Sequence record: NZ_CP046475.1
Direction: 5' to 3' (one strand)
Source of the DNA: a plasmid
DNA length: 54,436 nucleotides
Shown here: one piece after another, positions 1-54,436 of the stretch
Position numbering within the stretch: the first letter of the stretch is position 1
Layout of the letters: each line of letters starts with the position of its first letter
The notes under the pieces: model-generated
Databases searched by the model: none
Seen by the model: the letters and a program-made list of their open reading frames with translations, nothing else
What the model was told of the DNA's origin: nothing
Translations under genes and position numbers: made by a program

Positions 1-742
1 GTTCTCCAAGGACGGGACCGAGGTCACCGGCGCCTCGTACACCTTCCGGGACGGCTCCGGTCCCTGGCTGGGCGGTACGAGCCTGGCGCGCGACCTGACC
101 CTGCCGAAGCTGCGCGCGATGTGGGACGACACCCCACAGAACCGCGCCGAGGCGAAGGGGGTGTGGGACCGCCGCGAGGGCATCCCGAAGGAGAGCGCGG
201 CACCGGCCGGTACGGGCTCGTGGAACGCCGCACAGCAGGCCCTGGCCAAGTGGGCGGCGAAGGTCGAGCAGATCGACCCACGCGACTACGCGACCTGGTC
301 GTCCACCGCCCGCGACGCGGCTGCGATCACCTCAGAGCTCACCCGCTCCTCCGGCGGCCGCCAGGAGCAGCTGCTCGCCAACGCCACGCAGGAGCTCGCA
401 CGCAACGCGCAGACGCGGCAGCGGGTCGCTGCACCGGCTGCGGACGACGCCCGTGTCGCGTGTCGGCACATCTCGCTCGCCCTGCGCTCGGCATCGAAGT
501 CCGACGCCACCGGGTGGTGGGCGGTGTGGCAGCAGCTCTCGCGGGTCAACCGCGCGATCCACGGTGCGCAGAGCGCCCGCGGTGAACTCGTGCGCGCCCA
601 GCGCTTCGAGCGCGCCGCTCACCGCGACCTCGTGAGCATCCAGAACGGGCTGCGCAAGGCAGCCGAGTCCAAGCCGGCGCAGACCCCCCGGCCCCGAGCA
701 GCGCAGAGGACGACCGAGACAAACAGGGAGCAGGGACGATGA
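1..742 (+). CDS. C-terminal part of a protein (5' partial; frame 2 open from the window start); possibly the relaxase C-terminal domain if the replicon is circular
   Basis: ORF is open from position 2 (FSKDGTEVTGASYTFRDG...). Its stop overlaps the next gene as ATGA at 739. Frame is compatible with the relaxase ORF that runs off the 3' end. Confidence 0.5.
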   Translation, partial: FSKDGTEVTGASYTFRDGSGPWLGGTSLARDLTLPKLRAMWDDTPQNRAEAKGVWDRREGIPKESAAPAGTGSWNAAQQALAKWAAKVEQIDPRDYATWSSTARDAAAITSELTRSSGGRQEQLLANATQELARNAQTRQRVAAPAADDARVACRHISLALRSASKSDATGWWAVWQQLSRVNRAIHGAQSARGELVRAQRFERAAHRDLVSIQNGLRKAAESKPAQTPRPRAAQRTTETNREQGR

Positions 743-1803
743 GCGAGCACAGCATGGACGAGACGATGAGCGACGTCACCCGCAGCGCGCGGCTGGCCGT
801 GATGCTCATGGCGCAGGCCAGCGAGCAACTGGCTCGCCGCATCGCCGAGGCGCAGCGCGCGGCCGCGCAGGACACCAACGAGCGAGCGACTGCCCTGCGC
901 GAGCAGCTGAACCTCGCCCAGGACGCCGCGCGCGCCTCCTACGAACCGTTGACGGACCCCGCCCGCTTCGCTGGCACCAGCGCTGAGACCGCCGTCTCGG
1001 CGTGGTCGACCGCCGCGGCGTGGAGCGAGGTCGACCCGCAGGCTGCGGCCGCGCAGGCCTCCCTTCGTCAGCAGATCCTCGATCGGTGGGACGTCGACCC
1101 GCAGATCCTGCGCGACGCGACCCTCGTCGACGCGCGGACGGCCGCCGAGCCTGCGCGCGACGCGGCCGCTGAGACCGAGAGGCTGACCGAGGTGATGGAC
1201 CCCGAGTGGCGAGAGCACGCCAGCGTTGAAGAGCTCGAGGCGCGCTGGCACGAGGCGCAGAACCACCCCGAGCGGCCCGGAGCAGCCGAGACCCTCGCCG
1301 TCCTCGACCGCGAGCTGCACGACCGGTTCGGCCTCGACGTCGAGATGCTGCGTCGCAGCGAGCAGGACATGGGAGAGGCGCTGTGGCACGCCGCCGGCGA
1401 CCACGCCGCGGCCGAGGCGGACCGAGCCGCTGAGACCAGCGAGCAGACCAGCGCCGCCGGCTGGGAGAACGAGGCCCACGCCGAGCGCAACCGCGAAGCC
1501 ACCGCCGGCGACGACGCAGGCCAGGAGGTCGAAGACAGCGTCGATGCCCGCGAGGCCGAGGACAAGGCATCCGCCGGATCAGCCGCCGCGGCCGAGACCG
1601 AGACCGATCACGGTCAGGCCCGTGCAGACGCCGCCGCGATGGAGCGAGCGGGCGTACCCGCCCGCTCCCAGCAGGTCCGCCTGAGCACCGCCAAGGGGTT
1701 CGGTGCCTCGACCGAGGAAGGCGTCAAGCACCCGGCACGGCCCAAGGGACGCAAATCCTCCCAGCGCAAGAGCGCAGACCGCACCCACGACCGTGGACGC
1801 TAG
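739..1803 (+). CDS. Acidic Ala/Glu-rich hypothetical protein (plasmid transfer-associated?)
   Basis: 354-aa ORF; ATGA overlap with the upstream gene; low-complexity acidic composition; no recognisable catalytic motif. Confidence 0.45.
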   Translation: MSEHSMDETMSDVTRSARLAVMLMAQASEQLARRIAEAQRAAAQDTNERATALREQLNLAQDAARASYEPLTDPARFAGTSAETAVSAWSTAAAWSEVDPQAAAAQASLRQQILDRWDVDPQILRDATLVDARTAAEPARDAAAETERLTEVMDPEWREHASVEELEARWHEAQNHPERPGAAETLAVLDRELHDRFGLDVEMLRRSEQDMGEALWHAAGDHAAAEADRAAETSEQTSAAGWENEAHAERNREATAGDDAGQEVEDSVDAREAEDKASAGSAAAAETETDHGQARADAAAMERAGVPARSQQVRLSTAKGFGASTEEGVKHPARPKGRKSSQRKSADRTHDRGR

Positions 1804-1843
1804 GGCACCATCGGGGCCATCACCTGATGAATCGGAGAGTGTG

Positions 1844-2029
1844 ATGAGTCGAGCGGCCATCGCCGCGATGGCGATCGTCATCGGAGCGGCGATCTTTGCG
1901 GTGCCGTCTATCACCAGCCCGGGCGCCGTACGAGCGGCACTTCAGATCGGGTTGGCGGTCGCAGCTGGGGTAGTCCTTCTCCTTGAGATCCGCAGTCTGA
2001 AGCGACGACACCAGGACGGTTCACGATGA
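1844..2029 (+). CDS. Small 2-TM membrane protein, paralog of the Rhs-adjacent immunity candidate
   Basis: ATG with GGAGAG Shine-Dalgarno (SD) 4 nt upstream. 61 aa: two hydrophobic helices around an SPG turn plus a C-terminal LKRR tail. Alignable with the 3248..3418 product (AAIF...SP.G...GL.V...LLL..LKRR). Confidence 0.5.
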   Translation: MSRAAIAAMAIVIGAAIFAVPSITSPGAVRAALQIGLAVAAGVVLLLEIRSLKRRHQDGSR

Positions 2030-2036
2030 GCACCTC

Positions 2037-2414
2037 TTGCCGGGCATCCTCGACGAGATGGGCGCGCTCATGACACCGGATCGAGCCTCCGACCGACCGC
2101 CCGCCCCTGTGGGTCGATGGGAAGACGTCGATCGAGTTGGTGACGACTTCCGCCTGGCTCGTGGAAAGAAGTTGCTAGTCCTCTCAGGTGTTGCCGTACT
2201 CGTCAGCGTTGCGCTCCTCATCGTCGGGGATTCCACGATCCGAGTGTTCGGAGGCGTCGGCCTGGCCTGGAGCCTCTTGGCCTTCGTCCCAGCCGTCTTC
2301 ATCGTCAGTAAGGCACGAAACAGGATCCGCGCGGGGCGGGGTCTGGTGCCCGGCGACCCTTACCGGCCTGACGGTGTGGCCTCAAGTCCTCCCGGTGCGC
2401 AGTCGGACAAGTAG
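2037..2414 (+). CDS. Small membrane protein (2 predicted TM helices, basic tail)
   Basis: TTG start; 125 aa; TM segments LLVLSGVAVLVSVALLIVG and GVGLAWSLLAFVPAVFIV followed by SKARNRIR. Confidence 0.4.
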   Translation: MPGILDEMGALMTPDRASDRPPAPVGRWEDVDRVGDDFRLARGKKLLVLSGVAVLVSVALLIVGDSTIRVFGGVGLAWSLLAFVPAVFIVSKARNRIRAGRGLVPGDPYRPDGVASSPPGAQSDK

Positions 2415-2429
2415 AGGGCCGCCGTCCGT

Positions 2430-2726
2430 CTACTTCGACTCTTCGAGGCTGAGATACCTGTCCGTGCGGAACAGCCCGCCGAGGGTGTCCCCGTTGCTGA
2501 CGGTGAAGGAGCGAACCTCGCCGTCATCGGCGTCGCCCTTGATGAGGTCGGAGCCGGTCCAGTCGATCTTGGCCTGAATGTCGAATTGCCCTGGCGGGAT
2601 CTCGAACTCCACCGTCTCGCCTCGGCTCACCTTCCCGACTTCGCGACCATTGATAAGTATCGAGAACTTCCTGAGGCGGTTTGCCCACCACTCATTGGAA
2701 CGTGTCACTCGAATGATGGCACTCAC
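2430..2726 (-). CDS. Hypothetical small soluble protein (98 aa)
   Basis: Intact ORF 18 bp downstream of the 2745..2945 membrane-protein gene on the same strand; beta-rich composition; no recognisable motif. Confidence 0.45.
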   Translation of the reverse strand: MSAIIRVTRSNEWWANRLRKFSILINGREVGKVSRGETVEFEIPPGQFDIQAKIDWTGSDLIKGDADDGEVRSFTVSNGDTLGGLFRTDRYLSLEESK

Positions 2727-2744
2727 CGCAGCCCCTCCTCACCA

Positions 2745-2945
2745 TCACCGAGGACGTCGAAATCGTTTGAACAACTCCAGGGCAAGGGTGCCAAGCGCGT
2801 AGACGACGACGATGCCGATGGCAATGAACAAAATCCTGCCTAGATCCATGGTCCCAACCCAAGCCCCGAGGAATAGCACGATAGAAACGATGGTTGTCAT
2901 CGCAACGACTTCCTCAAGCCGCCGCGTCCTGTGTCGATCAGGCAC
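2745..2945 (-). CDS. Small 2-TM membrane protein (immunity-like paralog); alternative start at 2900 (MTTIV...)
   Basis: Two hydrophobic helices and a C-terminal KRFRRPR tail, the same architecture as the 1844..2029 and 3248..3418 products. Confidence 0.45.
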   Translation of the reverse strand: MPDRHRTRRLEEVVAMTTIVSIVLFLGAWVGTMDLGRILFIAIGIVVVYALGTLALELFKRFRRPR

Positions 2946-3247
2946 TGCGGTTTCTCCCTTCCCCGAGCCGTTCGAACTCTACTGGCGATGATGTGCCTCA
3001 CGTACCGCGACCCAAGGGGCGCAAGGACTCTCATCGTCAGAGCGCGAACCGAGCTCACGGCCGCGGCCGCTAACTAGCCCGACCGCGCGGTTGCGAACTA
3101 CGCACACACAGCGAATAGGCCTTCATTCCAACTCGGCCAAGCCGCAGTATCTGCGGCCGATATGAAACGGCTCCGCGGCGTCCCGCTAGCAGACGCGGAA
3201 GAGAGTGGTGCGATCCTTGTAAGGGTCAAGCCTATGGTCGGGCTTAA

Positions 3248-3418
3248 TCAGGCACGACGCTTGAGCTTGAGCAGTAGGGCAATTGATGTGACCACCAGGC
3301 CGAATCCTCCCAGGGCCAAGAGTCCGCCTGATGGGGAAGCTAGCGACCCTGAGAATATGGCCGCTGCAACTATAAGGCAGCCAGTAATCAGGCCTATCCA
3401 GTAAGTAGTCTTATCCAC
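3248..3418 (-). CDS. Candidate immunity protein for the Rhs C-terminal toxin (56-aa 2-TM protein; below the ORF-track size cutoff)
   Basis: GTG start 10 bp after the Rhs stop, with a GGAG SD inside the Rhs 3' end. Translation VDKTTYWIGLITGCLIVAAAIFSGSLASPSGGLLALGGFGLVVTSIALLLKLKRRA has an in-frame upstream stop. Paralogous to the 1844..2029 product. Confidence 0.5.
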   Translation of the reverse strand: MDKTTYWIGLITGCLIVAAAIFSGSLASPSGGLLALGGFGLVVTSIALLLKLKRRA

Positions 3419-3428
3419 TTCAACTCCA

Positions 3429-6400
3429 CTAGAACGTGATTATATCGCCATTATCGTCGTAGCAAGACTGGACAATTGACGCTCCAGCGAATGCAAATCC
3501 AGCGAATCCAAATCCTACCGTGAATGGCCCGCCGAATACACTCACACCAAGCCCAAACGTCGCCAGTACGCCGCCGCCAATGGAAATCGCGCACCCGACC
3601 CACGGCTCGCCCATCGCTCCGGTCGGATCTGTTTGGTTCGTGGGGTTGCACCCGACGTAAGCGTAGGGCTGGGTCTCGGCGGGCTGCGCGGGGTTGGTGA
3701 TGCGCTCTGCCGGGTCGGTCTGGGTCCAGCGGTGCATGCCGGGGTCGTAGTACCGCAGGCCGATCTTGTAGTTGCCAGTGGCGGCATTGGTGGTGTCGAG
3801 CCATTCGCCGGTGTAGCGCCAGTTGACCAAGGGGATGTCTGCGGCTGCTTCGGGGTTCTTCCCGCCCTGATAGCCACCGAAGGGGTCGTACCAGTAGTCG
3901 TTAACACGCTCACCCGCGGAGTTGACCACGCCGATGGTCGATCCGAGTCGGTCACTGAGGTAGTAGTAGCGCTTCCCGTCGGGTCCCTTTTGGCCCAGGA
4001 CGCGGCCGTCGGGGGCTAGGACGTAGTCGGTCGTGCCGGAGCTGGTGGTGCTGGAGGTGACGCCGAGGAGGCTGTTGGTGAATGTGATGCCTCCGGCCTT
4101 GGTTCGTTCGACCTGGCTGGTGCCGTCGTATTCCATCGCCCGGGGGTCGTCCTGGTCACGCTGGGTCATGGTGGTGGCGCGGGCGCGCTCGTCGTAGGCG
4201 GCGTTGCCGCCCTGGTTGTCACCGGTCCACATGCCGTTGGCGTCGTAGGTGTTGGTCAGGGTGGTGGCCCCGCCGACGCTGGTGAGCTGGTTTGCGGCGT
4301 TGTAGTTGCCGGTGAAGGAGTCGGTCTGGGTGGGGCTGATCCAGTCGGTCCACGACGTCATGTTGCTGTTCGCGTCGTAGTTGTAGACGTCCTCGGAGCG
4401 CTTGACGCTGTTCTTGGTCGAGGTGCTCTTCTTGATCCGGCCTGAGCTGTCGTAGTCGTAGGTGACGTGGAAGTCGAAGACCGGGTCGTCGATCGTGTAG
4501 ACGTTGTCAGTCGTCTTCCCGCCGGGGCTGGTGTACCCGTAGTTGAGGTCGGTCAGCAGGGTGAAGGTGCCGTTGCTGTTGGCCCGGTCCTGGTAGATGC
4601 GCTCGATGCGGCCGCTCTTGTCGCGGTCTTGGCGGTCGGTCACGCCGCCGGGGTAGGTGATCGAGGCGGTCTTGTGCTGGCCGTAGCTGTAGTTGATGGT
4701 GTTGCCGTCGGGCGGGGTGATGGTCTTGGGGTCGTTCTCGATGTCGTAGGTGTAGCCGGTGGTGCCACGCGGGGTGGTCATCGAGGCCATGTTGCCGGCG
4801 ACGTCGTAGGTGTAGCTGTTCGCGACGCCCGGCAGGTTCTCGGCGGTGACGCGGTTGCGGGCGTCCAGAGCCCATGCAGTGTTCTTCGTGGTGCTGTTGT
4901 GGGTGTCGACGCGGCTTGTGCGGTTGCCGTTGTTGTCGTAGGTGTAGCTCACCGAGCTGGTCGAGGTGGAGGCCCCGGGCTTGGTGTAGGTGATCTTGGT
5001 GACCTCGTCCTTGTCGTTGTAGTCGATGACCTGCTTGTTGCCCTTGCCGTCGAGAACCGTCCGCAGCCGGTTGGTGGCGTCGTAGGTCATGGTGGAGTCA
5101 CCTGCGGGGGCGGGGCGGTCGATCTTGGTGAGGTTGCACCCGGTGTAGCTGTAGGTGGTGGTGTTTCCCTTGCCGTCCTTGCTCGAGGACGGCACGCCGG
5201 GGCAGGCGTCGGAGGCGGACTGGTAGTTGATCGTGGTGGTGGAGTCGCTGGTCTTGACGCTGGTCAGCTGCTCGCGGTTGTTCCAGTCGTAGTCGATTCC
5301 CACGCCGCGGGAGTCGGTGTACTTGCTGGGCTTGTCTGGGGTGTCGGGGTCGAGGTAGTCGAACGTCGACTTCGCGCCGTTGTCCTCGGTGAAGTCCTTG
5401 ACGTTGTAGCCGTCGTAGGTCAGCGTCCCGATGCCGCCTTGGGCGTTGGAGTACTCGTTGACAGCGTTGGTCTGGCTGACAGGAGAGCCGTCGGCGTTCT
5501 CCGGCTTGTCGTCATAGTCGGTGGTCTGAGCGCTGCCGGCGCGGGGGGTGAGGTACTTGGTCTGGCGGCCGCGCTCGTCGAAGGTGTAGGTCCAGGCGTT
5601 GCCGCGCTGGTCGGTAACTGCGACGTGCTGGGTGGTGTTGTCCTGGTCGGGGGTGAAGGTGTACCGGGTGATCGCGGGCTTGGCGGTGGTCGAGTCGGCC
5701 CAGATGATCTTGTTCAGCCGGTCGGTGGTGTCGTACTCGTAGCGAGTGGTGTTGTTCTCGGCGTCGGTGACCGAGGTCAGGTTGTGGTTGGTGTCGTAGG
5801 CGTAGGTCGTGGTCCGGCCGAGCTGGTCGGTGACCGAGGTCAGGTCGTTGCCGGTGTACCCATAGCTGATGAGCCGCCCGCGGGGGTCCGTGATCTTGCT
5901 GATGTACCCGTTGGCGCCCCAGTTGACGGTGGTGGTCTCACCGCGGGTGTCGGTGATCGCGTTGACCCGGCCGCCGGGGCTGTAGCCGTAGGTGATCTTG
6001 TTGCCGTTCTTGTCCTCGACCTCGTCGAGGAAGGTCCCGTCGACGAAGCGGTAGCGCAGGCCTGAGTCGACCATCCGCAGGGTGTACGTCGTCCCGGTCT
6101 TCGACAGCTTCGCGTTCAGGCCGTCGGGCGAGTTCCAGCTGCCCATGCCCTGGCGGTAGGTGAAGAGCTCTTTGCCGCCGGTGGGGGTCTCGAAGGTCGC
6201 GTTGTTCGTGCTGGGGTCGATGACCATGCGCACGCTGTTGCCGATGGTGGAGTTCCAGCCGTAGCCGAAGACGTCGGTGCCGTCGAAACGGGAGTTGTAG
6301 TAGCGGCCCACGGTCATGTTCATGCCCGCGACACCGGAGAGGTTGACGTCGCTGGCCTCCATCAGCAGGTTGCTGGTGGCGACGTTGACCCGCTGGCGCA

Positions 6401-7838
6401 GCCTGTCGGTCAGCTCGTCGTCGTTGAAGGTGAAGTACGGCAGCACACCGAGCTGCTTCTGACGCCACGTCACCTTCAGGTAGGGCTCGTTGACGCCCTC
6501 CTCCATGGTGGTGAAGGTCTTGGCCGAGTCGGTGCTGAACTCATTGGCGGTCAGCGCCAGGCCCCAGTTGGGGTTGGTGTCGGGGTCGTCGATCCAGTCG
6601 CGCATCGCCTGGGTGATCGGGACCGAGACATACCCCGGCGCGCAGCCGGGCCCGCCCTTTGCGGCGCTGGTCTGGCCGATAACCGACCCGAGAGTGGGGT
6701 TGGGCCAGCCGACGCTGGTGGTGTACCAGACGCTCTCGATGCGCTTGGCCTGGATGGTCGTGGGGGTGCAGGAGGCTGAAGACTCGTTGTAGACGTTCAC
6801 CGACGCCGACTCGACCCAGCCACCGGCGAAGGTGTCGACGTTGAACTTCATCAGCGAGCGGAACTTGTTCGACCCGAACAGCCCGGCACGCATGAACGTC
6901 CACCCGGCGTAGTTGTAGGAGGAGTCGCCGGAGTTGATCATCGTGTCGCCGGTGACGTCGAACTGCACCGTCGGGTCGACGACCACGGGGTAGGCCCGGT
7001 CAGGGGCGTTGAGCCAGGCGTCGTCGACGCTGACGCGCAGCGTGGTCTTCCCGGAGAGCTTGACGAGCTCCATGCTCACGTCCTGGGAGACCTCGTCGTT
7101 GGCGTCGGTCATGAAGCCTTGGGGGATGACCGCGGTGACCTCACCCGCGGTGTCGACGAGCTCGACCGACCCGCCAGCCATGCGCGCGGTCAGACCGGTC
7201 AGGTCCATCGGGAAGTCGAACGTGCGCGGCGTGCTCGCCGAGCGCAGGATGATCTCCTCCTTGACCCCTCCCCGGATCGAGTGCAGCTTCAGGTCCACCT
7301 GCGGGCGCAGGCCCGCGAACCGGGCCGTGGTCGCGGTCTGCGACCGAGGCACATCGGTGGCCTTCGACATCGCCCACGACACCCCGCGGCCCTGACCGAA
7401 GTCGAGGTCGACCAGTTGCGGGTCGTCGCTGTCCTTGGCGACGGCGAGGTCGACCGGGGAGTCACCGTTGCGCAGCACTCCGGCGGAGTCGGCGGTCAGA
7501 CGGTTGTCGATCGAGACCCACGTGTCGCCCTCCTGGAAGTTCACCGGGGCCTGGTAGACCCGTGTCTCCATCACACCGGGCTCGTCGGTGGCGAACGTGC
7601 GGGTGTACTCACCGCGCTCGGAGACGATCTCGTCACCCGGCGCCAGAGCCGGGTCGGCGACCGAAACCTTCGGTGTCGTCGGTGTCGCCGGCCGGTCCTG
7701 CTGCTTGGCCTCACCCGCGTACGGGCCGGCCGTCTGATCCACCGGGTCACCCGGCGCTGCAACCGCTCCCCCAGCCCCGGACCCGACCAGCGCCGCCGCT
7801 GAAACAGCAGCAACCGACACCAAAGACACACGTCGCAT
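3429..7838 (-). CDS. Rhs/YD-repeat polymorphic toxin with N-terminal signal peptide and a short glycine-rich hydrophobic C-terminal domain
   Basis: Many YD repeats (YTYDANG, YNYDANSN, YTYDVAGN, YEYDTTDRL...). Core-end motif RYYDPGMHRWTQTDP then ...TDPTGA. Last ~60 aa: GCAISIGGGVLATFGLGVSVFGGPFTVGFGFAGFAFAGASIV. Start chosen at the internal ATG (MRRVSLVSVAAVSAAALVGSG...) with an AGGGG SD; the track's longest ORF starts at 7880. Confidence 0.9.
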   Translation of the reverse strand: MRRVSLVSVAAVSAAALVGSGAGGAVAAPGDPVDQTAGPYAGEAKQQDRPATPTTPKVSVADPALAPGDEIVSERGEYTRTFATDEPGVMETRVYQAPVNFQEGDTWVSIDNRLTADSAGVLRNGDSPVDLAVAKDSDDPQLVDLDFGQGRGVSWAMSKATDVPRSQTATTARFAGLRPQVDLKLHSIRGGVKEEIILRSASTPRTFDFPMDLTGLTARMAGGSVELVDTAGEVTAVIPQGFMTDANDEVSQDVSMELVKLSGKTTLRVSVDDAWLNAPDRAYPVVVDPTVQFDVTGDTMINSGDSSYNYAGWTFMRAGLFGSNKFRSLMKFNVDTFAGGWVESASVNVYNESSASCTPTTIQAKRIESVWYTTSVGWPNPTLGSVIGQTSAAKGGPGCAPGYVSVPITQAMRDWIDDPDTNPNWGLALTANEFSTDSAKTFTTMEEGVNEPYLKVTWRQKQLGVLPYFTFNDDELTDRLRQRVNVATSNLLMEASDVNLSGVAGMNMTVGRYYNSRFDGTDVFGYGWNSTIGNSVRMVIDPSTNNATFETPTGGKELFTYRQGMGSWNSPDGLNAKLSKTGTTYTLRMVDSGLRYRFVDGTFLDEVEDKNGNKITYGYSPGGRVNAITDTRGETTTVNWGANGYISKITDPRGRLISYGYTGNDLTSVTDQLGRTTTYAYDTNHNLTSVTDAENNTTRYEYDTTDRLNKIIWADSTTAKPAITRYTFTPDQDNTTQHVAVTDQRGNAWTYTFDERGRQTKYLTPRAGSAQTTDYDDKPENADGSPVSQTNAVNEYSNAQGGIGTLTYDGYNVKDFTEDNGAKSTFDYLDPDTPDKPSKYTDSRGVGIDYDWNNREQLTSVKTSDSTTTINYQSASDACPGVPSSSKDGKGNTTTYSYTGCNLTKIDRPAPAGDSTMTYDATNRLRTVLDGKGNKQVIDYNDKDEVTKITYTKPGASTSTSSVSYTYDNNGNRTSRVDTHNSTTKNTAWALDARNRVTAENLPGVANSYTYDVAGNMASMTTPRGTTGYTYDIENDPKTITPPDGNTINYSYGQHKTASITYPGGVTDRQDRDKSGRIERIYQDRANSNGTFTLLTDLNYGYTSPGGKTTDNVYTIDDPVFDFHVTYDYDSSGRIKKSTSTKNSVKRSEDVYNYDANSNMTSWTDWISPTQTDSFTGNYNAANQLTSVGGATTLTNTYDANGMWTGDNQGGNAAYDERARATTMTQRDQDDPRAMEYDGTSQVERTKAGGITFTNSLLGVTSSTTSSGTTDYVLAPDGRVLGQKGPDGKRYYYLSDRLGSTIGVVNSAGERVNDYWYDPFGGYQGGKNPEAAADIPLVNWRYTGEWLDTTNAATGNYKIGLRYYDPGMHRWTQTDPAERITNPAQPAETQPYAYVGCNPTNQTDPTGAMGEPWVGCAISIGGGVLATFGLGVSVFGGPFTVGFGFAGFAFAGASIVQSCYDDNGDIITF

Positions 7839-7880
7839 GAAGCACCCCTGCTCTATCGCCCCTGGACGGGACGGACGCAC

Positions 7881-8021
7881 GCAACGTATCGGTACGAACG
7901 ATTCAAGCGATAGGGGTCAACCCAAGAAAGTTCAAAGTTTCTTAAAAGAAGCCTGAACAAACCCTGAACATGATTCGGACCCTTTATCTGGAAGCGTGGT
8001 TGGCCCTATTCGCTCAGAAGC
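7881..8021. promoter_or_regulatory. AT-rich intergenic promoter region upstream of the Rhs gene
   Basis: Locally low GC (aagaaagttcaaagtttcttaaaagaagcctgaacaaaccctgaacatgattcgg) in an otherwise ~70% GC window; repeated CTGAACA. Confidence 0.35.
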
Positions 8022-9995
8022 TCAGCGCATACGGGTGGTGGGCAGCTGTCCTGCGCCCCAGTTCTGGACTCCGGCGACGACCTTGACCCGCACGGTGGTG
8101 CCGCGAGGGGCGTACATCGACAGCGAGCGGGTCGAGCCGGTGGTGGTGTAGCTCGTGGTGACGGTCTTGGCAGAGTACTTGCGGTAGGACCAATCACTGG
8201 AGTGGTACTTACGGGCCTTGGGGAAGGTGCGAGTGACCTCGACGACGGAGCGGGCTGCGGGCGGGCCGCCGACGCCCTCGCGGGCGAGGAAGCGCACGCG
8301 GGCGTGCCACTGGCCTTCCTTGACGGTGGAACCGATGAGCTGGACGGGCCGGTAGGAGGTGGTCTCGATCATCGCGGCCTGGTCGAAGTCGGTCCAGCTG
8401 TCCCATCGCCCGGCTGACCACAGCGCGGTGATGGTGGAGTCGGCTCGCAGGTTGCCGGCGTCGGGGGTCCACGGCGACATCGGGTTGCGGTACCGGTCGT
8501 CGGCTACGGGTGTCACGTCGCGGTAGGTCCAGGTCGACCCGGCGTCGTCGGACCACCACTCCTGGACCCGTCCCTGCTCGGTGGGTCCGGGGTTGACCAG
8601 CAACGCTCGGGTGGTGCTGCCCGGGACGAGGTCGTAGCCCTGGGCGAACTCGGCGCCGTGGATCAGGGTGCGCCCGACCCACTCGCCGTTGGTCATGACA
8701 AACCACTTGTAACTGGAGGCCTTCGGCGCGCCCTCGGGCTTGAAATTCGTCGTCATCGCCAACGCAAGCCGACCTTCAGGGTCGCGCTGGATGTCGTAGA
8801 CCCGCGCCGGGCCCTCGGCAGAGCTCCCGTTGTAGATCAACGTCCCCTCACGCGGGTCCATCGGCGAGGAACGCAGGTCGCTCATGGCACGGATGGGCTG
8901 CCCGTCGGAACGGGAGAAGACCCCGTCCTGGTAGCGGATGTGGAACTGGGAGTTCGTCGCGAGGTTGACCGGGTCGCCGTCGGTGACGGCGATGTCGAGG
9001 GTGCCCTGCCCGTCGCTGACGAACTTCATGTAGCTCCACCCCTTGGAGACGTCCTTGGGGTAGGGGTTGGTGAAGAGCTGGACTGCGGGGGTCCACATCC
9101 GCAGGTCCTTCGAACGGGTCAGGTACCAGTCGTTGCGGTTGTCGTCGGGGTTGCGCAGCCGGGTGAGCAGCCAGTACGGGTGGGAGTCCCCACGCAGGTA
9201 GTGCACCTGGGTGTAGGTCGCCATCCGATGCGCCACGCCCGAGCCAGCCAGGCGCTGCACCGGGCGGAAGTCCATCGCGTCCGCGCTGGTCGAGACTCGG
9301 TACTGCACCTCGGTCGAGGCGTGACCGGACCAGAACGCCGCGATCCGCCCGTCACCGGTCTGCAGCAACGACGGCGAGGCGTGGTCGTCGGCGACCCCAC
9401 GCCCCAGCGCGGCGTCGATCCGCGCGACCCGTGCGTGCTGCAGGGCGTGCTTGGCCTTCGAAACCCGGGTGACCTCTATGTCGCCTTTGGTCGACGTCGT
9501 GCCGACGTAGGTCGCCGCCCGCGTGGTCAGGGCCCGCGGGTTCATGTACCACGACCACGTCCCGTCAGCCACGAGCTGGGTGCGTCGCACACCCGCGCGC
9601 ATCGGGGCCTTGACGACCTCGCCGTCAGGGGTCTCGATCGACCCACCGTCGGCCGGGGAGATCGAGCGAGCCGCCGCACGGGTGCCCTGCGCCACGATCG
9701 GGCTGCCCGACACGTTGACTTTCGTGCTGGGCACCGCAGCCGGCAACGAGCCCGTCCCGCCCAGATCTGTCGGCACGGTCAGCACCTTGCCCCCACGACG
9801 CACCGTGACAAAGTCACGACCCTCGACGTTGCGCTCCCCCGGGCTCGAGGACACCCCACCCGGAGCAGCAGCCGAAGCCGCCGGGGCGCCCGCCGCGGGC
9901 ACCAAGATCGCGCCGGCCACCGCCGTCACCACCAGAGCAGGAAGCGCCCCACGGCGCAGCGACAAACGAGAAGAGAACACTCTCCGGACCCCCAT
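8022..9995 (-). CDS. Secreted protein with a BNR/Asp-box motif (possible glycosyl hydrolase/sialidase-like)
   Basis: Signal peptide MGVRRVFSSRLSLRRGALPALVVTAVAGAILVPAAGA; Asp-box SDDAGSTW; 657 aa. The longest ORF extends to 10073. Confidence 0.55.
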   Translation of the reverse strand: MGVRRVFSSRLSLRRGALPALVVTAVAGAILVPAAGAPAASAAAPGGVSSSPGERNVEGRDFVTVRRGGKVLTVPTDLGGTGSLPAAVPSTKVNVSGSPIVAQGTRAAARSISPADGGSIETPDGEVVKAPMRAGVRRTQLVADGTWSWYMNPRALTTRAATYVGTTSTKGDIEVTRVSKAKHALQHARVARIDAALGRGVADDHASPSLLQTGDGRIAAFWSGHASTEVQYRVSTSADAMDFRPVQRLAGSGVAHRMATYTQVHYLRGDSHPYWLLTRLRNPDDNRNDWYLTRSKDLRMWTPAVQLFTNPYPKDVSKGWSYMKFVSDGQGTLDIAVTDGDPVNLATNSQFHIRYQDGVFSRSDGQPIRAMSDLRSSPMDPREGTLIYNGSSAEGPARVYDIQRDPEGRLALAMTTNFKPEGAPKASSYKWFVMTNGEWVGRTLIHGAEFAQGYDLVPGSTTRALLVNPGPTEQGRVQEWWSDDAGSTWTYRDVTPVADDRYRNPMSPWTPDAGNLRADSTITALWSAGRWDSWTDFDQAAMIETTSYRPVQLIGSTVKEGQWHARVRFLAREGVGGPPAARSVVEVTRTFPKARKYHSSDWSYRKYSAKTVTTSYTTTGSTRSLSMYAPRGTTVRVKVVAGVQNWGAGQLPTTRMR

Positions 9996-10140
9996 CAGGT
10001 CATAGGTAGCCCGACGGAAGACACCCCCTGGCGCACAATGCATCCTGCACGAAAGTTGCATCTGATGCAGCAAGACGGTGGAAACCCTCCGTCACCTGGG
10101 TCAGCCGACTGCTAACGCCTGGACGTCTCGAGGTGCGGTG

Positions 10141-10170
10141 TGACCACAATGACCACAATGACCACACCGA
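10141..10170. repeat. Tandem 9-10 bp repeat (gaccacaat x3) in an intergenic region
   Basis: tgaccacaatgaccacaatgaccacacc. Confidence 0.4.
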
Positions 10171-10249
10171 CGACTAGCCGGGCTGAAGCGGTCGACGCAG
10201 GGACCGCGGCCGCCGGGCGCGTTCGCAGCCGCGTGGAGCGAGTCCAGCA

Positions 10250-10966
10250 CTACTGAACGGGAACATCCGGCGGCTTCAGCCTTTGGTAATCCGTCCCGAT
10301 GCCGTACCCGAGCGCGGCCAATAGGAGTGCTGAAGCAGCGCCGGCCCACAATGACCGATCCTCGTAAGGCTGCTCACCCATCACGTCTGGGCCGTACACA
10401 GCACCAGCCACCATGAAAAAGAAGGGCAGGATTACAGCGACCCACGTCGGACGCCGCATCGTGAAGTGATACAGATTCTGGGGGACTTTGATGGCGCTCT
10501 CACCTGCAAGTACGTTCCGAGCCACCGCGCTGCGCTCCTCCACGACCGCACAGATGATGTGGATGAAGTAGCCGACGATCATCATCGACATACCTACGTT
10601 GATCCAGACCGGCCAGCGCACAGGCTCGCCCATTGCGAACCGGTAGCCACTCAGCACGGGGCTGGCAGCCGTGAGCGGGAAGAGGGCCACCGCTGTCAGA
10701 CTGAAGCCCAACGGCACATGCCCGATGGCCGCGAGTCGGGCAATTACCCAACGATGCTGGAGCGTCAGCATCGTTCTGCTCATATCGGGAACGTCGTTCC
10801 GACCCAGCACACTCGACAACCACGCATCGCGCTTCTCGAGTCGGCGACGGGTGAGTACAGACCCCAGTGACGCAGCCAGTCCGGCCAGCCCCACGACGGC
10901 GGCGACGACGGCCCCGACGAGAGCCGCTCCATCTCTTATCGAGTCCATCTCTGCCCCAGTGCTCAT
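10250..10966 (-). CDS. Integral membrane protein of unknown function; alternative start at 10948
   Basis: Multiple hydrophobic segments (GAALVGAVVAAVVGLAGLAASLG, MSMMIVGYFIHIICAVV, WVAVILPFFFMVAGAVYG). Confidence 0.5.
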   Translation of the reverse strand: MSTGAEMDSIRDGAALVGAVVAAVVGLAGLAASLGSVLTRRRLEKRDAWLSSVLGRNDVPDMSRTMLTLQHRWVIARLAAIGHVPLGFSLTAVALFPLTAASPVLSGYRFAMGEPVRWPVWINVGMSMMIVGYFIHIICAVVEERSAVARNVLAGESAIKVPQNLYHFTMRRPTWVAVILPFFFMVAGAVYGPDVMGEQPYEDRSLWAGAASALLLAALGYGIGTDYQRLKPPDVPVQ

Positions 10967-11098
10967 CCCCTGATTCGGTGCTTGAGCAACACTAGGGGCA
11001 CCCGCGGATGTGCGGTGCGTGACGCATGAAACGCCCCTACAGCTGCGCACTACACCTGATGCGAAGAATCGCTGTCTACGCACGACCGGTTGCCCGGG

Positions 11099-11584
11099 CT
11101 AACCCTCCTGGTCAGCGTCGCCGCGGTGGTGCTCCCCATCCTGCGTGGGTCCTACCGACTCTTCATCGCTGCGGGCCAGCTTGTGCACGACGAACATGCC
11201 GACGGGCGGCGCGACCGTAGGCAGTCGCGGGTCGACGGAGTGGGCGCCTCTTCGAGGGTCGCACTGCCGAAACGGTGAGCTGGACTCTGAGGTCAGCGAC
11301 GCGATGGTGGGGTCGAGGAAGTCACGGATCCACGTCGCCGTCCCGGTCCCAGGATCGGTGCGCATGGCCTCGAAGGCGTCCCACAGCGCCTCGAGCCGCA
11401 GCACGGCCTCTTCGTGGTCCCACCACTTCGAGCACCACTTCTCCACGGGGTGCTGCAGGCAGACCTGCAGGAGGAAGTCCTCAACAAAGCTCGGCAATGA
11501 GGTGAACGCGAGGCCCGGCGAGGCCTCGCCATCCTCGTCCGTCGCGGGGTCGGCGATCTCCTGGGTCCAGTCGGTCTGGCTCAC
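11099..11584 (-). CDS. Hypothetical acidic protein, last gene of the T4SS operon
   Basis: ATGA overlap with the VirD4-like gene; 161 aa. Confidence 0.45.
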   Translation of the reverse strand: MSQTDWTQEIADPATDEDGEASPGLAFTSLPSFVEDFLLQVCLQHPVEKWCSKWWDHEEAVLRLEALWDAFEAMRTDPGTGTATWIRDFLDPTIASLTSESSSPFRQCDPRRGAHSVDPRLPTVAPPVGMFVVHKLARSDEESVGPTQDGEHHRGDADQEG

Positions 11585-13290
11585 GCGCTCTCCTGCCCGG
11601 TGTAGTAGGCGATGCCCTCACGGATGAGGTCGGCCTGCGGCAGCGACGACCAGTGCTCGAGCGCGACGAGCACAGCCGGCATCCCCGATGCCAGCGCCAC
11701 TGCTCGCCCCCGGGGCAGGGATGCGACCTCGTCGACGTCGAGGATCTTCTCGCGGCGCAGCTGTTGGGTCGTGGACCCGCCGGAGCGCATGCTCGTCGAG
11801 GCTGAGCGGGTGCGCACGTCGTGATCGCCGATGAGGCGGGAGATGGTGCCGGCGAACTCGTCGTCACCAATACCGGGGCCGATCCCGCGCAGGTTCGCCG
11901 CGTCCCACATCTGCTTCATGCCCTCACGACCCCACACCCGCACGCCCTGGGACCAGGACTGCAGGTAGGTGCACAGGATGATCCCGCGCGAGCCGTAGTG
12001 GGAGTAGAGGTCGGGCAGCTGGGGCCAGCGGCAGATGTTCGCCGCCTCGTCGAGCACGCACAGCAGCGGGCGAGCCAGGCGTCCGCCCTGCTCGATGCCG
12101 TACTCCTCGGCGGCGCGGGTGACGGCGACGGTCAGCGCCGCGGTGATCGCCCGGGCCGAGCCGGGTCCTTCCTTGCTGAGCAAGTGCAGGGTGTCGGTGG
12201 AGCGCACGAACCGCTCCGGGGAGAACTCAACGCGTCCCTCGCCGGGCGTGATCCACGGGATCAGGGAGGGGTTGCGAAGCCAGGACAGCAGGTTCTCGGC
12301 CGAGCCGTAGATGCCGTCACGCTGCTTGGGGGTCTTGGTGCGGGCGGACTCGACGTCGATGGAGGCGGAGTCCTCGCCGGCGGCGATGAGCAGGTCCTCG
12401 GGCTCCCGGTCGTCGGGCTGACGCACCCAGCGGTGCACGTCGAGCATGCTCCGCTCTCCCTTGGCAGCGGCCAGGAGCAGGGCGGCGACGAGGGTCTGAG
12501 CGGCGGTGTCGAAGTAGGCGTCGGTCTTGGCCGTGACGTCCCGGGTCGCGGCCGCGAACAGCGAGACGATCTCGTCGGCGCGGGTGGAGTCGGTGACGTA
12601 GGACAGCGGAGACCACCACCACGTCGGCTGGCCACCGGCCAGGCCCTGCGGGTCGTGGATGCGGACCAGCCCGACCTGGGAGCGGGGGCCGGCGGTCGCG
12701 TCGACGAGGTCGCGCTTGTTGCTCGTGGCGAGCACGGGCCCGCCGGTGGCCAGCACCTGCGGGATGCACAGGCACGAGGTCTTGCCCGCGCGCGGACCCA
12801 TGACCCACAGCTGGGTCCACTCCCACGACGTGCCCATCGGCGCGCGCCCGTTGACGGCCTTGCCGATGGGGACGCCGGCCCCGCACTCGGGGCTGACTCC
12901 CAGACGCCGCGCGTCGTTGCTCAGCCCGCTCATGGCGAGCTCGTGCACGTCCTTGGGGCGTGACATCGACCGGGCGAGGTGGTCTACCCGTGCGGCGGGG
13001 TCGTTGCCGCGGCGGCGGTAGATCGCGGCGGCAGCGACGGCCGTGGCGAGCAGGATCACCACAAACACCACAACGACGGCAGTGGCGCCGCCGGACCAGG
13101 AGGCGCGACCGGTGACGATCTGGCTGGCCCAGGCGAAGGGGTTGGCCGGCGGGTTCAGCCCCGCCAGGTGGGCTGCCGCCCATCCGGTCAGGACGAGCAC
13201 CACGATCAGCAGCAGCGAGCCGACCAGGACGTACAGGCCGGTGTCGCTGTTGGGGTCGCGCAGGCGCCCTGCGCGGCGCTGGGCGCTCAC
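11581..13290 (-). CDS. Type IV secretion coupling protein (VirD4/TraG/TraD family)
   Basis: Two N-terminal TM helices; Walker A GPRAGKTS; Walker B VLDEAAN. GTG start with GGGAG SD and a GTGA overlap with the upstream gene; the longest ORF extends to 13335. Confidence 0.85.
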   Translation of the reverse strand: MSAQRRAGRLRDPNSDTGLYVLVGSLLLIVVLVLTGWAAAHLAGLNPPANPFAWASQIVTGRASWSGGATAVVVVFVVILLATAVAAAAIYRRRGNDPAARVDHLARSMSRPKDVHELAMSGLSNDARRLGVSPECGAGVPIGKAVNGRAPMGTSWEWTQLWVMGPRAGKTSCLCIPQVLATGGPVLATSNKRDLVDATAGPRSQVGLVRIHDPQGLAGGQPTWWWSPLSYVTDSTRADEIVSLFAAATRDVTAKTDAYFDTAAQTLVAALLLAAAKGERSMLDVHRWVRQPDDREPEDLLIAAGEDSASIDVESARTKTPKQRDGIYGSAENLLSWLRNPSLIPWITPGEGRVEFSPERFVRSTDTLHLLSKEGPGSARAITAALTVAVTRAAEEYGIEQGGRLARPLLCVLDEAANICRWPQLPDLYSHYGSRGIILCTYLQSWSQGVRVWGREGMKQMWDAANLRGIGPGIGDDEFAGTISRLIGDHDVRTRSASTSMRSGGSTTQQLRREKILDVDEVASLPRGRAVALASGMPAVLVALEHWSSLPQADLIREGIAYYTGQESA

Positions 13291-14846
13291 GCGGACTCCC
13301 GCGCCTGGCGGCGTGACTCCTCGTAGGCCCCCCACCGTTCGTTGGTGTCGTTGACCGCCAGCTCGGAGGCGACCAGGTCGACCCGGAAGGGGATGCCGGG
13401 CCGCGAGCCGAGCTTGAGCAGGAACAGGCCCCGCCCGGGCGGGTCCTCGTCGTTGTCGCCCGACGCGGTGTGCATGTCCGACCAGGTCGTGAGCATCTGA
13501 CGCTCCTTCTCCGGCATCGCGAACACCTCAGAGAGGTTGCCCATCTCCTTGGGTGCGAGCCCGCCGAGGAAGACCATCTCTGAGCGCTCGACGAAGCCCC
13601 AGGCCTTCTCGGTGGCCTCCTCCGTCGCGAGCTTGAGGTCGCTCATGGTGTGGGTGCACATGATCTGCGGCAGCAGCAGCTGACGGTTCAGGCGAGTGAT
13701 CGCGTCGATCCGGTCGACCATCTGCAGGCTGGCGCGCAGCACGCGCCACAGCTCGTCCATGACGAGCACGTAGATCCGTTCGGGGCCAAGGCCGGCCTCG
13801 GCCTTGATCTTGGCTCCCTGCACCACGGCGGAGCCGTAGGACCAGCAGACGAGCTGCAGCGCGGCCTGCATGCGCAGGTCGTCCTCGTCCACGCCGGACA
13901 TGTCGAAGACCACGGGCCGGTCGAGCACCATCGGCACGCTCGTCTGCTGGGCGAAGGTGTCACCGAAAGGCCCCTTCGGGCCCAGACCCTGCAACGCGTC
14001 GAGCAGCCGCTCGACCCGCGCGTCGTAGCGGTCGGTGTCGCCGCGATCGCGCACGACCGCCCGCACCTCGTCGTTGCGCTCCTCGATCAGCACGCGCACG
14101 TCGTCGACGACGGGGGTGCTGCTCAGGTCGGGGTCGAGGACGGTCAGGGCGGCACGAAGGATGGTCAGCTCGTTGACGGTCAGCTCCGTGCCCAGGACGA
14201 GCTCGCACAGCCCGGCCAGCGTGTTCAGGCGCCGGCCCTGCAGCTGCGCCTGGACCTCCGCGGCCTTCTTCTCGTTCATCTCCCACAGGTGGGGCAGCAG
14301 AGACGCTCCCGGACCGGGGTCGAGGGGGTTGATGTTGGACCTGCCGCGACCGAGGCTGATGACGCCGGCCTCCCCACCGAGGGCCCGCACGAGCTTGACG
14401 TAGTCCGGCTTGAGGTCGGACAGGATCATCGGGATCACGCCCCACGCGGACAGCACGGTGAGCATCCGACGGATCAGCGTGGACTTGCCCAGCCCGGGAC
14501 GGCCGAGGATGAAGGCCGAGGGGTTGAGGATCAGCCCGAGCCGGAACCACGTCACCGGGTCGGCGCAGACGTCCATCATCATCATCTGGTGCCGCCCAAG
14601 CGGCACCCCCTTCGCCGGCAGGCTCGACCCGGCGGGGAAGGGCCACAGACCGCACACCTGGTTGCTCGTCGCCTCGAACTCCGGGGCGGACTCGACGATC
14701 GCGGCGTACCCGCCGCCGGGGACCTTCAAGCCCCGCCGGCCCGGACCGCCCTCGCTGGAGGTGGTGTCCATCCCGACCGCGCGCTTGAACTGCTCGAGCC
14801 GGCTGACCTGCTCGGCGGTGGGGGTGCTCGTGTTGGTGGTCATCAC
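13287..14846 (-). CDS. VirB4-like conjugative transfer ATPase (short actinobacterial type)
   Basis: Walker A GRPGLGKST; Walker-B-like VLVMDELW; ATGA overlap with the upstream gene. Confidence 0.8.
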   Translation of the reverse strand: MMTTNTSTPTAEQVSRLEQFKRAVGMDTTSSEGGPGRRGLKVPGGGYAAIVESAPEFEATSNQVCGLWPFPAGSSLPAKGVPLGRHQMMMMDVCADPVTWFRLGLILNPSAFILGRPGLGKSTLIRRMLTVLSAWGVIPMILSDLKPDYVKLVRALGGEAGVISLGRGRSNINPLDPGPGASLLPHLWEMNEKKAAEVQAQLQGRRLNTLAGLCELVLGTELTVNELTILRAALTVLDPDLSSTPVVDDVRVLIEERNDEVRAVVRDRGDTDRYDARVERLLDALQGLGPKGPFGDTFAQQTSVPMVLDRPVVFDMSGVDEDDLRMQAALQLVCWSYGSAVVQGAKIKAEAGLGPERIYVLVMDELWRVLRASLQMVDRIDAITRLNRQLLLPQIMCTHTMSDLKLATEEATEKAWGFVERSEMVFLGGLAPKEMGNLSEVFAMPEKERQMLTTWSDMHTASGDNDEDPPGRGLFLLKLGSRPGIPFRVDLVASELAVNDTNERWGAYEESRRQARESA

Positions 14847-16354
14847 ATCGTCTCCCTCAGCACGCCGGGCAGCGCGACCCGCTCGGGCAGCACGATGCCC
14901 AGCGGGAGCGCGGCCACGAACGCGACGTCGTGCATCCCCCAGCAGGGACGCATCTTCAGCTGGGCCTGACCGGCGAGGTTGAGCAGCGTCTGCTTCGCGG
15001 CGGGCAGGTCGGACACGTCCTCGACCGTGGCGGTGACGATCATCCCCACGCGCACGAAGGGGTTGCCCTCGGCCTCAGCCGCTGCGTTGCGCTGCGCTGC
15101 TGCGAGGCGCTGCTTCTTGCGCTCCGAGGGACCGCGACGGCGGGTGGTCGAGGCATCCGAGGACGCGGAGGTCACGCGCCACTCGGCGAGGTTCGCCGAG
15201 GTCGTGGGGTCCAACGGCCGGTAGAGCAGAGCGACCCGCTTGCGCGCGACCCGGGCGTTGGGTTCGAGGAGGTTGCGCAGCTGCAGCGTGTAGAAGACCC
15301 CGCGCGGCGGCTCGGCCATCATCATGCTCATGCTCACCGAGCCGTCGTGGGCGTAGTAGTCCTTCCCGGCGTGCGCGGCGACCGGGCCGCAGTCGTTCCA
15401 CGCCAGCCCGGTGCCGCCGGCGTTGCGGGCCTGCTCCACCGCGGCCGCGACCGAGGGGTCGAAGGCGACACGGGTGTCGTCGATGATGTCCGCCGCGGTG
15501 CGCGCCCGCAGACGAAAGCCGGCCCCGGTCATGCGCAGCTGAGCGATGAGCCCGGGCAGCCGGGTGCCGATGTCATCGGCCATCGTGTCCGCGTCGCGGG
15601 CCCCCTTCGCGCCTTCGACGCCCTTGCGTGCGTCGAAGGTCAGGGTCACCGTGGTGTTGATCTGCGCCGCACCGGCGGTGCCGCTGCCGACGACGTCGCG
15701 CAGCACGCTCAGCGCAAACTCCGGCGCCCCTGGGTCGACGTCGGCCATCGCTGCTCGCTCGAGACGCAGCCCGGTGTCGGGCACGGTCTCGACGACGACC
15801 TGCGCGCCGATCAGGTCACGCTCTCGGGAGAGGACACCGAGGTAGGTGCCCCAGTGGGCGGCCTTGCGGTCGATGCTCTCCTGGTCGATCCCGACCGTGC
15901 CCTCAGGGGCGGTTTCGATGACGACGGAGTAGTGGTCGACGCCGCGGTGGTGGATCAGGGCGAAGGGGACGCCGTAGCCGTCCTCCGCCTCGAGGAGCTC
16001 GGAGTCGGCCATGAGGCCGGGCAGGGCGAACGAGCCGTGCTCGAGGACACCGGTAGGTCCCTGTGCCAGGGCGGTGCGCCCGGTCCGCTCGGAGACCGAC
16101 CACCGGCGCCGGCGGATCAGAGCGCCGTAGGGGTTCTTGTCCAGCGCCATCGTGCCCAGCACCCACGGTGCGATGAGCAGCAACGACAGAGCCAGCCAGC
16201 CCATCCCCACCCAGAAGTGCACGACGAACATGAGGAACATGCCGACCAGGACCACCCCGATCAGGGTGAGGAACTGCAGCGGGCTCAGACCGCCGATGCC
16301 CGGCGCCTTCGGCCTGGCCAGGTTGGAGTACTTGACTGCCTCGGTCTCGCTCAT
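14843..16354 (-). CDS. Conjugation membrane protein (N-terminal 2-TM; resembles the 'SCO6880-family' partner of actinobacterial VirB4 homologs)
   Basis: 503 aa; TM helices LTLIGVVLVGMFLMFVVHFWVGMGWLALSLLLIAPWVL; located immediately upstream of the VirB4-like gene; GAAGGGG SD. Confidence 0.6.
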   Translation of the reverse strand: MSETEAVKYSNLARPKAPGIGGLSPLQFLTLIGVVLVGMFLMFVVHFWVGMGWLALSLLLIAPWVLGTMALDKNPYGALIRRRRWSVSERTGRTALAQGPTGVLEHGSFALPGLMADSELLEAEDGYGVPFALIHHRGVDHYSVVIETAPEGTVGIDQESIDRKAAHWGTYLGVLSRERDLIGAQVVVETVPDTGLRLERAAMADVDPGAPEFALSVLRDVVGSGTAGAAQINTTVTLTFDARKGVEGAKGARDADTMADDIGTRLPGLIAQLRMTGAGFRLRARTAADIIDDTRVAFDPSVAAAVEQARNAGGTGLAWNDCGPVAAHAGKDYYAHDGSVSMSMMMAEPPRGVFYTLQLRNLLEPNARVARKRVALLYRPLDPTTSANLAEWRVTSASSDASTTRRRGPSERKKQRLAAAQRNAAAEAEGNPFVRVGMIVTATVEDVSDLPAAKQTLLNLAGQAQLKMRPCWGMHDVAFVAALPLGIVLPERVALPGVLRETM

Positions 16355-16357
16355 CGC

Positions 16358-18151
16358 TTATCCCCTTCGCTCCCGGCCACCGGCCGGCTGACTCATGTCG
16401 TTGGCTACCCGCGAGGCGCCGCTGGCGACCTTGGTCGCGGTGCTGCCGACGTGCTGCACGGACTGGCGTGCCTGCCGTGCTCGGGCCCTCGACCCGACCT
16501 GACGCACGGCCGGAGCGGGCGGCACCGCCGTGGTGCTCTGAGCCCCCGGCGCAGCCGACGAGCCGCCGCTGTCACCGCCCAGGGAGTCCCCGCCGGTCGC
16601 GCCCCGACGCTCCTGCGCCGAGACCGGTGCGGGTGTCTCAGGAGGGGCCATCGGCCCGCCAGCATCGCCACCGGCGCTGCTCGACGACGCGCCGGCCGAT
16701 CGGCCGCCGCCCGTCGGGACGCTGGTGCTGCTGCCAGCGCCGCCAGGCGACGCGGCACCGCTCGAAGACCCGCCGGCCGTCGACGACCCCCCGCTCGACG
16801 CAGAGCCGGTGCCCTCACCCCCAGCCGAGCTGTCGACGCCACCGGCGGCAGCCTGCGCTGCTCCCGTCGGCGACGCCGGACCAGCCCCGCTCGAACCGGA
16901 CCCGCCACCGCTACCGCCAGACCCGCCGCTAGAGCCACCGCCGGAGGGGGAGGCGCCGGTCCCGCCGCTGAAACCTCCTGGGGTGGACCCGCCACCTCCC
17001 GAGCCGCCGACGGGCGCGGGCGTCGCCGCACCCCCACTTCGCGATGCTGCGGCGGTCGCTGCCCCGGTCCCGCCCGTAGCCAGCGCAGCACCGGCCAGCG
17101 AGGCCGCGCCGTAGGTCGCTGCTCCTGCCGCTGCAAGCCCGGCAGCCCCGGAGAACGCGGAGCTAGAGCCCTCGCCGGCCTCGCGCACGAACAGGTTGAC
17201 CATCGCGGGCAGCGCGACCGCCGCCATGAGGATGATCATCGAGCCCCACAGGAACTGGAAGATCGGGTCGGAGGTCTGGTCCTCGGCCTTCATCAGTCTC
17301 AAACCGACGCCATAGATGATCGCCACGACTGGCTTGTAGAGGATGAACGCGAGCAAGAACATCAGGCTCTTGCGCAGCCGCTCCTGCCCCTGCCGGGTGC
17401 CGCTCGCGGCGGCGAAGATCGGCACGAACGCCACCATGATGATCAGGATCGGTGAGCGCACGATCAGGAAGATCCACTGCATCAGCACCCCGATGGTGGT
17501 CAGAACCAGCATCAGGATCGCGATGAGTGCGAGGTTGCCCAGGGCCTGAGTGCCGCCGCCGGGGTCGATGCCGATGAGCCGCTTGGCGAAGGCCTCGTCC
17601 TTGGCCAGCCCGGCGTACTCGCTCTCGCCCATGCCGGCGATCTTCATCATCAGCCACGGCGAGGCGCGGTCGCTGAACTCGACGAGCATGATCGTCATCC
17701 CCAGCACCACGGTGGTGCTCGCGATGATGTTGAACAGCAGCCGCAGGATGTTCTGCCCCTCGGAGGCTTGCAGCGTCCAGAACATCCGCATGATCGTGAC
17801 CATGATCGAGATGACCGCGATGGCCATCACGAGCCAGCTGGTGGAGTTGAACACCGATTGCAGCGTCCCCGAGGGGGTCACCGTCGACCCCTCCACCGTG
17901 CCCAGGTCCGGCGAGGGCACGGTGAACATGCTGACCGCTGTGCGGTTCAGCAGCTCGATCAGACCGTCAGCCGCCCCGTCGATGAGGCGGGTCATGAAGT
18001 TGTCCGCAGCCGCACCCACGGTGTCTCCGACCGCGTCACCGGCCTTGTCGCAGAGCGGCTTCGCTGCGCCGAGACATGGAAGCGCAGGGGCGGCTTCCGC
18101 CCCGGCATAGGCTGCGGAGTTCGCGGCTTCCGCGATCACTTCGGGCCCCAC
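16358..18151 (-). CDS. TrbL/VirB6-like polytopic T4SS membrane protein with a G/S/A/P-rich C-terminal tail
   Basis: At least 6 hydrophobic helices; long low-complexity tail (GGSGGGGSTPGGFSGGTGASPSGGGSSGG...). Possible GTG start at 18139 giving a GTGA overlap with the upstream gene. Confidence 0.7.
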   Translation of the reverse strand: MGPEVIAEAANSAAYAGAEAAPALPCLGAAKPLCDKAGDAVGDTVGAAADNFMTRLIDGAADGLIELLNRTAVSMFTVPSPDLGTVEGSTVTPSGTLQSVFNSTSWLVMAIAVISIMVTIMRMFWTLQASEGQNILRLLFNIIASTTVVLGMTIMLVEFSDRASPWLMMKIAGMGESEYAGLAKDEAFAKRLIGIDPGGGTQALGNLALIAILMLVLTTIGVLMQWIFLIVRSPILIIMVAFVPIFAAASGTRQGQERLRKSLMFLLAFILYKPVVAIIYGVGLRLMKAEDQTSDPIFQFLWGSMIILMAAVALPAMVNLFVREAGEGSSSAFSGAAGLAAAGAATYGAASLAGAALATGGTGAATAAASRSGGAATPAPVGGSGGGGSTPGGFSGGTGASPSGGGSSGGSGGSGGGSGSSGAGPASPTGAAQAAAGGVDSSAGGEGTGSASSGGSSTAGGSSSGAASPGGAGSSTSVPTGGGRSAGASSSSAGGDAGGPMAPPETPAPVSAQERRGATGGDSLGGDSGGSSAAPGAQSTTAVPPAPAVRQVGSRARARQARQSVQHVGSTATKVASGASRVANDMSQPAGGRERRG

Positions 18152-18816
18152 TCGACGTATCCGTCGAGGCTCGTCACCTTCGTCGAGCCCTGGTTCTCCT
18201 GGGTGCCGTCGACCATCCAGTCGCCGTCCTTCCAGACCATGTCCCCCGGCGTCGCCGTCATCGTGGTCCCGGTGCTGAGGCTGCTCACCACTGTGACGGT
18301 CACGCGGTCGGGCCCCTTCGGCTCGACCTTGAAGCCGCGGACGGTCAGCACCTCACCCGGAGTCGGCTCCGGGATCTCCAGACCGTCGTAGAGGTCCTTG
18401 TACGGGCCGGGAGTGATGTGCTCTTCGAGGAAGACGTCGATGGGCATCCCGATGAAGTTCACCGCCGCGAACAACGCACCCGTGGGGTTGCGTGCGTAGC
18501 AGGCGCGATCCCCGTCGTCGGTGACCCTGGCAGGACCGAACTCCTGCGAACGGGGCACCGTGGCACCGCGCACGACCTCCCACGTCGCCTCCGGCGCCTC
18601 GGTGGGAGCAGCATCGGACCCTGCTGGCAGGCCGCAGCTCCCGGCGGTCTCGCCGTTCGACGTGGACGAGTCCTGGCTCGCGGTGGCGGGCGGGGTCGGC
18701 TCGTCGGACCCGCTGCGGCCGAGCATCCAGCCGATCCCGATGGCTGCGAGCAGGACGACTACCACCGCGGCCGCCAGCAGGGGCCGGCTCAGGTTCTTCT
18801 TCTGCTGCGCCATCTG
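18136..18816 (-). CDS. Secreted/membrane-anchored T4SS-associated protein
   Basis: Start MAQQKKNLSRPLLAAAVVVVLLAAIGIGW with AAGGAG SD; single N-terminal TM/signal; 226 aa. Confidence 0.5.
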   Translation of the reverse strand, partial: QMAQQKKNLSRPLLAAAVVVVLLAAIGIGWMLGRSGSDEPTPPATASQDSSTSNGETAGSCGLPAGSDAAPTEAPEATWEVVRGATVPRSQEFGPARVTDDGDRACYARNPTGALFAAVNFIGMPIDVFLEEHITPGPYKDLYDGLEIPEPTPGEVLTVRGFKVEPKGPDRVTVTVVSSLSTGTTMTATPGDMVWKDGDWMVDGTQENQGSTKVTSLDGYVEWGPK

Positions 18817-18857
18817 GCGCTCCTTTCCTCGTCGGGCTCTCGCAGGCCAGGCGCGTG

Positions 18858-19139
18858 TTACGTCAGCGCGGAGATGATCTGGCCGACGACGCCGAGCAGG
18901 ACCAGGCCGACGCAGACGATGAGGAAGGCGCGGATGCCCTGGCTGCTGCGGCCGTCGAGGACGCCGGCGAAGATGAGGATCACCGAGACGATGAGCCCGA
19001 TCGCGCCCATCGCGATCGCACCCCACATGACCCAGTTGATGACGGTCTCGAAGACGTCGGCACCGGGAGGTGCGTCGGGGGTGGGGTCGATGTCCATCGG
19101 CAGGCGCACCGCGACGGCGGCGCTGAGGGTGTTCATCAT
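18858..19139 (-). CDS. VirB2/TrbC-like pilin-type small membrane protein
   Basis: 93 aa with two hydrophobic helices (WVMWGAIAMGAIGLIVSVILIFAGV; AFLIVCVGLVLLGVVGQIISA); AAGGAG SD; ATGA overlap with the upstream gene. Confidence 0.5.
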   Translation of the reverse strand: MMNTLSAAVAVRLPMDIDPTPDAPPGADVFETVINWVMWGAIAMGAIGLIVSVILIFAGVLDGRSSQGIRAFLIVCVGLVLLGVVGQIISALT

Positions 19140-19873
19140 CGGTTGATCTCCTTCGGGTTGGGCTCGAGGCCGCGCTCTGCGGCCCAGGTCAAGACGTTGC
19201 GGGCGACCTTGGTGGTCGCTCGAGGTGGGCGGTCCAGCGACGGGGTCGGCACCAGGTGCCAGGCGGGTACCCAGGGCATGAACCACGTCCGCGGGTACAT
19301 GCGGGCCACGCGCTTCATCCCCGGGGCGAGCTCGGCGACGGGCTTGGGGCCGTCGGCCACGAAGACCAGGCCCAGCAGGGCCAGACCGGGCAGCGCGCCA
19401 CTGCCCCATTCGCGGGCGGCCGCGTGAGCGCGGTCCAGGCCGATGCCGGAGGTGCGGGCGACGAGGACGACGGGACCGACGCGCGGGATGACCCCGGGAG
19501 CGGGGGTCTCACTCATCGTCAGGCCGCCGGGGTTGGAGTTGGCGACCTTCGCCAGGACCCGCGTCAGCGTCGAGGAGCCGGCGCCACCGTGCAGCGCGAC
19601 GACGCTGACAGTGCTCGGCCCGACCTCGCCCTGGATGCGCAGCACCCCTCCCCCGGCTGGGGCTGGCGCCCCAGGCGGCAGGACCGGGCCGCGAACTACG
19701 GGCACCACGACGTCGTCAATCGGGTCAGGCCCAGGCACCACGATCGGCGCCGACTTGAACGGGTTGTGCACCGGCTGCGCCGGCGGTGTCTTAGAGCTTC
19801 CCCTGCTCATGCTTCCCCCTCGCCGGCGCGGATACTCTCGCCGAACTGTCGGAAACGACTTCTGAACTACCAC
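19136..19873 (-). CDS. Hypothetical protein, first gene of the T4SS operon (alternative start ~19810)
   Basis: Pro/Gly-rich 245-aa ORF; ATGA overlap with the pilin-like gene. Confidence 0.4.
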   Translation of the reverse strand: MVVQKSFPTVRREYPRRRGGSMSRGSSKTPPAQPVHNPFKSAPIVVPGPDPIDDVVVPVVRGPVLPPGAPAPAGGGVLRIQGEVGPSTVSVVALHGGAGSSTLTRVLAKVANSNPGGLTMSETPAPGVIPRVGPVVLVARTSGIGLDRAHAAAREWGSGALPGLALLGLVFVADGPKPVAELAPGMKRVARMYPRTWFMPWVPAWHLVPTPSLDRPPRATTKVARNVLTWAAERGLEPNPKEINR

Positions 19874-19984
19874 CGTAGGTGGTGTTTCACCGTTCGTTGG
19901 TCTTGGGCAATTAAGAGGACCTTAAAGAAACGTGCGGAACCGTTGGGCATCTGCGACTATCAAAAAGGAACGTGAGGGAACTCG

Positions 19985-20218
19985 ATGGAGGACAACGACG
20001 TGCTGCCGGAGCTCCAGGCGTACGGGCCGAGCCTCACCACCGCTGAGGCTGCGGCAGTGCTGCGGCTCGATCGGGCTCAGGTGGGCCAGCTCCTCAAGCG
20101 TGGGGAGCTGCCCGGCTTTCGCGTCGGTGGCCGTTGGCGGCTGCGTCGCAGCGACGTCCAGCTGGTGATGCTCGGCAAGTGGGAGGGGCCTGACGTTCCT
20201 GATCAGGACGACGACTAG
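19985..20218 (+). CDS. Excisionase/AlpA-family helix-turn-helix DNA-binding protein
   Basis: TTAEAAAVLRLDRAQVGQLLKRGELPGFRVGGRWRLRRSDV fits the HTH_17/Xis pattern; 77 aa. Confidence 0.65.
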   Translation: MEDNDVLPELQAYGPSLTTAEAAAVLRLDRAQVGQLLKRGELPGFRVGGRWRLRRSDVQLVMLGKWEGPDVPDQDDD

Positions 20219-20256
20219 TCGCGCGGGCCGCACGGCCCGCGCACGAAGGGGGACGC

Positions 20257-21279
20257 ATGAAGTGGATCGGTGGCCTGCTGCTCGGGGTCGTCCTTTTCGT
20301 CGTGATGCTCGTCCCCCTGCTCATCCAGGGCGCGCAGAGCCTCAACGACTCCCCCAACCCCCTCACCGGATCCCTCGACGCAGCGTCCATCCCGCAGGAG
20401 TACCGCGACTACGTCATCGCCGCCGGCAACGTCTGCGCAGACGTGCCGGCGGCGGCGATCGCCGCGCAGATCGAGCACGAGAGTGGCTGGAACCCCCGGG
20501 CGGTCTCCCCCGTCGGCGCACAGGGCATCGCTCAGTTCATGCCCGGCACCTGGGCGACGTACGGCCGCGACGTCGACAAGAACGGCAAGGCCTCTCCCTT
20601 CGACCCCGCCGACGCGATCGACGCGCAAGCCCGGTTCATGTGCGCGCTGACCCGCTTCGTCCAGCCCTTCGTCGCCGCCTCCGGGCGCCCCGCGATCGAG
20701 CTGGCCTGGGCGGCGTACAACGCCGGCCCGGCTCGCATCACTCAGTACGCCGGCATCCCGCCGTTCACCGAGACCCAGAACTACGTCGCCAAGCTGCGCG
20801 AGAGCATGGCCGCTTTCCTCGCTGACAGCGTCCCGGTCAGCGGGTCGTGGGCCCCGCCGCTGGCCAAGCAGCACATGATTCCCACGAGCCCCTTCGGGCC
20901 CCGCGGAAGCCCCTGCGCGGGTTGCTCGTCCAACCACCAGGGCCAGGACTTCGGCGCCCCCTCCGGGGCGACCATCTACGCCGCGTGCGACGGCATCGTC
21001 GACTTCGCCGGGCAGATGAGCGGCTACGGAAACATCACCTTCGTCAACTGCGGCAACGGCATCCGCACCGGCTACGCCCACCAGTCCGCGATCCGCGTCC
21101 AGGTCGGGCAGAAGGTCGAGGCCGGCGACGGCATCGGCGCCGTCGGCAGCACCGGCGTCGGCACCGGCGCCCATCTGCACTTCGAGGTCCGCACCGGCGC
21201 CCCCGCCGGTGGCGGGGGCCTGTCTGGCACCCCGACCGATCCCCGCCCCTTCATGGCCAAGAGAGGAGTCACGTGGTGA
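20257..21279 (+). CDS. Bifunctional cell-wall hydrolase: SLT lytic transglycosylase + M23 peptidase (conjugation-associated)
   Basis: N-terminal TM; SLT motif EHESGWNPRAVSPVGAQGIAQFMPGTW; M23 motifs HQGQDF, GYAHQS, GAHLHFEV. Confidence 0.85.
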   Translation: MKWIGGLLLGVVLFVVMLVPLLIQGAQSLNDSPNPLTGSLDAASIPQEYRDYVIAAGNVCADVPAAAIAAQIEHESGWNPRAVSPVGAQGIAQFMPGTWATYGRDVDKNGKASPFDPADAIDAQARFMCALTRFVQPFVAASGRPAIELAWAAYNAGPARITQYAGIPPFTETQNYVAKLRESMAAFLADSVPVSGSWAPPLAKQHMIPTSPFGPRGSPCAGCSSNHQGQDFGAPSGATIYAACDGIVDFAGQMSGYGNITFVNCGNGIRTGYAHQSAIRVQVGQKVEAGDGIGAVGSTGVGTGAHLHFEVRTGAPAGGGGLSGTPTDPRPFMAKRGVTW

Positions 21280-21917
21280 CCCGACCTCACGCAGCCATCA
21301 CCCTGGCGGCCGGCGCGCTCCTGCTCGCCGCCTGCGGCGACGACCCCGCGCCCGTGGCGCAGACCAGCGCAGCCGCACCCAGCACGAGCAGCACCGCCCC
21401 CCGAGGCGGTCCGTCCTCGTCGACGACGTCGACAGCCGCAGAGCCGCAGGGGCGTCCTACCGCCCCCAAGGGCTCCCCGGGACGACCTCGAGGAGGGGTC
21501 GTCGATCCTCGCGACGTCGACGACGCGCAGGCCTCCGAGGTCGCGCAGGCTTATGCCCGCACCACCTCGACCATCGACACCCGCATCGACCGCTCCTACA
21601 GCGACGCGCAGCGCCGCGCGACGCGCTGGCTCGACCCGAAGATCGCCAAGGAGCTCGAGCAGAACCTGCCCGCTGACCCCGGTTGGTCCCAGCTCGCGAA
21701 GGACCAGGCGTGGACGACCGCGCGCACCCAGGACGTCAGCCCTGACGGCTCCGCGCCGAGCGGGCTGAACGCCTCACGCGTCGTCGAGGTCACCGTCACC
21801 ACCAAGGGCGCTGGCGGCAAGAGCATCGGCAAGCCCGACACGGTCACGCTGCTCGTCGACCTCGCCCGCGCCGGCACCACCAAGCCGTGGCTCGTCACAG
21901 CCGTGTCGACCTACTAG
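21273..21917 (+). CDS. Lipoprotein (Ser/Thr/Pro-rich linker)
   Basis: GTG start overlapping the previous stop; lipobox LLLAAC; low-complexity linker. Confidence 0.55.
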   Translation: MVTRPHAAITLAAGALLLAACGDDPAPVAQTSAAAPSTSSTAPRGGPSSSTTSTAAEPQGRPTAPKGSPGRPRGGVVDPRDVDDAQASEVAQAYARTTSTIDTRIDRSYSDAQRRATRWLDPKIAKELEQNLPADPGWSQLAKDQAWTTARTQDVSPDGSAPSGLNASRVVEVTVTTKGAGGKSIGKPDTVTLLVDLARAGTTKPWLVTAVSTY

Positions 21918-21927
21918 GAGCCATCCC

Positions 21928-23475
21928 ATGACGATCCCAACCGCCATCGGAGACAACGGCGAGACCCGCGAAGAGTTCGACCCGCGCAGCGTCCCGGCCT
22001 TCCCCATCGTCAACGTCCGCCTCTACCGCACCGAGGACGGCGCCGTGACCGGCGAGGTCGACGGCGCCGACGTCGACGTCGACCCCGACGCCCCCATCGA
22101 CAGCGTGATGCGCCACGCCCAGGACGCAGCGGCAACTCGTCCGATGCGCGCCGTGCGCGTCACCGCGACCGACGTCGACGGCAAGACCTGGCCGATGGTC
22201 GTGCACGCCGACGGCCGCACCTGGGACCTCGACACCACCCCCGAGCCCGAGCGCACCGGCATGCGCCGCTCCGTCGTCGCGGCCATCGCCGCCGGCACCC
22301 TCGTCCTGGCCGGGGCGGGCCTCGGCGGTGCCTGGTACATCGCCGCCCACCAAGACCCGCCCACTGCGACCGCGCCTGTCGCGGCGCCCGCCGGCGAGGC
22401 ACCCGTCGTCCCCGTGGCCGGGTGGGCTCGCCGCGCCGCGTGGGTCTCCCCCGCGATCAACGTGCCCAGCGACGGCGCACCGCTGCTCGTCACCGACTCC
22501 ACCGTCGTCGCCACCCTCGACGACGGCCCGAGCGCCCAGCTCGCAGCCCTTCGCCCCGACGACGGCGCCACCTTGTGGACCGTGCCGATCGACAACCGGG
22601 TCACCGGTTCGCCGCAGCAGGTGGCCTACCAAGGACGCGAGGGCATCGCCGTCGCCACAGGTGACGCCCTGACGATCTGGCCCAACAGCACCACCGAGCC
22701 CAACCCGACGACGTGGGAGATCTCCGAGCCCGGGCTCACGCTCGTCCCGACCTCGAAGATTCCGCTGCTGGCCAGCACCGAGACGCTCACCGCGCTCGTG
22801 CTGCAGGGCGACGCCCTGCAGCAGCGGGTCCTGCCCGCCGGAGCCCAACCCCTCGTCGCCACCGACGACGCGGCCGTCCTCGCCGCCGACGACAGTGGAC
22901 GGTGGTGGACCCTGACCAGCGAGCAGACCGCTCCCTCCCCCGAGACGCTGACGGCTCCCAGCCCCAAGGCCACGCCGCTCGGCATCGTCGGCGTCGCCGG
23001 TCGCACCCTCGTCTACGCCTGGCAAGACCGCGGGCAGACAGCCCTCACCGGCTACGCCACCGAGTCGAGCATGGAGCCGGCCTGGTCCGTCGTCATCAGC
23101 GAGGACGTCGACGCCGACGACTTCGCCGCCTCCCCCGACGGGTCATGGGCCATCGCCGGCACCACAGCGATCGAGTCCGAGACCGGCACCATCCGGGCAC
23201 TGCCCGAGGACTGGTCCACCGCCCAGATCACCGACGAAGCCGCATGGAGCACCGCCGGTGACGGCTACCGCGCCGAGCGCATGAAGCCCGCCCAACGCAT
23301 CCCCGGCGGTGCCGACGTCGACCCCCAGGGCATCCCCGTCGCTACCGCTGGCGACCGCGGCCTCATCATCGCCAGCACCGGTCAGGCCCAGCGCATCTAC
23401 GCCCTCGAGCCCGACACCGGCACCGCCTACGGCCCCGACGTCACCCCCTCAGCCGCTGACGGAGAGTCGAAGTGA
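21928..23475 (+). CDS. Membrane-anchored hypothetical protein (single central TM)
   Basis: 515 aa; TM VVAAIAAGTLVLAGAGLGGAWYIAA; large Pro/Thr-rich extracytoplasmic part. Confidence 0.5.
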   Translation: MTIPTAIGDNGETREEFDPRSVPAFPIVNVRLYRTEDGAVTGEVDGADVDVDPDAPIDSVMRHAQDAAATRPMRAVRVTATDVDGKTWPMVVHADGRTWDLDTTPEPERTGMRRSVVAAIAAGTLVLAGAGLGGAWYIAAHQDPPTATAPVAAPAGEAPVVPVAGWARRAAWVSPAINVPSDGAPLLVTDSTVVATLDDGPSAQLAALRPDDGATLWTVPIDNRVTGSPQQVAYQGREGIAVATGDALTIWPNSTTEPNPTTWEISEPGLTLVPTSKIPLLASTETLTALVLQGDALQQRVLPAGAQPLVATDDAAVLAADDSGRWWTLTSEQTAPSPETLTAPSPKATPLGIVGVAGRTLVYAWQDRGQTALTGYATESSMEPAWSVVISEDVDADDFAASPDGSWAIAGTTAIESETGTIRALPEDWSTAQITDEAAWSTAGDGYRAERMKPAQRIPGGADVDPQGIPVATAGDRGLIIASTGQAQRIYALEPDTGTAYGPDVTPSAADGESK

Positions 23476-23554
23476 TGACGGCTGCGCCAAGAAATAGCCG
23501 CGACACGCCGTCGACGTCGCTTTATCTGGCTAGCCACGCCCCTAGGTTCTCCCC

Positions 23555-23773
23555 ATGAGTACTCCAGCGAACGCCCACCGCAGCCCGGATCGCTCCGCTG
23601 CCGTGCTGCTGCGGTTCTCCCTCGACGGTCGCGCCGAGCTCAAGCGGCGAGCCAGCGAGCTCGGGATGACCGTTCAGCAGTACGCGGACTGGAAACTCCT
23701 CGACGCTGACCCCTCCAAGCCTGTCGGCGGCCGCGCAACCGGCCAGCGGCCACTGGAGGGCCTGAGCGCCTAG
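23555..23773 (+). CDS. Small ribbon-helix-helix-like DNA-binding protein
   Basis: 72 aa; AVLLRFSLDGRAELKRRASELGMTVQQYADWKLL resembles CopG/MobC-type RHH proteins. Confidence 0.4.
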   Translation: MSTPANAHRSPDRSAAVLLRFSLDGRAELKRRASELGMTVQQYADWKLLDADPSKPVGGRATGQRPLEGLSA

Positions 23774-23807
23774 AACCCCTGCAGGGCAGTGCCCTGACAT
23801 GACGAAA

Positions 23808-23827
23808 GCCCCGGCGGCAACCGGGGC
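23808..23827 (+). terminator. GC hairpin after the RHH gene
   Basis: GCCCCGG-cggcaa-CCGGGGC; preceded by the palindrome CAGGGCAgTGCCCTG (23782..23796). Confidence 0.35.
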
Positions 23828-23896
23828 CTTCGAGTCGAAACCGAGTAACCAGCTCGGTCCCTGTGAACCAACTCCCGCAAGGAGGTAGGTGGCTTT

Positions 23897-25432
23897 GTGC
23901 TGCCCACTGTAGAACACGCACGTCCAGATGCGCCAGGAAGTCTCTCCCCGACGCGCCGAGCGGCCCTGCGCGCCGCACCGTCGCCCGCCGTCGCCGCTGA
24001 GGTCGCCTCCCGGTGGACCAAGCGGCCCTGGGTGCCCTTCGGCACCCCCGTGCAGGTCGAGGGAGCCGACGAGGCCCGCGAGGCCATCCGCTACGAGATC
24101 GCCGAGGACGACGGCTGCTACGCCGACGTGCGCGCGTGGACCTCCCGCGATGCCTTTCTGGCCGGGCTGCGGCTCTACCTCGAGCACTACCCCGAGGCCC
24201 TGAGCGGACCGAACAAGAACGACGCGATCAAGCTCGACGCGTTCATGCAGATCATCGAGATCACCGCCGCCCAGGCACACCCCGCCACCGGCCGCGCCGT
24301 GCGCGCCTACAAGCGGTGGGTCGCCCAGCAAGCCGGCTGCTCCGAGGACAAGGTCCAGCGCGCCTGGCGCTTCGCCACCTGCCGCCTCGACGTCCTGCGC
24401 GAGATCCGCCGCGCCCGCCCGCTGCACCAGAGCGCGCGTCTGACCGTGCGCCAGGGCCATCGGATGCCAGACGGCACCCGATGCCGCCAGCGCGGGATCA
24501 CGCCCCTTCGCGCGTTCAACGTCCCCGACTGGCTCGCACCCTGGGTCGCGATTGCCACCCAGGAGCCCCAGGACAGCCGTCAGGAGCCGATCACCGAGGC
24601 TGTGGACAACGACACCACCGACGTCGTGTGCGGCTCTCACAAGCCCTCTGACGAGTTGCCGACGGGGGTTTTCGCATCCCCACCCCGTAGGGGCCAGCCT
24701 TTCGAGAAAAGTCACCTTCTACCTAGGGAGACTTGCAGCCACGACACTGTCTCGCTCCGCTCGACCAAGGGGACGCGCTCCGCGCGACGCCTCGACGGAG
24801 GCGGGCGGCCGGTTCGGCGCACCCGCCTCGCTGGCGAGGAGCTCGCCGCCGGTATCGCCGCCCTGCTCGGCTGGTCGACCACGAAGCACCAGGACGGCCC
24901 GCGGCTCTCGCCGCGGATGACCGCGCCGGCCCTGGCCGACTTCGAGCGAGCGGGCTGGACCCCCGAGCACTGGCTCGCCACAGCCCGGGCCGTCGCGGTG
25001 ACCCTGCGCTACCGCTGGCCCACGTCCTCGCAGCAGATCACCTCCCCCGGCGGGTGGGTGCGCTGGCTGACCCAGCACATGGTCCCCGACGAGCCCGTCG
25101 ACGTCGGCGCCGACCCCGCGGCCCCGCCGTGGCTCACCCCCTGTGGCCAGGCCGGCTGCGACGGCCACGGATGGCTCACCAGCGACCCCGACCCCGTCAC
25201 CGGGCGCGTTACTTCGCGCAAGTGCCCGACGTGCCCGCCGCGCATCCGCGTGGCCACCCCGGTCCAGATCGAGCAGCGCGACCTCGCGCTGACCGACTAC
25301 GAGCCCCCCGCCACCGTGTGCGTCGCCTGCCGGCGACCAGGACCGACTGTCGTCGCTCGACTGGCCAGCCCCCTCGGCTCGGCCGTGTGCGACCCGTGCT
25401 GGCAGATCGCCACCAACGGGCCCGGCTCGTAG
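23897..25432 (+). CDS. Hypothetical protein with a C-terminal Cys-rich zinc-ribbon region (replication/transfer-associated?)
   Basis: GTG start 11 nt after AAGGAGG; 511 aa; C-terminal CGQAGCDGHGW...KCPTCPP...CVACRRPG...CDPCW cysteine clusters. Confidence 0.5.
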   Translation: MLPTVEHARPDAPGSLSPTRRAALRAAPSPAVAAEVASRWTKRPWVPFGTPVQVEGADEAREAIRYEIAEDDGCYADVRAWTSRDAFLAGLRLYLEHYPEALSGPNKNDAIKLDAFMQIIEITAAQAHPATGRAVRAYKRWVAQQAGCSEDKVQRAWRFATCRLDVLREIRRARPLHQSARLTVRQGHRMPDGTRCRQRGITPLRAFNVPDWLAPWVAIATQEPQDSRQEPITEAVDNDTTDVVCGSHKPSDELPTGVFASPPRRGQPFEKSHLLPRETCSHDTVSLRSTKGTRSARRLDGGGRPVRRTRLAGEELAAGIAALLGWSTTKHQDGPRLSPRMTAPALADFERAGWTPEHWLATARAVAVTLRYRWPTSSQQITSPGGWVRWLTQHMVPDEPVDVGADPAAPPWLTPCGQAGCDGHGWLTSDPDPVTGRVTSRKCPTCPPRIRVATPVQIEQRDLALTDYEPPATVCVACRRPGPTVVARLASPLGSAVCDPCWQIATNGPGS

Positions 25433-25441
25433 GCCGTGAGC

Positions 25442-25467
25442 CGTGCACGTGCTGAAGCACGTGCACG
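25442..25467 (+). terminator. Perfect 11-bp stem / 4-nt loop hairpin after the 23897..25432 gene
   Basis: CGTGCACGTGC-tgaa-GCACGTGCACG; no T-tract, as is common in high-GC genomes. Confidence 0.4.
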
Positions 25468-25823
25468 TTCGCTGGAACGGGTCGGAAGGTCGATCCGACA
25501 CGTGTCGGACGACCTCGCGCACGTACGAGATGTGGCGCGGCGCTTCCTGGCCGTCGGCTCCGCCCTCGTGGCCTAACGCACTGGACCCTGCCCCGGAATT
25601 CCGGGGCAAACCCGGCCTCACAGCCTCAGCTCGAGACGTCACCATCGCTGTCAGGACCTGCCCCAAGAGGGGGGTGTCAGGCATACCTCGAGGGTATCGC
25701 GGCGCGCGCCCGTAGAATCGGAGTACATCGAGTGGTTACACCGATGTCATTCGTCCACATGTTGTGCATAAGTGCACCGAGGCTTCCGGGAAATCCGTCC
25801 CGGTTGGACGAAGGGAGGTCTGA

Positions 25824-25976
25824 ATGTCGAAGCTCTCCGAGCCGAAGCATGACGACCACGGAAAGCCGCCCGACGACGACGGCGGCGGTCCTAAGCGCAT
25901 CGCGCTCAAGACCGCCGCACAGGTGTTCATCGCCGTGGTGACGCTTTTCCGCCTGATCATGGACTTCATGTCCTGA
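25824..25976 (+). CDS. Small protein (50 aa) with a hydrophilic N-terminus and hydrophobic C-terminal helix
   Basis: GGGAGG SD 6 nt upstream of ATG; MSKLSEPKHDDHGKPPDDDGGGPKRIALKTAAQVFIAVVTLFRLIMDFMS. Confidence 0.35.
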   Translation: MSKLSEPKHDDHGKPPDDDGGGPKRIALKTAAQVFIAVVTLFRLIMDFMS

Positions 25977-26027
25977 TCGACGAAGGGCGGTGGTGGGGGC
26001 TCGGTCTAGCCACCGGGCTCCCGCCGC

Positions 26028-26076
26028 CGTTCTTTGCCTAGGCGTGCCTAGGTCTTGCCTAGATGATAGGCACCCC
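26028..26076. repeat. Iteron-like repeats TGCCTAG(G/A) x3 plus an inverted copy
   Basis: ttTGCCTAGGcgTGCCTAGGtctTGCCTAGAtgaTAGGCA. Confidence 0.35.
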
Positions 26077-26593
26077 GGCTGAGAGCGTGCCAGCGGGGCA
26101 CGACCTATGAGCTCGTCAGTTCCGGGATCTCGATGTGGTCGACGTGCTGCTCGGGGGCTTCCTCTGCCAGCCGTTCTTGATCCCGTCGAACCTTGATGTT
26201 GGAGAACGTCCGCAACATCGACACTGCGTAGTACATCGACGCCACGAGGCGACTTACAGCGACCTCACGGTCTACCGGCTCCCCTCCGGGTCGCAGCTAG
26301 CCCGGCCCCAGGCAGGCTCCCCCTTCGTAGGTGTCGAGCCGCGATCACGACGACAAGCGGCGGCCGCCTGACGGCGCCCACGAGCCGGTTCACCTCTCGC
26401 CCTTCCCCCGACGTCCCACTCTGCGGGCTCGGCACCCCACGTCAAGCCGGCTGCGCCGGCCTCTCCCCCACCAACCTCTGGCACGCGCTGCGCTCCTTCG
26501 TCGCTCCGCTTATTTCGCGCCAGAGCTTGGCTCCTCCGATCCCCTGCGGGGTTGACGTGGGGCGCCTCAGCGCCCGCGACGGGGACAAACGTC

Positions 26594-26623
26594 GGGGGCG
26601 GGGGCGGGGGGTGGTTGGGCCGC
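26594..26623 (+). other. G-quadruplex-forming motif (G5-C-G5-C-G6-TGGTT-GGG)
   Basis: gggggcgggggcggggggtggttggg, ~40 bp upstream of the first TTGACCAACTAGAC promoter copy. Confidence 0.3.
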
Positions 26624-26660
26624 AGCAGACCAACGGGCCAGTTCCCATCCGGCGTCACCG

Positions 26661-26674
26661 TTGACCAACTAGAC
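26661..26674 (+). promoter_or_regulatory. Conserved promoter/operator motif, copy A (TTGACCAACTAGAC)
   Basis: Shared with copies at 28381, 29859, 31365 and 32046; contains a TTGACC -35-like hexamer. Confidence 0.45.
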
Positions 26675-26686
26675 CGAGGAGCCAGC

Positions 26687-27004
26687 ATGAACATCACGAC
26701 CCGCACCCAGGGCACCTGCGCCGTCGACGACTGCGCCAAGGACAACCGCGACGTGATCCGCGACCACGGCGTATGGCACAAGATCCGCGGCGAGGTGTTC
26801 ACCCGCGGCGCGTTCGTCGTCGACTCCTGGGCCACGGCCTGCCCCGAGCACCAGGACGAGGTCACGCACGCCGTCACCCGCGACGTCGAGGAATGGCCCG
26901 AGCGCTGGCATGTCGTCGTGGGAACCCAGGACTACGGCACCAACGGCCCCCACCCCGACCGGATCGCCGCTGACGGCGACGGCAACCCCGAAACCCTCTT
27001 CTAG
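26687..27004 (+). CDS. Hypothetical protein (105 aa)
   Basis: GAGGAG SD; follows motif copy A. Confidence 0.5.
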   Translation: MNITTRTQGTCAVDDCAKDNRDVIRDHGVWHKIRGEVFTRGAFVVDSWATACPEHQDEVTHAVTRDVEEWPERWHVVVGTQDYGTNGPHPDRIAADGDGNPETLF

Positions 27005-27017
27005 ACAGCATTGACCA
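27000..27017 (+). promoter_or_regulatory. Conserved promoter/operator motif, copy B (TCTAGACAGCATTGACCA)
   Basis: Variant CTAGAC-NNN-ATTGACCA shared with copies D, E and F. Confidence 0.4.
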
Positions 27018-27036
27018 CACACACCAAGGAGACAGT

Positions 27037-27666
27037 ATGGACCATGTAGGCGTCCCCGGGCAAATTGCCCTTGACATCGACGCACTCATCCGAGAGGCCG
27101 AACTCGACGCCGCCCCCGCATGGGCCGGCGGTCCCCTGCGCCTCACGCTCGACTACCGCACCCCCGACGAGCACGCCGCCGCGATGCAGCGATGGATCTT
27201 GGAGCACGGCCAGGGCGGCTTCCGCAGCCGCAGCCACATGTGGTCCCCCGCGATCTGCCACCAGCCGATCACCATCGAGGGCCACGAGCTGCACGTCCTG
27301 TCCGTCGACCTGCGCACCGAGCACGGCCACGAAGGTCCCGGCGCGCTGCTCTACCAGGCCAACTGCATCCCCTGCCGCTGGCACGAGGTCGCCGCCAGCG
27401 AGAACGAGGCCGTGGAGGCCATGCACGATCACGCAGTCCCCGACTGGCGCGACCTGCCCCTGATGCCCCACAAGATCAGCGCTGCCCTGTCCAACCCGAC
27501 CCGCCAGAACATCGCGGCCGCGCGGACGTGGATCGAGCAGAACTACCCCGCCCACCGTCAGCACCTCGGCGCGCCCATCCGCACCACTCGCACGAGCATG
27601 GGCACCCGCCACGTCCCAGGCCGCTCCCCCTTCGGCGGGTTCGACCTCACCGGCGAGGTCGTTTAG
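27037..27666 (+). CDS. Hypothetical protein (209 aa)
   Basis: AAGGAG SD; His/Cys-containing; no recognised domain. Confidence 0.5.
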   Translation: MDHVGVPGQIALDIDALIREAELDAAPAWAGGPLRLTLDYRTPDEHAAAMQRWILEHGQGGFRSRSHMWSPAICHQPITIEGHELHVLSVDLRTEHGHEGPGALLYQANCIPCRWHEVAASENEAVEAMHDHAVPDWRDLPLMPHKISAALSNPTRQNIAAARTWIEQNYPAHRQHLGAPIRTTRTSMGTRHVPGRSPFGGFDLTGEVV

Positions 27667-27696
27667 CCGTACCCCGCGGCCGATTTGTCAGATTTG

Positions 27697-27735
27697 TCTA
27701 GTCCCCTTGACTTGAATTGTCTACCCCTCTAGACT
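27697..27735 (+). promoter_or_regulatory. Promoter with flanking TCTAG(T/A)C half-sites upstream of hicA
   Basis: TCTAGTcccc-TTGACT-17 bp-TAGACT; CTCTAGAC repeated. Confidence 0.4.
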
Positions 27736-27741
27736 TAGCGT

Positions 27742-27933
27742 ATGAAGAGACAGCAGATCATGAAGGCGCTGAGCGCCGAGGCCAAGAGGCAGGGCTTGTC
27801 CCTGCTCATCACCGAGGGTGGTTCGCACACGAAGGTGAGCATCGGGGACCGTCACACAACCGTCCCCCGACACAACGAGATCAACGAGATCACCGCCAAG
27901 GCGATCCTCAAGCACATGGGAGTGAAGCCATGA
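27742..27933 (+). CDS. hicA: HicA-family mRNA interferase toxin (type II toxin-antitoxin)
   Basis: 63 aa; GSHTKVSIGDRHTTVPRHNEINEITAKAILKHMGV matches the HicA signature (GSH.K...PRH.EI....I.K..G). Confidence 0.8.
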   Translation: MKRQQIMKALSAEAKRQGLSLLITEGGSHTKVSIGDRHTTVPRHNEINEITAKAILKHMGVKP

Positions 27934-28322
27934 AGGTCACCGCGAAGGTCACCCGCTCCGGCGGGTGGTGGGCAATCGAGGTCCCCGAGGTCCGCGGGGT
28001 GTTCACCCAGGCCAAGCGCCTCGACCAGGTCGCTGAGATCGTGGCCGACGCGGTCGCGGTCATGAAGGACGTCGACCCCGCCAGCGTCGAGGTCACGATC
28101 GAGCCGGCGCTGAGCGAGAACACCCGTGTGGACATCTCCGAGGCCCAGCGCCTGAGCAAGGCCGCCGAGGCCGCCATGAGCAAGGCGTCAGCCCAGATGC
28201 GCCGTGCCGTCGCCGGGGCCTTAGCCGAGGGCCTGACCGTGCGTGACGTGGGCATCCTGCTCGACCTCTCCCCCCAGCGCGTCTCCCAGCTCTCCCCCAA
28301 GCGCAACAGCCTGAGCGCCTGA
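27930..28322 (+). CDS. hicB: HicB-family antitoxin (RNase-H-like N-domain + C-terminal HTH)
   Basis: ATGA overlap with hicA; N-terminus TRSGGWWAIEVPEVRGVFTQAKRLDQVAEIV; C-terminal HTH LTVRDVGILLDLSPQRVSQL. Confidence 0.75.
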   Translation: MKVTAKVTRSGGWWAIEVPEVRGVFTQAKRLDQVAEIVADAVAVMKDVDPASVEVTIEPALSENTRVDISEAQRLSKAAEAAMSKASAQMRRAVAGALAEGLTVRDVGILLDLSPQRVSQLSPKRNSLSA

Positions 28323-28368
28323 CCCCGCAAGGGTCGAAGGGGGAAAGTCAGAAACGACCAGCCACTAC

Positions 28369-28442
28369 CTCTAGACATCATTGACCAACTAGACTAGAGT
28401 GACAGTATCAACACGGCAGACCAAGGGACTTACCACCCCACG
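28369..28442 (+). promoter_or_regulatory. Conserved promoter/operator + 5' leader, copy D (upstream of ardC)
   Basis: CTCTAGACatcaTTGACCAACTAGACTAGAGtgacagtATCAACACGGCAGACCAAGGGACTTACCACCCCACG; ~90% identical to copy E. Confidence 0.5.
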
Positions 28443-28460
28443 CACCGCCAGGAGGCACCG

Positions 28461-29411
28461 ATGACCGCGACGAAGCGCACCAGCAAGGCCCGCACCGCCG
28501 AGAGCAAGCGCGAGGAGATGGAGGCTCTGCACCAGCAGCTCGCAGACGGCGTCGAGGCCCTGCGCGGCTCGCAGCAGTGGGCCCGCTACCTGGCGTTCTG
28601 CGCCTCCTTCCACCACTACTCCTTCTCCAACCTCGTCCTGATCTGGATGCAGCGCCCCGAGGCCACCCAGGTCGCCGGGTACCGCGCCTGGCAGGCGAAG
28701 GGGCGACAGGTCCGCAAGGGCGAGCGGGGCGTGCGCATCCTCGGCACCGGCACCGTCAAGGTCAGCGCCCAGGACGACGACGAGGCCAGCACGGGCGACA
28801 ACGCGGCCCAGGACGGCCCGCAGGCGCCCGCGGGCAAGCGTCGGGTCTTCTTCCCCGTCAGCGTCTTCGACATCGCCCAGACCGACGTCATGGAGGGCCA
28901 CGGGGACACCTCGACCGTTACCCACACCCTGGCCGGCGAGGACGTCCACGGCATCCTCGGCCGCGTCGTGGCATACCTGACGGCCACCGGGGTCGTCGTG
29001 GACTTCCAGGAGATCTCCAACGGCGCGAACGGCTACACCAGCCCCGCCGGCCAGGACGGCGAGCCGGTGCGAGTCGTCATCGAGGCACGCAACTCCCCCG
29101 CCCAGCAGGCCAAGACCGCACTGCACGAGGCCGCGCACATTGCGCTGGGCCACCTCGAGGACGGCGTCGAGGAGTACCTGAGCCACCGCGGCCGCTGCGA
29201 GGTCGAGGCCGAGTCTGTGGCCTACGTCCTGGCCGGTCTCCTCGGGCTCGACAGCAGCGCGTACAGCACCGGCTACGTCGCCACCTGGGCAGAGCGCGCC
29301 GACAGCGACGTCGTCAAGAGCACCGCCTCTCGCGTCCTGGCCGCGGTGCACACCCTCTCCCAGGCCCTCGACGGCGAGGACGAGCAGGACGAGCAGCACG
29401 CAGCCGCGTAG
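28461..29411 (+). CDS. ardC: ArdC-like antirestriction protein (ssDNA-binding N-domain + HExxH metalloprotease C-domain)
   Basis: QQWARYLAFCASFHHYSFSNLVLIWMQRPEATQVAGYRAWQAKGRQVRKGERGVRILG fits the ArdC-N/DUF1738 pattern; zincin motif HEAAHIALGH; GGAGG SD. Confidence 0.7.
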   Translation: MTATKRTSKARTAESKREEMEALHQQLADGVEALRGSQQWARYLAFCASFHHYSFSNLVLIWMQRPEATQVAGYRAWQAKGRQVRKGERGVRILGTGTVKVSAQDDDEASTGDNAAQDGPQAPAGKRRVFFPVSVFDIAQTDVMEGHGDTSTVTHTLAGEDVHGILGRVVAYLTATGVVVDFQEISNGANGYTSPAGQDGEPVRVVIEARNSPAQQAKTALHEAAHIALGHLEDGVEEYLSHRGRCEVEAESVAYVLAGLLGLDSSAYSTGYVATWAERADSDVVKSTASRVLAAVHTLSQALDGEDEQDEQHAAA

Positions 29412-29458
29412 GACCCACCTCCCCCCGAACCACCGACCACAGCACGAAGGAGCACCAG

Positions 29459-29845
29459 ATGAGCACCACCGACCACGGCACCGACCGACCGACCCACAAC
29501 GGGTGGGGGATCTGCGAAGGGTGCGGCGCGTTCGTCGACCCCGCAGAGCTCGACGAGCGCGGGACCTGCATCCGCTGCCATGCCGCTCCCCCTTCGACCA
29601 ACCAGACCAGCCAGACCAACGCGAAGGGGGCAGCGCCGGTCCTGCGGCCCGGGGTCCTCTACTTCGCGCACGACCGCATCGTGTACGCGACGATCCGCTG
29701 CGCCGGGTCCTGCGCCCTGTTCACCGGGTTCACCACCGGCGGAGCCGTCCTCTCCCCCGTCACCGATGACGACGCCACGCAGTGGCAGACCTACGGCCTG
29801 GGCCCGATGACGTGCGAGTGCACCGCCCTCACCTACGCCGAGTGA
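29459..29845 (+). CDS. Cys-rich zinc-ribbon hypothetical protein (128 aa)
   Basis: AAGGAG SD; CEGCGAF...CIRCH plus CAGSC...CEC. Confidence 0.5.
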   Translation: MSTTDHGTDRPTHNGWGICEGCGAFVDPAELDERGTCIRCHAAPPSTNQTSQTNAKGAAPVLRPGVLYFAHDRIVYATIRCAGSCALFTGFTTGGAVLSPVTDDDATQWQTYGLGPMTCECTALTYAE

Positions 29846-29848
29846 AAC

Positions 29849-29921
29849 GCTAGACCGTATTGACCAACTAGACTAGACTGACTTTATCAACACGGCAGAC
29901 CAAGGGACTTACCACCCCACG
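29849..29921 (+). promoter_or_regulatory. Conserved promoter/operator + 5' leader, copy E
   Basis: GCTAGACCGTATTGACCAACTAGACTAGACTGACTTTATCAACACGGCAGACCAAGGGACTTACCACCCCACG. Confidence 0.5.
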
Positions 29922-29940
29922 ACCCAGCAGGAGGCACCCC

Positions 29941-30216
29941 ATGACGTGGTTCCCCGACAACATCACCGCCGAGCGGCGGCAGGCGATCCGGCGCGCGTCC
30001 TGCGCGGTCGTGCGCCTGACGATCTGCCCGGGCATGGCCAACCCGGCCCGGCGGCAGCGCGACATCGTCGACGACGTCGTCCTCTACGGCGACGCGGAGG
30101 CATGGGAGGCGGTCGCTGCGCTCGAGGCCATGCTCGTGCAGCAGGGCATCGCGACCCGCGAGCAGATCGAGGCTGCGGTCCGCGCCCGCGCCGAGCGCGA
30201 GGAGGCCGTCCGATGA
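29941..30216 (+). CDS. Hypothetical protein (91 aa)
   Basis: CAGGAGG SD; follows leader copy E. Confidence 0.45.
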   Translation: MTWFPDNITAERRQAIRRASCAVVRLTICPGMANPARRQRDIVDDVVLYGDAEAWEAVAALEAMLVQQGIATREQIEAAVRARAEREEAVR

Positions 30217-30374
30217 TGTACGCCGGCGAGGAAGAGCTGGCGCACGGCGACCAGCACCCCGAGGTCTACGACGACCAGGGTGAGGACGGCGGGGACCCGC
30301 TGGACCTGCCGTGCGAGGAGTGTGGAGCCGAGGCGGGGGAGGAGTGTCGGCCCTACTGCACCGCGATGCCCTGA
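30213..30374 (+). CDS. Small acidic Cys-containing protein (53 aa)
   Basis: ATGA overlap with the upstream gene; CEECGAEAGEECRPYC. Confidence 0.3.
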   Translation: MMYAGEEELAHGDQHPEVYDDQGEDGGDPLDLPCEECGAEAGEECRPYCTAMP

Positions 30375-30527
30375 GGTGGTCGACCGCACCCCCGACCCTC
30401 GCAGGGGAGAGAGGGCGGGGGTGCGGCCTCAACACGGCGGACCGGCTACCAACCGGAACGCACCCCACCAGGATACGAAGCCAAGGGCCGCAGGAGACCA
30501 GTTAGACCGGCGACACGCGCGCGACAC

Positions 30528-30586
30528 GCTAGACCGCATTGACCAACGCACGTAACCTGACCACATCGACACGGCAGACCAAGGAG
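30528..30586 (+). promoter_or_regulatory. Conserved promoter/operator, copy F (upstream of parA), with TGACCA repeats (candidate centromere)
   Basis: GCTAGACCGCATTGACCAACgcacgtaaccTGACCACATCGACACGGCAGACCAAGGAG. Confidence 0.45.
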
Positions 30587-30592
30587 TCACCA

Positions 30593-31375
30593 GTGGCCAT
30601 CTACACCGTCGCCCTGTCCAAGGGCGGCTCGACCAAGACCACCACCGCGGCGGAGATCGCCGCGGAGCTGGCCCGGCGCGGACGCCGCGTGCTGGCGATC
30701 GACCTCGACCAGCAGGGCAACTTCTCCACCCGCCTCGGCGCTGACGACGACACCGAGGTCGTCGCGGTGGCGTCCGAGGTGATGACGGGGGATGCGACGG
30801 TGCGCGAGGCGGCGGTGCCCTCGCCGAGCGTGCCCGGGGTCGACCTGCTCGTCGGCACCTACGACCTGGCTGGGCTGGACCAGCGCCCTGAGGTCGTCAC
30901 CGCGCTTCGTGACCAGCTGCCGCAGGTCGTGGGGGAGTGGGACGACGTCGTCATCGACACCCCGCCTGCCCTGGGTCTGGTCACCCTGGCCGCCCTGGCG
31001 GCCGCCGACGTTGTCGTCGCCGCCGTGGCGTGCGAGACCGAGGCCTACGACCAGCTGCGCCGCCTCGTCAGCTTCGTCGACGAGCGCGTCGCCCGGATGC
31101 TCAACCCGGGACAGCAGGTGCACTGGATCGTGCCGACCCGCTACGACTCGCGTCGCCTGCTCGACCGCGACGTCGTCGAGATGCTCAACAAGGACCACCC
31201 CGGCCGGGTCTCGAGCCCGATCCGCGAGGCCGTGGCCGCACGCGACGCCTACACCTCCGGTCAGCCCGTCAGCGTCTACGCACCCGGCTCGGGCATCGCG
31301 CAGGACTACGCCGCAGCCCTCGCGCCGATCCTCGACGTGCACCGCGTGACCATCAAGACCACCTCGACCAACTAG
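30593..31375 (+). CDS. parA: ParA-family partition ATPase
   Basis: GTG start after AAGGAG; deviant Walker A KGGSTKTT; DLDQQGN; 260 aa. Confidence 0.85.
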   Translation: MAIYTVALSKGGSTKTTTAAEIAAELARRGRRVLAIDLDQQGNFSTRLGADDDTEVVAVASEVMTGDATVREAAVPSPSVPGVDLLVGTYDLAGLDQRPEVVTALRDQLPQVVGEWDDVVIDTPPALGLVTLAALAAADVVVAAVACETEAYDQLRRLVSFVDERVARMLNPGQQVHWIVPTRYDSRRLLDRDVVEMLNKDHPGRVSSPIREAVAARDAYTSGQPVSVYAPGSGIAQDYAAALAPILDVHRVTIKTTSTN

Positions 31376-31389
31376 ACCAGGGAGACAGC

Positions 31390-32031
31390 ATGAGCCCCCA
31401 GAAGCGCCGCACCCTCGGTGACCGCAACCGCGCCGCCATCGCCGGCGAGCCCGATCCGGCCTCCCCGGTCGAGACCACGACGCAGCCCATCGAGCCGGTG
31501 GCCACCGCGCCGACGAGGGCGCCCAAGCCCGACACCAAGACCCCGACTGCGAAGACCTCGACGCCGCGCAAGAGCGCGACGAAGACCGCGACGCCGGCGA
31601 AGGCGGAGAAGCAGGGGGCCGGGCAGGTGACACGGCTCGGCATCTACGTCACCCCGCAGGAGTTCACCGACGCCAAGGCGGCCTATCTGGCGGCCTGGCA
31701 GCTCGGGGGAGAGGCAGACACCTTCGCCAAGTGGATCGGGGCCGCGATCGACGCCCACGCCTCCCGCAGTGTCACCGAGCGCACCGAGCTTGCTCGGCCG
31801 CAGGAGCGGTCCGCGCAGCGCTCGGGGTCCACCCGGTCGTTTTCCGTGGCTTCCGATGTCGTCGCCCGGATGCGCAAGGCGATCACCGCAGACCAGCAGG
31901 CGGGTCGGTTCCCCAGCGACAGCGCGTGGTGCGGCGACGCGATCGCGGCCGCGGTGCAGAGCACTCGGCAGGCCGCCGGCGGCGACCTGCCGACCCCGCC
32001 GGCGCGTCTGCCCAACCGTCTCGTGCGCTGA
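31390..32031 (+). CDS. Putative partition partner/centromere-binding protein (basic, low-complexity N-terminus)
   Basis: Immediately downstream of parA; GGGAG SD; Lys/Thr/Pro-rich N-terminus; no canonical ParB fold recognised. Confidence 0.4.
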   Translation: MSPQKRRTLGDRNRAAIAGEPDPASPVETTTQPIEPVATAPTRAPKPDTKTPTAKTSTPRKSATKTATPAKAEKQGAGQVTRLGIYVTPQEFTDAKAAYLAAWQLGGEADTFAKWIGAAIDAHASRSVTERTELARPQERSAQRSGSTRSFSVASDVVARMRKAITADQQAGRFPSDSAWCGDAIAAAVQSTRQAAGGDLPTPPARLPNRLVR

Positions 32032-32045
32032 CCGTACTGACTGCA

Positions 32046-32069
32046 CTGACCAACTCGACCATCTAGACC
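32046..32069 (+). promoter_or_regulatory. Conserved promoter/operator motif, copy H (CTGACCAACTCGACcatCTAGACC)
   Basis: Variant of the TTGACCAACTAGAC motif upstream of the 32084 gene. Confidence 0.4.
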
Positions 32070-32083
32070 AGGAGGTGAGCGGT

Positions 32084-32392
32084 GTGAGCCAGGTAGGCCC
32101 CTTCGTCGACGAGGCGCACGAGCCGCCGCCGGAGCACCACGACGACCCGGTCGACGTCGTCGACCACGGTCCGCGGGCCAACGACCCGACCTCCATGACG
32201 CCCGAGCAGCTGGAGATCTTCATGGCCGGCTACGAGGCCGGCCGTGCTACCGGGTTCGAGGACGGGTACATCGAGGGCTACAGCGCGTGTGATCGCGAGA
32301 TCGCCCGCCTGCAGCGCGCCGCGGTCGAGGCCACCCGCCGCGGTGACCCCTTCCCGTTCCTGACCGAGCACGACGACGAGCGCAGGGAGTGA
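32084..32392 (+). CDS. Hypothetical acidic protein (102 aa)
   Basis: GTG start 5 nt after GGAGGT. Confidence 0.4.
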   Translation: MSQVGPFVDEAHEPPPEHHDDPVDVVDHGPRANDPTSMTPEQLEIFMAGYEAGRATGFEDGYIEGYSACDREIARLQRAAVEATRRGDPFPFLTEHDDERRE

Positions 32393-32397
32393 GAGCG

Positions 32398-32529
32398 ATG
32401 GTCTGCACGAAGTGCCGCGAAGGCGAGCACGAGGACTGCTACGACACCCAACACCCGCAGCAGGACTACAGAGGCTGCGCCTGCCAGCACCAGGCGCTCC
32501 GCGAGCCGCCGGAGGCGAAGGGGGAGTAG
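32398..32529 (+). CDS. Tiny Cys/His-rich protein (43 aa)
   Basis: GGGAG upstream; CTKC...C...CAC. Confidence 0.25.
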   Translation: MVCTKCREGEHEDCYDTQHPQQDYRGCACQHQALREPPEAKGE

Positions 32530-33177
32530 CGCCGACACGCCAGCCGGCGGCCACTGCCAACCGTCCACGGATCGAACAGGTGTTCGACAGTGTGGGATCA
32601 TCGGGCGATGGGGCAGGCGCGCTGGCACAAGCAGTGGCCGCCGCAGCGCCCGCGCCATGTGTGGGTGCGCCCGTTATCGGGAGAGCCGGGGGAGCAGCCC
32701 CGCCAGGGGCTCTTGCTGCGCTGGGAGCAGGACCGCGGCCGCGGGCGCTGGGTCGCCGTGGTGGTCACCCTTGAGGGTGAGCAGCTGCGCGTCGACGTCG
32801 TGCCGGCGACTGCTGTCGCCCCGGTCGAGTCCGACCCTAATCGTGTGCTCTCGCGGGACGCGGCCGTCCTGCGAGGTCTGCGCCGCCCTGGCTGAGGCGG
32901 GCAAGGGTGGACAACTTGTTGCCGGTCCCGGCGCACCGCGGCTTGTGTGTGCGCATGACCTTCGGACTGTGGATCTCGGTGCTGCCGCTGCTCGTCGTCG
33001 CCGCGGCCTGCGTGCGCGTGCTGCTGACGCCCAGCCCCCGCTGACGCGACCCCCCTTCGCCTGGGGCATCCTTGCTGCCCGGGAGGGGTCAGGCGTTGCC
33101 AAGTGGGGTACGTCTAACCCCTCCCACCTTGCTCAGCCGGATGGCGTCGACGAAACCTGGCCCCAAGCATGAGAAGA

Positions 33178-33205
33178 CCCCCACCCTCTCCGAAGAGGGC
33201 GGGGG
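33178..33205. terminator. GC-rich hairpin (bidirectional terminator candidate)
   Basis: CCCCCACCCTC-tccgaa-GAGGGCGGGGG (1 mismatch). Confidence 0.35.
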
Positions 33206-33266
33206 TCGTGTTCTGCCGGGAACAGCGGCGAGGCTATGTGACAGCGCCGACAACCCGGTGGGGGAG

Positions 33267-33488
33267 CTACCGAGATAGGTGCCCGTAGGTCGCTCGGATC
33301 GCCTTGATGACGGCTTCATTCCTCGACAAGCGATCGCCTGACTTCGCCGCGTGCTGCACGGCCATCTCGACGAGGTTGTAGACGTCGGGAGGGAATCTGT
33401 ACGAGACCGCGTGAGCCGGGGCCGCCACGGGCGGCAACCGACGGTCCAGGTTGTTGCTATCCACGGCACGTCCTCTCAGTTCAAGCAA
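33267..33488 (-). CDS. Ribbon-helix-helix (CopG/antitoxin-like) DNA-binding protein
   Basis: YRFPPDVYNLVEMAVQHAAKSGDRLSRNEAVIKAIRATYG fits the RHH pattern; 73 aa, may start further downstream. Confidence 0.45.
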   Translation of the reverse strand: MLELRGRAVDSNNLDRRLPPVAAPAHAVSYRFPPDVYNLVEMAVQHAAKSGDRLSRNEAVIKAIRATYGHLSR

Positions 33489-33750
33489 TCAGTGCAAGCC
33501 ATCCTTGCGCCCAATCGGCGGCGTCGCACTCCCAAGGTCGCGTCAGCCCTGCTCACTGACGATCAGTTTCGAGCGATTGCGGAAACCTACAAGGTCGCGC
33601 GCTGTTGCATAGCGGCGCGGATCGCGCCTACCCTTGAAACGTGCATTTGTACTTCCTGTGACGGCTGAGTAAGGCCTACCGCGCTCGTTGAGTCATCCGA
33701 GCCTGCGGCGGCCGCTCGTTCTCGACCCTCCACGGGTCGCCGTCATCTTG

Positions 33751-33784
33751 CGCACCTTCGCACGCTTCTTAGCCGTGCGGTGCG
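33751..33784 (+). promoter_or_regulatory. Leader hairpin 18 nt upstream of the ABC-F start (attenuator candidate)
   Basis: CGCACC-ttc-GCACG-cttcttagc-CGTGC-GGTGCG followed by SD GAAGGA; short uORF candidate MHLYFL at ~33646..33666. Confidence 0.4.
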
Positions 33785-33802
33785 TCGTTCCGAAGGATAC
33801 GA

Positions 33803-35458
33803 ATGCTCTCCCTCAACACCCCTCGACCCGCGCGTCAGCGCGCGCAGCTCATCGCGTCCGACGTCTCTGTGATGCGCGGAGCCACCCCCGTCCTCAACCA
33901 CGTTGACCTCACGATCACGGCCACCTCGCGCGTAGCGATCGTCGGCGAGAACGGCCGGGGTAAGTCGACGCTCCTGCACGTCCTCACCGGCACTCTCACC
34001 CCGGACAGCGGAGTAGTGCAGCGACTCGGGACGCTCGGCATAGCCGAACAGGAAATGCCGAGCGGCGACGATAGAACCGTGGGCCAGGCGGTCGCGGAAG
34101 CGATCGCGCAGCCGCTGGCCGCCCTGGCGTCCCTCGATGCGGCCGCGGCGTCACTCTCGGCGGGCGTCACCGGAGCTGAGGAGCGATATGCCGCCGCTCT
34201 GGAGCACGCCGAAGTCCTAGATGCGTGGGACGCCGAACGGCGGGTGCAGATCGCGCTGGAAGCGCTCGACGCCGAAACCGATCCCGCCCGCCGACTGCAC
34301 GACCTCTCCGTCGGGCAGCGGTACCGCGTGCGCTTGGCGTGCCTGCTCGGCGCCGATGACGATTTCCTGTTGCTCGACGAGCCGACGAACCATCTCGATA
34401 GGAGCGGCCTCGAGTTCCTGACCGCGCAACTGCGGTCGCGAAACGGCGGCGTGATCGTCGTCACCCACGATCGCGCGCTGCTATCCGACGTCGCGGAGAC
34501 GATCGTCGACCTCGACCCAACCCCCGACGATCAGGTGCGCGTGTACGGCAACGGCTACGCCGGCTACCGGGAAGGCCGGCGCGCAGAGCGCGAACGGTGG
34601 GAGCAAGAATACGAGCGACAGCAGACCGAGCTCGCACGACTGCAGGACAGTCTCAGCTCAGCGCAGAATCGTCTCGTCTCGGGCTGGCGCCCAGAGAAGG
34701 GAACCAACAAGCACGGACGGGCGACGCGCGCGGGCGGGCTCGTGCAAAGCGTGCACCGCCGGCAGGAACAACTCGAAGCGCACGCGGTGACCGTCCCCGA
34801 GCCGCCGCAAGTGTTCCGCTTCCCAGACCTCGCGACCCGAACCGGAGCGGTGCTACTGAGTGTGGATCAGGTGACCGTGGCCGACAGGCTCACGCGCCCG
34901 GTGACGCTCTCGCTGGCGCACCGGGGGCGTCTGGTCGTGACCGGACCCAATGGGGCCGGGAAGTCCACTCTGTTGAGCGTTGCAGCGGGTGATCTGCACG
35001 CGGACACGGGCAGCGTTCGTCGTCCATCGAATGTCCGGCTTGCGTTCCTCCGCCAGGAGACCGCGCTGCCGCCGGATCGTCGCGCAAGCGCGGTCTACGC
35101 GGCCCACGTCGACACACTCGTGGCGGCCGGCACCGTCCACCCAAGCGAGGCCGTCGGGCTCTCGCAGCTCGGGCTCCTTCGCGCCCGCGAATCGAGCAAG
35201 CGGATAGGTGAGCTGTCGATGGGCCAGCAACGGCGCCTCGACCTGGCCCTGGTGCTCGCCACCAAGCCTCACGTGCTCCTGCTCGACGAACCGACCAACC
35301 ACCTATCGATCGCGCTCGTCGACGAACTGACCGACGCGCTCAACGCCACCCAAGCGGCTGTGATCGTATCCACCCACGACAGGCAGCTTCTTCGCGACGT
35401 CGACGGCTGGCCCTCGTTGCGACTGGCAGCACCGACCGAGAGCGAGGCGCTGGTATGA
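33803..35458 (+). CDS. ABC-F family double-ATPase (ARE/ribosomal-protection-type antibiotic resistance candidate)
   Basis: Two ABC cassettes without a TM domain: GENGRGKSTLLHVL, LSVGQRYRVRLA, LLLDEPTNHLD; GPNGAGKSTLL, LSMGQQRRLDLA, LLLDEPTNHLS; 551 aa. Confidence 0.85.
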   Translation: MLSLNTPRPARQRAQLIASDVSVMRGATPVLNHVDLTITATSRVAIVGENGRGKSTLLHVLTGTLTPDSGVVQRLGTLGIAEQEMPSGDDRTVGQAVAEAIAQPLAALASLDAAAASLSAGVTGAEERYAAALEHAEVLDAWDAERRVQIALEALDAETDPARRLHDLSVGQRYRVRLACLLGADDDFLLLDEPTNHLDRSGLEFLTAQLRSRNGGVIVVTHDRALLSDVAETIVDLDPTPDDQVRVYGNGYAGYREGRRAERERWEQEYERQQTELARLQDSLSSAQNRLVSGWRPEKGTNKHGRATRAGGLVQSVHRRQEQLEAHAVTVPEPPQVFRFPDLATRTGAVLLSVDQVTVADRLTRPVTLSLAHRGRLVVTGPNGAGKSTLLSVAAGDLHADTGSVRRPSNVRLAFLRQETALPPDRRASAVYAAHVDTLVAAGTVHPSEAVGLSQLGLLRARESSKRIGELSMGQQRRLDLALVLATKPHVLLLDEPTNHLSIALVDELTDALNATQAAVIVSTHDRQLLRDVDGWPSLRLAAPTESEALV

Positions 35459-36720
35459 ACCGCGAGACTCCCGACCGGCTGCGGGCGCTGCGCCCTCTTG
35501 CCACCCGCGACTATCGGCTGCTGTTCGCGGCGGTTGGTATCGAGGTCTTCGGCACCGGCATGTGGACCATCGTCATGGTGTTCCAGGTGCTCGCCCTCGA
35601 CGACAGTCCCCTTGCTCTTTCGGCCGTGGCTACCGGGCTCAGCCTCGGTCTCTTCGCTTTCTCGGTCCTCGGCGGGGTGGTAGCCGACCGCTTCTCCAAA
35701 CGACGGATCATCATCACCGTGCAGGGATGCACCGCGGCGGTCATGACCACCGTCGCTGTGCTGTCCCTCACAGGCGCAATCGAGCTGTGGCATGTCGGGC
35801 TCGCCTCGTTCGCGATGGGCGCGGGTAGCGCGTTCTTCTACCCCGCCTACAGCGCCTACCTCCCGCAAGTACTCCCACCCGAGCAACTACTCGCCGCGAA
35901 CGGGCTCGAAGGGGCTCTCAGGCCATCAATGGGCCAGGGCCTCGGCCCCGCCCTCGGAGGGATTGTCGTCGGGGCCTTCTTCCCCGCCGTTGGCGCGGTC
36001 ATCGTCGCCGCCTCCTACGCGGTCGCGTTCGTCATCACCCTGTTCCTCAGCCGCCGCGAGGACGCACCCGCTCCGGCGACGTCGGAAGAACGCACGAGCG
36101 TGTGGGGGGATCTCCGAGCTGGGGTCCGCTACGTCGCTCGCACCCGGTGGCTGCTGTGGACGCTGATCTTCGGATCATCGCTCGCGCTCATCATCCAGGG
36201 GCCAATCGAGGTGCTGCTGCCGTTCCTCACCCGCGACCGCTTCGACAACGCCGAAGCGACGTTCGGACTCTTGCTCGCCGCCTACGGAATCGGCGGCGCA
36301 ATCGGCTCGCTCATCGTGTCGTCTCTCAAACTGCCCCGGCGCTATCTCACGCTCATGATCGGCCTCTGGGGCGGCGGAACCCTCCCGCTCGTGCTGATCG
36401 GCCTCGTCAACGACCTGGCGGTGATGCTCATCACACTGTTCGCCGTTGGCGCGGCCACGGGAGCTGGTGTAGTCATCTGGGGCACGCTGCTTCAACGACT
36501 CGTGCCACCGGAGATGATTGGGCGCGTCGCCAGTCTCGACTTCTTCGTCTCGATCACCTTCATGCCCGTTTCGATCGCGATCGCCGGGCCGCTGTCGCTC
36601 GTCGTACCGATACCAGCCATCTTCATCGTGGCGGGCGTCGCGCCGACGCTGCTCGCTGTCGTCGCGCTTGTCGCAGGACGCATGCGGCATGTCGAAACGA
36701 GACAACCACTGGACACGTGA
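35455..36720 (+). CDS. MFS transporter (efflux, EntS/macrolide-exporter-like)
   Basis: ATGA overlap with the ABC-F gene; 12 predicted TM helices; 421 aa. Confidence 0.85.
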   Translation: MNRETPDRLRALRPLATRDYRLLFAAVGIEVFGTGMWTIVMVFQVLALDDSPLALSAVATGLSLGLFAFSVLGGVVADRFSKRRIIITVQGCTAAVMTTVAVLSLTGAIELWHVGLASFAMGAGSAFFYPAYSAYLPQVLPPEQLLAANGLEGALRPSMGQGLGPALGGIVVGAFFPAVGAVIVAASYAVAFVITLFLSRREDAPAPATSEERTSVWGDLRAGVRYVARTRWLLWTLIFGSSLALIIQGPIEVLLPFLTRDRFDNAEATFGLLLAAYGIGGAIGSLIVSSLKLPRRYLTLMIGLWGGGTLPLVLIGLVNDLAVMLITLFAVGAATGAGVVIWGTLLQRLVPPEMIGRVASLDFFVSITFMPVSIAIAGPLSLVVPIPAIFIVAGVAPTLLAVVALVAGRMRHVETRQPLDT

Positions 36721-36727
36721 GCGCGTG

Positions 36728-36790
36728 CCGAAACTCCGTTCCGAAACCACGGTGTGCCGAAAGGGGTTTTGATTCGGGGCGGAGTTTCGG
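36728..36790 (+). terminator. 11-bp inverted repeat CCGAAACTCCG...CGGAGTTTCGG directly after the MFS stop
   Basis: CCGAAAC x3 followed by TTTCGG x2-3; long structured element. Confidence 0.4.
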
Positions 36791-37494
36791 GGTGCGTCTC
36801 CGCCAACCCGCTCGACCGTGCCGCAAACGATGGGTTTCGGGCAGCGACACGTGATGCGCGGGGGCCTGGCGCAACATCGCTTCCCTCCAGCGCGACTTGC
36901 GGCGCCGCCAGGACGACCCGGATGACCCCGGCGGACCCGGCGTCTGAGCTAAGTCGGCAGGCGCTACGTGAGAATTAGGCGCGGCGGGGTCGGTGGGTTG
37001 CCGCTCGGGCAGGGGCGACCTGCGGTGCGATCCCCGGCGGGCGTCCCACACGCTAGCGATGAGGGTGAGTCGCTCGCAGGCAATAGTCGACGGGGTGAAG
37101 GCGAAATGCACAGCCTGATGCCGACGATGCGCCTTGCCTCCGAACCTGCTGTTCCATTGGCCGCTGCTCACTGACGATCGTTTTCGAACAGCCCGGGGGA
37201 GGGGCCGCAGGGGGCTCTGAGAGGCGTTCGAAACCCCTGCTCACTGATGGCTTCGCTCGAAACGTAAAAAGTGGCGACTTTCGAGCAGGGGTGGTCGACA
37301 TGGTCAGCGCCGTGGCGTGGACGAGCATCACCCTCTGGGACCTGTTCGGGGAGTTGTTCCTCTGGGCGCTGGCCGTGCTGGTCGTCGGCTTCGCGGCGTC
37401 GCCCACGGCGTCGAGGGCCACGTCGGGTCGACCGGGCGAACGGGGGTGCGGTGTCGGGCCAGGTCACGGCCCGACGCTAGCTGTGCAGCTGGGG

Positions 37495-37914
37495 TCAGAA
37501 TCCTCTGTAGGTGCAGGGATCTGGCCATACGGGGTTGCCGTCGTCTTCGCACACCTTGATGGATGCCACGTCGTAGTCAGCGTTCCTGTAGGTGGGGCTC
37601 GAGTTGCACCCGCCGGCGGCGTAGAACTTGCGCACCCCGCCAGAGTTGTTGAAGTAGCGGAACTCCATATAGACCGCTCGTCCGTCGCATTCCTTGTCAA
37701 CGACCCACAGCTCCTTGCGGTAGGGGTCGTAGCACCCGAAGTCGCTGCCCTGGTTGGCGCAGAGCGCGGACGCGGTGGCGGCGTGTGGCGAAGCGCCTGC
37801 CTGCGATACCCCAGGGATGGTGACGAGCAGGGCGCCTGCTGCGGCTGCGTAGAGAAGCCGTCGCACGCCGTGCCTGGCCGGCGAGATCGGGCGATTCTGT
37901 GCTGGCATATTCAT
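37495..37914 (-). CDS. Secreted small Cys-rich protein
   Basis: Signal peptide RRLLYAAAAGALLVTIPGVSQAGA; 8 Cys; 139 aa. Confidence 0.55.
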   Translation of the reverse strand: MNMPAQNRPISPARHGVRRLLYAAAAGALLVTIPGVSQAGASPHAATASALCANQGSDFGCYDPYRKELWVVDKECDGRAVYMEFRYFNNSGGVRKFYAAGGCNSSPTYRNADYDVASIKVCEDDGNPVWPDPCTYRGF

Positions 37915-38100
37915 CGTCTCAACGCTCCTTCGGGAAGTCGGCAGTGAAGCCAGATCGGCTTGTTCTCACGGTCACCTGTGTGAGCGTGTCTACGCCTCGT
38001 GCGGCGTCGATCTGGCGAGAAGTTGCCAACCTTCACGAGCCTTGGCTGGAGCCGCGCGTGCGTCGGGGGGTGGGAAGAGCGGAAGTGAGGGAAGTCCTGC

Positions 38101-38820
38101 ATGGAGGAGCGAGATGCGCTCGAAGTCCTGCAGCGCGAGCATGCACTGCAGCGCGAGGTGCACGCCCGCGCTCAGTCTTCAAGCGGCCGCGGTGATGGTC
38201 TGATCCTCTTCGGAGTCGGCCAAGAGCAGATCATGGCCGGCCTGGCGCGCCTGGAGAAGGCGTGTCAGCGCTCCGTCTGGAGCGTGAATCCGGCGTGCGC
38301 ATACGACCCCGAGGACCCCTCCCTTGTCCTCAACGAACGGTCAAGAGGACGCGATGTGGATGTGCGTCTGGTGACGTCGACACGAGCCGCCCGCTTTCAT
38401 CCCTTGCTGTCCTCGATAGAACCTGAAGCCCGGGTCGGGCCGGCCGTCTTGAAGCTCCTCATCATCGACCGCGGGACGGTCGTGGTGGAGGGGCCCGGCA
38501 CCGCCTCCGGCGACTCGACGGCCTGGGTGATCACCGACAGGAGCCTCCTGGCTGAAGCAGCCGCGCTGTGGCCCGTCTTGTGGAAGGCGTCGCGGCCGCT
38601 CCTTGCGCCCGGACAGAAACCACCTCTGGGGCAGCGACAGCTGGAGGTGGCCCGGTTGATGTGTCTAGGTCATACCGATGCATCGATCGCCCGTGCGATG
38701 AACCTCTCTGCTCGCTCGGTCGCCCGGGACATCGCCCGGATTATGACGCTTACCAGCTCGCGCTCTCGTCCCGAAGCAGTGCTTGCCATCCTCGGCCGCG
38801 GCCGGCACGCGCGTACTTAG
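38101..38820 (+). CDS. LuxR-family transcriptional regulator (C-terminal HTH)
   Basis: LGQRQLEVARLMCLGHTDASIARAMNLSARSVARDIARIM. Confidence 0.7.
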   Translation: MEERDALEVLQREHALQREVHARAQSSSGRGDGLILFGVGQEQIMAGLARLEKACQRSVWSVNPACAYDPEDPSLVLNERSRGRDVDVRLVTSTRAARFHPLLSSIEPEARVGPAVLKLLIIDRGTVVVEGPGTASGDSTAWVITDRSLLAEAAALWPVLWKASRPLLAPGQKPPLGQRQLEVARLMCLGHTDASIARAMNLSARSVARDIARIMTLTSSRSRPEAVLAILGRGRHART

Positions 38821-39124
38821 CGACATTGCATGAACTAACTTCAGACCGCCGAATGGAGGGGATCCTCGCCCCGGTGCCGGGCTGAGTACGCCGTGCCCCG
38901 CACAGTAGGCGTGGTCGCCGCCGCGGCAAACCGTGGCTATCTACGTCCTGGGCCCACGCGGCCCCGTCCCGACAGTCGCCTTCGGCGAGATCGCCCTCCT
39001 GTTGTAGACCCGCGACGGGGAAGGTCGAACAGGGCGTCGGGCCGCATGTCGTGACTCAATCTCGTCCAAAGCCCGGGCGCCGAGTCGAAGGGGGCCGCCC
39101 GATCACCACGGCCTGGCCCACCCG

Positions 39125-39238
39125 TGGTCAATGTGGTCAATGTGGTGTGTTATGTCAATGTGGTCTACACGGCCTTCGTGTGACAGCCCGTAATCAGAGG
39201 CGCGGTCCGATAGTTTCCTATAAATAAGCTCGCTTATA
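39125..39238. promoter_or_regulatory. AT-rich promoter with direct repeats (TGGTCAATG x2 plus TCAATGTGGTC) and an 8-bp inverted repeat TCCTATAA-N10-TTATAGGA
   Basis: gtggtcaatgtggtcaatgtggtgtgttatgtcaatgtggtctac ... tttcctataaataagctcgcttataggagac, immediately upstream of the AAA ATPase ATG. Confidence 0.4.
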
Positions 39239-39251
39239 GGAGACTATCGGG

Positions 39252-40571
39252 ATGGACTACCTGCCGTGCCCCTACCAGCCCGGTACCGGGGCGCAGCCGC
39301 CGGTGCTGGCTGGCCGTGCCGATCTGTTCTCCAAGGTCGGGACCAGGATGCTGTCGGTTGCCTCGTTCGGTCGCCCCGCGCCGAGCCCGATCGTGCTGAC
39401 CGGGGTGCGGGGGATGGGCAAGACCGTGTCGTTGACGCGGATGAGGTCGATGGCGCAGGACATGGGCCTCGGCGTGGCCAGTGCTCGGTTCGCTCGTTCT
39501 GGCGGGGACAACATGCAGGCACTGGGGGAGGCCCTGGCGCGTAGCTCGGCTGTGTGGGACTCCACGCCGAGCGCTGCGTGGGATCGGGCGATGCAGCACC
39601 TCAAGGAGTTCTCCGTCGAGGTCAACGCCGGTGTGATCAAGCTCGGCACCCGCCTGGAGGGTGGGGAGCAGGCGCCGGGGAACCTCACCGACCTCATCGC
39701 GGAGACCGCCGCGGCTCATCTGGACCACGACCGCCGCGGCCTGGCCGTGTTCGTCGACGAGCTGCACACCGGCAGCCCCGATGACTTGAACACCTTGGCC
39801 ACGGCGTCGCAGAACCTCATCAGCGACCGCGGTCTGCCCGTGGTGATCGTCGCCGCGGGGACCCCGGACACCGCGGCCGCGTTGGAGCGGGCGGGGAGCA
39901 GCTTCGCCGAGCGGTTCTCCTACCTCAACGTCGGCCCGCTCAATGCTGACGAGAGCCTGGCGGCGCTGGTCCAGCCGTCGGTGGACTTGGGGGTGACGTG
40001 GACTCCCGAGGCCGCGGCCGCTGCCCTGGAGATGGCGCAGGGAAACCCGTGGCGGATCCAGCAGCTGGGGGAGGGGTGCTGGGAAGCGGCGATGGAGCAG
40101 GGGCGCCCCCTGGTCCTCGGGTCGCAGATCGACGCGCGTCTGGTCGCGGCCGCCGGCGAGCACGTCATGGAGACCCTCGAGCACGGCTCGTTCGCCAGCC
40201 GCTGGACCAACTCCACCCCGGTCGAGCGGCTCTACCTCACCGCTGCCGCCCAGAGCATGGGCAGCGACGGCATCGCGCAGACCCGGCACATCGACTCGCT
40301 GATGGGACGGACCTCGACGCAGAACAGCGACGTGCGAGCCACCCTGATCAACAAGGGCGTCCTGACCGCAGCAGGGCGCGGCGCGATCAGCTTCAGCGCA
40401 CCCGGGTTCGACCACTTCGTTCTCGAGCGACAGAACGTGCCACGTCTCGACAGCAACATTCTCGAGACCCGCACCAGGTCCGCCATCACCAGCTCCCACA
40501 GGACGCCGACCGCTCAGGCGAGCGAAACACGTCGGGCTAAGACAAGTGACAGGCCACGGCTCGAGCCCTAG
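39252..40571 (+). CDS. AAA+ ATPase (Orc1/Cdc6- or 'archaeal ATPase'-like ATP-binding protein)
   Basis: Walker A LTGVRGMGKTVSL; Walker B AVFVDELH; GGAG SD; 439 aa. Confidence 0.7.
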   Translation: MDYLPCPYQPGTGAQPPVLAGRADLFSKVGTRMLSVASFGRPAPSPIVLTGVRGMGKTVSLTRMRSMAQDMGLGVASARFARSGGDNMQALGEALARSSAVWDSTPSAAWDRAMQHLKEFSVEVNAGVIKLGTRLEGGEQAPGNLTDLIAETAAAHLDHDRRGLAVFVDELHTGSPDDLNTLATASQNLISDRGLPVVIVAAGTPDTAAALERAGSSFAERFSYLNVGPLNADESLAALVQPSVDLGVTWTPEAAAAALEMAQGNPWRIQQLGEGCWEAAMEQGRPLVLGSQIDARLVAAAGEHVMETLEHGSFASRWTNSTPVERLYLTAAAQSMGSDGIAQTRHIDSLMGRTSTQNSDVRATLINKGVLTAAGRGAISFSAPGFDHFVLERQNVPRLDSNILETRTRSAITSSHRTPTAQASETRRAKTSDRPRLEP

Positions 40572-40590
40572 CTCCTCGGCGCTGCGGGCG

Positions 40591-41157
40591 TCATGACTCG
40601 TCGGGCGCCACGGTAAGCCCGACCTCGTAGATGAACTCCTTGCCGCCCCGTGAGGACCCGGTGACCTGCTTCTTGCGAAGAGCCCCGGCCTGGGCGAGTC
40701 GCTTCAGCCGGTTGTTGGCGTTCGAGGCAGAGAGGGACAGGCGTTGAGCGATGTCGCAGGCCTTGAACTGCCCGAGCTCATGCGCGATCTCGAAGGTCTG
40801 CGCCAACAGCGAATCGCCAATCAGGCTGAGCTCGCCGGACTCATCGACGATGACTGAAGGAATTTCTCTGCGTTCGACGCACACCTGCACCGAGTAGCGA
40901 TTGTCCGGGTTCAGGCCCGCGACTTTGACCGTGGTGCCCAGGGTGGAGAAGTCGTGGGAGCCTAGGAACTTCCCGAGGAACTCGTCGGTGAAGCTGATGT
41001 TCATCACCTGCACGTCGGTGAAGTCGATGATTAGGTCGAGATCTCGCCGCTCGTGGAGCAGGTCGTCTAGGCGAGCCCGGCCTTCTTGGCCCAGGGGCCG
41101 AGTGGCGGGATACCGGCTGAGCTGGTCGGCGACTCGAAACCTGGCGGGGACTGTCAT
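40591..41157 (-). CDS. STAS-like (DUF4325-type) domain protein with C-terminal winged HTH
   Basis: DLDLIIDFTDVQVMNISFTDEFLGKF (STAS-like); C-terminal ACDIAQRLSLSASNANNRLKRLAQAGAL; GGAGAA SD. The longest ORF extends to 41394. Confidence 0.5.
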   Translation of the reverse strand: MTVPARFRVADQLSRYPATRPLGQEGRARLDDLLHERRDLDLIIDFTDVQVMNISFTDEFLGKFLGSHDFSTLGTTVKVAGLNPDNRYSVQVCVERREIPSVIVDESGELSLIGDSLLAQTFEIAHELGQFKACDIAQRLSLSASNANNRLKRLAQAGALRKKQVTGSSRGGKEFIYEVGLTVAPDES

Positions 41158-41206
41158 GGCTTCTCCGGTTTCATTGTGGCGATTGAAGCACAGTCTGCCC
41201 GGGCGA

Positions 41207-42103
41207 TCACGCGCGATGGGTGAGCCACGCCCATGTGCCGCTGGTCTGGTCAGGGCGGTCGTAGGGGCGCTGGCGATGGGCGTGTGGCGTCGCGTGTACT
41301 CGTACCTCGCCCTTGCCGGACCTGATCTGGAAGTCCACCGTGCCGAACTTGCGGGTGTGGCGGATGGCGTCACTAAGGCCGTGGCCTCGCCCATTGTCGG
41401 CAGCGATTCCGCTGACGCCCGCGGTCATCGAGCGGGAGATGGCGTGCTGATCCTGGGTGAGATAGGAGTGCGTCGGGTTCTTGCGCAGATGCGCCAGGAT
41501 GCCGATACCGGTGTCACATACCGCGAACTCAAGCCGGGGTCGGTTGGTCGTGGCTCCGGAGTAGAGCTGGGCCGCCATGAAGGCCCCTCGTTCGCTATGG
41601 CCGTGCTCGGTGGCATTGCCCATGACTTCGCTGCAGGCTCGAAACACCGCAGCGCCGGCTGATCGGTTGCCTGGACCGTAGTACCCAGAGATCAGAGGCC
41701 CGAGGCGCTCGGCCAGGTCGTCGACGTTCGTGCGATTCAGGGCAGTGACTTCCAGCAAGGAGGAGGAGCGATCGGTGCGTGCGTCGGATGGGATGCGCCC
41801 CTCGATCTGAACCCGGGAAGACAGGTGTCGCAGGTGCTGCAGGACATCCATCCGCTGCAGGTACGACGCGGCGTGCTCATCGCGCGGCATCTTCAGGGTG
41901 ACTGACATGGCCGAGCTCGCGGCCCAGTGCGACCACGCCACGATGCCAGCCAGGTCCATCGGCGAAGCGAACTGCAGCGCTGTGGCGTCCACCGTCAAGA
42001 CCTCGGAGCCGGAGCCACCCAGGAAGGCGGCGTCAGCGAGCGGCGTACGTCCGGCCAGGATCAACTCCACCGGGGCAGTGTGCCTGGCGGGCGTCGTAGT
42101 CAT
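41207..42103 (-). CDS. Histidine-kinase-like ATPase (HATPase_c; anti-sigma-factor-type Ser kinase fold) with an unknown N-terminal domain
   Basis: GNATEHG; AVCDTGIGI; GRGHGL; 298 aa. Confidence 0.6.
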   Translation of the reverse strand: MTTTPARHTAPVELILAGRTPLADAAFLGGSGSEVLTVDATALQFASPMDLAGIVAWSHWAASSAMSVTLKMPRDEHAASYLQRMDVLQHLRHLSSRVQIEGRIPSDARTDRSSSLLEVTALNRTNVDDLAERLGPLISGYYGPGNRSAGAAVFRACSEVMGNATEHGHSERGAFMAAQLYSGATTNRPRLEFAVCDTGIGILAHLRKNPTHSYLTQDQHAISRSMTAGVSGIAADNGRGHGLSDAIRHTRKFGTVDFQIRSGKGEVRVHATPHAHRQRPYDRPDQTSGTWAWLTHRA

Positions 42104-42195
42104 GGGAGTTGACGCACCTAGAGCAGTCGACTACGGTTTCATTCAAGCCGATGAAAACACGGCGGAGGCCAGCACGACCTGCAGAGGAGTTGCAC

Positions 42196-42495
42196 ATGAA
42201 CACCCAGACCGGCAAGCCCACCGAACGCGACGTGGTCGTCCACGTCACCTTCGCGGCGGCCAACCAGCCCTACAACCAGAAGTTCCCGGCCTCAGCGACG
42301 CTGGCCGAGGTCCTGACCAGCGCGATGACCTTCTTCGGAATCCACACCGACGGCACCTCGCGCTACTTCCTCCTGGCCGCCGGTAGTGAGCAGGACCCCG
42401 GCACTACGGTCAGCGTCCTCGCCGAAGGCCAGCCCGGGCAGTCCCGATCGATCAAGCTCTCGTTGCGCACCGAGACCACGTCCGGAAGCCGCTGA
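42196..42495 (+). CDS. Putative ubiquitin-like (beta-grasp) protein, first gene of the Ubl-E2-JAB-E1 operon
   Basis: GAGGAG SD; 99 aa. The Ubl assignment rests on size and operon position, not on a motif. Confidence 0.4.
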   Translation: MNTQTGKPTERDVVVHVTFAAANQPYNQKFPASATLAEVLTSAMTFFGIHTDGTSRYFLLAAGSEQDPGTTVSVLAEGQPGQSRSIKLSLRTETTSGSR

Positions 42496-42498
42496 GCG

Positions 42499-42957
42499 GT
42501 GGACTTCGAGAGCCGCCTTCGCCTTGAGGCCGATGCAGCCGCGGTGGGTGCAGCCCTCGAGGCGAACGGCGGCCAGCTGGTCCACCGCAGAGGTGATGGT
42601 GAGCCCCCCGAGGTAGACCCCCCGGGGCTGTACTGGGCCTTCATCCAGCCGCAGAACCAGGACGCCGCCAGGTTCTTAGCTCGCCTGCAGTGGACTGTCT
42701 ACCCGGACCGACCCCCGTCTCTGCTCTTCGCGACGGACGTCGCCGGCCCCACCGATGTCCCTTCTGCGTGGCCTGCCGCCGCCGGGTACCGAGCGCCGAC
42801 GGACGTGTGCAAGCCCTTCACCGCCGAAGGTCAGGCGCTCCATACCGAATGGTCCAACGGGCCACATGCCTGGCGCAGCACCGGTAACCCGTTCCTGTAC
42901 GTCATCGAGACAGTTCAAAGCGACATCGACCGAGCACGAGGAGCCCGAGCAGGATGA
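42499..42957 (+). CDS. E2-like ubiquitin-conjugating enzyme homolog (candidate)
   Basis: 152 aa; 3-nt spacer after the Ubl gene; single conserved-looking Cys in TDVCKPFT. Confidence 0.4.
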   Translation: MDFESRLRLEADAAAVGAALEANGGQLVHRRGDGEPPEVDPPGLYWAFIQPQNQDAARFLARLQWTVYPDRPPSLLFATDVAGPTDVPSAWPAAAGYRAPTDVCKPFTAEGQALHTEWSNGPHAWRSTGNPFLYVIETVQSDIDRARGARAG

Positions 42958-43445
42958 CCCAGACCCATCTGCAGATCGGCAGCGACGCCGTCACGCGCCT
43001 CATCGCCGACGTGCAACATCATGGTCAGCTCGGAGTCGAGACCGGCGCCGTGCTCCTCAGTCCACGTGGCGAACCCACTGTTACTCACCTGGCGATCGCA
43101 GGAGATGTCGGAGTCGTTCGTCGGCGAGGGTTGTTCGTGCTTTCCGCAGCGGCGCTGGGGCCACTGTTCGACTTCGCCGAAGAGCGGGACCTTCAGCTGC
43201 GCGCGCAGGTGCACTCGCACCATGGCAGGGCATTTCTCTCGCCCACCGACGAAGCGGGCAACATCAGAATGACCGGCTTCGTCGCTGCTGTAATTCCGAC
43301 CTTCACCCACCCCTCAACAGACGTCGACCTTTGGGGTTGGTGGACCTTCGACGGATCCTGCTGGGTGCCCTCGCCGGCAGCCAGCCTTGGCGACCTGGAA
43401 ACCACGGTGCTGACCTTCGACGCGGAAGGGGTTCGCGATGAGTGA
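42954..43445 (+). CDS. JAB/MPN (JAMM) metalloprotease / deubiquitinase-like
   Basis: JAMM-like motif E...HSHHGRAFLSPTD (HxH...S..D); ATGA overlap with the E2-like gene. Confidence 0.6.
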   Translation: MTQTHLQIGSDAVTRLIADVQHHGQLGVETGAVLLSPRGEPTVTHLAIAGDVGVVRRRGLFVLSAAALGPLFDFAEERDLQLRAQVHSHHGRAFLSPTDEAGNIRMTGFVAAVIPTFTHPSTDVDLWGWWTFDGSCWVPSPAASLGDLETTVLTFDAEGVRDE

Positions 43446-44937
43446 CCTCATCGTGCCGCCCGCCCATGAGCGGGGGGCCGACTACAGCCGAACCTTGCGG
43501 CTTGCCGCAGCCAACGCCGCCCACGACGAGATTGCCCTCAAGTCACGCCTTGAAGGCAGCGTTGTCCGTGTCAGCGCAGACCCCACAGCGCCTGCCGCGC
43601 TGATCACGCTCCAGGTGCTCGTCGCGAATCTCCGCCGCCTCCCGGTCCAGCTCCATCTGGACCCTCGCGGTGGGGATAAAGAGATCCCGTCTCGCTGGCT
43701 GAGTGACCTGGAGCAGCTCGCCGCTGGGATTGACCCCGAGCGGCCGCTTGTCGTGACCAGCCGCGTGGGGGATGGGGTACATGTCCATGTCGGCACCAGC
43801 AGCACAACCGCACTGGCCTCTGGCGTTGCCGATGGGCACGGCACCCGTATACGTCCTCGCGGCACTGGTTTCTCGACTCTGGCTGCTGCCGGCACAGGGC
43901 TGGGCGGTGTCCTGACGGCCTCGTTGCTCACTGCCGAGGTGTTCAAGGTGGTCGTAGGTGTTTTGCCAAACCGCCGCGGCGACCTTCGCCCCATCGACTT
44001 CTGCCCTGTCACCCTGGACGCGCCGCAGCGCGAAGTGGCGCTACTGGGGACCCTGCACGACACCACCCTGGTCGGGTGCGGCGCCATCGGGACAGCAATC
44101 GCCCTAATTCTGCGAGAACTCACAGCAGACGGCACGCTGACGGTGGTCGACCCTCAGATCTTCGAAACACCGAACGTGACCACCTACAGTCTCGGCGATC
44201 TCGACGATGCGGCCAGCCAGGTCCGCAAGGTCGACCTCATTGAGCGCGAGCTGCGCACCATGGACGTCTCTCCTCATGAAGGTTTTGCCCGCGACTACAT
44301 CGACGCCATCGAGAACGGTCAGTTCACGATGCCGCAGATCGTCCTCGGCGCCCTCGACAGCATCGAGGCGCGCCACGACATCGCAGCGATCCACGCTCAG
44401 CACGTCCTCGACGGCAGCACAGGAGGACCGGCCGGGACCATGCTGAGCCTGTCCGAAGCGACCTGGGCCGGGCCATGCCTACGCTGCTATTTCCCAGCCC
44501 GAACCTCGGAAGCGCCGACAACAGACGAGCTGCTGGCCCAACGCACCGGCCTCTCGCTTGCCCGGATTTCCCGCGGTCAGGACCCTTTGACCCCGCAAGA
44601 GCTCGACGAACTGGGTCAGCTGAGCGAGAAGGATCGCGCGATCCTTGAGACGCAGGTCGGCAAAGCAGTCTGCGGGCTTGGTAAGGCGCTGGGGCTAGTA
44701 GGACAGGCAGACGACTTCAACCCCTCTGCCGCCTTCGTCGCCCAACAAGCCGCCGCCCTGGTGGTTGGATCTCTGATCCGCGGTGGGCTTGGCGCACAAG
44801 CACGCTCCGTGCAGTACGACGCACTCTTCGGCCCTCGTGACGAGATGACCATGGCTCGGTCACCGCAGCCTGATTGTCGATGCCAAACACAGCGCTCCCT
44901 CCACGAGCAGGTCCGCAGCTACCGGGGGGCGCAGTAG
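43438..44937 (+). CDS. E1-like (ThiF/MoeB/UBA-family) activating enzyme
   Basis: Rossmann motif LVGCGAIGTAIALIL; 8-nt overlap with the JAB gene; 499 aa. Confidence 0.7.
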   Translation: MSDLIVPPAHERGADYSRTLRLAAANAAHDEIALKSRLEGSVVRVSADPTAPAALITLQVLVANLRRLPVQLHLDPRGGDKEIPSRWLSDLEQLAAGIDPERPLVVTSRVGDGVHVHVGTSSTTALASGVADGHGTRIRPRGTGFSTLAAAGTGLGGVLTASLLTAEVFKVVVGVLPNRRGDLRPIDFCPVTLDAPQREVALLGTLHDTTLVGCGAIGTAIALILRELTADGTLTVVDPQIFETPNVTTYSLGDLDDAASQVRKVDLIERELRTMDVSPHEGFARDYIDAIENGQFTMPQIVLGALDSIEARHDIAAIHAQHVLDGSTGGPAGTMLSLSEATWAGPCLRCYFPARTSEAPTTDELLAQRTGLSLARISRGQDPLTPQELDELGQLSEKDRAILETQVGKAVCGLGKALGLVGQADDFNPSAAFVAQQAAALVVGSLIRGGLGAQARSVQYDALFGPRDEMTMARSPQPDCRCQTQRSLHEQVRSYRGAQ

Positions 44938-45321
44938 TCCGACCACCTCGTGCACGGTCCCCGCAACCCGAGCCCGTCGCTGGAGATCGGTGAGCGCGGG
45001 GACCCTCCAACCCGCCCCCGGTGATCTGCCCATGGGGCGGTGTGACGCCGAAGTGAGGAGCGATTTCTTGGGTACTCGGCGACGGGGGCACGATCGACCC
45101 CGTACATCCGGCCCACGCGAAGACGAATTTTCGAAGGAACGCGCGAACCCCCTCCTTGCTGATGGGATGTCACTCCTTCGCTGTCTGCGCCGGGCCAGGC
45201 GATGTTGCCGCAGGTACGGGTTTGGGAAGTTTTCCGTCGAACCCTTCTCGGAGGTCGAGCGTGACCCCTACCTTCTGTCTTGCACACCGCGAATAGCGCG
45301 GTGCAGTCAGGGGAGTTCAAT

Positions 45322-46665
45322 ATGCGATCGTCGCGTCGATTGAGATTGGCTGTGGGCTTGTCCGCCGCCTTCGCCACACTGGCCGCGGGAGCGGCCAGTG
45401 CCGTCGATACCAACCCGAAGCCGCCGATGACGATGGAGCTCGCTCGCGAGATCACCCATTCGACTCGCCCTCTAACCACCGAGGAGGTTGATCGCTTCGA
45501 GGAGGCTCTCGCTGTCAGGTGGGGTGCTGCTCGACCTGATCAGGTCGCGGAACGTCTCAAGGAGACTCTGCGAGCTCTGGGTCGTGACGGTGGCGCGACG
45601 TGGATCTCCGAGGAGGAGACCCTCCACGTGTATGTGTCTGGCCCAGACCTTGGCAGGGTTGTCGCTGTCGACAAGATAAAGACCTTGGTGACGGAGATCC
45701 TTCGTGGATCAAACGTCAAGGTGCAGGTGCACGCTGGAGGCGTTCGGTCCGAGGAGCAGCTGGTCTCGACGATGGACGCCGTGGCCGACACCAAGAGCTA
45801 CGACTCCACCGGGACGGTGCAGATCCGAGCCCAGCGCATCGACTACTCCACCGGGACGGTCGAGGTCGATGCGACCAGCCAGGCCGCCGCCGACATCGTC
45901 GAGAAGCAGTTCGGCGACGCCGTGAAGGTCCAGGTCAAGGCCCCCTACACCCAAGACGAGCTCGACGAGATGTTCGAGGCTGAGGGGCGCCGTAACGACT
46001 CGCCGAGTAACGGGTGGAACGGCGGCACCGCGATGTGCACCGCGACGACGGGGGACTGCATCTTCGATGCCGAGGCTGGAACTGCTGGAGATTCAGCGGC
46101 CTGCACCACAGGTCTGAAGTGGGTTCTCGCTGGTCAGGTGCGCTTGGCAACTGCTGGTCATTGCTTCGCCGAGCCTACGATCAACACGTTCTATCGATAC
46201 GAGTTTCCTCGGTATGGAATTGCTACCCGGGCCGGAACCTTCTGGGCATTCAACACGAATGTCGACGGCGCTCTGATCGACCCGCCGAATGGATACTCTG
46301 TTCGCAACGAATTCTGGATCGGCGGTCGGTACGGCAGTGATAGCCGTGAGATCACCGCATGGGACGACACGTTGAGCGTGGGTCAGCCCCTGCTGGTCTC
46401 GGGCGCCAACAGTGGTGTGCACACCGGCGAGGTCCGCATCGTCTTCGACCGCGAGTGCGGAACCCCGCTGACCACCACCAACATCGACTCGACGACGGGC
46501 GGGGACTCGGGCGCCACCGTCGCACAGCCGAACAGCGCCTCGCCGGAGAGTGGAGACTACGTCGCGCTAGGGGTTCACTCCTGCCGAGTCAAGGGTGGCT
46601 TCTCTCGGTTCTCGCGCGCCGCCACGATCGCCAACGAGCTTGGTGGGTACCCCGCTACCTACTAG
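45322..46665 (+). CDS. Secreted S1-family serine protease (alpha-lytic/streptogrisin-like) with N-terminal prodomain
   Basis: Signal peptide; catalytic triad contexts TAGHCF, DGALID, GDSGA; GGGGAG SD. The longest ORF starts at 45280. Confidence 0.85.
   Translation: MRSSRRLRLAVGLSAAFATLAAGAASAVDTNPKPPMTMELAREITHSTRPLTTEEVDRFEEALAVRWGAARPDQVAERLKETLRALGRDGGATWISEEETLHVYVSGPDLGRVVAVDKIKTLVTEILRGSNVKVQVHAGGVRSEEQLVSTMDAVADTKSYDSTGTVQIRAQRIDYSTGTVEVDATSQAAADIVEKQFGDAVKVQVKAPYTQDELDEMFEAEGRRNDSPSNGWNGGTAMCTATTGDCIFDAEAGTAGDSAACTTGLKWVLAGQVRLATAGHCFAEPTINTFYRYEFPRYGIATRAGTFWAFNTNVDGALIDPPNGYSVRNEFWIGGRYGSDSREITAWDDTLSVGQPLLVSGANSGVHTGEVRIVFDRECGTPLTTTNIDSTTGGDSGATVAQPNSASPESGDYVALGVHSCRVKGGFSRFSRAATIANELGGYPATY
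45727..45978. repeat. Inverted-repeat copy A (~250 bp, 1 mismatch) within the protease prodomain-coding region
   Basis: Reverse complement matches 47608..47856. The antisense ORFs 45709..45954(-) and 47629..47835(+) translate identically over 68 aa. Confidence 0.75.
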
Positions 46666-46733
46666 ACCCAACGAGCAACACGCTGGGCCGAGCACTCACG
46701 TGCTCGGCCCAGTGCTCGCCCAGCCCACGAAGA

Positions 46734-47540
46734 TCAGGTGTAGATCGCGAGGTAGTCGACGATGAGGAGGGGCCCCTCGAGGAACAGCTCCTTATCGGCA
46801 TCGTTCGCAGGCCCCTCCCGTTCCTGGCGACGCCGCTCCGCGCGGGAGTTGACGTTCATACCTGGCAGTGACAGGAGCGGGTAGAAGCTACCCGCTGGGA
46901 TGGTCCTCTTGACCTTGGCGACGATCCTCGCGTAGCCATCGAACGACGCGCCCGGGGCGATCCACTGGTTGTTGAGTGAACCGACGATCTTCCAGTCGCT
47001 CCCATTCATGTCTTCACTGACCACTACCAACGCCACGTCGACGTTCTCGAGAAAACCGGCGACCGCGCTCATCTCTGCCGCGTCGGGCAGCCCCTCCATG
47101 TCGAGACCCAACGCTCGCGCCTGCGGCATGAGCGTCTCCATCGTCTTCAGCGCCTCCTTGAACTCGCCTTGGTTGGCGACCGGGGCGATGCTCTCTGGCA
47201 CGTAGACCTCGCACTCCCAGTCGATGAGGGTTCCTGTGCCGGTGCTGGGGAACTCGGTGTCAGGCTCGAGGACCTCACGCCACTCGTGCTCTTCGGGCTT
47301 AGCGCGGCCTGCAGCGATGAGCCGCTGCAGGCGTGAAGCGTCGTGATCATCGACGTTGAGGGTGGACTCGTCCTCGGAGTCCGAGCGCGCCTCTAGCCGC
47401 GCGCCCGGGAACCCCGCGGCCCCTCCGAACCCGTGCCCCCCCTTCGATCGAGCGGAGCCGGATCGTCGTAGTCCCCCTTCCGCACTGGCGATGTAGCTCG
47501 CCAGTGCGTCGCCGTCGAGGTACAGGGCGTTGATCAGCAT
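46734..47540 (-). CDS. Hypothetical protein, third gene of the sigma/anti-sigma operon
   Basis: 268-aa ORF 25 bp downstream of the anti-sigma gene; no recognised motif. Confidence 0.45.
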   Translation of the reverse strand: MLINALYLDGDALASYIASAEGGLRRSGSARSKGGHGFGGAAGFPGARLEARSDSEDESTLNVDDHDASRLQRLIAAGRAKPEEHEWREVLEPDTEFPSTGTGTLIDWECEVYVPESIAPVANQGEFKEALKTMETLMPQARALGLDMEGLPDAAEMSAVAGFLENVDVALVVVSEDMNGSDWKIVGSLNNQWIAPGASFDGYARIVAKVKRTIPAGSFYPLLSLPGMNVNSRAERRRQEREGPANDADKELFLEGPLLIVDYLAIYT

Positions 47541-47565
47541 GTGGATCTCCTGCTGTTGGTAAAGG

Positions 47566-48330
47566 TCAGTTGTCGGCGGGCGCGGGGGAGGGGACGTTCT
47601 TCATTCCGAACATCTCGTCGAGCTCGTCTTGGGTGTAGGGGGCCTTGACCTGGACCTTCACGGCGTCGCCGAACTGCTTCTCGACGATGTCGGCGGCGGC
47701 CTGGCTGGTCGCATCGACCTCGACCGTCCCGGTGGAGTAGTCGATGCGCTGGGCTCGGATCTGCACCGTCCCGGTGGAGTCGTAGCTCTTGGTGTCGGCC
47801 ACGGCGTCCATCGTCGAGACCAGCTGCTCCTCTGACCGAACGCCTCCAGCGTGCACTGCGACGGTGAAGTCGACGGTGCCGGTCAGCTCATCACCCACGG
47901 CCTGGGTCTTCTCAACGGCAGCGTTCTTGCCGTCTGCGGGCCCGGAGACGTAGATGTTGAGCGTCTTCTTCTCCGAGATCCACGTCGCGCCGCCGTTGCG
48001 GCCCTGGGCGCCGAGGATCTCGGCCAGCCGGTCTGCGACCTGGTCGGGGCGGGGATTCGCGGGAAGGTCGGTGCCGGCGGACTGAATGGACGACGACGAG
48101 CTCGAGGCGACGTCGATGACCGCGGGCTCATCGCCTCCACGGACGGTCAGGCCCACCCCGCCAGCGACGATCGCGACCCCCAGTACTGCGCCCAGCGCCG
48201 TGTGACGGCGCCGCCGTTGGCGGCTGCTGGCGGCCGCGATGAACGAGTCCAGCGGTGGCACGTCCTGACGTGCGCGGTCGGCTTCGTCATTGATGAGGGT
48301 GCGGACGGCATCGAGATCGGGGCTGCTCAT
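47566..48330 (-). CDS. Anti-sigma factor-like membrane protein whose extracytoplasmic domain duplicates the protease prodomain segment
   Basis: ATGA overlap with the ECF sigma gene; N-terminal cytoplasmic region, one TM (LGAVLGVAIVAGGVGLTV), then VHAGGVRSEEQLVSTMDAVADTKSYDSTGTVQIRAQRIDYSTGTVEVDATSQAAADIVEKQFGDAVKVQVKAPYTQDELDEMF, identical to the protease segment. Confidence 0.6.
   Translation of the reverse strand: MSSPDLDAVRTLINDEADRARQDVPPLDSFIAAASSRQRRRRHTALGAVLGVAIVAGGVGLTVRGGDEPAVIDVASSSSSSIQSAGTDLPANPRPDQVADRLAEILGAQGRNGGATWISEKKTLNIYVSGPADGKNAAVEKTQAVGDELTGTVDFTVAVHAGGVRSEEQLVSTMDAVADTKSYDSTGTVQIRAQRIDYSTGTVEVDATSQAAADIVEKQFGDAVKVQVKAPYTQDELDEMFGMKNVPSPAPADN
47608..47856. repeat. Inverted-repeat copy B
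   Basis: See copy A; the single mismatch is ctcctcTgacc versus ctcctcGgacc. Confidence 0.75.
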
Positions 48331-48815
48331 GACGGTTCTCCTAGACGATCGCGAAGGGTGGTGCGCGCCCTGGACAGGCGCGACTTGACAGTTCCGATGG
48401 GCACAGCGAGCTCTTCAGCGATCTCGGCATCGGTGAGGTCGTGGACGGCGCGTCGGACCACGACCTCACGCTGGCTGGCGGGCAGGTCGCGGATCGCTTG
48501 CCAGATCTCGTGCTGGTAAGGGTGGTCGCCGACTGGCCTAGGGGGAGGTTCGTGATCTGGCGCAGCCAGTTGGCGGCGTGATCGTCGCTGCTCGTCGACC
48601 GCGAGCCGATACCCGACGGTGCGTAGCCAGGCGATGGGGCTGTCGTACTTCGACACCTTGTTCCAGTGCAGGACGAGCCGGGTGAACGCCTCGTTGGCGC
48701 AGTCCTCAGCCGAAGCGCGCGAGCCGGCCACCACGGTCAGCTCACCCACCAGGCGGGGGTAGAAGGCAGCGTGTATCTCCTCCAGGCCCTCGCGGTTCTG
48801 CAACTTCATGCCCAT
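48327..48815 (-). CDS. ECF-type RNA polymerase sigma factor
   Basis: Region-2-like AFTRLVLHWNKV; region-4 HTH DLTDAEIAEELAVPIGTVKSRLSRAR; 162 aa. Confidence 0.8.
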   Translation of the reverse strand: MGMKLQNREGLEEIHAAFYPRLVGELTVVAGSRASAEDCANEAFTRLVLHWNKVSKYDSPIAWLRTVGYRLAVDEQRRSRRQLAAPDHEPPPRPVGDHPYQHEIWQAIRDLPASQREVVVRRAVHDLTDAEIAEELAVPIGTVKSRLSRARTTLRDRLGEPS

Positions 48816-49094
48816 ATGACGCTGTGACGCACCGCTGGTTCCATCAGCGTCTCAACTTTCTGTCCTCCATGGCGTGCAGGGCCTCGCCTAGCGATCAGAC
48901 GCGCTCGGTGACTGCCGTCCTGGCAAATCTAGAAGGGCCTGCGGTCGCCCAACGAGGCCCTCTCGGTCAGCGACACCGCAACGGTCATGGAGATCTCCCG
49001 CGGCCGCGTCTCCCGGCTCACCAGCAGCGTCGAATAACCCATGCCGCAGTGCTTGCTGCCCTAGTCGCACCGCAGGCACCGGTAGTTTCCCCGC

Positions 49095-50024
49095 ATGCCC
49101 TTCCACACCACCGCCGTCCAGGTGATGCTCGCCTCTCCCGGGGACACCTCTAAGCAGCGTGCAGAGATCCTGACCGCAGTTGCGCGGTGGAACGGCCGCC
49201 ATGCGCAGTTGCGCGGGTTCGTCATCACTCCTTGGCTCTACGAACTGCACGCCACGCCGTTGTACGGCCAGCGTGCACAAACCATCGTCAACGAGCAGGG
49301 CGTCGACAAGTCCGACGTCGTCATCGTCATCTTCGGCGACAAGCTGGGCACACCGACCGGGGTCGATCTCTCGGGCACGGTCGAGGAGATGAGGCGCGCG
49401 CACGAGCTGGGCAAGCGTGTGCACGTCTACTTCTCATCCGCTGACGTGCCCCAGGACAAGATCACTGACGCCGTCGCACTCAGCGAGTTCAAGGCCAAGT
49501 TCGAAGAAGCCCAGCTCGGCTACTACGAGACCTACACCGACCCCAGGGACCTCTCGTTGAAGGTGATCGAGGCACTCGAGACCGACCTGACTGTCTTCGG
49601 GGAGGCCCCTGCGCCCAAGACCCCTGCTGGGGTCGTCCTCCGGGTCACCTTCGAGGCGAGAACACCGCCCGAGCAGCAGCCCGCCCTCATTCCGTCGACC
49701 TACAGCACCGAAACCTCAAGGTCGCTGCATCAAATGGCTGCCAGAAGAGCTGCCGAGCCCGTCAGGCAGCTGCTGATCAGCAATACCGGCGAAGTTGACG
49801 CCGAGAAGGTGCAAGTCAAGCTCGTTCCTCCACCCGGTGTCTCCGTATCGGTGAGGCACACCGACGACGACGGGTGGACTTCTCCGCGCGATCTCACAGT
49901 CGACTCAGTGTTCGCCCTGGAGTTGGTCCGCAGGCGAACTAGGCCAACGAACGTCGACGTGATGACGCGGTGGGTCGAGGCAGACAAGATGCAGGAGAAG
50001 ACTTTCACCACCCACGTGTACTGA
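49095..50024 (+). CDS. DUF4062-like N-terminal domain protein (possible defence-associated)
   Basis: VMLASPGDTSKQRAEI...DVVIVIFGDKLGTPTGVDLSGTVEEMRRAHELGKRVHVYF fits the DUF4062 pattern (..FG.RYG...S.TE.E...A...g.pv.vF). Confidence 0.45.
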   Translation: MPFHTTAVQVMLASPGDTSKQRAEILTAVARWNGRHAQLRGFVITPWLYELHATPLYGQRAQTIVNEQGVDKSDVVIVIFGDKLGTPTGVDLSGTVEEMRRAHELGKRVHVYFSSADVPQDKITDAVALSEFKAKFEEAQLGYYETYTDPRDLSLKVIEALETDLTVFGEAPAPKTPAGVVLRVTFEARTPPEQQPALIPSTYSTETSRSLHQMAARRAAEPVRQLLISNTGEVDAEKVQVKLVPPPGVSVSVRHTDDDGWTSPRDLTVDSVFALELVRRRTRPTNVDVMTRWVEADKMQEKTFTTHVY

Positions 50025-50477
50025 CTAGATCTCTGACCTCTGAAGCAATTTTTCGGTAGGGTGCATGCCATTCCACGCCACCGTCGTCAGGTCCTTGGAG
50101 CTGTTGGCGCGGCCAACTCAGGTGACCACCGGTGGCACAGTTCGACGTTGCATCAGCAGGTGGAGCGCATCGACATACAGGTCGAATAACGCAAAAGCGG
50201 AGTCCCGTCGTACGGCGGGGGTCTCGGCTTCCCTTCGGGCCGCCCCAGCAGGACTTCAACCTCGGGGTAGGGGCGACGAAGGTTGGTCGACAGCTGTAGC
50301 AGACCCACCCACCCGACTCCGCAGATCCACTACCTGACATAAGGTAAATTATCGGCATTATCGTAGAGTCGGGTAGAGAACTCTGTGCGCCTGATGAGAC
50401 GAAGGCGCTGCGGTGACGCCTAGGCCGGCGGCGGTCGCATCCGAGGCCCAGGGAACCTCTGGAGTCGAGGGTCTAGA

Positions 50478-50879
50478 TCACGCGCTGGAGGGAGATCCGA
50501 ACAGGACGAAGTACAGGATGAGTAGCAGGATCAAGCCGTATGCGATGGTCGCAACCATGCCGATGATCCTGCCGGCGACGACGAAATCGCGGCGGCTGTA
50601 GGCGCCGGGGTTGGCATCGATCTGGCGCAGCGCTCTGCTGCCAAGGATCCACGCGAAGGGCGCGGTGAACGGCACGACGGTGATCGCGGCAATGCCTAGC
50701 GCAAGCACAGTGGTGGCCTGCGGGTGCTCGGGGGGCGTCTGCATCATGTTCGGGTAGAAGGGTGTTGGTTGTGCCTCAGCGGGTCGGCCAGTCGTCGAGG
50801 CGTTCGGCGCTCGCTCTAGCTCGGAGCCTTCAGGGCTCGCAGCGTGGTTCGGAGTTGATTCCCGACCTTGATGGGTCAT
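50478..50879 (-). CDS. DUF4190-type small membrane protein (Pro-rich N-terminus, 2 TM)
   Basis: TTVLALGIAAITVVPFTAPFAWILGSRALRQI...GRIIGMVATIAYGLILLLIL. Confidence 0.5.
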   Translation of the reverse strand: MTHQGRESTPNHAASPEGSELERAPNASTTGRPAEAQPTPFYPNMMQTPPEHPQATTVLALGIAAITVVPFTAPFAWILGSRALRQIDANPGAYSRRDFVVAGRIIGMVATIAYGLILLLILYFVLFGSPSSA

Positions 50880-50925
50880 ACGCGCACATTACGGGGGGTC
50901 GTGCTTCCGAGCGAGAACGGCCGGT

Positions 50926-51429
50926 TTGGATTGGCGGGCTGTCGCGGCGGATGGGGGTGATCTCCATGCATCAAGGGACGACGCGGCGCGTCCTCTGGAA
51001 CGCCGCGGCGACGCTGGCACGATCAGTCATCATCTAGGTGTGTCCGCGCCAGAACCGACCGAGTCGCAGGTCACCGCGCTTGACGGTGCGGTCGGCGAGC
51101 TGATCCACCGGGACCGCGTTGCTGGCTGGCTGGCCATCCAGGTGCAGCCTTTGCGGGACCGTTTCCTGCTGCAGAACTCCAGTTGCTGGATCCTGATCAC
51201 CTGGGCCGACGGCACGGTGGAGCTCGAAGAGGACTACGCCCCCTTCTCCTTGATCGCTGAGATGCTCGGCGGGGTTGTCTGTTACGAGGACCGCGGCATC
51301 GCCTACCGCCTGCGATGGGTTGCCGAAGATCAGCGGCCCCGGCTGTGGGAGCGGTACGGCATCCATGAGTCAGTGGGTCACTACCTCGCGCTGGCTGCCA
51401 GGCAGCGCCGCCTGGGCCGCGGCTCGTGA
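50926..51429 (+). CDS. Hypothetical protein (start uncertain; possible GTG at 51040)
   Basis: ORF only; no motif recognised. Confidence 0.3.
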   Translation: MDWRAVAADGGDLHASRDDAARPLERRGDAGTISHHLGVSAPEPTESQVTALDGAVGELIHRDRVAGWLAIQVQPLRDRFLLQNSSCWILITWADGTVELEEDYAPFSLIAEMLGGVVCYEDRGIAYRLRWVAEDQRPRLWERYGIHESVGHYLALAARQRRLGRGS

Positions 51430-51672
51430 ATCACCTAGGGGCGCCGACCACCTCACCCCTCTAGGGCCCGCCGCCGCAACTATCGCGTGCCTTCCCCGGG
51501 TGCAGGGGCGGAGCCATCCCGAGTGGGCACCCGCCCCGCTCCACTTCCACCCTTGGGTGAGGGGCCGAGGCCCACGCACCGGTCTGACCGCTTGGACCGG
51601 TCGGCAGCCGTCACTTCGAGGTCAACACCGAAAGTGACTCCTTCGGCGCGCGCCCGGCGTTACCCTCGCGCC

Positions 51673-52401
51673 ATGTCGACCCCCGGGCTGAACCGGCCTG
51701 CACCCGCCTCCCCAGCCACGCTGGGGGCGCTCACCCGCCGCCCGGCACGCGACCTGCTCATCGAGCTCGGCGAGTACGTCGTCTTCGTGGCGATGGCTCT
51801 GCTCATGATCTCCCAGCGCGACCTGCAGGACGCCTGGGGAGGCGTGGACGGCCCCGGCGTCTTCGTCACGCCCCTCGCCCTCCTCACGGCCGCGATCCTT
51901 ATCACCGTCACCTCGATTGCGGGCCGCCGCATCCGAACCACCGAGCCCGTCCAGCCGGCCCCGCTCGAGGTCTTCGCCCTGAGCGCTGTGACGTTCGTCT
52001 TCATCGCGCTGCTGGGCGCACAGCTCCTGCGCGACGGCCACCTGTCGTGGCAGCTGTACGTCCCGGCGATGCTCGCCACTGCAGCGAGCGGGATCGCCCT
52101 CAAGGTCCTGTCCTGGAGGCGCCCCCTGCCCCGCACCGACTCGCACCACTACCCCATCCTCGACGACGACGGGCCGGCCCGAGTGCTCGCCGCCCTGGCC
52201 GGCGTGCGCTCCTATCGAGCCAGCGGCCTGCAGGACCGCCTCGACGTCGACCAGCCCACCCTCATCGCCTGGCACCAGCGCCTCGTCGACGCCGGCTACG
52301 CGACCTCGCACCTGCGCGGCACCCAGCCGTGGCTCAACGCGACCGACCTGGGCCGTACCGCGATAGCCGAGCACCTCGCTGCGATCACCACCAGGTCTTG
52401 A
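51673..52401 (+). CDS. Membrane protein with a C-terminal HTH-like region
   Basis: Internal ATG start MSTPGLN...; TM helices VVFVAMALLMI, LLTAAILITVTSIAG, VTFVFIALLGAQLL, YVPAMLATAASGIAL. Confidence 0.45.
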   Translation: MSTPGLNRPAPASPATLGALTRRPARDLLIELGEYVVFVAMALLMISQRDLQDAWGGVDGPGVFVTPLALLTAAILITVTSIAGRRIRTTEPVQPAPLEVFALSAVTFVFIALLGAQLLRDGHLSWQLYVPAMLATAASGIALKVLSWRRPLPRTDSHHYPILDDDGPARVLAALAGVRSYRASGLQDRLDVDQPTLIAWHQRLVDAGYATSHLRGTQPWLNATDLGRTAIAEHLAAITTRS

Positions 52402-52585
52402 CTTTCGAGGCTCCTGCGCACCGCCGTCCATGCGCACCGCGCGCCCGCCGACCAGGTCGTCTGCTGCGATCGCATTCGCCGGGAGGGGCTCTACCGGGTC
52501 TCCGCTTCTTGCGCGGAGGTCAGCAGGGTCTGCAGGGTTCCGTGATCGCCTCGATCAGCATGGTGACGAACGATGACCGCTGCGG

Positions 52586-52903
52586 TCAGGAACGGCCGCC
52601 AGGGCCTTCGCCGTCAGGTGCCTCACGGCCCGCGGTAGTGCGGGCTTCTGCTCCTGGGTCGGCCTTTCTGCGCGGCCGACCAGGAGTGCGCCGACCAGGT
52701 GTTGGCAGGCTCAGCTGACGGAGTTCACGCTCGCTCCACCCGGCATCCTGCGCGGCCTTGTGCGCCGCCGCATACGCACGCTCCGCGCTCTCGAGTGCTG
52801 TGCGCGCTTGATCGACGGTGCGTGCCTTCGCAGCGACTTCGTCGATCGCGGCGAGTCGTCCTTCCATGAGCCGCTGGGCTGCGAGACGGATGTCTTCGCT
52901 CAT
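52586..52903 (-). CDS. Hypothetical coiled-coil-like small protein
   Basis: 105-aa ORF; Ala/Glu-rich N-terminus. Confidence 0.3.
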   Translation of the reverse strand: MSEDIRLAAQRLMEGRLAAIDEVAAKARTVDQARTALESAERAYAAAHKAAQDAGWSERELRQLSLPTPGRRTPGRPRRKADPGAEARTTAGREAPDGEGPGGRS

Positions 52904-52984
52904 CGGTGATGCACCCCTTCATCAAGGCCAGTAGTTCGTCCGTTCACGCTACCGGCCAACCAGGGTTTCGGCTCCTGCTCACAC

Positions 52985-53014
52985 GAGGCTATAGACAGCG
53001 AGGCTATAGACAGC
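52985..53014. repeat. Perfect 15-bp tandem repeat (GAGGCTATAGACAGC x2) followed by an AT-rich stretch; oriT / MobC-binding candidate
   Basis: gaggctatagacagcgaggctatagacagcaagatggataattatggtgcataactgtgc, ~120 bp upstream of mobC; shares TAGACAGC with promoter motif copy B. Confidence 0.4.
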
Positions 53015-53133
53015 AAGATGGATAATTATGGTGCATAACTGTGCTCAGCCGTCGCGCTGCGCTGGCTTCGGTGCCACACTGGAGGTGTGGAGTCCCGCGG
53101 TTGCGGGTCGCGGCGCTGGCGAAGGGAGGCGGC

Positions 53134-53559
53134 ATGGCCGCAGAGCAGAGCCCACGGCGAAAGGCGCCGGGTCGTCGCCGCGCGAACTCGGACGAGCCGC
53201 GCGACAACCGGATCGGTTTGTCGTGCACCGACGAGGAGTTGTCGATGCTGTTCGGCCTGGCCGCGGTGCACAACATCTCGATCCAGAATCTGCTGATGAG
53301 GTCGGCACTGGCGGGTGACTCGCAGAACGCCGCACGGACCGCCGAGCTGGTCTCGGAGCTGCGTGACACGCGTCAGTTGTTCAGCGTGGCCACGAACCTG
53401 CTCAACCAGTTGGCGAAGGTCGCGAACTCGACAGGGTCGGTGCCCGCCCAGCTCGACGATGCGTTGCGCGTCCTCGAGCGCGGTCAGGGGCAGGTGCAGG
53501 ACTTGCTCGACGACTTCGGCGAGCGGTGGAACGACAAGGGCAAGCGGGGCCCGACGTGA
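53134..53559 (+). CDS. mobC: MobC-family relaxosome accessory protein
   Basis: GGGAGG SD; RIGLSCTDEELSMLFGLAAVHNISIQNLLMRSAL (RHH-like) plus C-terminal helical region; stop overlaps the relaxase start. Confidence 0.7.
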   Translation: MAAEQSPRRKAPGRRRANSDEPRDNRIGLSCTDEELSMLFGLAAVHNISIQNLLMRSALAGDSQNAARTAELVSELRDTRQLFSVATNLLNQLAKVANSTGSVPAQLDDALRVLERGQGQVQDLLDDFGERWNDKGKRGPT

Positions 53560-54436
53560 TCGTGCGAGTGATCCCCAAGGGTGGATCGGACATGCCTGGG
53601 TTGGCCGCATATATGTGGGGCCCGGGAAAGGCCGAGGAGCACACGGACCAGAAGATGATCGCGTCGACCGGCGCCGGTGAGATCGCGATCGGTGACGCGT
53701 CGATGTTCTTCGTCGGAGACCAGGCCGCGCGCCTGAACGAGGAGACGTTGGACTCGGTCGCTGCGCGCGCCGAGGGCGCGAAACTCGAAGCGGACTGGCG
53801 ACGGTTTCGTGAGGAGTCGAAGCAGCTCGTCAGCGCCGGTACCCGTCAGGCAACCGAGAGCGAGGGCGGCAGTGACGGTGACGTCCTGCGCGTCGATGAG
53901 GCGTTCACCACCAGCGAGCGTCAGCCCCGCACCGGGTGGAACCGCCCTCACGTCATGCACGTGACGTTCGCCCTGCGCGAGGACGAGGGCCAGCTCAGCG
54001 ATGAGACCTGGGGTCGCATCGCAGCGGACTACGTCAAGGGCATGGGTTTCGCTGGTGGCGATGACGAGCCGGGATGCCGGTGGGCGGCATGGCGGCACGG
54101 TCTGTCAGCCAGCGGTAACGACCACATCCACGTCGCGGTGTGCCTGGTGCGTGAGGACGGTCGGTGGGCCAACGAGCACCGCAGTTTCATGCGTTCCCGC
54201 GCGATCGGTGACGAGCTGGAGAAGAAGTACGGGCTGCGACCCGTGAAGGACTCAGAGCAGCAGCGGGGGATGCCGGCCTACACCAAGGGTGAGGCCCGCC
54301 GGATGCGTGAGAGCGGCACCGAGATCCCCGAGCGGCAGCGTCTGGCGATGGTGGTGCGGACCGCGGCGATGAACGCCGGTACCGAGAAGCAGTTCATCGC
54401 CGAGGTGCTGCGGCAGGGAGTGCGGGTGCGGCCCCG
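53556..54436 (+). CDS. MobA/MobL-type conjugative relaxase, N-terminal part (3' partial; runs off the window end)
   Basis: VIVRVIPKGGS... N-terminus typical of MobA relaxases; histidine triad NDHIHVAV; open through the window end. Confidence 0.8.
   Translation, partial: MIVRVIPKGGSDMPGLAAYMWGPGKAEEHTDQKMIASTGAGEIAIGDASMFFVGDQAARLNEETLDSVAARAEGAKLEADWRRFREESKQLVSAGTRQATESEGGSDGDVLRVDEAFTTSERQPRTGWNRPHVMHVTFALREDEGQLSDETWGRIAADYVKGMGFAGGDDEPGCRWAAWRHGLSASGNDHIHVAVCLVREDGRWANEHRSFMRSRAIGDELEKKYGLRPVKDSEQQRGMPAYTKGEARRMRESGTEIPERQRLAMVVRTAAMNAGTEKQFIAEVLRQGVRVRP

What the first reader, a model, noticed from the sequence alone, without database searches (positions are those of the whole stretch)
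1844..7838. Rhs toxin with a very short glycine-rich membrane-like C-terminal domain and a family of paralogous 2-TM immunity candidates
The 1469-aa Rhs/YD protein ends, after the canonical core terminus (RYYDPGMHRWTQTDP...TDPTGA), in only ~60 residues. Almost all of them form a Gly/Ala/Phe-rich hydrophobic segment (GCAISIGGGVLATFGLGVSVFGGPFTVGFGFAGFAFAGASIV), not a recognisable nuclease or deaminase fold. Ten bp downstream is an unannotated 56-aa ORF (3248..3418, GTG start with GGAG SD) encoding a 2-TM protein with a KLKRR tail. At least two more small proteins nearby (1844..2029 and 2745..2945, possibly 2037..2414) share its architecture and alignable residues (AAIF...SP.G...GL.V...LLL..LKRR). 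This matches the logic of a membrane-targeting (ionophore or glycine-zipper pore) toxin with small membrane immunity proteins and 'orphan' immunity paralogs. The tail itself has no obvious named family. The Rhs gene also has its own AT-rich promoter (7881..8021).
Basis: partly seen in the sequence, partly recalled or inferred. Interest (0 to 1): 0.8.

Follow-up and report, generated by a model that had tools for sequence, protein, structure and literature searches.

The report
Rhs toxin carrying mini membrane peptide
A plasmid of the actinobacterium Janibacter melonis encodes a large secreted Rhs "cocoon" protein whose toxic payload is probably a 61-residue greasy, glycine-rich peptide aimed at a rival's membrane. 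The gene is followed by a tiny unannotated membrane protein that probably protects the producer, but the supposed extra copies of that protector nearby are not supported.

Summary
The core observation holds. ORF 3429..7838(-) is a 1469-aa Rhs protein of the WapA type: signal peptide, DNRLRE domain, DUF6531, YD repeats and Rhs core. The core ends at residue 1407 and is followed by only 61 residues, which are hydrophobic and 23% glycine.

The tail and the unannotated 56-aa two-helix ORF 10 nt downstream (3248..3418) form a compositionally foreign cassette (GC3 0.57/0.54 against 0.87-0.98 in the core). An exhaustive search of 1.84 billion proteins found one homologue, an orphan Rhs fragment. Its tail keeps W-GCA-S...SCYD[DE]NGD and both cysteines, and a 60-aa two-TM ORF follows it.

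Fifteen of 16 tail modules that I screened on related actinobacterial plasmid Rhs genes are followed by a mini-TM ORF. Most of those tails are equally short and glycine-rich, and 13 of 16 have exactly two cysteines. Counting this window and the homologue, the ORF is present in 17 of 18 cases, against 14% at random positions.

Not supported: the "paralogous immunity family". Similarity among the small ORFs equals that of reversed decoys, two lie on the other strand, and none follows an Rhs fragment. A strict glycine zipper is absent. The promoter is unverified.

Verdict: a new toxin/immunity family within a known kind (Tse5/Tsi5-like logic), with moderate interest.

The parts
3429..7838 (-). 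Rhs/YD polymorphic toxin gene, 1469 aa. It is identical to Janibacter melonis plasmid protein QGX08798.1 (EEW87_17490).
   Evidence: ORF list. PF05593 E 4.7e-22 and PF20148. TIGR01643 and TIGR03696. Exact match in NCBI and Logan assemblies.
7752..7838 (-). Predicted Sec-type signal peptide (MRRVSLVSVAAVSAAALVGSGAGGAVA|AP).
   Evidence: Read from the sequence: basic n-region, hydrophobic core, AxA site. No signal-peptide predictor was available.
6468..6947 (-). DNRLRE surface domain (aa 298-457), as in WapA-type Rhs proteins of Gram-positive bacteria.
   Evidence: NF033679, E 1.8e-21. The architecture is compared with S. suis WapA in PMC12704120.
6177..6392 (-). DUF6531 (aa 483-554), a domain found at the N-terminal side of Rhs repeat regions.
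   Evidence: PF20148, E 1.9e-8.
3618..3890 (-). Rhs-associated core domain (aa 1317-1407). It contains RYYDPGMHRWTQTDP...NPTNQTDPTGA, the predicted aspartyl autoprotease and cleavage site.
   Evidence: TIGR03696, E 2.2e-16. The role of the motif is taken from PMC9637101.
3432..3614 (-). 61-aa C-terminal toxin module (aa 1409-1469). It is a Gly/Phe-rich predicted helical hairpin with Cys8 and Cys51 and an acidic SCYDDNGD tail, and its codon composition is foreign.
   Evidence: GC3 0.57 against 0.87-0.98 in the core. AF2 predicts helices 4-26 and 31-51, pLDDT 69. One homologue at 53% identity, E 1.5e-6. No family hit.
3424..3427 (-). GGAG Shine-Dalgarno sequence, 5 nt upstream of the GTG start of the 56-aa ORF.
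   Evidence: Sequence.
3248..3418 (-). Unannotated 56-aa two-TM ORF with a KLKRRA tail; the cognate immunity candidate.
   Evidence: Not on record as a called gene. GC3 0.54, matching the toxin module. AF2 predicts helices 3-25 and 30-55, pLDDT 78. Positional analogues occur in L004 and in 15 of 16 plasmid modules.
7839..8021 (-). AT-rich intergenic region upstream of the Rhs gene; a possible promoter region, unverified.
   Evidence: GC 51.9% overall and 46.8% for 7881..8021. No sigma-70 consensus. Sequence.

Best explanation
This is a plasmid-borne, Sec-exported, WapA-type Rhs polymorphic toxin of Janibacter melonis. Its payload is a roughly 6-kDa hydrophobic peptide rather than an enzyme.

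Shown:
- The domain order is signal peptide, DNRLRE, DUF6531, YD repeats, Rhs core, then a 61-aa tail.
- The tail and the next ORF form a foreign-composition cassette.
- A homologous tail on a divergent Rhs fragment is followed by the same kind of ORF.
- The arrangement recurs on many actinobacterial plasmids.

Inferred:
- After export the YD shell folds around the tail, and the core aspartyl protease cuts after DPTGA(1408).
- The released peptide (MGEPW...IITF) forms a two-helix hairpin. Its open end is probably stapled by a Cys8-Cys51 disulfide, and the acidic SCYDDNGD end stays outside.
- The peptide inserts into the cytoplasmic membrane of a neighbouring Gram-positive cell. There it oligomerises through small-xxx-small helix packing, dissipates the membrane potential or forms a pore, and stops growth.
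- The 56-aa protein from 3248..3418 has N- and C-termini inside (positive-inside rule, KLKRRA tail). It sits in the producer's membrane and blocks insertion or assembly of the peptide by helix-helix binding.
- The Rhs shell serves as a solubility chaperone for the greasy cargo, as shown experimentally for Tse5.
For: 1. Rhs identity and the core end at aa 1407. DNRLRE domain.
2. GC3 drops from 0.87-0.98 to 0.57 exactly at the tail, and orf56 is at 0.54. This is the signature of a swapped toxin/immunity cassette.
3. Exhaustive phmmer against 1.84e9 representatives finds one real homologue, P0001 (E 1.5e-6). It is an orphan Rhs fragment whose tail is about 50% identical while the adjoining core is only about 31% identical. 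Both cysteines and SCYD[DE]NGD are invariant, and both proteins stop at the same place, so the tail is not a truncation.
4. In that locus a 60-aa two-TM ORF with a GGAGG ribosome-binding site and a basic tail follows 32 nt downstream.
5. Survey of related actinobacterial plasmid Rhs genes (Clavibacter, Streptomyces, Paenarthrobacter, Arthrobacter). Fourteen of the 16 tail modules I screened are Gly/Ala-rich and hydrophobic, 60-105 aa long. Thirteen of 16 have exactly two Cys; the rest have 0 or 4. GC3 is lower than in the core in the 8 where I measured it.
6. A mini-TM ORF starts within -9..+97 nt in 15 of those 16 modules. Counting the window and P0001 this is 17 of 18, against 14% at random positions (binomial 5e-14).
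7. AF2 predicts a helical hairpin for both the tail and orf56.
8. Precedent: Tse5 is an Rhs whose shell chaperones a membrane-depolarising CT that is neutralised by the two-TM protein Tsi5 (PMC9637101, PMC10684867).
Against: - There is no experimental or expression evidence for toxicity, cleavage, the disulfide, or translation of orf56.
- orf56 and its positional analogue in L004 are not significantly similar in sequence (score 35).
- The strict glycine-zipper motif is absent.
- The only within-species variant (L002) has no substitutions in the cassette, so no selection test is possible.
- The AF2 models have only moderate confidence, and any hydrophobic 60-mer tends to be modelled as a hairpin.
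- The survey covers a related Rhs clade found by similarity to this core, not a random sample. Some loci are related to each other, so the binomial P overstates independence.
Confidence: 0.68

Rival explanations
1. The peptide is a receptor-dependent bacteriocin-like toxin. It does not depolarise on its own. Instead it jams or opens a specific membrane protein of the target, as class II bacteriocins and microcin E492 do with the mannose transporter. The 56-aa protein would then protect by binding the receptor-toxin complex.
For: - The tail has the size, Gly-rich hydrophobic composition and Cys pair typical of class II bacteriocins and microcins (established knowledge).
- A conserved polar SCYD[DE]NGD end could be a recognition element.
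- CDI ionophores also need membrane-protein receptors (PMC11630599).
- The non-significant Foldseek list includes microcin E492 bound to ManYZ (7dyr_A, E 6.7). That is a hint only.
Against: - No sequence match to any bacteriocin or microcin family in Pfam, NCBIfam or PDB.
- The fold hit is not significant.
- Nothing in the locus points to a receptor.
Confidence: 0.17
2. The hydrophobic tail is not a toxin. It is a C-terminal membrane anchor or sorting signal that holds the Rhs shell on the producer's surface, and the small ORF is a membrane partner.
For: - Two hydrophobic helices at the extreme C-terminus of a secreted protein could anchor it.
- No enzymatic domain is present.
Against: - The tail follows an intact Rhs core end, and both aspartates of the autoprotease motif are present in DPAER and DPTGA (motif role from PMC9637101).
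- There is no LPXTG, and no NCBIfam or Pfam sorting-signal model matches.
- The tail ends in an acidic rather than a basic cluster.
- Foreign GC3 and higher conservation than the adjoining core indicate a mobile cassette.
- Arthrobacter pYA7-1b carries three tandem orphan core-end/tail/mini-ORF modules, which is polymorphic-toxin behaviour.
Confidence: 0.08
3. The cassette is a decayed or inactive remnant, and the 56-aa ORF is a chance open frame.
For: - An open frame of 56 codons at 55% GC is not rare by chance, roughly 1 in 10 by my own rough estimate.
- No annotation pipeline called it.
- The family is extremely rare, with two members.
Against: - The tail homologue ends at the same position and keeps 29 invariant residues.
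- The ORF has a well-spaced GGAG.
- Analogous ORFs are present in 17 of 18 loci against a 14% background.
- The Rhs protein is identical across independent assemblies that differ elsewhere on the plasmid.
Confidence: 0.05

Closest known systems
Tse5 (RhsP1) / Tsi5 of Pseudomonas aeruginosa
   Same: An Rhs shell encapsulates a hydrophobic, non-enzymatic C-terminal fragment. The fragment is released by the DPxG aspartyl protease and depolarises the target membrane. Immunity is a small two-TM membrane protein encoded next to the toxin (PMC9637101, PMC10684867).
   Different: - Tse5-CT is 149 aa; this tail is 61 aa.
- No sequence similarity was detected (PDB sequence search empty at E<=10; no shared family).
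- Tse5 has a PAAR-like N-terminus and is fired by a T6SS into Gram-negative periplasm. This protein has a Sec signal peptide and a DNRLRE domain in a monoderm actinobacterium.
- This tail has a conserved Cys pair.
WapA-type Rhs toxins of Gram-positive bacteria (B. subtilis WapA, S. suis WapA-CT1)
   Same: A Sec signal peptide, an N-terminal surface domain (DNRLRE), DUF6531, YD repeats, a variable CT and a downstream immunity gene (PMC12704120).
   Different: - The WapA CTs named in that paper, and those I know of for B. subtilis, are nucleases or tRNases of normal domain size with soluble immunity proteins.
- Here the CT is a 61-aa membrane-type peptide with a mini-TM immunity candidate.
- No LysM domain or sortase is linked here.
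Glycine-zipper membrane-depolarising LXG/T7SS toxins (TelE, EsxX, TspA/TsaI)
   Same: They are toxins of Gram-positive bacteria whose C-termini insert into and depolarise the membrane from outside, and membrane-embedded immunity proteins protect the producer (PMC12744356).
   Different: - They are delivered by T7SS via an LXG domain, not by an Rhs shell.
- They are defined by an extended (G/A/S)xxxGxxxG zipper, which this tail lacks. Several of the Streptomyces plasmid Rhs tails surveyed do have it.
CdiA-CT ionophore toxins / CdiI (E. coli EC93 group)
   Same: A polymorphic-toxin C-terminus that dissipates the proton-motive force, paired with a small TM immunity protein; polymorphic and modular (PMC11630599).
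   Different: - They are carried by CdiA (T5SS) in Proteobacteria.
- They contain a separate entry domain and need receptors such as AcrB.
- No sequence relation was found.
Class II bacteriocins / class II microcins
   Same: Hydrophobic, Gly-rich peptides, often disulfide-bonded, that act on the cytoplasmic membrane and have small membrane immunity proteins (established knowledge).
   Different: - They are made as leader-peptide precursors exported by dedicated ABC transporters or by Sec.
- Here the peptide is the C-terminal cargo of a 1469-aa Rhs protein.
- No family match was found.

Membership tests
Rhs/YD polymorphic toxin | YD/RHS repeats forming the shell | tested here: met
   PF05593, E 4.7e-22, 5 stretches. 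TIGR01643, E 2.7e-17.
Rhs/YD polymorphic toxin | Rhs-associated core domain ending in the PxxxxDPxG motif, with the two aspartates of the autoprotease | tested here: met
   TIGR03696, E 2.2e-16, aa 1317-1407. TQTDPAER...NQTDPTGA is present in the sequence. Cleavage itself is not testable here.
Rhs/YD polymorphic toxin | A variable C-terminal module that differs from the core in ancestry, followed by a cognate immunity gene | tested here: met
   - GC3 break 0.87-0.98 to 0.57.
- CT about 50% identical against about 31% for the core, compared with P0001.
- A downstream mini-TM ORF is conserved in position.
- Immunity function was not tested.
WapA-type (Sec-dependent, Gram-positive) Rhs | N-terminal Sec signal peptide and a surface or wall-associated N-terminal domain; no PAAR or VgrG-interacting domain | tested here: met
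   DNRLRE domain NF033679, E 1.8e-21. No PAAR hit. The signal peptide was judged from the sequence only.
Glycine-zipper membrane toxins (TelE/EsxX/TspA type) | (G/A/S)xxxGxxxG or GxxxGxxx(G/S/T) motif in a hydrophobic helix (definition from PMC12744356) | tested here: not met
   A regex scan finds no such motif and not even one GxxxG in this tail or in its homologue. Only [GAS]xxx[GAS]xxx[GAS] occurs, at residues 7-15 and 21-29.
Tse5-CT family | Sequence homology to Tse5 residues 1169-1317 | tested here: not met
   A profile of the two tails against all PDB chain sequences gives no hit at E<=10. I assume the Tse5 cryo-EM entry reported in PMC10684867 is in that copy and that its deposited chain includes the CT. 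Phmmer against 1.84e9 proteins returned only P0001.
Tse5/Tsi5-like system (works-like) | Small two-TM immunity protein encoded adjacent to the Rhs gene | tested here: met
   orf56 has two hydrophobic segments and an AF2 hairpin. Tsi5 has two predicted TM regions (PMC9637101).
Class II bacteriocin / microcin | Leader peptide (double-glycine or Sec) on a stand-alone small precursor, or a match to a bacteriocin family model | tested here: not met
   The peptide is fused to a 1408-aa Rhs protein. No Pfam or NCBIfam hit at E<=10.
C-terminal sorting signals (LPXTG, GlyGly-CTERM, MYXO-CTERM and the like) | A signature motif, then a single TM helix, then a basic tail | tested here: not met
   There is no LPXTG. 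The tail has two helices and an acidic end. No NCBIfam or Pfam sorting-domain hit.
Orphan immunity / polyimmunity array | Tandem, same-strand paralogues of the cognate immunity gene, often behind Rhs core-end fragments | tested here: not met
   - Similarity is no better than reversed decoys.
- Two of the ORFs are on the opposite strand.
- There are no core-end fragments elsewhere in the window (best E 0.66).
- Contrast: Arthrobacter pYA7-1b has a true orphan array.

The most novel reading that the evidence does not exclude
Across Actinomycetota, Sec-exported Rhs shells encoded on plasmids may serve mainly as delivery capsules for very small (about 60-105 aa), disulfide-stapled, glycine-rich helical-hairpin peptides. 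These would be in effect 'bacteriocins in a cocoon', each paired with a largely unannotated mini-TM immunity gene. The Janibacter tail would represent a new, very rare Gly/Phe-rich subfamily, without a canonical glycine zipper, of this undescribed class of membrane toxins.
Probability: 0.45. Interest if true: 0.65.

Novelty: new variant of a known kind. Interest (0 to 1): 0.5.

Why it matters
- If the peptide is toxic, it would be among the smallest Rhs payloads I am aware of. It would also show that the Rhs shell is used by monoderm bacteria to carry insoluble membrane peptides, extending what was shown for Tse5.
- The recurring two-cysteine signature and the mini-TM ORFs point to a sizeable set of toxin/immunity pairs on conjugative plasmids of plant-associated and soil actinobacteria (Clavibacter pCM2, Streptomyces linear plasmids). 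Most of those ORFs are not among the features listed for the records (the PLSDB gene table is incomplete).
- These pairs may affect plasmid maintenance and strain competition.
- They are also a source of compact membrane-active peptides with matched immunity proteins for mechanistic study.

Tried and rejected
1. Word-indexed homology searches with the tail, with orf56 and with the two-tail alignment all returned nothing. Only the exhaustive phmmer search found P0001; its second hit, P0002, is a repetitive artefact.
2. Scans of GTDB genomes and JGI metagenomes with the tail alignment, and of genomes with the last 469 aa, found no relative. tblastn of the tail against PLSDB plasmids found nothing.
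3. Megablast of window 1-12000 against PLSDB found no match. The organism was identified instead by exact protein look-up.
4. Pfam and NCBIfam searches of all tails and mini-ORFs gave nothing above noise.
5. Foldseek of the tail model against the PDB gave no significant match (best E 2.6). The PDB sequence search was empty.
6. The paralogy of the small ORFs looked significant against residue shuffles. I rejected it after the reversed-decoy control.
7. Tblastn of the concatenated small ORFs against plasmids hit only with orf98, to Lactococcus and Enterococcus hypothetical proteins.
8. Variation between isolates offered no selection test, because there is only one SNP in 1700..3700 and it is intergenic.
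9. The promoter and terminator scan found no promoter and no meaningful terminator.
10. I recalled that Tse5-CT carries glycine zippers. The phrase does not occur in either Tse5 paper, so I dropped that claim.
11. Literature searches found no description of actinobacterial Rhs proteins with short Gly-rich two-Cys tails. Zhang et al. 2012 list only W-TIP as a pore-forming polymorphic-toxin domain.
Full report
**Source and setting.** The 1469-aa protein encoded at 3429..7838(-) is identical to a Janibacter melonis plasmid protein (QGX08798.1, EEW87_17490). It occurs on contigs of 34-61 kb in several assemblies. The window is a high-GC conjugative element. It carries a relaxase, a VirD4/TraG-type coupling protein and DUF4913, and a HerA-like ATPase. 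The Rhs gene lies between a BNR_4 gene and the end of the mobilisation operon.

**Checking the observation: the Rhs gene and its tail.**
- The Rhs ORF and its coordinates are correct.
- It matches RHS_repeat (E 4.7e-22), DUF6531, YD_repeat_2x and the Rhs-associated core domain. The core domain ends at residue 1407, in ...NPTNQTDPTGA.
- The N-terminal third holds a DNRLRE domain (aa 298-457, E 1.8e-21), behind what reads as a Sec signal peptide. This is the WapA-type architecture of Gram-positive Rhs toxins (PMC12704120), not a T6SS type.
- After the core only 61 residues remain: MGEPWVGCAISIGGGVLATFGLGVSVFGGPFTVGFGFAGFAFAGASIVQSCYDDNGDIITF. They are 23% Gly, have two hydrophobic stretches and match no Pfam or NCBIfam family even at E<=10.

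**Checking the observation: the 56-aa ORF and the other small ORFs.**
- Ten nucleotides past the Rhs stop, GGAG-N5-GTG opens the 56-aa ORF 3248..3418(-). It has two hydrophobic segments and a KLKRRA tail.
- No gene with this product exists in the 153-billion-gene index, so it is unannotated everywhere.
- The other small ORFs exist as described. However, 1844..2029 and 2037..2414 are on the plus strand, directly behind the 354-aa mobilisation gene. They are not in the Rhs operon.

**Is the tail a cassette?** Third-position GC is 0.87-0.98 along the Rhs core. It falls to 0.57 in the last block, which is the tail, and orf56 is at 0.54. The break lies exactly at the core end. That is what C-terminal displacement by a foreign toxin/immunity cassette produces.

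**Relatives of the tail.**
- Word-indexed searches found nothing.
- An exhaustive phmmer search of 1.84 billion representatives found one real relative, P0001 (E 1.5e-6, 53% identity). The second hit is a repeat artefact.
- P0001 is a 326-aa orphan Rhs core-end fragment from metagenome assemblies. Its tail aligns end to end with this one, with 29 invariant positions. These include W5, G7-C8-A9, S11, the VSVF-GG turn, and S50-C51-Y52-D53-x-N55-G56-D57.
- The two tails are about 50% identical, while the adjoining core segments are about 31% identical. The tail therefore moves between divergent cores and is conserved in its own right.
- Both proteins stop at the same place, so the short length is native and not a truncation.
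- In the P0001 contig a GGAGG ribosome-binding site sits 32 nt after the stop. It opens a 60-aa ORF with two hydrophobic helices and a basic SRKGRVRQ tail. Its sequence is not significantly similar to orf56 (score 35), but its position, size and architecture are the same.
- Scans of GTDB genomes, JGI metagenomes and PLSDB found no further member. The family is real but very rare.

**A wider class on actinobacterial plasmids.** Tblastn of the last 469 aa against plasmids hit 173 records, all below 35% identity. The alignments stop at or within about 20 residues of the core end. I inspected 15 actinobacterial plasmid loci, which carry 17 Rhs C-terminal modules. One of these is a conventional toxin, and I screened the tails of the other 16.
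- Fourteen of the 16 tails are Gly/Ala-rich, hydrophobic and 60-105 aa long. They come from Clavibacter pCM2 and two relatives, Paenarthrobacter pA, three tandem orphan modules on Arthrobacter pYA7-1b, and seven Streptomyces plasmids.
- The remaining two Streptomyces tails are odd. KN37 is short but charged. AD2-2 has one hydrophobic segment, little glycine and four cysteines.
- In the eight loci where I measured it, tail GC3 is below that of the core.
- Thirteen of the 16 tails have exactly two cysteines, two have four and one has none. In the Janibacter core, Cys frequency is 0.36%, which makes exactly two in a 60-80-mer a 2-3% event.
- Fifteen of the 16 are followed within -9..+97 nt by a 39-77-aa ORF with one or two hydrophobic helices, often with a basic tail. 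Most of these ORFs are not among the features listed for the plasmid records (the PLSDB gene table is incomplete).
- With the window and P0001 included, 17 of 18 tails have such an ORF. The background at 5100 random positions in the same loci is 14.0% (binomial 5e-14, although the loci are not fully independent).
- One Streptomyces Rhs (NBC_01224) has a conventional toxin with SUKH-3 immunity.
- Two Bacillaceae controls have basic tails with non-membrane or unknown partners. A Vibrio plasmid Rhs has a 166-aa Gly-rich tail with a three-TM partner.

The Janibacter locus is therefore one member of a recurring arrangement, not an isolated oddity.

**Structure.** AlphaFold2 models the tail as a helical hairpin: helices 4-26 and 31-51, with the turn at FGGP, pLDDT 69. 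It models orf56 as a hairpin of helices 3-25 and 30-55, pLDDT 78. In the tail hairpin Cys8 and Cys51 lie near the open end, within about one helical turn of register. This makes a stapling disulfide plausible, given the export route and the even cysteine counts across the class. That is inference. Foldseek against the PDB gave nothing significant.

**Claims that fail.**
- *Paralogous immunity family.* orf56 vs orf61 looked significant against residue shuffles (z 4.6). Shuffling, however, destroys the two-helix layout. Among 12 mini-TM ORFs, real pairs (mean 31.8, max 55) score no better than pairs with one partner reversed (mean 30.2, max 57), and 4.5% of decoys reach 48. The other pairs are non-significant.
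- *Orphan modules.* No Rhs core-end fragment lies anywhere else in the window. None of orf56, orf61, orf66 or orf125 has a plasmid homologue.
- *Origin of the block of small ORFs.* A 68-nt, roughly 77%-identical copy of the 3' end of the 354-aa gene (1736..1803) sits at 3006..3073. This suggests that the block 1804..3005 carrying those ORFs arrived by a separate recombination event.
- *Glycine zipper.* Using the published definition (PMC12744356), this tail and its homologue contain no zipper and not even one GxxxG. They have only small-xxx-small-xxx-small runs. Several Streptomyces tails do carry long canonical zippers.
- *Promoter.* The upstream region is AT-rich (46.8% GC), but no consensus promoter was found.

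**Mechanism.** I think the most likely mechanism is the Tse5 logic transposed to a monoderm. The Rhs protein is exported by Sec and its shell folds around the tail. The core aspartyl protease cuts after DPTGA. On contact with a neighbour the 6-kDa hairpin partitions into the cytoplasmic membrane, self-associates and collapses the membrane potential. The producer is protected by the two-TM protein from 3248..3418.

The architecture, the cassette nature and the conserved gene pairing are shown. Cleavage, the disulfide, membrane activity and immunity are inferred from the Rhs literature (PMC9637101, PMC10684867). I put this at about 0.68. The rivals are a receptor-dependent bacteriocin-like action (about 0.17), a mere membrane anchor (about 0.08) and an inert remnant (about 0.05).

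**Comparison with known systems, and novelty.** It works like Tse5/Tsi5, like the glycine-zipper LXG toxins (EsxX, TelE, TspA) and like CDI ionophores. It is a member of none of them: there is no sequence relation, the delivery module differs and the zipper motif is absent. It is a bona fide Rhs/WapA polymorphic toxin.

I found no paper that describes actinobacterial Rhs proteins with short Gly-rich two-Cys tails. The 2012 polymorphic-toxin census lists only W-TIP as a pore-forming domain.

I rate it a new variant of a known kind, with moderate interest (0.5). The concept is established. The payload family, its small size, the cysteine signature and the breadth of the largely unannotated class are new.

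Noticed in passing
window 1736..1803 and 3006..3073 (+): A 68-nt, roughly 77%-identical copy of the 3' end of the 354-aa mobilisation-operon gene (protein level ...PRPKGRK.S.R.SA.R.H.RGR*) lies just downstream of orf56. The block 1804..3005 between the copies carries orf61, orf125, orf98 and orf66 and looks like a separate insertion or recombination product.
   Followed up: partly
window 2430..2945 (-): orf66 is annotated elsewhere as 51 aa from Met16. Together with the 98-aa ORF, which starts 18 nt later behind a GAGGAGG site, it forms a small operon. The 98-aa protein is weakly DUF2846-like. Its only plasmid relatives are hypothetical proteins of Lactococcus and Enterococcus plasmids (38% identity, E 4e-5), an odd phylogenetic jump.
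   Followed up: partly
window 7500..9999 compared with L002: An independent assembly (Logan SRR31342669) is 99.25% identical over 12 kb. However, 88 of its 90 differences fall in 7500..9999, which covers the region upstream of the Rhs gene and the BNR_4 gene. The Rhs protein itself is identical. This is a local recombination or hypervariable patch next to the toxin gene.
   Followed up: no
L017 (Arthrobacter sp. YA7-1 plasmid pYA7-1b) 1..7000: The large ORF upstream (annotated only as 'hypothetical protein', possibly the main Rhs gene) is followed by an overlapping IS3 transposase gene. Three tandem orphan Rhs core-end modules follow it, with Gly-rich tails of 89, 95 and 105 aa. Each is followed by a mini-TM ORF, making a textbook orphan array of membrane-type tails.
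   Followed up: partly
L008 4380..4559; L009 4395..4607; L010 3422..3601; L014 3435..3617 and others: Candidate immunity ORFs of 39-77 aa downstream of Clavibacter and Streptomyces plasmid Rhs genes are mostly not among the features listed for these records. One example overlaps the Rhs stop on Clavibacter michiganensis pCM2. The PLSDB gene table is incomplete, so I could not check the original records.
   Followed up: partly
L011 (Streptomyces rimosus pPZG101) 3320..3470: This is the only surveyed Gly-rich tail (65 aa, extended canonical glycine zipper, Cys22/Cys40) with no mini-TM ORF starting within 150 nt downstream. Its immunity gene may lie further away or be absent.
   Followed up: no
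L024 (Vibrio parahaemolyticus pVPH2) 3730..4500: A proteobacterial plasmid Rhs also ends in a 166-aa Gly-rich hydrophobic tail. An annotated gene at 4242..4496 follows it; read from the earliest in-frame start (4236) the ORF is 86 aa with three hydrophobic segments. Membrane-type Rhs tails are therefore not confined to Actinomycetota.
   Followed up: no
window 33803..36720 (+) and 43438..44937 (+): Other plasmid cargo includes a tandem-ABC ATPase (two ABC_tran domains) followed by an MFS_3 transporter, which may be a resistance or export pair, and a ThiF-family protein. These were not examined further.
   Followed up: no

What the first reader, a model, noticed from the sequence alone, without database searches (positions are those of the whole stretch)
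33540..37290. ABC-F + MFS resistance-like cassette with an attenuator-like leader, bracketed by CTGCTCACTGA repeats
A 551-aa ABC-F protein (two ATP-binding cassettes, no TM domain) is translationally coupled to a 12-TM MFS exporter. This is the pairing seen in antibiotic-producer/self-resistance and acquired macrolide-lincosamide-streptogramin resistance loci. Its 5' leader carries a strong interrupted hairpin (33751..33784) ending 7 nt before the SD GAAGGA, plus a possible 6-aa uORF (MHLYFL, ~33646). This is consistent with ribosome-mediated attenuation, as known for ARE ABC-F genes. The motif CTGCTCACTGA(C/T)G(A/G)TC...TTTCGA occurs once upstream (33549) and twice downstream (37163, 37232) in direct orientation, so the cassette may have been captured as a unit.
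Basis: partly seen in the sequence, partly recalled or inferred. Interest (0 to 1): 0.6.

Follow-up and report, generated by a model that had tools for sequence, protein, structure and literature searches.

The report
Inducible ABC-F plus efflux resistance operon
A conjugative actinobacterial plasmid carries a mobile two-gene module, a ribosome-protection-type ABC-F ATPase coupled to a TetV-like efflux pump, behind a conserved leader whose six-codon mini-gene (MHLYFL) most likely acts as an antibiotic sensor; the family is uncharacterised but widespread.

Summary
A 551-aa ABC-F (33803-35458; two ABC domains, no TM segment) overlaps by ATGA a 421-aa MFS (35455-36720).

By profile score the ABC-F sits nearest the actinomycete macrolide-protection group (TlrC/CarA/OleB/SrmB). 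It scores well above EttA/Uup/YbiT/YheS but below every curated cutoff. Its linker is about 20 aa longer than EttA's. The MFS is TetV-like (DHA3), also below cutoff.

The 162-nt leader is more conserved than the coding sequence in 15 of 15 comparisons. In 26 distinct homologues a TANNNT -10 box ends 6-7 nt before a uORF, so the uORF is probably leaderless. It encodes M-H-L-[Y/F/L]-[F/Y]-L-stop and shows ATG/GTG switching and synonymous changes.

Its rare codons CAU and UUG pair with the ABC-F start codon, and UCCU pairs with the Shine-Dalgarno. I infer translational attenuation: a drug-stalled ribosome on the uORF unmasks the ABC-F start.

Closest analogues are mef(A)/msr(D) with its MYLIFM leader, and mycobacterial leaderless-sORF attenuators.

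The CTGCTCACTGA repeats are real, but the module runs from 33559 to about 36792-36850. Drug specificity and resistance are untested.

The parts
33605..33610 (+). -35-like hexamer TTGCAT, 18 nt upstream of the -10
   Evidence: Read from the sequence. TTGC(N)(N) is found at 16-18 nt spacing in 12 of the 26 homologous leaders; the others have only a -10.
33629..33634 (+). -10 hexamer TACCCT (TANNNT)
   Evidence: All 26 distinct leaders have a TANNNT hexamer ending 6-7 nt before the uORF start codon. The consensus promoter scan found nothing, which is expected for this non-E. coli-type promoter.
33641..33661 (+). Leaderless uORF GTG CAT TTG TAC TTC CTG TGA encoding MHLYFL; proposed drug-sensing leader peptide and anti-SD/anti-AUG strand (P0 5' arm, 33643-33657)
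   Evidence: Conserved as M-H-L-[Y/F/L]-[F/Y]-L-stop in 26 of 26 leaders. The start codon is ATG in 15 and GTG in 11. Synonymous changes occur at codons 3-6. CAT is used in 26 of 26 and TTG in 24 of 26, although both codons are rare in window genes.
33659..33665 (+). P1 5' arm (UGACGGC, includes the uORF stop codon); pairs with 33739-33745
   Evidence: 97% of cells are paired, with G-U changes only.
33666..33719 (+). P2 long hairpin (UGAGU/GGCC/CCGC/GCUCG arms)
   Evidence: 20 pairs, 97% paired, 2 pairs with compensatory changes. Part of it was the search pattern for the metagenome loci, so its invariance in those loci is partly imposed.
33724..33738 (+). P3 short hairpin GACCC...GGGUC with a variable loop
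   Evidence: One compensatory C-G to U-A change in L097; loop length and sequence vary.
33739..33745 (+). P1 3' arm GCCGUCA
33750..33785 (+).
   Evidence: 7 basal pairs, 98.9% paired, 2 with compensatory changes. Folds on its own at -20.5 kcal/mol, z -2.45. No U-tract follows it.
33792..33807 (+). SD GAAGGA (33792-33797), 5-nt spacer, and the ABC-F AUG region; P0 3' arm (33794-33807)
   Evidence: Pairs with the uORF in the minimum-free-energy fold and in the consensus fold. In all 26 leaders the probability that the AUG is unpaired is about 0.01.
33803..35458 (+). ABC-F ATPase, 551 aa, ARE-like
35455..36720 (+). MFS (DHA3/MFS_3, TetV-like) exporter, 421 aa, ATGA overlap with the ABC-F stop codon
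36719..36800 (+). Strong hairpin starting at the MFS stop codon; probable operon-end terminator or stabiliser (inferred)
   Evidence: -44.5 kcal/mol, z -4.7. Inverted repeat I14. Conserved in L222 and L223.
33549..33592 (+). Site S1: CTGCTCACTG|ACGATCAGTTTCGAGCGATTGCGGAAACCTACAA; left boundary of the module at 33559
   Evidence: Homology with L222 and with the 34-mer of pSGAir0570_2 (L221) starts exactly at 33559.
36817..36850 (+). Site S2: GCCGCAA|ACGATGGGTTTCGGGCAGCGACACG; right boundary region of the module
   Evidence: Exact match to the motif. Homology with L223 ends at 36850 and with L222 at 36792.
37164..37189 (+). Site S3: CTGCTCACTG|ACGATCGTTTTCGAAC
37237..37249 (+). Site S4: CTGCTCACTGATG (left half only)

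Best explanation
The region 33559 to about 36800 is a mobile, antibiotic-inducible resistance-type operon on a conjugative actinobacterial plasmid. It has two genes. One is an ARE-like ABC-F, a soluble ribosome-binding ATPase nearest the TlrC/CarA/OleB/SrmB group. The other is a TetV-like DHA3 MFS exporter, translated by coupling through the ATGA overlap.

Expression is probably controlled by a 162-nt leader that works by ribosome-dependent translational attenuation.

1. Transcription starts at the first base of a leaderless six-codon uORF (MHLYFL-stop). This step is inferred.
2. Without drug, the pioneer ribosome finishes the uORF and leaves. The uORF RNA then pairs with the ABC-F start region: GCAUUUG with CGAAUGC, and UCCU with AGGA of the SD. 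The stop-codon region pairs with GCCGUCA (P1). Hairpins P2-P4 act as a scaffold. This folds into a very stable off state.
3. With a ribosome arrested on the uORF by a drug bound in the tunnel or at the PTC, P0 and P1 cannot form. The SD and AUG stay open, and ABC-F plus MFS are made. By analogy with the hexapeptide MsrDL, the arrest may occur at termination with the UGA in the A site.

Shown here: the gene content, the conservation of the uORF and helices, the predicted pairing, and the mobility. Inferred: the transcription start, the stalling, the inducing drug (macrolide is the leading guess) and the resistance phenotype.
For: Protein identity:
- The best NCBIfam profiles are ABCF_producer (333 bits) and ribo_prot_ABC_F (325 bits). 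EttA scores 225, Uup 219, the YbiT-like model 174 and the YheS-like model 170.
- The linker needs about 21 gap positions in Mtb EttA but aligns almost without gaps to the VmlR ARD.
- The ABC-F has no TM segment.
- The MFS scores 495 bits against Tet(V) and 231 bits against the DHA3 model TIGR00900. It gives weaker hits to Mef(B) and Mef(A).

Mobility and resistance context:
- An 88.8%-identical block lies in Gordonia and Microbacterium plasmids, next to a tyrosine recombinase. In a CSF isolate it lies next to cmx and an IS481 element.
- One 546-aa variant is indexed with identical sequence in 1148 blocks of the collection.
- A 93%-identical copy lies on another mobilisable plasmid next to cadD.

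Leader:
- Nucleotide identity of the leader exceeds that of the CDS in 15 of 15 pairs, for example 97% against 88% and 84% against 71%.
- 26 of 26 leaders have a TANNNT box 6-7 nt before the uORF. The hexapeptide is kept through ATG/GTG switching and synonymous changes.
- The consensus fold has 47 pairs with 97.9% of cells paired, against 36-46% when the partners are slid. Five pairs carry compensatory changes, a value reached by 2 of 500 shuffles.
- The window leader folds at -78 kcal/mol with z -4.9.
- The AUG is unpaired with probability about 0.01 in all 26 free leaders. This rises to a mean of 0.44 when the uORF plus 12 nt are blocked.
- Replacing the two rare codons by the host-preferred synonyms (CAU to CAC, UUG to CUG) raises AUG accessibility to 0.43. 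These codons make up 9 of 105 His codons and 28 of 595 Leu codons in window genes.

Precedents:
- MsrDL (MYLIFM) arrests at termination with erythromycin. It controls msr(D) in the mef(A)/msr(D) operon (PMC10314930).
- In M. smegmatis a leaderless sORF pairs with the downstream SD, and a stalled ribosome opens the pairing (bioRxiv 10.1101/834739).
Against: - No experiment has been done. The transcription start, uORF translation, stalling, inducer and resistance are all inferred.
- The P0 pairs are almost invariant. They therefore carry no covariation evidence, and part of the complementarity (AUGC with GCAU) follows from two adjacent start regions.
- The blocked-state folds leave the SD or AUG only partly open, and for some homologues the AUG unpaired probability stays at 0.01-0.1.
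- The ABC-F is below the curated cutoffs of every ARE model, and the MFS is below the Tet(V) and DHA3 cutoffs.
- Twenty of the 26 leaders were retrieved with a pattern inside P2, which inflates the conservation of P2.
- Several chromosomal homologues (Labedella, Agreia, one Microbacterium) have the ABC-F and leader without the MFS. The pump is therefore an optional partner.
Confidence: 0.7

Rival explanations
1. Control is transcriptional. P4 (33750-33785) is a U-tract-less intrinsic terminator, and a stalled ribosome on the uORF favours an antiterminator. This is how msrD, vgaA, vmlR, lmo0919, lmrC and cplR are controlled.
For: Most characterised ARE ABC-F leaders use transcription attenuation (PMC12421871; PMC10201436; PMC10314930). 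P4 is a conserved hairpin with compensatory changes that lies just upstream of the SD.
Against: No U-run follows P4; the sequence after it is GUCGUUCCGAAGGA. The terminator scan found nothing there. I could not find a conserved alternative pairing that would disrupt P4. P4 persists in folds where the uORF is blocked. The uORF pairs directly with the SD and AUG in all 26 homologues.
Confidence: 0.2
2. The ABC-F is a housekeeping or stress translation factor rather than a drug-resistance protein. On this view the uORF senses general translation stress or amino-acid supply, and the MFS exports something unrelated.
For: The ABC-F is below all ARE cutoffs. By sequence its best solved relative is Mtb EttA. 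It is chromosomal in many Microbacteriaceae, sometimes without the MFS. The whiB7-type uORFs of actinobacteria also respond to amino-acid starvation (abstract of PMC10274678, listed).
Against: ARE profiles outrank EttA, Uup, YbiT and YheS by about 100 bits or more. The linker is ARD-length. The gene is repeatedly captured on plasmids, next to other resistance genes and IS elements, and one variant is identical across more than a thousand indexed blocks. That pattern is typical of selected accessory genes. The uORF has no run of a single regulatory codon.
Confidence: 0.1
3. The leader is a structured RNA (a riboswitch or a protein-binding element), and the six-codon frame is incidental and not translated.
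For: The leader folds very stably (z -4.9), and P2 is almost invariant in sequence.
Against: - The start codon alternates ATG/GTG and is never lost.
- The stop codon is invariant and the frame length is fixed at 6 codons.
- Changes at codons 3-6 are synonymous or conservative (Y/F/L).
- The -10 box keeps an exact 6-7 nt distance.
- No Rfam family matches.
Confidence: 0.05
4. One reading: the whole segment between the CTGCTCACTGACGATC copies (33549 to 37164) is one integrated element, with the 16-nt core duplicated as attL and attR.
For: A 16-nt identical core, 24 nt at 92%, lies in direct orientation 3615 bp apart.
Against: Two independent plasmids break homology after CTG, at 33559, not at the start of the core. 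The module shared with L222 and L223 ends at 36792-36850 beside a third ACGAT-N3-TTTCGGGC copy, about 320-370 bp before 37164. None of the roughly 35 ORFs scanned against Pfam matched a recombinase family.
Confidence: 0.15

Closest known systems
mef(A)/msr(D) (MEGA) macrolide-resistance operon with the MsrDL leader peptide (PMC10314930)
   Same: - A DHA3-type MFS exporter and an ARE-type ABC-F lie in one operon on mobile elements.
- A hydrophobic hexapeptide leader ends directly at a stop codon: MYLIFM there, MHLYFL here, sharing M1, L3 and F5.
- In MsrDL position 2 is dispensable and L3 and I4 are essential. Here L3 is invariant, and position 4 is always Y, F or L.
- A ribosome stalled on the leader switches the downstream gene on.
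   Different: - Gene order is reversed (ABC-F then MFS), and the two genes overlap.
- The hosts are Actinomycetota, not Firmicutes or Proteobacteria.
- The uORF appears leaderless instead of being driven by an SD.
- There is no Rho-independent terminator; the uORF RNA itself masks the SD and AUG.
- The ABC-F is nearer ARE4 than Msr (333 against 188 bits). The MFS is TetV-like rather than Mef-like (495 against 55-67 bits).
- Stalling and drug specificity were not tested here.
Mycobacterial leaderless short-ORF translational attenuators (Ms5788A polycysteine sORF; bioRxiv 10.1101/834739)
   Same: A leaderless sORF opens the transcript. The sORF codons pair with the SD region of the next gene in an unusually stable duplex. 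A stalled ribosome prevents the pairing. Regulation is at translation, and downstream genes follow.
   Different: The signal there is Cys-tRNA supply, sensed by a polycysteine tract in a 30-codon sORF. Here the sORF is a 6-codon hydrophobic peptide in front of a resistance-type operon, so the expected signal is a ribosome-targeting drug.
ARE4 ABC-F proteins of macrolide producers (TlrC, CarA, OleB, SrmB; NCBIfam NF000171) and the related AAF1/ARE5 groups (PMC6723617)
   Same: This is the best-scoring profile family, aligned over residues 14-532. The proteins are actinobacterial and have two NBDs and a long linker. Microbacteriaceae genomes are recorded as carrying ARE4, ARE5, AAF1, AAF2, AAF4 and AAF6 members.
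   Different: The score of 333 bits is far below the 800-bit cutoff. The gene is not in a biosynthetic cluster. Its subfamily placement (ARE4, AAF or ARE5) was not resolved here.
Tet(V) of Mycobacterium smegmatis (NCBIfam NF012178) / DHA3 family
   Same: The alignment is full length (residues 12-419 against profile positions 2-409) at 495 bits. Both are 12-TM-type MFS_3 proteins.
   Different: The score is below the 640-bit cutoff. The substrate is unknown. Here the pump is coupled to an ABC-F.
ermC-type translational attenuation
   Same: A drug-stalled ribosome on a leader peptide frees a masked SD and AUG.
   Different: ermC uses four segments, and its SD-driven leader does not itself pair with the SD of the resistance gene. 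Here there are two states, and the uORF is the masking strand. This comparison rests on established knowledge and was not tested here.

Membership tests
ABC-F (soluble twin-ABC ATPases) | Two ABC_tran domains joined by a linker, with no transmembrane domain | tested here: met
   Pfam ABC_tran matches in 2 stretches, E 1e-44. No hydrophobic segment is found.
ARE (antibiotic-resistance) ABC-F | Scores above the curated cutoff of an ARE family model | tested here: not met
   ABCF_producer 333 against 800; ribo_prot_ABC_F 325 against 380; CarA 253 against 1050; Msr 188 against 680; Sal 178 against 725; Lsa 161 against 750; Vga 149 against 725.
ARE (antibiotic-resistance) ABC-F | Closer to ARE models than to the housekeeping EttA, Uup, YbiT and YheS models | tested here: met
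   ARE models score 333 and 325 bits. EttA scores 225, Uup 219, PRK15064 174 and PRK10636 170. No tree with reference sequences was built.
ARE (antibiotic-resistance) ABC-F | Extended interdomain linker (ARD) compared with EttA | tested here: met
   The linker is about 21 residues longer than in Mtb EttA. It aligns nearly without gaps to the VmlR linker.
ARE (antibiotic-resistance) ABC-F | Confers resistance by displacing a ribosome-bound drug | not testable with these tools
   Needs MIC and biochemical assays.
ARE (antibiotic-resistance) ABC-F | uORF-containing regulatory leader (frequent in the family, not universal) | tested here: met
   The uORF is conserved in 26 of 26 leaders.
Housekeeping ABC-F (EttA / Uup / YbiT / YheS) | Reaches the equivalog cutoff | tested here: not met
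   EttA 225 against 599; Uup 219 against 900; PRK15064 174 against 762; PRK10636 170 against 917.
Tet(V) tetracycline efflux MFS | Reaches the NF012178 cutoff | tested here: not met
   495 bits against 640, aligned over the full length.
MFS_3 / DHA3 12-spanner exporters | Pfam MFS_3 above gathering score; about 12 TM segments | tested here: met
   PF05977 scores 113.6 against 27. Hydrophobic windows merge into roughly 11-12 segments. The DHA3 model TIGR00900 scores 231, below its 319.6 cutoff.
mef/msr-type operon | An MFS exporter and an ABC-F co-transcribed | tested here: met
   ATGA overlap. The same overlap is found in Agromyces, in a Micrococcales chromosome and in plasmid variants.
mef/msr-type operon | Order mef then msr, with a Rho-independent terminator after the leader | tested here: not met
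   The order here is ABC-F then MFS. No U-tract terminator is present in the leader.
MsrDL-like arrest peptide | [quoted passage not shown] | not testable with these tools
   Only a resemblance is available: both are hexapeptides and share M1, L3 and F5.
Leaderless sORF translational attenuator | -10 box at the distance that places the transcription start on the start codon | tested here: met
   TANNNT ends 6-7 nt upstream in 26 of 26 leaders. The transcription start was not mapped.
Leaderless sORF translational attenuator | sORF RNA pairs with the SD and AUG of the downstream gene | tested here: met
   Shown in silico only. The pairs are invariant, so they carry no covariation.
Rfam cis-regulatory families | Match to any covariance model | tested here: not met
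   Only three chance-level hits with E of about 7, none of them in the leader.
Site-specific cassette or integrated element | Direct repeats at both ends that coincide with homology breakpoints | tested here: inconclusive
   The left breakpoint at 33559 falls exactly within S1 in two independent comparisons. The right breakpoints at 36792 and 36850 lie near S2.
Site-specific cassette or integrated element | Cognate recombinase adjacent | tested here: not met
   None of the window ORFs scanned matched an integrase, resolvase or transposase family. L222 has a resolvase and L001-L004 have a tyrosine recombinase nearby.

The most novel reading that the evidence does not exclude
MHLYFL may be an actinobacterial counterpart of MsrDL: a leaderless hexapeptide that arrests the ribosome at termination only when a specific tunnel- or PTC-binding drug is present. 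On this reading the module it controls is an uncatalogued resistance determinant. That module is already spreading between Micrococcales and Mycobacteriales plasmids, including a clinical Microbacterium isolate. In addition, the ACGAT-N3-TTTCGRRC sites at the module ends would mark a cargo-exchange (site-specific recombination) system of actinobacterial plasmids that has not been described.
Probability: 0.3. Interest if true: 0.7.

Novelty: new variant of a known kind. Interest (0 to 1): 0.55.

Why it matters
If the operon confers resistance, it is a mobile determinant that current profile-based AMR naming misses. RefSeq calls the two proteins only 'ABC-F family ATP-binding cassette domain-containing protein' and 'MFS transporter'. 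Yet one variant is present with identical protein sequence in more than a thousand indexed blocks of the collection and on plasmids of two actinobacterial orders.

The leader would also be a compact model for drug sensing: six codons, no 5' UTR, and direct masking of the next start codon. It links two lines of work that have so far been separate. One is antibiotic-arrest peptides such as MsrDL. The other is leaderless sORF attenuators of actinobacteria. It could be tested with a handful of reporter constructs.

Tried and rejected
- The genome-contig scan with an ABC-F alignment was wasted. The back-translated pattern LLDEPTNH is generic, and the 80 loci returned were ABC-Fs at 25-55% identity. 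I recovered close relatives through the look-up of encoding contigs and a leader-pattern scan of metagenomes instead.
- About two thirds of the metagenome pattern hits were chance matches inside unrelated genes. I filtered them out by requiring the uORF.
- The Rfam search of the leader found nothing.
- The sigma-70 consensus scan found no promoter.
- I considered a WhiB7-type promoter (AT-rich tract upstream of the -35) by eye and did not see one.
- I considered SD sequestration by CCUUCG inside P4. I dropped it because that complementarity is not conserved in Labedella or Gordonia.
- PDB sequence hits do not discriminate ARE from EttA, because no ARE4, ARE5 or AAF structure is available.
- Searches of PLSDB for the boundary site and for the 36721-37300 spacer found only the single pSGAir0570_2 34-mer.
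- More distant actinobacterial ABC-F loci (44% identity or less) lack this leader.
- 'MHLYFL' is absent from the searchable literature.

Full report
**What is there**

The window has 67.8% G+C. It carries a ParA gene (ORF; Pfam families listed). It also carries genes for ArdC, MobC, a TraG/TraD-type coupling protein, a DUF87/HerA-type (VirB4-like) ATPase, an M23/SLT cell-wall hydrolase and an RHS-repeat protein. It is therefore a conjugative or mobilisable actinobacterial plasmid. The exact ABC-F protein is also encoded on NCBI assembly GCA_014875995.1, in the same gene neighbourhood.

Inside the plasmid, a 551-aa ORF (33803-35458) overlaps a 421-aa ORF (35455-36720) by ATGA. The first protein has two ABC_tran domains and no hydrophobic segment. 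The second is an MFS_3/MFS_1 protein whose hydrophobic windows merge into roughly 11-12 segments.

**What the proteins are**

Against NCBIfam, the ABC-F scores best with the TlrC/CarA/OleB/SrmB 'producer' model (333 bits) and with the general ribosomal-protection ABC-F model (325 bits). It scores lower with the housekeeping models: EttA 225, Uup 219, YbiT-like 174, YheS-like 170. It is below the curated cutoff of every model.

In a residue-level alignment, its interdomain linker needs about 21 gap positions in M. tuberculosis EttA. The same linker aligns almost without gaps to the extended linker of VmlR. By sequence alone, the solved structures do not separate the two possibilities.

I therefore call it ARE-like, nearest ARE4. 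Its subfamily is unresolved. Murina et al. list ARE4, ARE5, AAF1, AAF2, AAF4 and AAF6 in Microbacteriaceae genomes.

The MFS aligns over its full length to the Tet(V) model at 495 bits, below the 640-bit cutoff. It also aligns to the DHA3 model TIGR00900 and gives weaker Mef(A)/Mef(B) hits.

**Distribution and mobility**

Homologues of the ABC-F at 80-98% identity are numerous. They include chromosomal copies in Microbacterium, Labedella, Herbiconiux, Agreia, Agromyces, Plantibacter and others.

- In Labedella, Agreia and one Microbacterium the ABC-F stands alone.
- In Agromyces and a Micrococcales chromosome it overlaps an MFS_3 gene, as it does here.
- A block covering 33629-36720 is 88.8% identical in four Gordonia and Microbacterium plasmids. 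There it lies beside a hypothetical gene, an HTH regulator and a tyrosine recombinase. In M. paraoxydans from cerebrospinal fluid it also lies beside a Cmx/CmrA exporter and an IS481 element.
- That 546-aa variant is indexed with identical sequence in 1148 blocks of the collection.
- A 93%-identical copy lies on another plasmid fragment carrying a relaxase, MobC, a resolvase and cadD.
- The cassette's GC3 (0.81) is lower than that of the backbone genes (0.88-0.95).

Together these point to an accessory gene pair that has been captured repeatedly from Microbacteriaceae chromosomes.

**The leader**

I aligned 26 distinct leaders. Six come from protein-based look-ups. Twenty come from a metagenome scan with the pattern GCGCTCGTTGAG-N3-4-TCCGAG, so those 18 positions are fixed by construction.

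*Conservation.* Leader identity to the window exceeds ABC-F coding identity in all 15 pairs tested. This includes the six loci that were not selected by the pattern, for example 0.969 against 0.880 and 0.840 against 0.762.

*Promoter and uORF.* Every leader has a TANNNT hexamer ending 6-7 nt before the uORF start codon. This is the spacing expected if transcription begins on that codon. The uORF is always six sense codons plus TGA. Its codons across the 26 leaders are as follows:

| Codon | Variants (count) |
|---|---|
| 1 (start) | ATG (15), GTG (11) |
| 2 | CAT (26) |
| 3 | TTG (24), TTA (1), CTG (1) |
| 4 | TAC (19), TAT (3), TTT (3), TTG (1) |
| 5 | TTC (24), TTT (1), TAC (1) |
| 6 | CTG (19), CTC (4), TTG (2), CTT (1) |

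This is the signature of selection on a peptide, M-H-L-[Y/F/L]-[F/Y]-L. The string MHLYFL does not occur in the searchable literature, and no Rfam family matches the leader.

*RNA structure.* The window leader folds at -78 kcal/mol, z -4.9. The consensus fold of the 26 sequences has six helices:

| Helix | Pairing |
|---|---|
| P0 (two segments) | uORF 33643-33657 with the SD/AUG region 33794-33807 |
| P1 | stop-codon region 33659-33665 with 33739-33745 |
| P2 | hairpin 33666-33719 |
| P3 | hairpin 33724-33738 |

Overall, 97.9% of cells are paired, against 36-46% when the partners are slid. Five pairs in P2, P3 and P4 carry compensatory changes, a value reached by 2 of 500 shuffles. P0 and P1 vary only through G-U changes, so they have no covariation support.

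*Codon usage supports P0.* P0 is built from the His codon CAU and the Leu codon UUG. These make up only 9 of 105 His codons and 28 of 595 Leu codons in window genes, yet they are kept in 26 of 26 and 24 of 26 leaders.

*Fold predictions.* In partition-function folds, the ABC-F AUG is unpaired with probability about 0.01 in all 26 leaders. This rises to a mean of 0.44 when the uORF plus 12 nt are made unavailable, as under a ribosome. It rises to 0.43 when only CAU and UUG are replaced by the preferred synonyms CAC and CUG. P4 is not followed by a U-tract, and the terminator scan finds nothing there.

**Mechanism**

The following is inference. The uORF is translated as the 5' end emerges from RNA polymerase.

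- Without drug, the ribosome terminates and leaves. The uORF RNA then closes onto the SD and AUG (P0) and onto GCCGUCA (P1), with P2-P4 as a scaffold. The operon stays silent.
- A ribosome arrested on the uORF keeps P0 and P1 open. ABC-F is then translated, and the MFS follows through the ATGA overlap.

Two experimentally established systems make this plausible.

1. In M. smegmatis a leaderless sORF pairs with the SD of the next gene in an unusually stable duplex. A stalled ribosome relieves the block, and regulation is translational.
2. In the mef(A)/msr(D) operon the hexapeptide MsrDL (MYLIFM) arrests the ribosome at its stop codon when erythromycin is bound. There Y2 is dispensable and L3 and I4 are essential. 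MHLYFL shares its length, M1, L3 and F5, and has a hydrophobic residue at position 4.

This resemblance, together with the ARE4-like profile, makes a macrolide the leading candidate inducer. It is only a lead. PTC-binding drugs that stall ribosomes near the start of an ORF would also keep the uORF occupied.

**Rivals**

- Terminator-type attenuation through P4 cannot be excluded, and it could coexist with the translational mechanism.
- A non-resistance role for the ABC-F is less likely, given the profile ranking, the linker length and the mobile contexts.
- An untranslated structured RNA is unlikely, given the codon-level substitution pattern.

**The repeats**

CTGCTCACTGAYG occurs exactly at 33549, 37164 and 37237. 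The overlapping motif ACGATNNNTTTCGRRC occurs exactly at 33559, 36827 and 37174, and nowhere else in the window.

Homology with L222 starts exactly at 33559. So does the only other PLSDB match, a 34-mer in plasmid pSGAir0570_2, where it sits upstream of an unrelated winged-HTH plus cation-transporter pair. Position 33559 lies between CTGCTCACTG and ACGATC. On the right, homology with L222 ends at 36792, just after a strong hairpin. That hairpin begins at the MFS stop codon (36719-36800; -44.5 kcal/mol). Homology with L223 ends at 36850, just after the 36827 site. The left flank in L222 (CCCGCAA|ACGAT) resembles the left half of the 36827 site (GCCGCAA|ACGAT).

The repeats are therefore real and mark module boundaries. 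However, the module is about 33559-36800/36850, not 33549-37164 or 33549-37237. None of the window ORFs I scanned matched a recombinase family, and PLSDB has no further copies of the site. The mechanism behind these sites remains unexplained.

**Verdict**

This is an uncharacterised but widespread member of the family of inducible ABC-F plus efflux resistance operons. Its leader combines a MsrDL-like hexapeptide with the leaderless-sORF masking architecture of actinobacteria. The role assigned to the hairpin and the proposed cassette boundaries need correction. Resistance, inducer and stalling remain to be shown.

Noticed in passing
window 33549-33592, 36817-36850, 37164-37189, 37237-37249; L221:3001-3034; L222:5759-5792: Direct copies of a site (left half CTGCTCACTG or CCGCAA, then ACGAT-N3-TTTCGRRC) sit at homology breakpoints between unrelated plasmids. 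The 34-mer ACGATCAGTTTCGAGCGATTGCGGAAACCTACAA is identical in pSGAir0570_2, where it lies in front of a different cargo (winged-HTH regulator plus cation transporter). It may be a recombination or transposition site, but no enzyme could be assigned.
   Followed up: partly
window 36719-36800: A very stable hairpin (-44.5 kcal/mol, z -4.7) begins at the MFS stop codon. It is conserved in L222 and L223 and has no U-tract. It is probably the operon-end terminator or stabiliser.
   Followed up: partly
window 28406-28442 and 29885-29921: An exact 37-nt direct repeat flanks the ArdC-like anti-restriction gene (28461-29411).
   Followed up: no
L016, about 128 nt upstream of position 4001: An Actinomadura oligospora ABC-F (37% identical) has a leaderless-looking short uORF, MGSLIFL-stop, behind a TANNNT box. 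This is another hydrophobic mini-leader reminiscent of MsrDL.
   Followed up: no
L128:5064-5293: A metagenome contig carries a degenerate copy of the leader (uORF MHLFFS-stop, P2 intact) that is not followed by the ABC-F start. It may be a decayed or rearranged locus.
   Followed up: no
L002:1429-3608; L091 and L092 (about 1250-3430): In M. paraoxydans 70447 (from cerebrospinal fluid) and in related contigs, the 546-aa cassette variant lies directly beside a Cmx/CmrA chloramphenicol exporter and an IS481-family transposase. This looks like a small multiresistance region.
   Followed up: partly
window 33267-33488 (- strand): A 73-aa ORF diverges from the operon. It looks ribbon-helix-helix-like by eye but has no Pfam hit. 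Site S1 lies in the intergenic region it shares with the ABC-F promoter.
   Followed up: partly
window 3429-7880 (- strand); 46734-47540 (- strand); 49095-50024 (+ strand): The plasmid also encodes a 1483-aa RHS-repeat protein and two proteins of unknown function. One matches DUF6414; the other gives a DUF4062 hit just below the Pfam gathering score (22.7 against 24.7 bits).
   Followed up: no

What the first reader, a model, noticed from the sequence alone, without database searches (positions are those of the whole stretch)
42196..44937. Four-gene Ubl-E2-JAB-E1 operon with the gene order of Bil / type II Bub antiphage systems
Four tightly coupled genes, with 3-nt, 4-nt-overlap and 8-nt-overlap junctions. 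In order they encode: a ~100-aa putative Ubl; a 152-aa protein with a single candidate catalytic Cys (TDVCKPF); a JAB/JAMM protease (E...HSHHGRAFLSPTD); and a 499-aa ThiF/MoeB-type E1 (LVGCGAIGTAIALIL). This order is the one reported for bacterial ISG15-like (Bil) ubiquitin-like conjugation defence operons. The Ubl ends ...TETTSGSR rather than GG, so it may need JAB processing or conjugate differently. It sits on what looks like a conjugative plasmid next to other defence-like genes.
Basis: partly seen in the sequence, partly recalled or inferred. Interest (0 to 1): 0.7.

Follow-up and report, generated by a model that had tools for sequence, protein, structure and literature searches.

The report
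Divergent actinobacterial Bil ubiquitin-like conjugation operon
Four overlapping genes on a Janibacter conjugative plasmid encode a complete bacterial ubiquitin-like tagging machine (tag, E2, trimming protease, E1) of the Bil antiphage type, from a rare actinobacterial lineage that standard annotation models mostly miss.

Summary
Four intact + strand genes (42196-44937) have the stated 3-nt gap and 4-nt and 8-nt overlaps. The order Ubl-E2-JAB-E1 is kept in all 41 related genome loci, mostly Actinomycetota.

Fold and homology tests support each part:
- Ubl: confident beta-grasp model, closest to ubiquitin, SUMO and Atg8. Gly97 is invariant and most homologues end on it; the window's 'SR' is a variable pro-peptide tail.
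- Protease: JAMM motif intact; matches BilC.
- E1: N-terminal inactive-adenylation-like domain plus ThiF domain; aligns with BilD.

It is therefore a Bil (BilABCD) system. It is not a Bub system: those have fused enzymes and a DUF6527 protein, none of which is present.

The lineage is about as far from the PADLOC Bil (type I-like) models as the characterised type II system is. PADLOC BilB and the Pfam BilB-like model do not hit the window E2.

About half of the related loci carry CapH/CapP-like regulators upstream. The window carries a GHKL ATPase plus a STAS-wHTH protein in that position.

Antiphage function is inferred, not shown. My call: a new member of a known kind, of moderate interest.

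The parts
42196..42495 (+). bilA-like gene: 99-aa pro-ubiquitin-like protein with a single beta-grasp domain. Gly97 is the predicted conjugation residue; Ser98-Arg99 is the predicted removable tail.
   Evidence: AF2 model has pLDDT 81.5 and the beta-beta-alpha-beta-beta-helix-beta order of elements. Foldseek top hits are Caldiarchaeum ubiquitin (E 8e-6, TM 0.70), then SUMO, Atg8/GABARAP and ubiquitin, with 360 hits at E<=1e-3. PADLOC BilA 8.2e-6, on the second Ubl domain of that profile. Gly97 is invariant and the tails are variable.
42499..42957 (+). bilB-like gene: 152-aa UBC-fold E2. Its only Cys is C104. E110 and H115 are also invariant (C-x5-E-x4-H). A YPDRPPS motif is present, and WPA stands in place of the eukaryotic HPN.
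42954..43445 (+). bilC-like gene: 163-aa JAB/JAMM metallopeptidase. Motif residues are E29, H87-x-H89, S96 and D99.
   Evidence: PADLOC BilC 1.2e-12. phmmer hit to E. aridi BilC, PDB 8tyx_B, at 1.5e-6, with HSHxGRAxxSxTD aligned. The motif residues are >=95% conserved in 42 family members.
43438..44937 (+). bilD-like gene: 499-aa E1. An N-terminal inactive-adenylation-like domain (~1-200) is followed by a ThiF adenylation domain (210-482). Features: nucleotide loop GCGAIG; a predicted (by analogy with ThiF/MoeB) zinc site C347xxC350 ... C480xC482; a helical insert carrying conserved C412.
   Evidence: Pfam ThiF 2.5e-13 over residues 210-482. PADLOC BilD 4.6e-8. hhalign of the family against E. 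aridi BilD gives prob 96.8%, E 2.6e-10 over 328 columns that include the N-terminal domain. Cys conservation.
42104..42195 (.). 92-bp divergent intergenic region. It presumably holds the promoter and operator for the operon and for the upstream pair.
   Evidence: Sequence. The consensus sigma-70 scan found no promoter. The only inverted repeat is 8 nt, with one arm at 42061-42068 in the upstream gene and the other spanning 42105-42112. Its role is inferred from position only.
41207..42103 (-). Possible regulator (inferred): 298-aa GHKL/SpoIIAB-like ATPase, transcribed divergently from the operon.
   Evidence: Weak HATPase_c match, 6.5e-3. Kept next to the operon in L005 and L006 at 64% identity. 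In other loci this position holds CapH/CapP-like genes.
40591..41157 (-). Possible regulator (inferred): 188-aa protein with a STAS-like DUF4325 domain fused to a MarR-type winged helix-turn-helix.
   Evidence: Pfam DUF4325 2.1e-6 and MarR 8.7e-5. Kept with the GHKL gene in L005 and L006 at 68% identity.

Best explanation
This is a complete, E3-less ubiquitin-like protein conjugation system of the Bil (BilABCD) kind. It belongs to a rare, mainly actinomycete lineage and is carried as cargo on a Janibacter melonis conjugative plasmid.

Proposed mechanism. Steps 1-4 are inferred from conserved residues and from the characterised Bil systems; none is shown experimentally here.
1. The 99-aa pro-Ubl is trimmed by the JAB peptidase, which removes Ser98-Arg99 and exposes Gly97.
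2. The E1 adenylates Gly97 and takes the Ubl onto a cysteine as a thioester. C412, in the helical insert between the two zinc-binding Cys pairs, is the best candidate.
3. The Ubl passes to Cys104 of the E2, next to the invariant His115.
4. The E2 transfers it directly to lysines of target proteins. The JAB can also reverse conjugates.

By analogy with type I Bil, the target would be a phage structural protein, so that released virions are defective.

Expression is probably stress-gated. Most relatives carry CapH/CapP-like XRE-HTH plus M78 peptidase regulators upstream. In the window that position is held by a GHKL ATPase plus a STAS-wHTH pair.

The confidence given (0.85) is for the identity of the machinery as a Bil-type conjugation system. 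For the antiphage role specifically I would put it at about 0.6.
For: - Gene order and coupling are conserved in 41 loci.
- Ubl: beta-grasp fold closest to ubiquitin and SUMO; invariant Gly97. 32 of 42 loci, and 45 of 54 database homologues, end exactly at that Gly. The rest have 1-4 variable residues. This is the pattern reported for type I and type II BilA.
- JAB: full JAMM motif; BilC hits at 1.2e-12 (PADLOC) and 1.5e-6 (8tyx_B).
- E1: ThiF domain plus an N-terminal domain that aligns with E. aridi BilD, E 2.6e-10.
- All four family profiles match, gene for gene, the four proteins of an operon whose E2 is Pfam 'BilB-like' (L046), at hhalign 93.6-97.1%.
- XRE-HTH plus Peptidase_M78 pairs lie divergently upstream in 21 and 18 of the 41 loci, and also in L046 and L050. 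The same association is reported for type II Bil.
- The operon sits in a lower-GC cargo region of a conjugative plasmid.
Against: - There are no experimental data for this lineage. Conjugation, targets and phage defence are all inferred.
- The window E2 itself hits neither PADLOC BilB nor Pfam PF24702. The link to BilB is transitive, through profiles.
- The E1 has no phmmer match in the PDB at E<=0.01.
- C412 does not align with E. aridi C417, which lies in a 36-residue insertion that this family lacks. C189 is also invariant, so the catalytic Cys is not settled.
- The canonical SNLxRQ arginine of ThiF-type enzymes is replaced here (PNVTTY).
- The Ubl family against E. aridi BilA is not significant by hhalign (E 0.02).
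- The immediate neighbours are not a classical defence island; only one weak candidate (PDC-S60-like) is present.
Confidence: 0.85

Rival explanations
1. It is the same Bil-like conjugation machinery, but its natural role is not phage defence. It could serve plasmid or ICE biology (entry exclusion, control of conjugation, competition with other mobile elements) or a DNA-damage or stress response that modifies host proteins.
For: The system recurs on conjugative elements: the window plasmid; L050, flanked by a TrwC relaxase, ArdC-primase and T4CP; and relaxases next to L014-L019. It is absent from the phage collections. The authors of the Bub/Bil Ubl paper themselves say that roles beyond antiphage immunity need exploring. 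The neighbours are mostly regulators, not known defence genes.
Against: Both characterised Bil types act in antiviral defence, and type I has a defined phage tail-fibre target. CapH/CapP-like regulators are typical of immune operons. Defence systems are commonly cargo of conjugative elements (general knowledge).
Confidence: 0.2
2. It is a Bub (bacterial ubiquitination-like) operon, type II.
For: Only the general content (Ubl, E2, E1) is shared.
Against: Type II Bub has an E2-E1 fusion plus DUF6527 and usually no JAB. Type I has Ubl-E2 and JAB-E1 fusions plus DUF6527. The window has four separate genes, a JAB, and no DUF6527 hit in the operon or its neighbours. The profile matches are to BilA, BilC and BilD, and transitively to BilB.
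Confidence: 0.02
3. It is a sulfur-carrier system: a ThiS/MoaD-like protein activated by a ThiF/MoeB-type adenylyltransferase for cofactor or thio-compound biosynthesis.
For: The E1 hits Pfam ThiF and, weakly, TIGR02356 ThiF at 28.7 bits against a cutoff of 275.
Against: A UBC-fold E2 with an invariant Cys and a JAMM peptidase are translationally coupled to it in all 41 loci. The Ubl model is closest to ubiquitin, SUMO and Atg8. There are no biosynthetic neighbours. The family's conserved C-terminus is a single Gly ([Q/N/S]-G), not the Gly-Gly that, from general knowledge, ends ThiS and MoaD.
Confidence: 0.02
4. It is a CBASS-type Cap2/Cap3 accessory module that conjugates a cyclase rather than a Ubl.
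Against: E1 and E2 are separate genes. A dedicated Ubl with a conserved terminal Gly is present. None of the flanking genes scanned matched a CD-NTase or effector family; the remaining neighbours have only the precomputed Pfam marks. BilC and BilD score better than Cap2/Cap3 models.
Confidence: 0.01

Closest known systems
Type I BilABCD (Bacterial ISG15-like; Collimonas sp. OK412; Hor, Wolf & Sorek, 10.1101/2023.09.04.556158)
   Same: - Four separate genes in the order Ubl-E2-JAB-E1, with no E3.
- Ubl with a conserved terminal Gly, sometimes followed by a short overhang.
- Compact E2 of about 150-160 aa, with a catalytic Cys and a conserved His downstream. The window E2 family aligns with PADLOC-BilB-positive proteins at hhalign 99.4%.
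- BilA, BilC and BilD HMM hits.
   Different: - Type I Ubls have two beta-grasp domains (ISG15-like). The window Ubl has one, and it matches only the second half of the BilA profile.
- HMM scores are low (24-46 bits), and the BilB model misses the window protein.
- The host range here is Actinomycetota, Solirubrobacterales and relatives, rather than Proteobacteria.
Type II BilABCD (CEHH/6C operons; Ensifer aridi TW10; Chambers et al., 10.1101/2023.09.26.559546; PDB 8tyx, 8tyz, 8tz0)
   Same: - Same gene order.
- Single beta-grasp Ubl of about 98 aa, with a conserved Gly followed by a short non-conserved tail that the JAB removes.
- JAB matches 8tyx_B at 1.5e-6.
- E1 with an N-terminal inactive-adenylation-like domain (hhalign 96.8%).
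- Frequent CapH/CapP regulators.
   Different: - The type II E2 is about 200 aa, with a long loop and the CEHH motif (C138, E144, H146, H151). The window E2 is 152 aa with C-x5-E-x4-H and no second His. It aligns with E. aridi BilB only over the YxxRPPSVxF core (E 5e-4).
- The insertion that carries E. aridi's catalytic C417 is absent.
- Type II is mostly found in Rhizobiaceae.
Uncharacterised Bil-like operons with a single-domain Ubl and a Pfam 'BilB-like' (PF24702) E2, e.g. groundwater metagenome locus L046
   Same: Ubl (97 aa, ending ...TKG), E2, JAB and E1 in the same order, with XRE-HTH plus M78 genes divergently upstream. All four proteins match the window families at hhalign 93.6-97.1%.
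   Different: - L046 proteins score much better against the PADLOC Bil models (BilA/B/C/D at 4e-9, 3e-15, 2e-26 and 4e-26).
- Its E1 is 416 aa rather than 499.
- Pairwise identity to the window proteins is only 22-27%.
Bub operons, types I and II (DUF6527/6E; 10.1101/2024.11.21.623966)
   Same: Bacterial Ubl, E1 and E2 conjugation chemistry; Ubls with a terminal Gly.
   Different: Bub enzymes are fused (Ubl-E2 and JAB-E1, or E2-E1) and depend on a DUF6527 serine protease. None of these features is present here.

Membership tests
Bil (BilABCD) operons, any type | Four separate genes in the order Ubl (BilA), E2 (BilB), JAB/JAMM peptidase (BilC), E1 (BilD) | tested here: met
   ORFs and junctions. 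The same order is found in 41 of 41 related loci.
Bil (BilABCD) operons, any type | BilA: beta-grasp Ubl with a conserved C-terminal Gly, optionally followed by a short non-conserved overhang | tested here: met
   AF2 model plus Foldseek. Gly97 is invariant and the tails are 0-2 aa (0-4 in the wider set). PADLOC BilA 8.2e-6.
Bil (BilABCD) operons, any type | BilB: UBC-fold E2 with a catalytic Cys and a conserved His C-terminal to it | tested here: met
Bil (BilABCD) operons, any type | Direct match of the E2 to the curated BilB models (PADLOC PDLC03845; Pfam PF24702, DUF7665/BilB-like) | tested here: not met
   The window protein gives no hit at E<=1. Only 5 of 54 family members reach PADLOC BilB (best 0.0016) and 4 of 54 reach PF24702 (best 8e-4). 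The characterised type II E. aridi BilB also fails the PADLOC model.
Bil (BilABCD) operons, any type | BilC: JAMM metallopeptidase with an intact E...HxH...S..D motif | tested here: met
   E29, H87, H89, S96 and D99 are conserved. PADLOC BilC 1.2e-12 and 8tyx_B 1.5e-6.
Bil (BilABCD) operons, any type | BilD: E1 with an N-terminal inactive adenylation domain, an active ThiF-type domain and a catalytic Cys | tested here: inconclusive
   The domains are met: ThiF 2.5e-13, and hhalign to E. aridi BilD at 96.8% including the N-terminal domain. The catalytic Cys is not pinned down. C412 is the candidate, C189 is also invariant, and there is no alignment to C417.
Bil (BilABCD) operons, any type | Ubl-target conjugation and protection against phage | not testable with these tools
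   Needs biochemistry and infection assays.
Type I Bil | Ubl with two tandem beta-grasp domains (ISG15-like) | tested here: not met
   The AF2 model has a single beta-grasp in 99 aa. It matches only positions 78-142 of the 162-position BilA profile.
Type II Bil (CEHH/6C) | E2 of about 200 aa with the CEHH motif (C, E at +6, H at +8, H at +13) and a long loop | tested here: not met
   The window E2 is 152 aa. It has C104, E110 (+6) and H115 (+11), with no His at +8. hhalign to E. aridi BilB covers only 46 columns, E 5e-4, prob 30%.
Type II Bub | E2-E1 fusion protein (BubBD) | tested here: not met
   E2 (42499-42957) and E1 (43438-44937) are separate genes, with the JAB gene between them.
Type I / Type II Bub | DUF6527 serine protease (BubE) in the operon | tested here: not met
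   There is no DUF6527 hit in the four proteins or in ten neighbours, nor in the precomputed Pfam marks for the locus.
Type I Bub | Ubl-E2 fusion and JAB-E1 fusion | tested here: not met
   All four are separate ORFs.
ThiS/MoaD-ThiF/MoeB sulfur-carrier systems | Ubl plus E1 only, a Gly-Gly terminus, biosynthetic gene neighbours, no E2 | tested here: not met
   An E2 and a JAB are present and coupled. The terminus is a single Gly. There are no biosynthetic neighbours. TIGR02356 scores 28.7 bits against a cutoff of 275.
Type II CBASS (Cap2/Cap3) | CD-NTase gene, with an E1-E2 fusion (Cap2) and a JAB (Cap3) | tested here: not met
   No CD-NTase or effector hit among the flanking genes scanned. 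E1 and E2 are not fused. Only weak nucleotide-loop hits to Cap2 models.

The most novel reading that the evidence does not exclude
The window represents a third, mainly actinomycete type of Bil system. It combines a single-domain Ubl and a long E1 (as in type II) with a compact, type I-like E2.

By HMM score it is as distant from the type I models as the type II systems are. The BilB and Pfam BilB-like models miss it, and RefSeq annotates the three small genes of a Deinococcus homologue as hypothetical. It spreads on conjugative elements.

In the Janibacter/Oryzobacter/Nocardioides subclade the usual CapH/CapP switch has been exchanged for a previously undescribed partner-switch regulator: a SpoIIAB-like GHKL ATPase plus a STAS-wHTH protein.
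Probability: 0.4. Interest if true: 0.55.

Novelty: new member of a known kind. Interest (0 to 1): 0.4.

Why it matters
Bil systems are the clearest bacterial counterparts of eukaryotic ubiquitin and ISG15 antiviral tagging. So far they have been studied only in Proteobacteria.

This lineage extends the kind to Actinomycetota (Streptomyces, Micromonospora, Kitasatospora, Nocardioides, Janibacter), and to Solirubrobacterales, Dormibacterota and Deinococcus. It also shows that the BilB models tested here under-detect it.

It offers a compact, single-domain Ubl system for testing what is tagged during actinophage infection. It also gives a natural comparison of two different regulatory modules placed in front of the same machinery.

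It does not change the concept of how such systems work.

Tried and rejected
Searches that found nothing:
- phmmer of the E1, E2 and Ubl against PDB sequences gave nothing meaningful. The E2 family profile against PDB sequences also gave nothing.
- Megablast of 41000-46000 against PLSDB: no match.
- tblastn of the E2 against the phage collection, and an IMG/VR scan with the E2 family: none.
- tblastn of the GHKL neighbour against plasmids: none.
- NCBIfam gave no family for the three small proteins.

Tests that were uninformative:
- hhalign of the Ubl family against E. aridi BilA was not significant (E 0.02).
- The sigma-70 promoter and terminator scan and the inverted-repeat search in the divergent intergenic region told us nothing.
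- Supplementary tables listing the known type II Bil and Bub operons were not held. I therefore could not check whether any actinomycete operon is already catalogued.

Interpretations rejected (see rivals): Bub, sulfur-carrier and Cap2/Cap3.

Start codon: the longer TTG start at 42109 for the Ubl was rejected. The upstream extension is not conserved in homologues, and the ATG at 42196 has a Shine-Dalgarno-like motif.
Full report
**Observation**

| Gene | Coordinates | Length | Start | Junction to next gene |
|---|---|---|---|---|
| Ubl-like | 42196-42495 | 99 aa | ATG, AGAGGAG 6 nt upstream | 3-nt gap |
| E2-like | 42499-42957 | 152 aa | GTG | 4-nt overlap |
| JAB | 42954-43445 | 163 aa | ATG | 8-nt overlap |
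| E1 | 43438-44937 | 499 aa | ATG | - |

An independent gene caller on the source contig calls the same four genes. The identical Ubl protein is deposited as a hypothetical protein of a Janibacter melonis plasmid. The window carries a TraG/TraD coupling protein, a VirB4-like ATPase and an ArdC anti-restriction protein, and a relaxase is called on a sister contig. It is therefore a conjugative plasmid. The operon lies in a lower-GC stretch (0.63-0.67 against 0.70-0.74 in the transfer region), as expected for cargo.

**It is not a chance arrangement**

The E2-like protein has more than 100 homologues, all unnamed and without Pfam domains. A scan of one genome per species with the family alignment returned 41 loci. 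Most are Actinomycetota: Streptomyces, Kitasatospora, Micromonospora, Nocardioides, Oryzobacter, Lentzea, Actinomadura and Frankiaceae. The rest are Solirubrobacterales, one Dormibacterota and one Thermoanaerobaculia.

- Every locus has JAB and E1 homologues immediately downstream in the same order.
- Every locus has a ~90-100-aa ORF immediately upstream.
- The 4-nt E2/JAB overlap is kept in 37 of 41 loci.

**The Ubl**

AlphaFold2 on a 54-sequence alignment gives pLDDT 81.5. The order of elements is beta-beta-alpha-beta-beta-short helix-beta, followed by a flexible tail. Foldseek against the PDB returns 360 hits at E<=1e-3. The top hits are Caldiarchaeum ubiquitin (E 8e-6, TM 0.70), Atg8/GABARAP, SUMO, Rad60-SLD2 and ubiquitin. 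This overlaps strongly with the neighbours (ubiquitin, SUMO, Caldiarchaeum ubiquitin, Rad60) reported for E. aridi BilA.

Gly97 is invariant in the 28-sequence alignment of this lineage's Ubls.
- 32 of the 42 loci (41 genome loci plus the window) end exactly at that glycine. The other 10 carry one or two unconserved residues: SR, AS or S. Database homologues add NA, DA and ND.
- In the wider protein set, 45 of 54 end at the Gly.

The window's ...TETTSG-SR is therefore a pro-form with a two-residue tail. Both published Bil types show the same pattern:
- Type I BilA: a fully conserved terminal Gly, with 2-9-aa overhangs in 12 homologues.
- Type II BilA: a conserved Gly followed by up to nine residues, which BilC removes.

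PADLOC BilA matches at 8.2e-6, on the second Ubl domain of that two-domain profile.

**The E2**

No library matched the window protein directly: Pfam, NCBIfam and PADLOC, PDB sequences, and the family profile against PDB sequences.

The family keeps the UBC hallmark YP-x-RPPS. It has WPA where eukaryotic E2s have HPN. The motif D-[IV]-C-K-P-F-T-A-E-G-x3-H is invariant, with C104 (the only Cys in the protein), E110 and H115. This fits the description of the bacterial '6d' E2-like proteins in Iyer et al. 2006: no classical His, and an absolutely conserved His C-terminal to the Cys.

Homology to BilB was established transitively:
- The family profile, searched against 1.84 billion representatives, finds only 100 proteins.
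- Nine of the ten weakest hits scanned match only or best to PADLOC BilB, seven of them at 1e-15 to 1e-6. One of them is a BilB-BilC fusion.
- Profile-profile comparison of the two sets gives 99.4% probability, E 3.5e-21. The Cys, the T-x-E-G and the His are in register.

**The JAB**

The residues E29, H87-S-H89, S96 and D99 are at least 95% conserved. Their spacing is the same as in E. aridi BilC, which is a matched PDB chain (8tyx_B, 1.5e-6). PADLOC BilC scores 1.2e-12.

**The E1**

- Pfam ThiF covers residues 210-482 (2.5e-13), and PADLOC BilD scores 4.6e-8.
- The family profile aligns with E. aridi BilD over 328 columns, including the N-terminal ~200 residues (96.8%, E 2.6e-10). The two-domain architecture (inactive plus active adenylation domain) is therefore shared.
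- C347xxC350 and C480xC482 have the spacing of the ThiF/MoeB zinc site.
- Between them lies a helical insert that ends in the conserved AVC412GLG. This is my candidate catalytic Cys.
- That assignment is inferred. E. aridi's C417 sits in a 36-residue insertion that this family lacks, and C189 is also invariant.

**Which family**

According to the papers read, both Bil types are Ubl-E2-JAB-E1 operons with four separate genes. Type I Bub has Ubl-E2 and JAB-E1 fusions plus DUF6527. Type II Bub has an E2-E1 fusion plus DUF6527 and usually no JAB. The window fails every defining feature of Bub. 'Bil' is right and 'type II Bub' is wrong.

Within Bil the window is a mosaic:
- A single-domain Ubl with a trimmed tail, and a long E1, as in type II.
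- A compact E2 that aligns with the BilB set recognised by the PADLOC model (type I-like, to judge from its two-domain BilA profile). It lacks the type II CEHH loop. It aligns with E. aridi BilB only across the YxxRPPSVxF core (E 5e-4).

Scores against the PADLOC Bil models, as a calibration:

| System | BilA | BilB | BilC | BilD |
|---|---|---|---|---|
| Window | 8e-6 | none | 1e-12 | 5e-8 |
| E. aridi (characterised type II) | none | none | not scanned | 2e-14 |
| L046 (metagenomic operon, Pfam 'BilB-like' E2) | 4e-9 | 3e-15 | 2e-26 | 4e-26 |

The window lineage is thus about as far from these models as type II is. All four window family profiles match the four L046 proteins gene for gene, at 93.6-97.1%. 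A Deinococcus megaplasmid carries the same four-gene layout, and its three small genes are annotated as hypothetical.

**Regulation and context**

In 21 loci an XRE-type HTH gene lies divergently upstream of the Ubl gene, and 18 loci also carry an IrrE/ImmA-type Peptidase_M78 gene next to it. The same pair is found in L046 and in L050, the window's 74%-identical relative on another conjugative element. This is the CapH/CapP arrangement, reported next to 15% of type II Bil operons and other immune systems, where it responds to DNA damage.

In the window, and in its relatives from Oryzobacter and Nocardioides, the same position holds a different pair: a SpoIIAB-like GHKL ATPase (41207-42103, - strand) and a STAS-like DUF4325 protein fused to a MarR winged helix (40591-41157, - strand). 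I read this as an exchange of the regulatory module. That is inference from position and domain content only.

**Mechanism**

The best-supported reading is the Bil pathway:
1. The JAB trims Ser98-Arg99.
2. The E1 adenylates Gly97 and forms a thioester.
3. The Ubl passes to C104 of the E2.
4. The E2 transfers it to target lysines without an E3. The JAB can reverse the conjugates.

By analogy with type I, the target would be a phage structural protein such as the central tail fibre. I am confident about the identity of the machinery. The antiphage role is an inference, and a role in plasmid or stress biology cannot be excluded, given the repeated carriage on conjugative elements.

**Novelty**

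No new component or architecture is involved. It is a new, divergent member of a known kind, arguably a third Bil type. It is rare (about 100 clusters at 50% identity) and absent from the phage collections. I could not check the published operon catalogues because their tables were not held.

Noticed in passing
window 45727-45976 and 47607-47856: A perfect 250-nt inverted repeat. One arm lies in the 5' part of the + strand serine-protease-like ORF (45280-46665). The other lies in the 3' part of the - strand ORF 47566-48330, so the two proteins share an identical ~85-aa segment. The repeat brackets the DUF6414 gene (46734-47540, - strand). A sister plasmid contig (L002, 52.5 kb) has different gene content here and lacks DUF6414, which suggests repeat-mediated rearrangement.
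   Followed up: partly
window 40591-41157 (-) and 41207-42103 (-): A STAS-like DUF4325 protein fused to a MarR winged helix, together with a SpoIIAB-like GHKL ATPase. The pair is divergent from the Bil-like operon. It occupies the position that XRE-HTH plus Peptidase_M78 (CapH/CapP-like) pairs hold in about half of the related loci. It may be a partner-switch regulator of a defence operon. No hits in PADLOC or in plasmid records.
   Followed up: partly
window 49095-50024 (+): A 309-aa protein with an N-terminal DUF4062 domain matches the PADLOC candidate defence family PDC-S60 (3.9e-15), but only over the first ~165 of that profile's 906 positions.
   Followed up: no
window 3429-7880 (-): A 1483-aa RHS-repeat protein with DUF6531, likely a polymorphic toxin. 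It is carried on the same plasmid as the conjugation genes (T4CP 11581-13335, VirB4-like 13287-14846, ArdC-M78 28461-29411).
   Followed up: no
window 33803-36720 (+): An ABC-F-type double ABC ATPase (551 aa) overlaps an MFS transporter (421 aa). It looks like an antibiotic-resistance-type pair. The many PADLOC hits are generic ABC/AAA matches.
   Followed up: no
L031 6438-8432; L041; L008: Some family members look degraded or fused. In L031 the JAB and E1 reading frames run together. In L041 the Ubl, E2 and E1 are broken into pieces. The L008 E1 is truncated to 391 aa. These could be pseudogenes or assembly errors.
   Followed up: no
protein P0293 (311 aa): A natural BilB-BilC fusion protein: PADLOC BilB 1.3e-10 at residues 33-145 and BilC 4.6e-26 at residues 152-305. 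I did not see this architecture described for Bil in the papers read.
   Followed up: no
L048 (Deinococcus aetherius plasmid pDAETH-1, 78048-80853): The same four-gene layout (104, 145, 179 and 505 aa) sits beside a 398-aa XRE-family regulator and a HipA kinase. The three small genes are annotated 'hypothetical protein' in RefSeq, and their PADLOC Bil hits are weak.
   Followed up: partly
Ubl homologues P0134, P0135, P0156, P0192: Some distant Ubl homologues carry a precomputed Pfam mark, PF27055, and the L046 E1 carries PF27312 'BilD_N'. Neither model is in the Pfam copy available here, so I could not test whether the newest Pfam release already covers the window proteins.
   Followed up: no

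What the first reader, a model, noticed from the sequence alone, without database searches (positions are those of the whole stretch)
45322..48815. ECF sigma / anti-sigma pair whose anti-sigma ectodomain is a near-perfect copy of the neighbouring protease's prodomain segment (250-bp inverted repeat)
Nucleotides 45727..45978, inside the prodomain-coding part of a secreted S1 alpha-lytic-type protease, recur as a reverse-complement copy at 47608..47856 with a single mismatch. There they encode the extracytoplasmic C-terminal domain of a single-pass membrane protein. That protein is translationally coupled (ATGA overlap) to an ECF sigma factor, the classic anti-sigma arrangement. Alpha-lytic-type prodomains are tight-binding inhibitors and folding catalysts of their proteases. 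An anti-sigma factor displaying a prodomain copy could therefore sense the mature protease by binding or cleavage and release the sigma factor. Near-identity implies very recent duplication or ongoing gene conversion. The inverted repeats could also mediate inversion of the intervening ~1.6 kb.
Basis: seen in the sequence. Interest (0 to 1): 0.7.

Follow-up and report, generated by a model that had tools for sequence, protein, structure and literature searches.

The report
Anti-sigma factor displaying protease pro-domain copy
On a Janibacter melonis plasmid, the outer domain of a membrane anti-sigma factor is a copy of the pro-region of a neighbouring secreted serine protease and is kept matched to it by gene conversion, an arrangement that recurs in other actinobacteria and suggests an undescribed way for a cell to sense its own (or a related) protease.

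Summary
Bases 45727-45976 and 47607-47856 form a 250-nt inverted repeat with one synonymous mismatch. It is not an assembly artefact: the complete Janibacter sp. G56 chromosome has the same repeat, with the same boundaries but a different sequence. It is also not a recent duplication. The identical tract lies inside an older, about 150-aa paralogous domain shared by a secreted S1-type protease (pro-region) and a single-pass membrane protein whose gene overlaps an ECF sigma gene (ATGA). Synonymous-rate and mosaic patterns show repeated, bidirectional gene conversion confined to the C-terminal lobe. The predicted domain fold superposes best on the alpha-lytic protease Pro region. In that enzyme the C-terminal lobe contacts the protease. 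The module recurs. A distant metagenomic lineage encodes sigma, then an anti-sigma, then an S1 protease, and the ectodomain is 42% identical to that protease's pro-region. Four tested anti-sigma-like lineages all sit beside ECF sigma genes. One protease is instead followed by a lipoprotein copy of its pro-region. The proposed mechanism is that the protease binds or cleaves the decoy ectodomain and so releases sigma. This remains inference. No ECF promoter precedes the Janibacter protease genes, and no inverted isoform was seen.

The parts
48327..48815 (-). ECF sigma factor gene (162 codons from the first ATG; the third codon, ATG at 48809, may be the real, leaderless start)
   Evidence: Pfam Sigma70_r2 plus Sigma70_r4_2 only. 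NCBIfam sigma70-ECF scores 65.8 bits, above its cut-off. SigE-fam_strep gives 1.7e-34 but is below its cut-off. The protein is 97% identical to the G56 orthologue.
48816..48845 (-). ECF-type autoregulatory promoter GATGGAACCAGCGGTGCGTCACAGCGTCAT (GGAAC -35, 16-nt spacer, CGTC -10), ending 2 nt before the ATG
   Evidence: The element is conserved at the same position in all six sigma-upstream regions examined, from the window, G56, L001, L002, L005 and L008. It is the only strong PWM hit in the window (score 47; next best 7) and in L010.
47566..48330 (-). Anti-sigma candidate, 254 aa: cytoplasmic N-terminus (aa 1-44, 48199-48330), TM helix (aa 45-63, 48142-48198), Ser-rich linker, pro-like ectodomain (aa 94-243, 47602-48051), and a 12-residue Pro/Ser-rich tail
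   Evidence: ATGA overlap with the sigma stop. Hydropathy and the positive-inside rule support the topology. There is no Pfam or NCBIfam anti-sigma domain. Orthologues always follow the sigma gene.
47607..47856 (-). Inverted-repeat arm B: the gene-conversion tract in the anti-sigma gene (aa 159-241, lobe 2 plus the C-terminal helix of the ectodomain)
   Evidence: The lobe assignment comes from the model.
46734..47540 (-). DUF6414 gene, 25 nt downstream of the anti-sigma stop with an AGGAG ribosome-binding site; probably co-transcribed; an accessory insertion rather than a core part
   Evidence: Pfam DUF6414 3.2e-25. The gene is absent from G56, where the protease and anti-sigma stop codons are 47 nt apart. 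No PADLOC hit.
46683..46712 (.). Perfect 13-bp stem hairpin between the convergent protease and DUF6414 genes (a likely bidirectional terminator, without a T-tract)
   Evidence: Read directly from the sequence. The consensus terminator scan did not call it.
45322..46665 (+). Prepro-S1 serine protease, 447 aa: signal peptide (aa 1-27, ...ASA|VD), N-extension (aa 28-70), two-lobed pro-like domain (aa 71-220, 45532-45981), and catalytic domain (from EAEGRR, 45976) with His at TAGHC (46150-46164), Asp at VDGALI (46261-46278) and Ser at GGDSGA (46498-46515)
   Evidence: Start codon: an AGGGGAG ribosome-binding site lies 7 nt upstream, and the N-terminus is conserved in P0002 and G56. Motifs. Family. 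Public sources name it 'trypsin-like' or 'chymotrypsin family serine protease'.
45727..45976 (+). Inverted-repeat arm A: the gene-conversion tract in the protease gene (aa 136-218, lobe 2 plus the C-terminal helix of the pro-like domain, ending at ...DEMF just before the conserved EAEGRR.DSPSNGWNGG start of the catalytic part)
45286..45302 (+). Palindrome ACCGCGAATAGCGCGGT immediately upstream of the protease ribosome-binding site; conserved in G56 and L006; a possible operator or 5'-UTR hairpin
   Evidence: Alignment of the three protease-upstream regions; coordinates.

Best explanation
Shown: this is a conserved, mobile three-gene module made of an ECF sigma factor, its co-transcribed single-pass anti-sigma factor, and a secreted S1 (alpha-lytic-like) serine protease. 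The extracytoplasmic domain of the anti-sigma factor is a full-length paralogue of the protease's own two-lobed pro-region. Recurrent, bidirectional gene conversion keeps its C-terminal lobe and tail nearly identical to the protease's copy. Inferred mechanism: in alpha-lytic protease the pro-region binds the protease tightly, lays its C-terminus across the active site, and is finally degraded by the mature enzyme. By analogy, the anti-sigma ectodomain would act as a membrane-tethered decoy pro-region. Folded cognate protease at the cell surface would bind it and clip it at the shared ...DEMF junction or degrade it. That cleavage would serve as the site-1 event, opening the truncated anti-sigma to intramembrane proteolysis and freeing the sigma factor. 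The sigma factor then transcribes at least its own operon (plus DUF6414 on this plasmid, and probably the protease itself in lineages where it lies downstream on the same strand). Gene conversion keeps the decoy matched to a fast-evolving pro-region.
For: Anatomy. The repeat and the flanking older homology are shown. The ATGA coupling is shown. The topology follows. The ECF identity and the autopromoter follow. The S1 triad motifs are conserved across the family. An exhaustive HMMER search found 107 relatives, of which 17 match Pfam Trypsin (best 2e-10) and 2 match PF02983, the alpha-lytic prodomain.

Concerted evolution. G56 has its own version of the repeat with identical boundaries. The N-half of the domain groups by gene type, whereas the C-half groups by genome or lineage: window protease equals window anti-sigma; P0002 and the G56 protease resemble the P0006 and P0011 anti-sigmas; the P0010 protease matches the P0005 anti-sigma. 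Between the window and G56, dS is 0.07-0.11 for sigma and the 5' part of the anti-sigma gene, 1.1-1.7 for the protease, and 0.36-0.38 for the tract in both genes.

Recurrence. In L015/L016 the order is sigma, anti-sigma (P0036), S1 protease on one strand, and the ectodomain is 42% identical to that protease's pro-region (E = 1e-39). P0028 and P0054 (Cellulomonas gilvus) also directly follow ECF sigma genes. In L017 the protease P0008 is followed 11 nt later by the lipoprotein P0018, a paralogue of its pro-region, with partner-specific similarity concentrated in lobe 2 (54% against 31-36%).

Biology of alpha-lytic Pro. It acts in cis or in trans, it is degraded by the mature protease, the junction lies across the active site, and the Pro C domain is the conserved core that contacts the protease (PMC2829044 and bioRxiv 10.1101/2020.08.30.274340).

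Extent of the paralogues. The anti-sigma and lipoprotein paralogues end within a few residues of the point where the proteases continue with the conserved EAEGRR.DSPSNGWNGG sequence. They therefore correspond to a complete pro-region including its tail.
Confidence: 0.4

Rival explanations
1. The anti-sigma ectodomain (like the lipoprotein paralogues) is a membrane-tethered foldase or inhibitor rather than a cleavage target. It binds unfolded or newly folded protease in trans at the cell surface, either helping it fold or protecting the producer's envelope. Sigma activity then responds to occupancy of the ectodomain (a secretion or folding load sensor, or an immunity function), without the protease performing site-1 cleavage.
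For: The alpha-lytic Pro region catalyses folding in trans and stabilises the folded complex. Free-standing lipoprotein paralogues encoded right after a cognate protease (L017) fit a tethered inhibitor or foldase and have no signalling domain. The paralogues are full-length pro-regions.
Against: This does not explain why the domain is repeatedly fused to a sigma-coupled N-terminus in at least four tested lineages. Nothing distinguishes binding from cleavage computationally. The Janibacter anti-sigma carries 12-25 extra residues after the ...MF junction. These would have to be removed for product-like binding, which points towards cleavage.
Confidence: 0.25
2. There is no functional link. The pro-like fold is a generic sensor module that was once duplicated from a neighbouring gene. 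The anti-sigma senses something else, such as envelope stress. The near-identity is neutral, self-perpetuating gene conversion between adjacent inverted paralogues.
For: The fold is generic. Sigma and anti-sigma persist where the protease is truncated (L001-L003) or not adjacent (C. gilvus). There is no ECF promoter at the protease gene. The L015 pair shows no lobe-specific excess similarity. Once a high-identity tract exists it favours further conversion within the same limits.
Against: The paralogy between a protease pro-region and a neighbouring membrane-tethered protein arose or was kept independently in very divergent lineages and in two formats: anti-sigma in Janibacter and in L015/16, lipoprotein in L017. 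The paralogues always span the whole pro-region and stop at the pro/catalytic junction. The converted tract coincides with the lobe that contacts the protease in alpha-lytic protease.
Confidence: 0.25
3. The inverted repeats serve as a DNA inversion switch. Recombination between the arms would swap the 3' ends of the two convergent genes in frame. The products would be an anti-sigma-pro-S1 protease fusion tethered to the membrane and a secreted stand-alone pro-domain.
For: The arms are in the same reading frame in both genes, so an inversion would give two intact chimeric ORFs (inference). Short-read assemblies cannot resolve the orientation of the 1.63-kb spacer. Anti-sigma homologues with other C-terminal extensions exist (P0003, P0020).
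Against: Both fully resolved assemblies (the J. melonis plasmid and the G56 chromosome) and the remnant in L001-L003 have the same convergent orientation. No chimeric protein (anti-sigma N-terminus plus S1 catalytic domain) appears among 118 collected relatives. No recombinase gene was seen among the neighbours scanned. In G56 the spacer between the arms is only about 0.8-1.1 kb and lacks DUF6414.
Confidence: 0.05
4. The repeat is an assembly artefact, or a very recent one-off duplication.
For: Near-perfect identity on its own would be compatible with either.
Against: An independent complete genome has the same repeat structure with a different sequence. Contig breaks occur at the repeat in other assemblies. 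The flanking homology is old and diverged, with sharp boundaries, and the dS pattern is mosaic.
Confidence: 0.01

Closest known systems
Alpha-lytic protease / SGPB-type prepro-enzymes (S1 family with an N-terminal Pro-region folding catalyst)
   Same: The protein has a signal peptide, then a two-lobed region of about 150-190 aa, then an S1 catalytic domain with the His/Asp/Ser motifs. The predicted fold of the N-terminal region superposes best on the alpha-lytic Pro region. Some relatives match PF00089 and PF02983.
   Different: The sequence is so divergent that neither Pfam family nor any PDB sequence is matched directly. The catalytic part begins with a family-specific EAEGRR.DSPSNGWNGG motif and extra Cys-rich loops. 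Above all, a second copy of the pro-region is fused to an anti-sigma factor, which has not been described for this family in the literature I could search.
RsiV / sigma-V (anti-sigma factor as a direct receptor for an enzyme, lysozyme)
   Same: The concept is the same: the ectodomain of a single-pass anti-sigma factor binds a secreted hydrolase directly, and this triggers site-1 cleavage and intramembrane proteolysis (PMC4183432 and PMC5014341, listed).
   Different: RsiV senses a host enzyme, its ectodomain is unrelated to any part of lysozyme, and signal peptidase makes the cut. Here the ectodomain is a paralogue of the sensed enzyme's own pro-region, and the sensed enzyme could itself be the site-1 protease.
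Classical RIP-controlled anti-sigma factors (RseA/DegS, RsiW/PrsW, RsiP/signal peptidase; RsgI SEAL autoproteolysis)
   Same: An ECF sigma gene is co-transcribed with a single-pass anti-sigma gene. The promoter is autoregulatory. Activation is expected to occur by proteolysis of the ectodomain (one search lists the relevant papers; my own knowledge for RseA and RsiW).
   Different: No recognisable anti-sigma domain family is matched, and the cytoplasmic part is short (44 aa). The candidate site-1 protease is a secreted S1 enzyme encoded next door and is related to the ectodomain through its pro-region. Paralogue matching is maintained by gene conversion.
Free-standing propeptide-like protease inhibitors (for example subtilisin-propeptide-like and cathepsin-propeptide-like inhibitors; my own knowledge)
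   Same: A pro-region is duplicated as a separate gene product that can bind the cognate protease. The lipoprotein paralogue P0018 next to the protease P0008 looks like this.
   Different: In the window the duplicated pro-region is wired to a transcription factor rather than acting only as an inhibitor.

Membership tests
ECF (group IV) sigma-70 factor | Only sigma regions 2 and 4 are present; the protein matches the ECF profile above its threshold | tested here: met
   Pfam Sigma70_r2 (1e-07) and Sigma70_r4_2 (3e-15), with nothing else. TIGR02937 sigma70-ECF scores 65.8 bits against a cut-off of 42.9. The subfamily TIGR02983 (SigE-fam_strep) scores 119 bits against a cut-off of 141.6, so it is not met.
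ECF (group IV) sigma-70 factor | Autoregulatory promoter with an AAC-type -35 and a CGT-type -10 | tested here: met
   TGGAACCA-N11-CAGCGTCAT lies directly upstream of the start codon. It is conserved in six orthologous loci and is unique in the window and in L010. Its function was not tested.
Transmembrane anti-sigma factor | Gene adjacent to and co-transcribed with the sigma gene | tested here: met
   ATGA overlap. The same arrangement occurs in L001, L002, L005, L008, L010, L011, L012 and L015.
Transmembrane anti-sigma factor | Recognisable cytoplasmic anti-sigma domain (zf-HC2/ZAS, RskA, class I ASD and similar) | tested here: not met
   No Pfam or NCBIfam anti-sigma family matches even at E up to 10. 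The cytoplasmic part is only 44 aa, but it is highly conserved (95% identity to G56, dN 0.02).
Transmembrane anti-sigma factor | Single-pass topology with N-terminus inside and C-terminus outside | tested here: met
   There is one hydrophobic window (aa 45-63, Kyte-Doolittle 2.18) preceded by RQRRRRH. This is a prediction only.
Transmembrane anti-sigma factor | Binds and inhibits the cognate sigma factor | not testable with these tools
   This needs two-hybrid, pull-down or reporter assays.
Peptidase family S1 (chymotrypsin fold), alpha-lytic-like | Catalytic His, Asp and Ser in that order, in TAxHC ... D ... GDSG contexts | tested here: met
   TAGHC at residue 277, VDGALI at 314 and GGDSGA at 393, conserved in P0007-P0009, G56 and the L015 protease.
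Peptidase family S1 (chymotrypsin fold), alpha-lytic-like | Significant sequence match to S1 profiles (PF00089 / PF13365) | tested here: inconclusive
   The window protein has no match even at E up to 10. The paralogues P0007 and P0008 match at 0.002-0.015, below the cut-off. Among 104 HMMER relatives, 17 match Trypsin at E up to 1e-3, the best at 2e-10. Sources name cluster members 'chymotrypsin family serine protease'. Membership therefore rests on transitive homology.
Peptidase family S1 (chymotrypsin fold), alpha-lytic-like | Double beta-barrel fold | tested here: inconclusive
   The full-length AlphaFold model failed for the catalytic half (pLDDT below 35, five-sequence alignment).
Alpha-lytic protease Pro region (PF02983) | Located between the signal peptide and the S1 catalytic domain | tested here: met
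   Residues 71-220 lie between the signal peptide (1-27) and the conserved catalytic-domain start.
Alpha-lytic protease Pro region (PF02983) | Two-lobed alpha/beta fold superposable on 2PRO/4PRO | tested here: met
Alpha-lytic protease Pro region (PF02983) | Sequence match to PF02983 | tested here: not met
   There is no match for the window's two copies. Two of 104 relatives match (best 9e-6). P0030 has a sub-threshold match that maps to lobe 1.
Alpha-lytic protease Pro region (PF02983) | Cleaved from, inhibits and folds the protease | not testable with these tools
   This needs biochemistry.
Invertible DNA switch | Both orientations occur; a dedicated recombinase is nearby | tested here: not met
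   The orientation is the same in the plasmid, in G56 and in the L001 remnant. No chimeric proteins were found. No recombinase was found among the neighbours scanned. Population-level heterogeneity was not testable.

The most novel reading that the evidence does not exclude
A previously undescribed class of ECF signalling in actinobacteria in which the anti-sigma factor displays a decoy copy of a protease's pro-region. The mature secreted S1 protease, or a competitor's related lytic protease, is both the signal and the site-1 protease. Gene conversion acts as the mechanism that keeps sensor and enzyme specificity matched as the pro-region evolves rapidly.
Probability: 0.3. Interest if true: 0.8.

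Novelty: new variant of a known kind. Interest (0 to 1): 0.62.

Why it matters
For most ECF sigma/anti-sigma pairs, the signal sensed and the site-1 protease are unknown. Here the sequence itself names a candidate for both, because the ectodomain is a copy of the part of a neighbouring protease that, in the alpha-lytic paradigm, binds the enzyme and is destroyed by it. If this is confirmed, it would be a direct sensor of protease activity built by domain duplication. It would also be a clear bacterial example of concerted evolution maintaining a receptor-ligand match, and a compact, orthogonal sigma / anti-sigma / protease switch for synthetic biology. The hypothesis can be tested immediately with three small genes. 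Even if the sensing model is wrong, the locus is a clean natural case of recurrent, sharply bounded gene conversion between convergent genes on mobile DNA.

Tried and rejected
1. Direct family assignment of the protease and the anti-sigma failed. Pfam, NCBIfam and PDB sequence searches with single sequences and small profiles gave nothing significant. The ribosomal protein S11 and flagellin hits are short chance similarities.

2. The full-length AlphaFold model of the protease was unusable for the catalytic half.

3. Indexed protein searches reached only 5-13 Janibacter-level relatives. The exhaustive HMMER search was needed to reach further.

4. The genome-contig scan found only the G56 locus. 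The metagenome scan with the type-2 domain found nothing. There was no match in the plasmid collection.

5. I looked for an ECF promoter in front of the protease and DUF6414 genes by pattern and by PWM and found none. Promoter reading in the L015 lineage was inconclusive. The sigma-70 and terminator consensus scans returned nothing.

6. Recent duplication, assembly artefact and an inversion switch were considered and rejected or down-weighted, as described under the rival explanations.

7. Homology between the Janibacter-type (A2) and second-type (A5) pro-like domains is only weakly supported (hhalign probability 11%), so I do not treat them as one proven family.

8. The C-terminal extension of P0003 gave only sub-threshold metzincin matches, so it is not claimed as a protease.

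9. Literature searches for an anti-sigma factor with a propeptide- or alpha-lytic-like ectodomain found nothing relevant.

Full report
OBSERVATION. The window carries a 250-nt inverted repeat, 45727-45976 against 47607-47856. Base-by-base comparison gives 249/250 identity, and the one difference (45750 C versus A) is a synonymous Ser codon change. Identity begins abruptly at the codons for VHAGG and ends abruptly after ...DEMF. Upstream of the tract the two genes stay colinear and in frame for about 190 nt, but at only about 50-75% nucleotide identity. Downstream all similarity stops. At protein level the shared region is about 150 aa, with E = 1e-77.

NOT AN ARTEFACT, NOT A RECENT DUPLICATION. 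The window belongs to a Janibacter melonis plasmid of about 60.9 kb (locus tags EEW87_17685 to 17695). The complete chromosome of Janibacter sp. G56 (L010) has the same three genes. It also has its own inverted repeat with exactly the same start (VHAGG) and end (EMFQ), about 98% identical between its two copies. One copy has a 24-nt deletion, and the sequence version differs from the window's. Other J. melonis short-read assemblies break at the repeat. The protease and anti-sigma proteins are partial at contig ends, and the catalytic part sits on contigs of 1,629 and 1,724 nt, the size of the 1,630-nt spacer.

Three lines of evidence show concerted evolution by gene conversion.
- First, the N-half of the domain groups by gene type (protease-type versus anti-sigma-type). 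The C-half groups by genome or lineage instead. The window protease equals the window anti-sigma (and is close to the P0004 anti-sigma). The P0002 and G56 proteases resemble the P0006 and P0011 anti-sigmas. The end of the P0010 protease domain is identical to that of the P0005 anti-sigma.
- Second, synonymous divergence between the window and G56 is 0.07-0.11 for sigma and the 5' part of the anti-sigma gene, and 1.1-1.7 (near saturation) for the protease gene. It is 0.36-0.38 for the tract in both genes. This requires conversion in both directions at different times.
- Third, the tract boundaries are sharp and are shared between genomes.

THE GENES. Gene 48327-48815 (-) is an ECF sigma factor. 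It has Sigma70_r2 and r4_2 only, and TIGR02937 scores above its cut-off. Directly upstream lies a GGAAC-N16-CGTC element inside a 30-nt block conserved in all six orthologous loci. It ends 2 nt before the ATG, which implies a leaderless or near-leaderless autoregulated transcript.

Gene 47566-48330 (-) overlaps the sigma stop codon (ATGA). It encodes 254 aa: a conserved 44-aa cytoplasmic N-terminus ending in RQRRRRH, one TM helix, a Ser-rich linker, the 150-aa shared domain and a short Pro/Ser-rich tail. It matches no known anti-sigma domain family. Calling it an anti-sigma factor therefore rests on position, coupling, topology and conservation of the pairing.

Gene 45322-46665 (+) starts at an ATG with a good ribosome-binding site. 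The public annotations start later, and one of them (345 aa, P0001) leaves out the signal peptide; the N-terminus is nevertheless conserved in P0002 and G56. It encodes a signal peptide, a 43-aa extension, the shared two-lobed domain and a catalytic part.

The protein itself hits neither Pfam nor PDB sequences, so I tested the S1 call indirectly.
- The TAGHC, D and GGDSG motifs are conserved in all family members.
- The closest paralogues give sub-threshold Trypsin and Trypsin_2 matches spanning the His-to-Ser region.
- An exhaustive HMMER search of 1.84 billion representative proteins found 107 relatives. Of 104 scanned, 17 match Pfam Trypsin (best 2e-10) and 2 match the alpha-lytic prodomain family PF02983.
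- Public sources call cluster members 'chymotrypsin family serine protease'.

The conversion tract (domain residues 66-148) coincides with lobe 2 plus the C-terminal helix. By colinearity this is the equivalent of the Pro C domain. In alpha-lytic protease the Pro region works in cis or in trans, its C-terminus lies across the active site, it contacts the protease C-terminal domain, and the mature enzyme degrades it. The C domain is the conserved core, and it is the only part present in SGPB.

RECURRENCE OF THE MODULE. This is the result that lifts the finding above a curiosity.
- G56 has the protease directly convergent on anti-sigma and sigma, with 47 nt between the stop codons and no DUF6414 gene. 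DUF6414 is therefore an insertion specific to the plasmid.
- J. melonis GCA_023712135.1 and two other assemblies keep sigma and anti-sigma plus only the last 81 codons of the protease in the same convergent position. The convergent triad is therefore ancestral in Janibacter.
- In an unrelated metagenomic lineage (L015/L016) the order is ECF sigma, anti-sigma-like P0036, then a 467-aa S1 protease on one strand. That protease is 48% identical to P0008, and the P0036 ectodomain is 42% identical (E = 1e-39) to its N-terminal region.
- Two further anti-sigma-like proteins with this kind of ectodomain directly follow and overlap ECF sigma genes: P0028, and P0054 of Cellulomonas gilvus. In C. gilvus the convergent neighbour is not a protease.
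- In L017 the protease P0008 is followed 11 nt later by the lipoprotein P0018, a paralogue of its pro-region. Partner-specific similarity there is concentrated in lobe 2, at 54% against 31-36% with non-cognate proteases. The L015 pair shows no such excess.

Among 118 collected relatives, 12 are anti-sigma-like (at least five lineages), 13 have both the pro-like and catalytic regions by my own HMMs, and several are lipoprotein or secreted domain-only forms. All the domain-only paralogues end within a few residues of the point where the proteases continue with the conserved EAEGRR.DSPSNGWNGG sequence. They therefore correspond to a complete pro-region including its tail. A caveat is that profile-profile similarity between the Janibacter-type domain and the second type is weak (probability 11%). 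Their equivalence rests mainly on position upstream of clearly homologous catalytic domains.

MECHANISM. Shown: the anatomy, the paralogy, the concerted evolution and the recurrence with ECF sigma genes. Inferred: the ectodomain is a membrane-tethered decoy pro-region. The folded protease would bind it as it binds its own cleaved pro-region. It would then clip it at the shared ...DEMF junction (the Janibacter anti-sigma has 12-25 further residues there) or degrade it. This would create the site-1 cut that licenses intramembrane proteolysis and sigma release. The demonstrable output is the sigma operon itself, plus DUF6414 on this plasmid. In L015 the protease lies downstream on the same strand and could be part of the output, which would give positive feedback. 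In Janibacter no ECF promoter precedes the protease gene. A conserved palindrome (45286-45302) sits before its ribosome-binding site instead, so the protease seems to be controlled separately there. I put about 0.4 on this model.

The main rivals are a tethered foldase/inhibitor that senses occupancy rather than cleavage (0.25) and no functional link with neutral conversion (0.25). An inversion switch is possible in principle, because the arms are in frame and an inversion would give an anti-sigma-protease fusion and a free pro-domain. It has no support: three loci have the same orientation and no chimeric proteins were found (0.05).

COMPARISON AND NOVELTY. The sigma factor is an ordinary ECF member. 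The anti-sigma factor fits the kind (single-pass, co-transcribed) but belongs to no described anti-sigma domain family. The protease is a very divergent S1 enzyme with an alpha-lytic-like pro-region. The closest known concept is RsiV, an anti-sigma factor that acts as a receptor for lysozyme. Classical site-1 and site-2 cascades, and free-standing propeptide-like inhibitors, are the other reference points. I found no description of an anti-sigma factor whose sensor domain is a paralogue of a protease pro-region, nor any mention in the main text of the 2021 ECF re-classification. My searches cover only open-access text. I rate this a new variant of a known kind. The family is rare, with tens of proteins in billions, and is restricted so far to actinobacteria.

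CONTEXT. The module is mobile. It is plasmid-borne in J. melonis. It is chromosomal in G56, next to MerR and mercuric-reductase-like genes, a resolvase and a transposase, with a two-component system upstream. On the plasmid it sits among defence-island-like genes (BilD-like E1, PDC-S60/DUF4062, AAA_16).

Noticed in passing
window 43438-44937 (+), with 42755-43441 upstream: The ThiF-family protein matches PADLOC BilD, the E1 of the Bil ubiquitin-like antiphage system (4.6e-8), and weakly matches CBASS Cap2-type E1-E2 models. J. melonis L001 likewise has ThiF+DUF6791, BubE and a resolvase upstream of its sigma/anti-sigma pair. The module therefore sits in defence-island-like DNA.
   Followed up: partly
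window 49095-50024 (+): The DUF4062 protein, divergent from the sigma operon, matches the PADLOC candidate system PDC-S60 (3.9e-15).
   Followed up: no
window 46734-47540 (-): The DUF6414 gene lies between the anti-sigma and protease genes only on this plasmid and is absent from G56. Its start is 25 nt after the anti-sigma stop with an AGGAG ribosome-binding site, so it is probably under the ECF sigma. Its function is unknown, and only one paper in the library mentions the family, in a survey of defence systems.
   Followed up: partly
window 45286-45302; L010 about 9757-9773; L006: A conserved perfect palindrome, ACCGCG-N5-CGCGGT, lies just upstream of the protease ribosome-binding site in three lineages. 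It could be an operator or a 5'-UTR hairpin. Only about 70 nt upstream of the protease ATG are conserved.
   Followed up: partly
window 45800-45825 / 45842-45867 (and the mirror copies 47716-47741 / 47758-47783): There is an internal direct repeat 42 nt apart (85% identity) inside lobe 2, encoding ...DSTGTVQI... and ...YSTGTVEV.... The G56 anti-sigma copy has a 24-nt in-frame deletion next to this repeat (removing DTKSYDTT), which suggests slippage.
   Followed up: partly
L004 (P0003) and P0020: Some anti-sigma homologues carry extra C-terminal modules after the pro-like domain. P0003 has about 100 aa with an HETGHSVGLAH zinc motif, with only sub-threshold metzincin matches. P0020 has about 150 aa with no match. 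If P0003 is a real metalloprotease, the pro-like domain there would precede a different protease on the anti-sigma itself.
   Followed up: partly
L001 8846-9088 (also L002 and L003 3863-4105): Only the last 81 codons of the protease (88% identical) remain, convergent on an intact sigma/anti-sigma pair. The sensor pair therefore outlives its neighbouring protease in this J. melonis lineage. A more distant S1 paralogue (P0009) lies elsewhere in that genome, next to ISL3 transposases.
   Followed up: partly
L017 509-2558: The S1 protease P0008 is followed 11 nt later by the lipoprotein P0018, a free-standing paralogue of its pro-region. Other such lipoproteins exist (P0034, P0035, P0117).
   Followed up: partly
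window 45322-46665 versus public annotation: Public records start this gene later, giving 345 aa (P0001) or 435 aa (QGX08837.1). The 345-aa version leaves out the signal peptide; conservation in P0002 and G56 supports the 447-aa form starting at 45322.
   Followed up: yes
window versus L010, whole module: The evolutionary depth of adjacent genes is strongly discordant (sigma dS 0.08 against protease dS above 1). This indicates recombination or exchange of module halves between Janibacter lineages, on top of the conversion between the two genes.
   Followed up: partly
L010 7263-9535 and 12713-17453: In G56 the module is flanked by a histidine kinase/response regulator pair directly upstream of the protease on the same strand. 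On the other side lie MerR, a mercuric-reductase-like gene, a resolvase and a large transposase-like ORF, which suggests carriage on a transposon.
   Followed up: no
window 46683-46712: A perfect 13-bp-stem GC-rich hairpin lies between the convergent protease and DUF6414 genes. It is a likely bidirectional terminator lacking a T-tract, and the consensus scan missed it.
   Followed up: no
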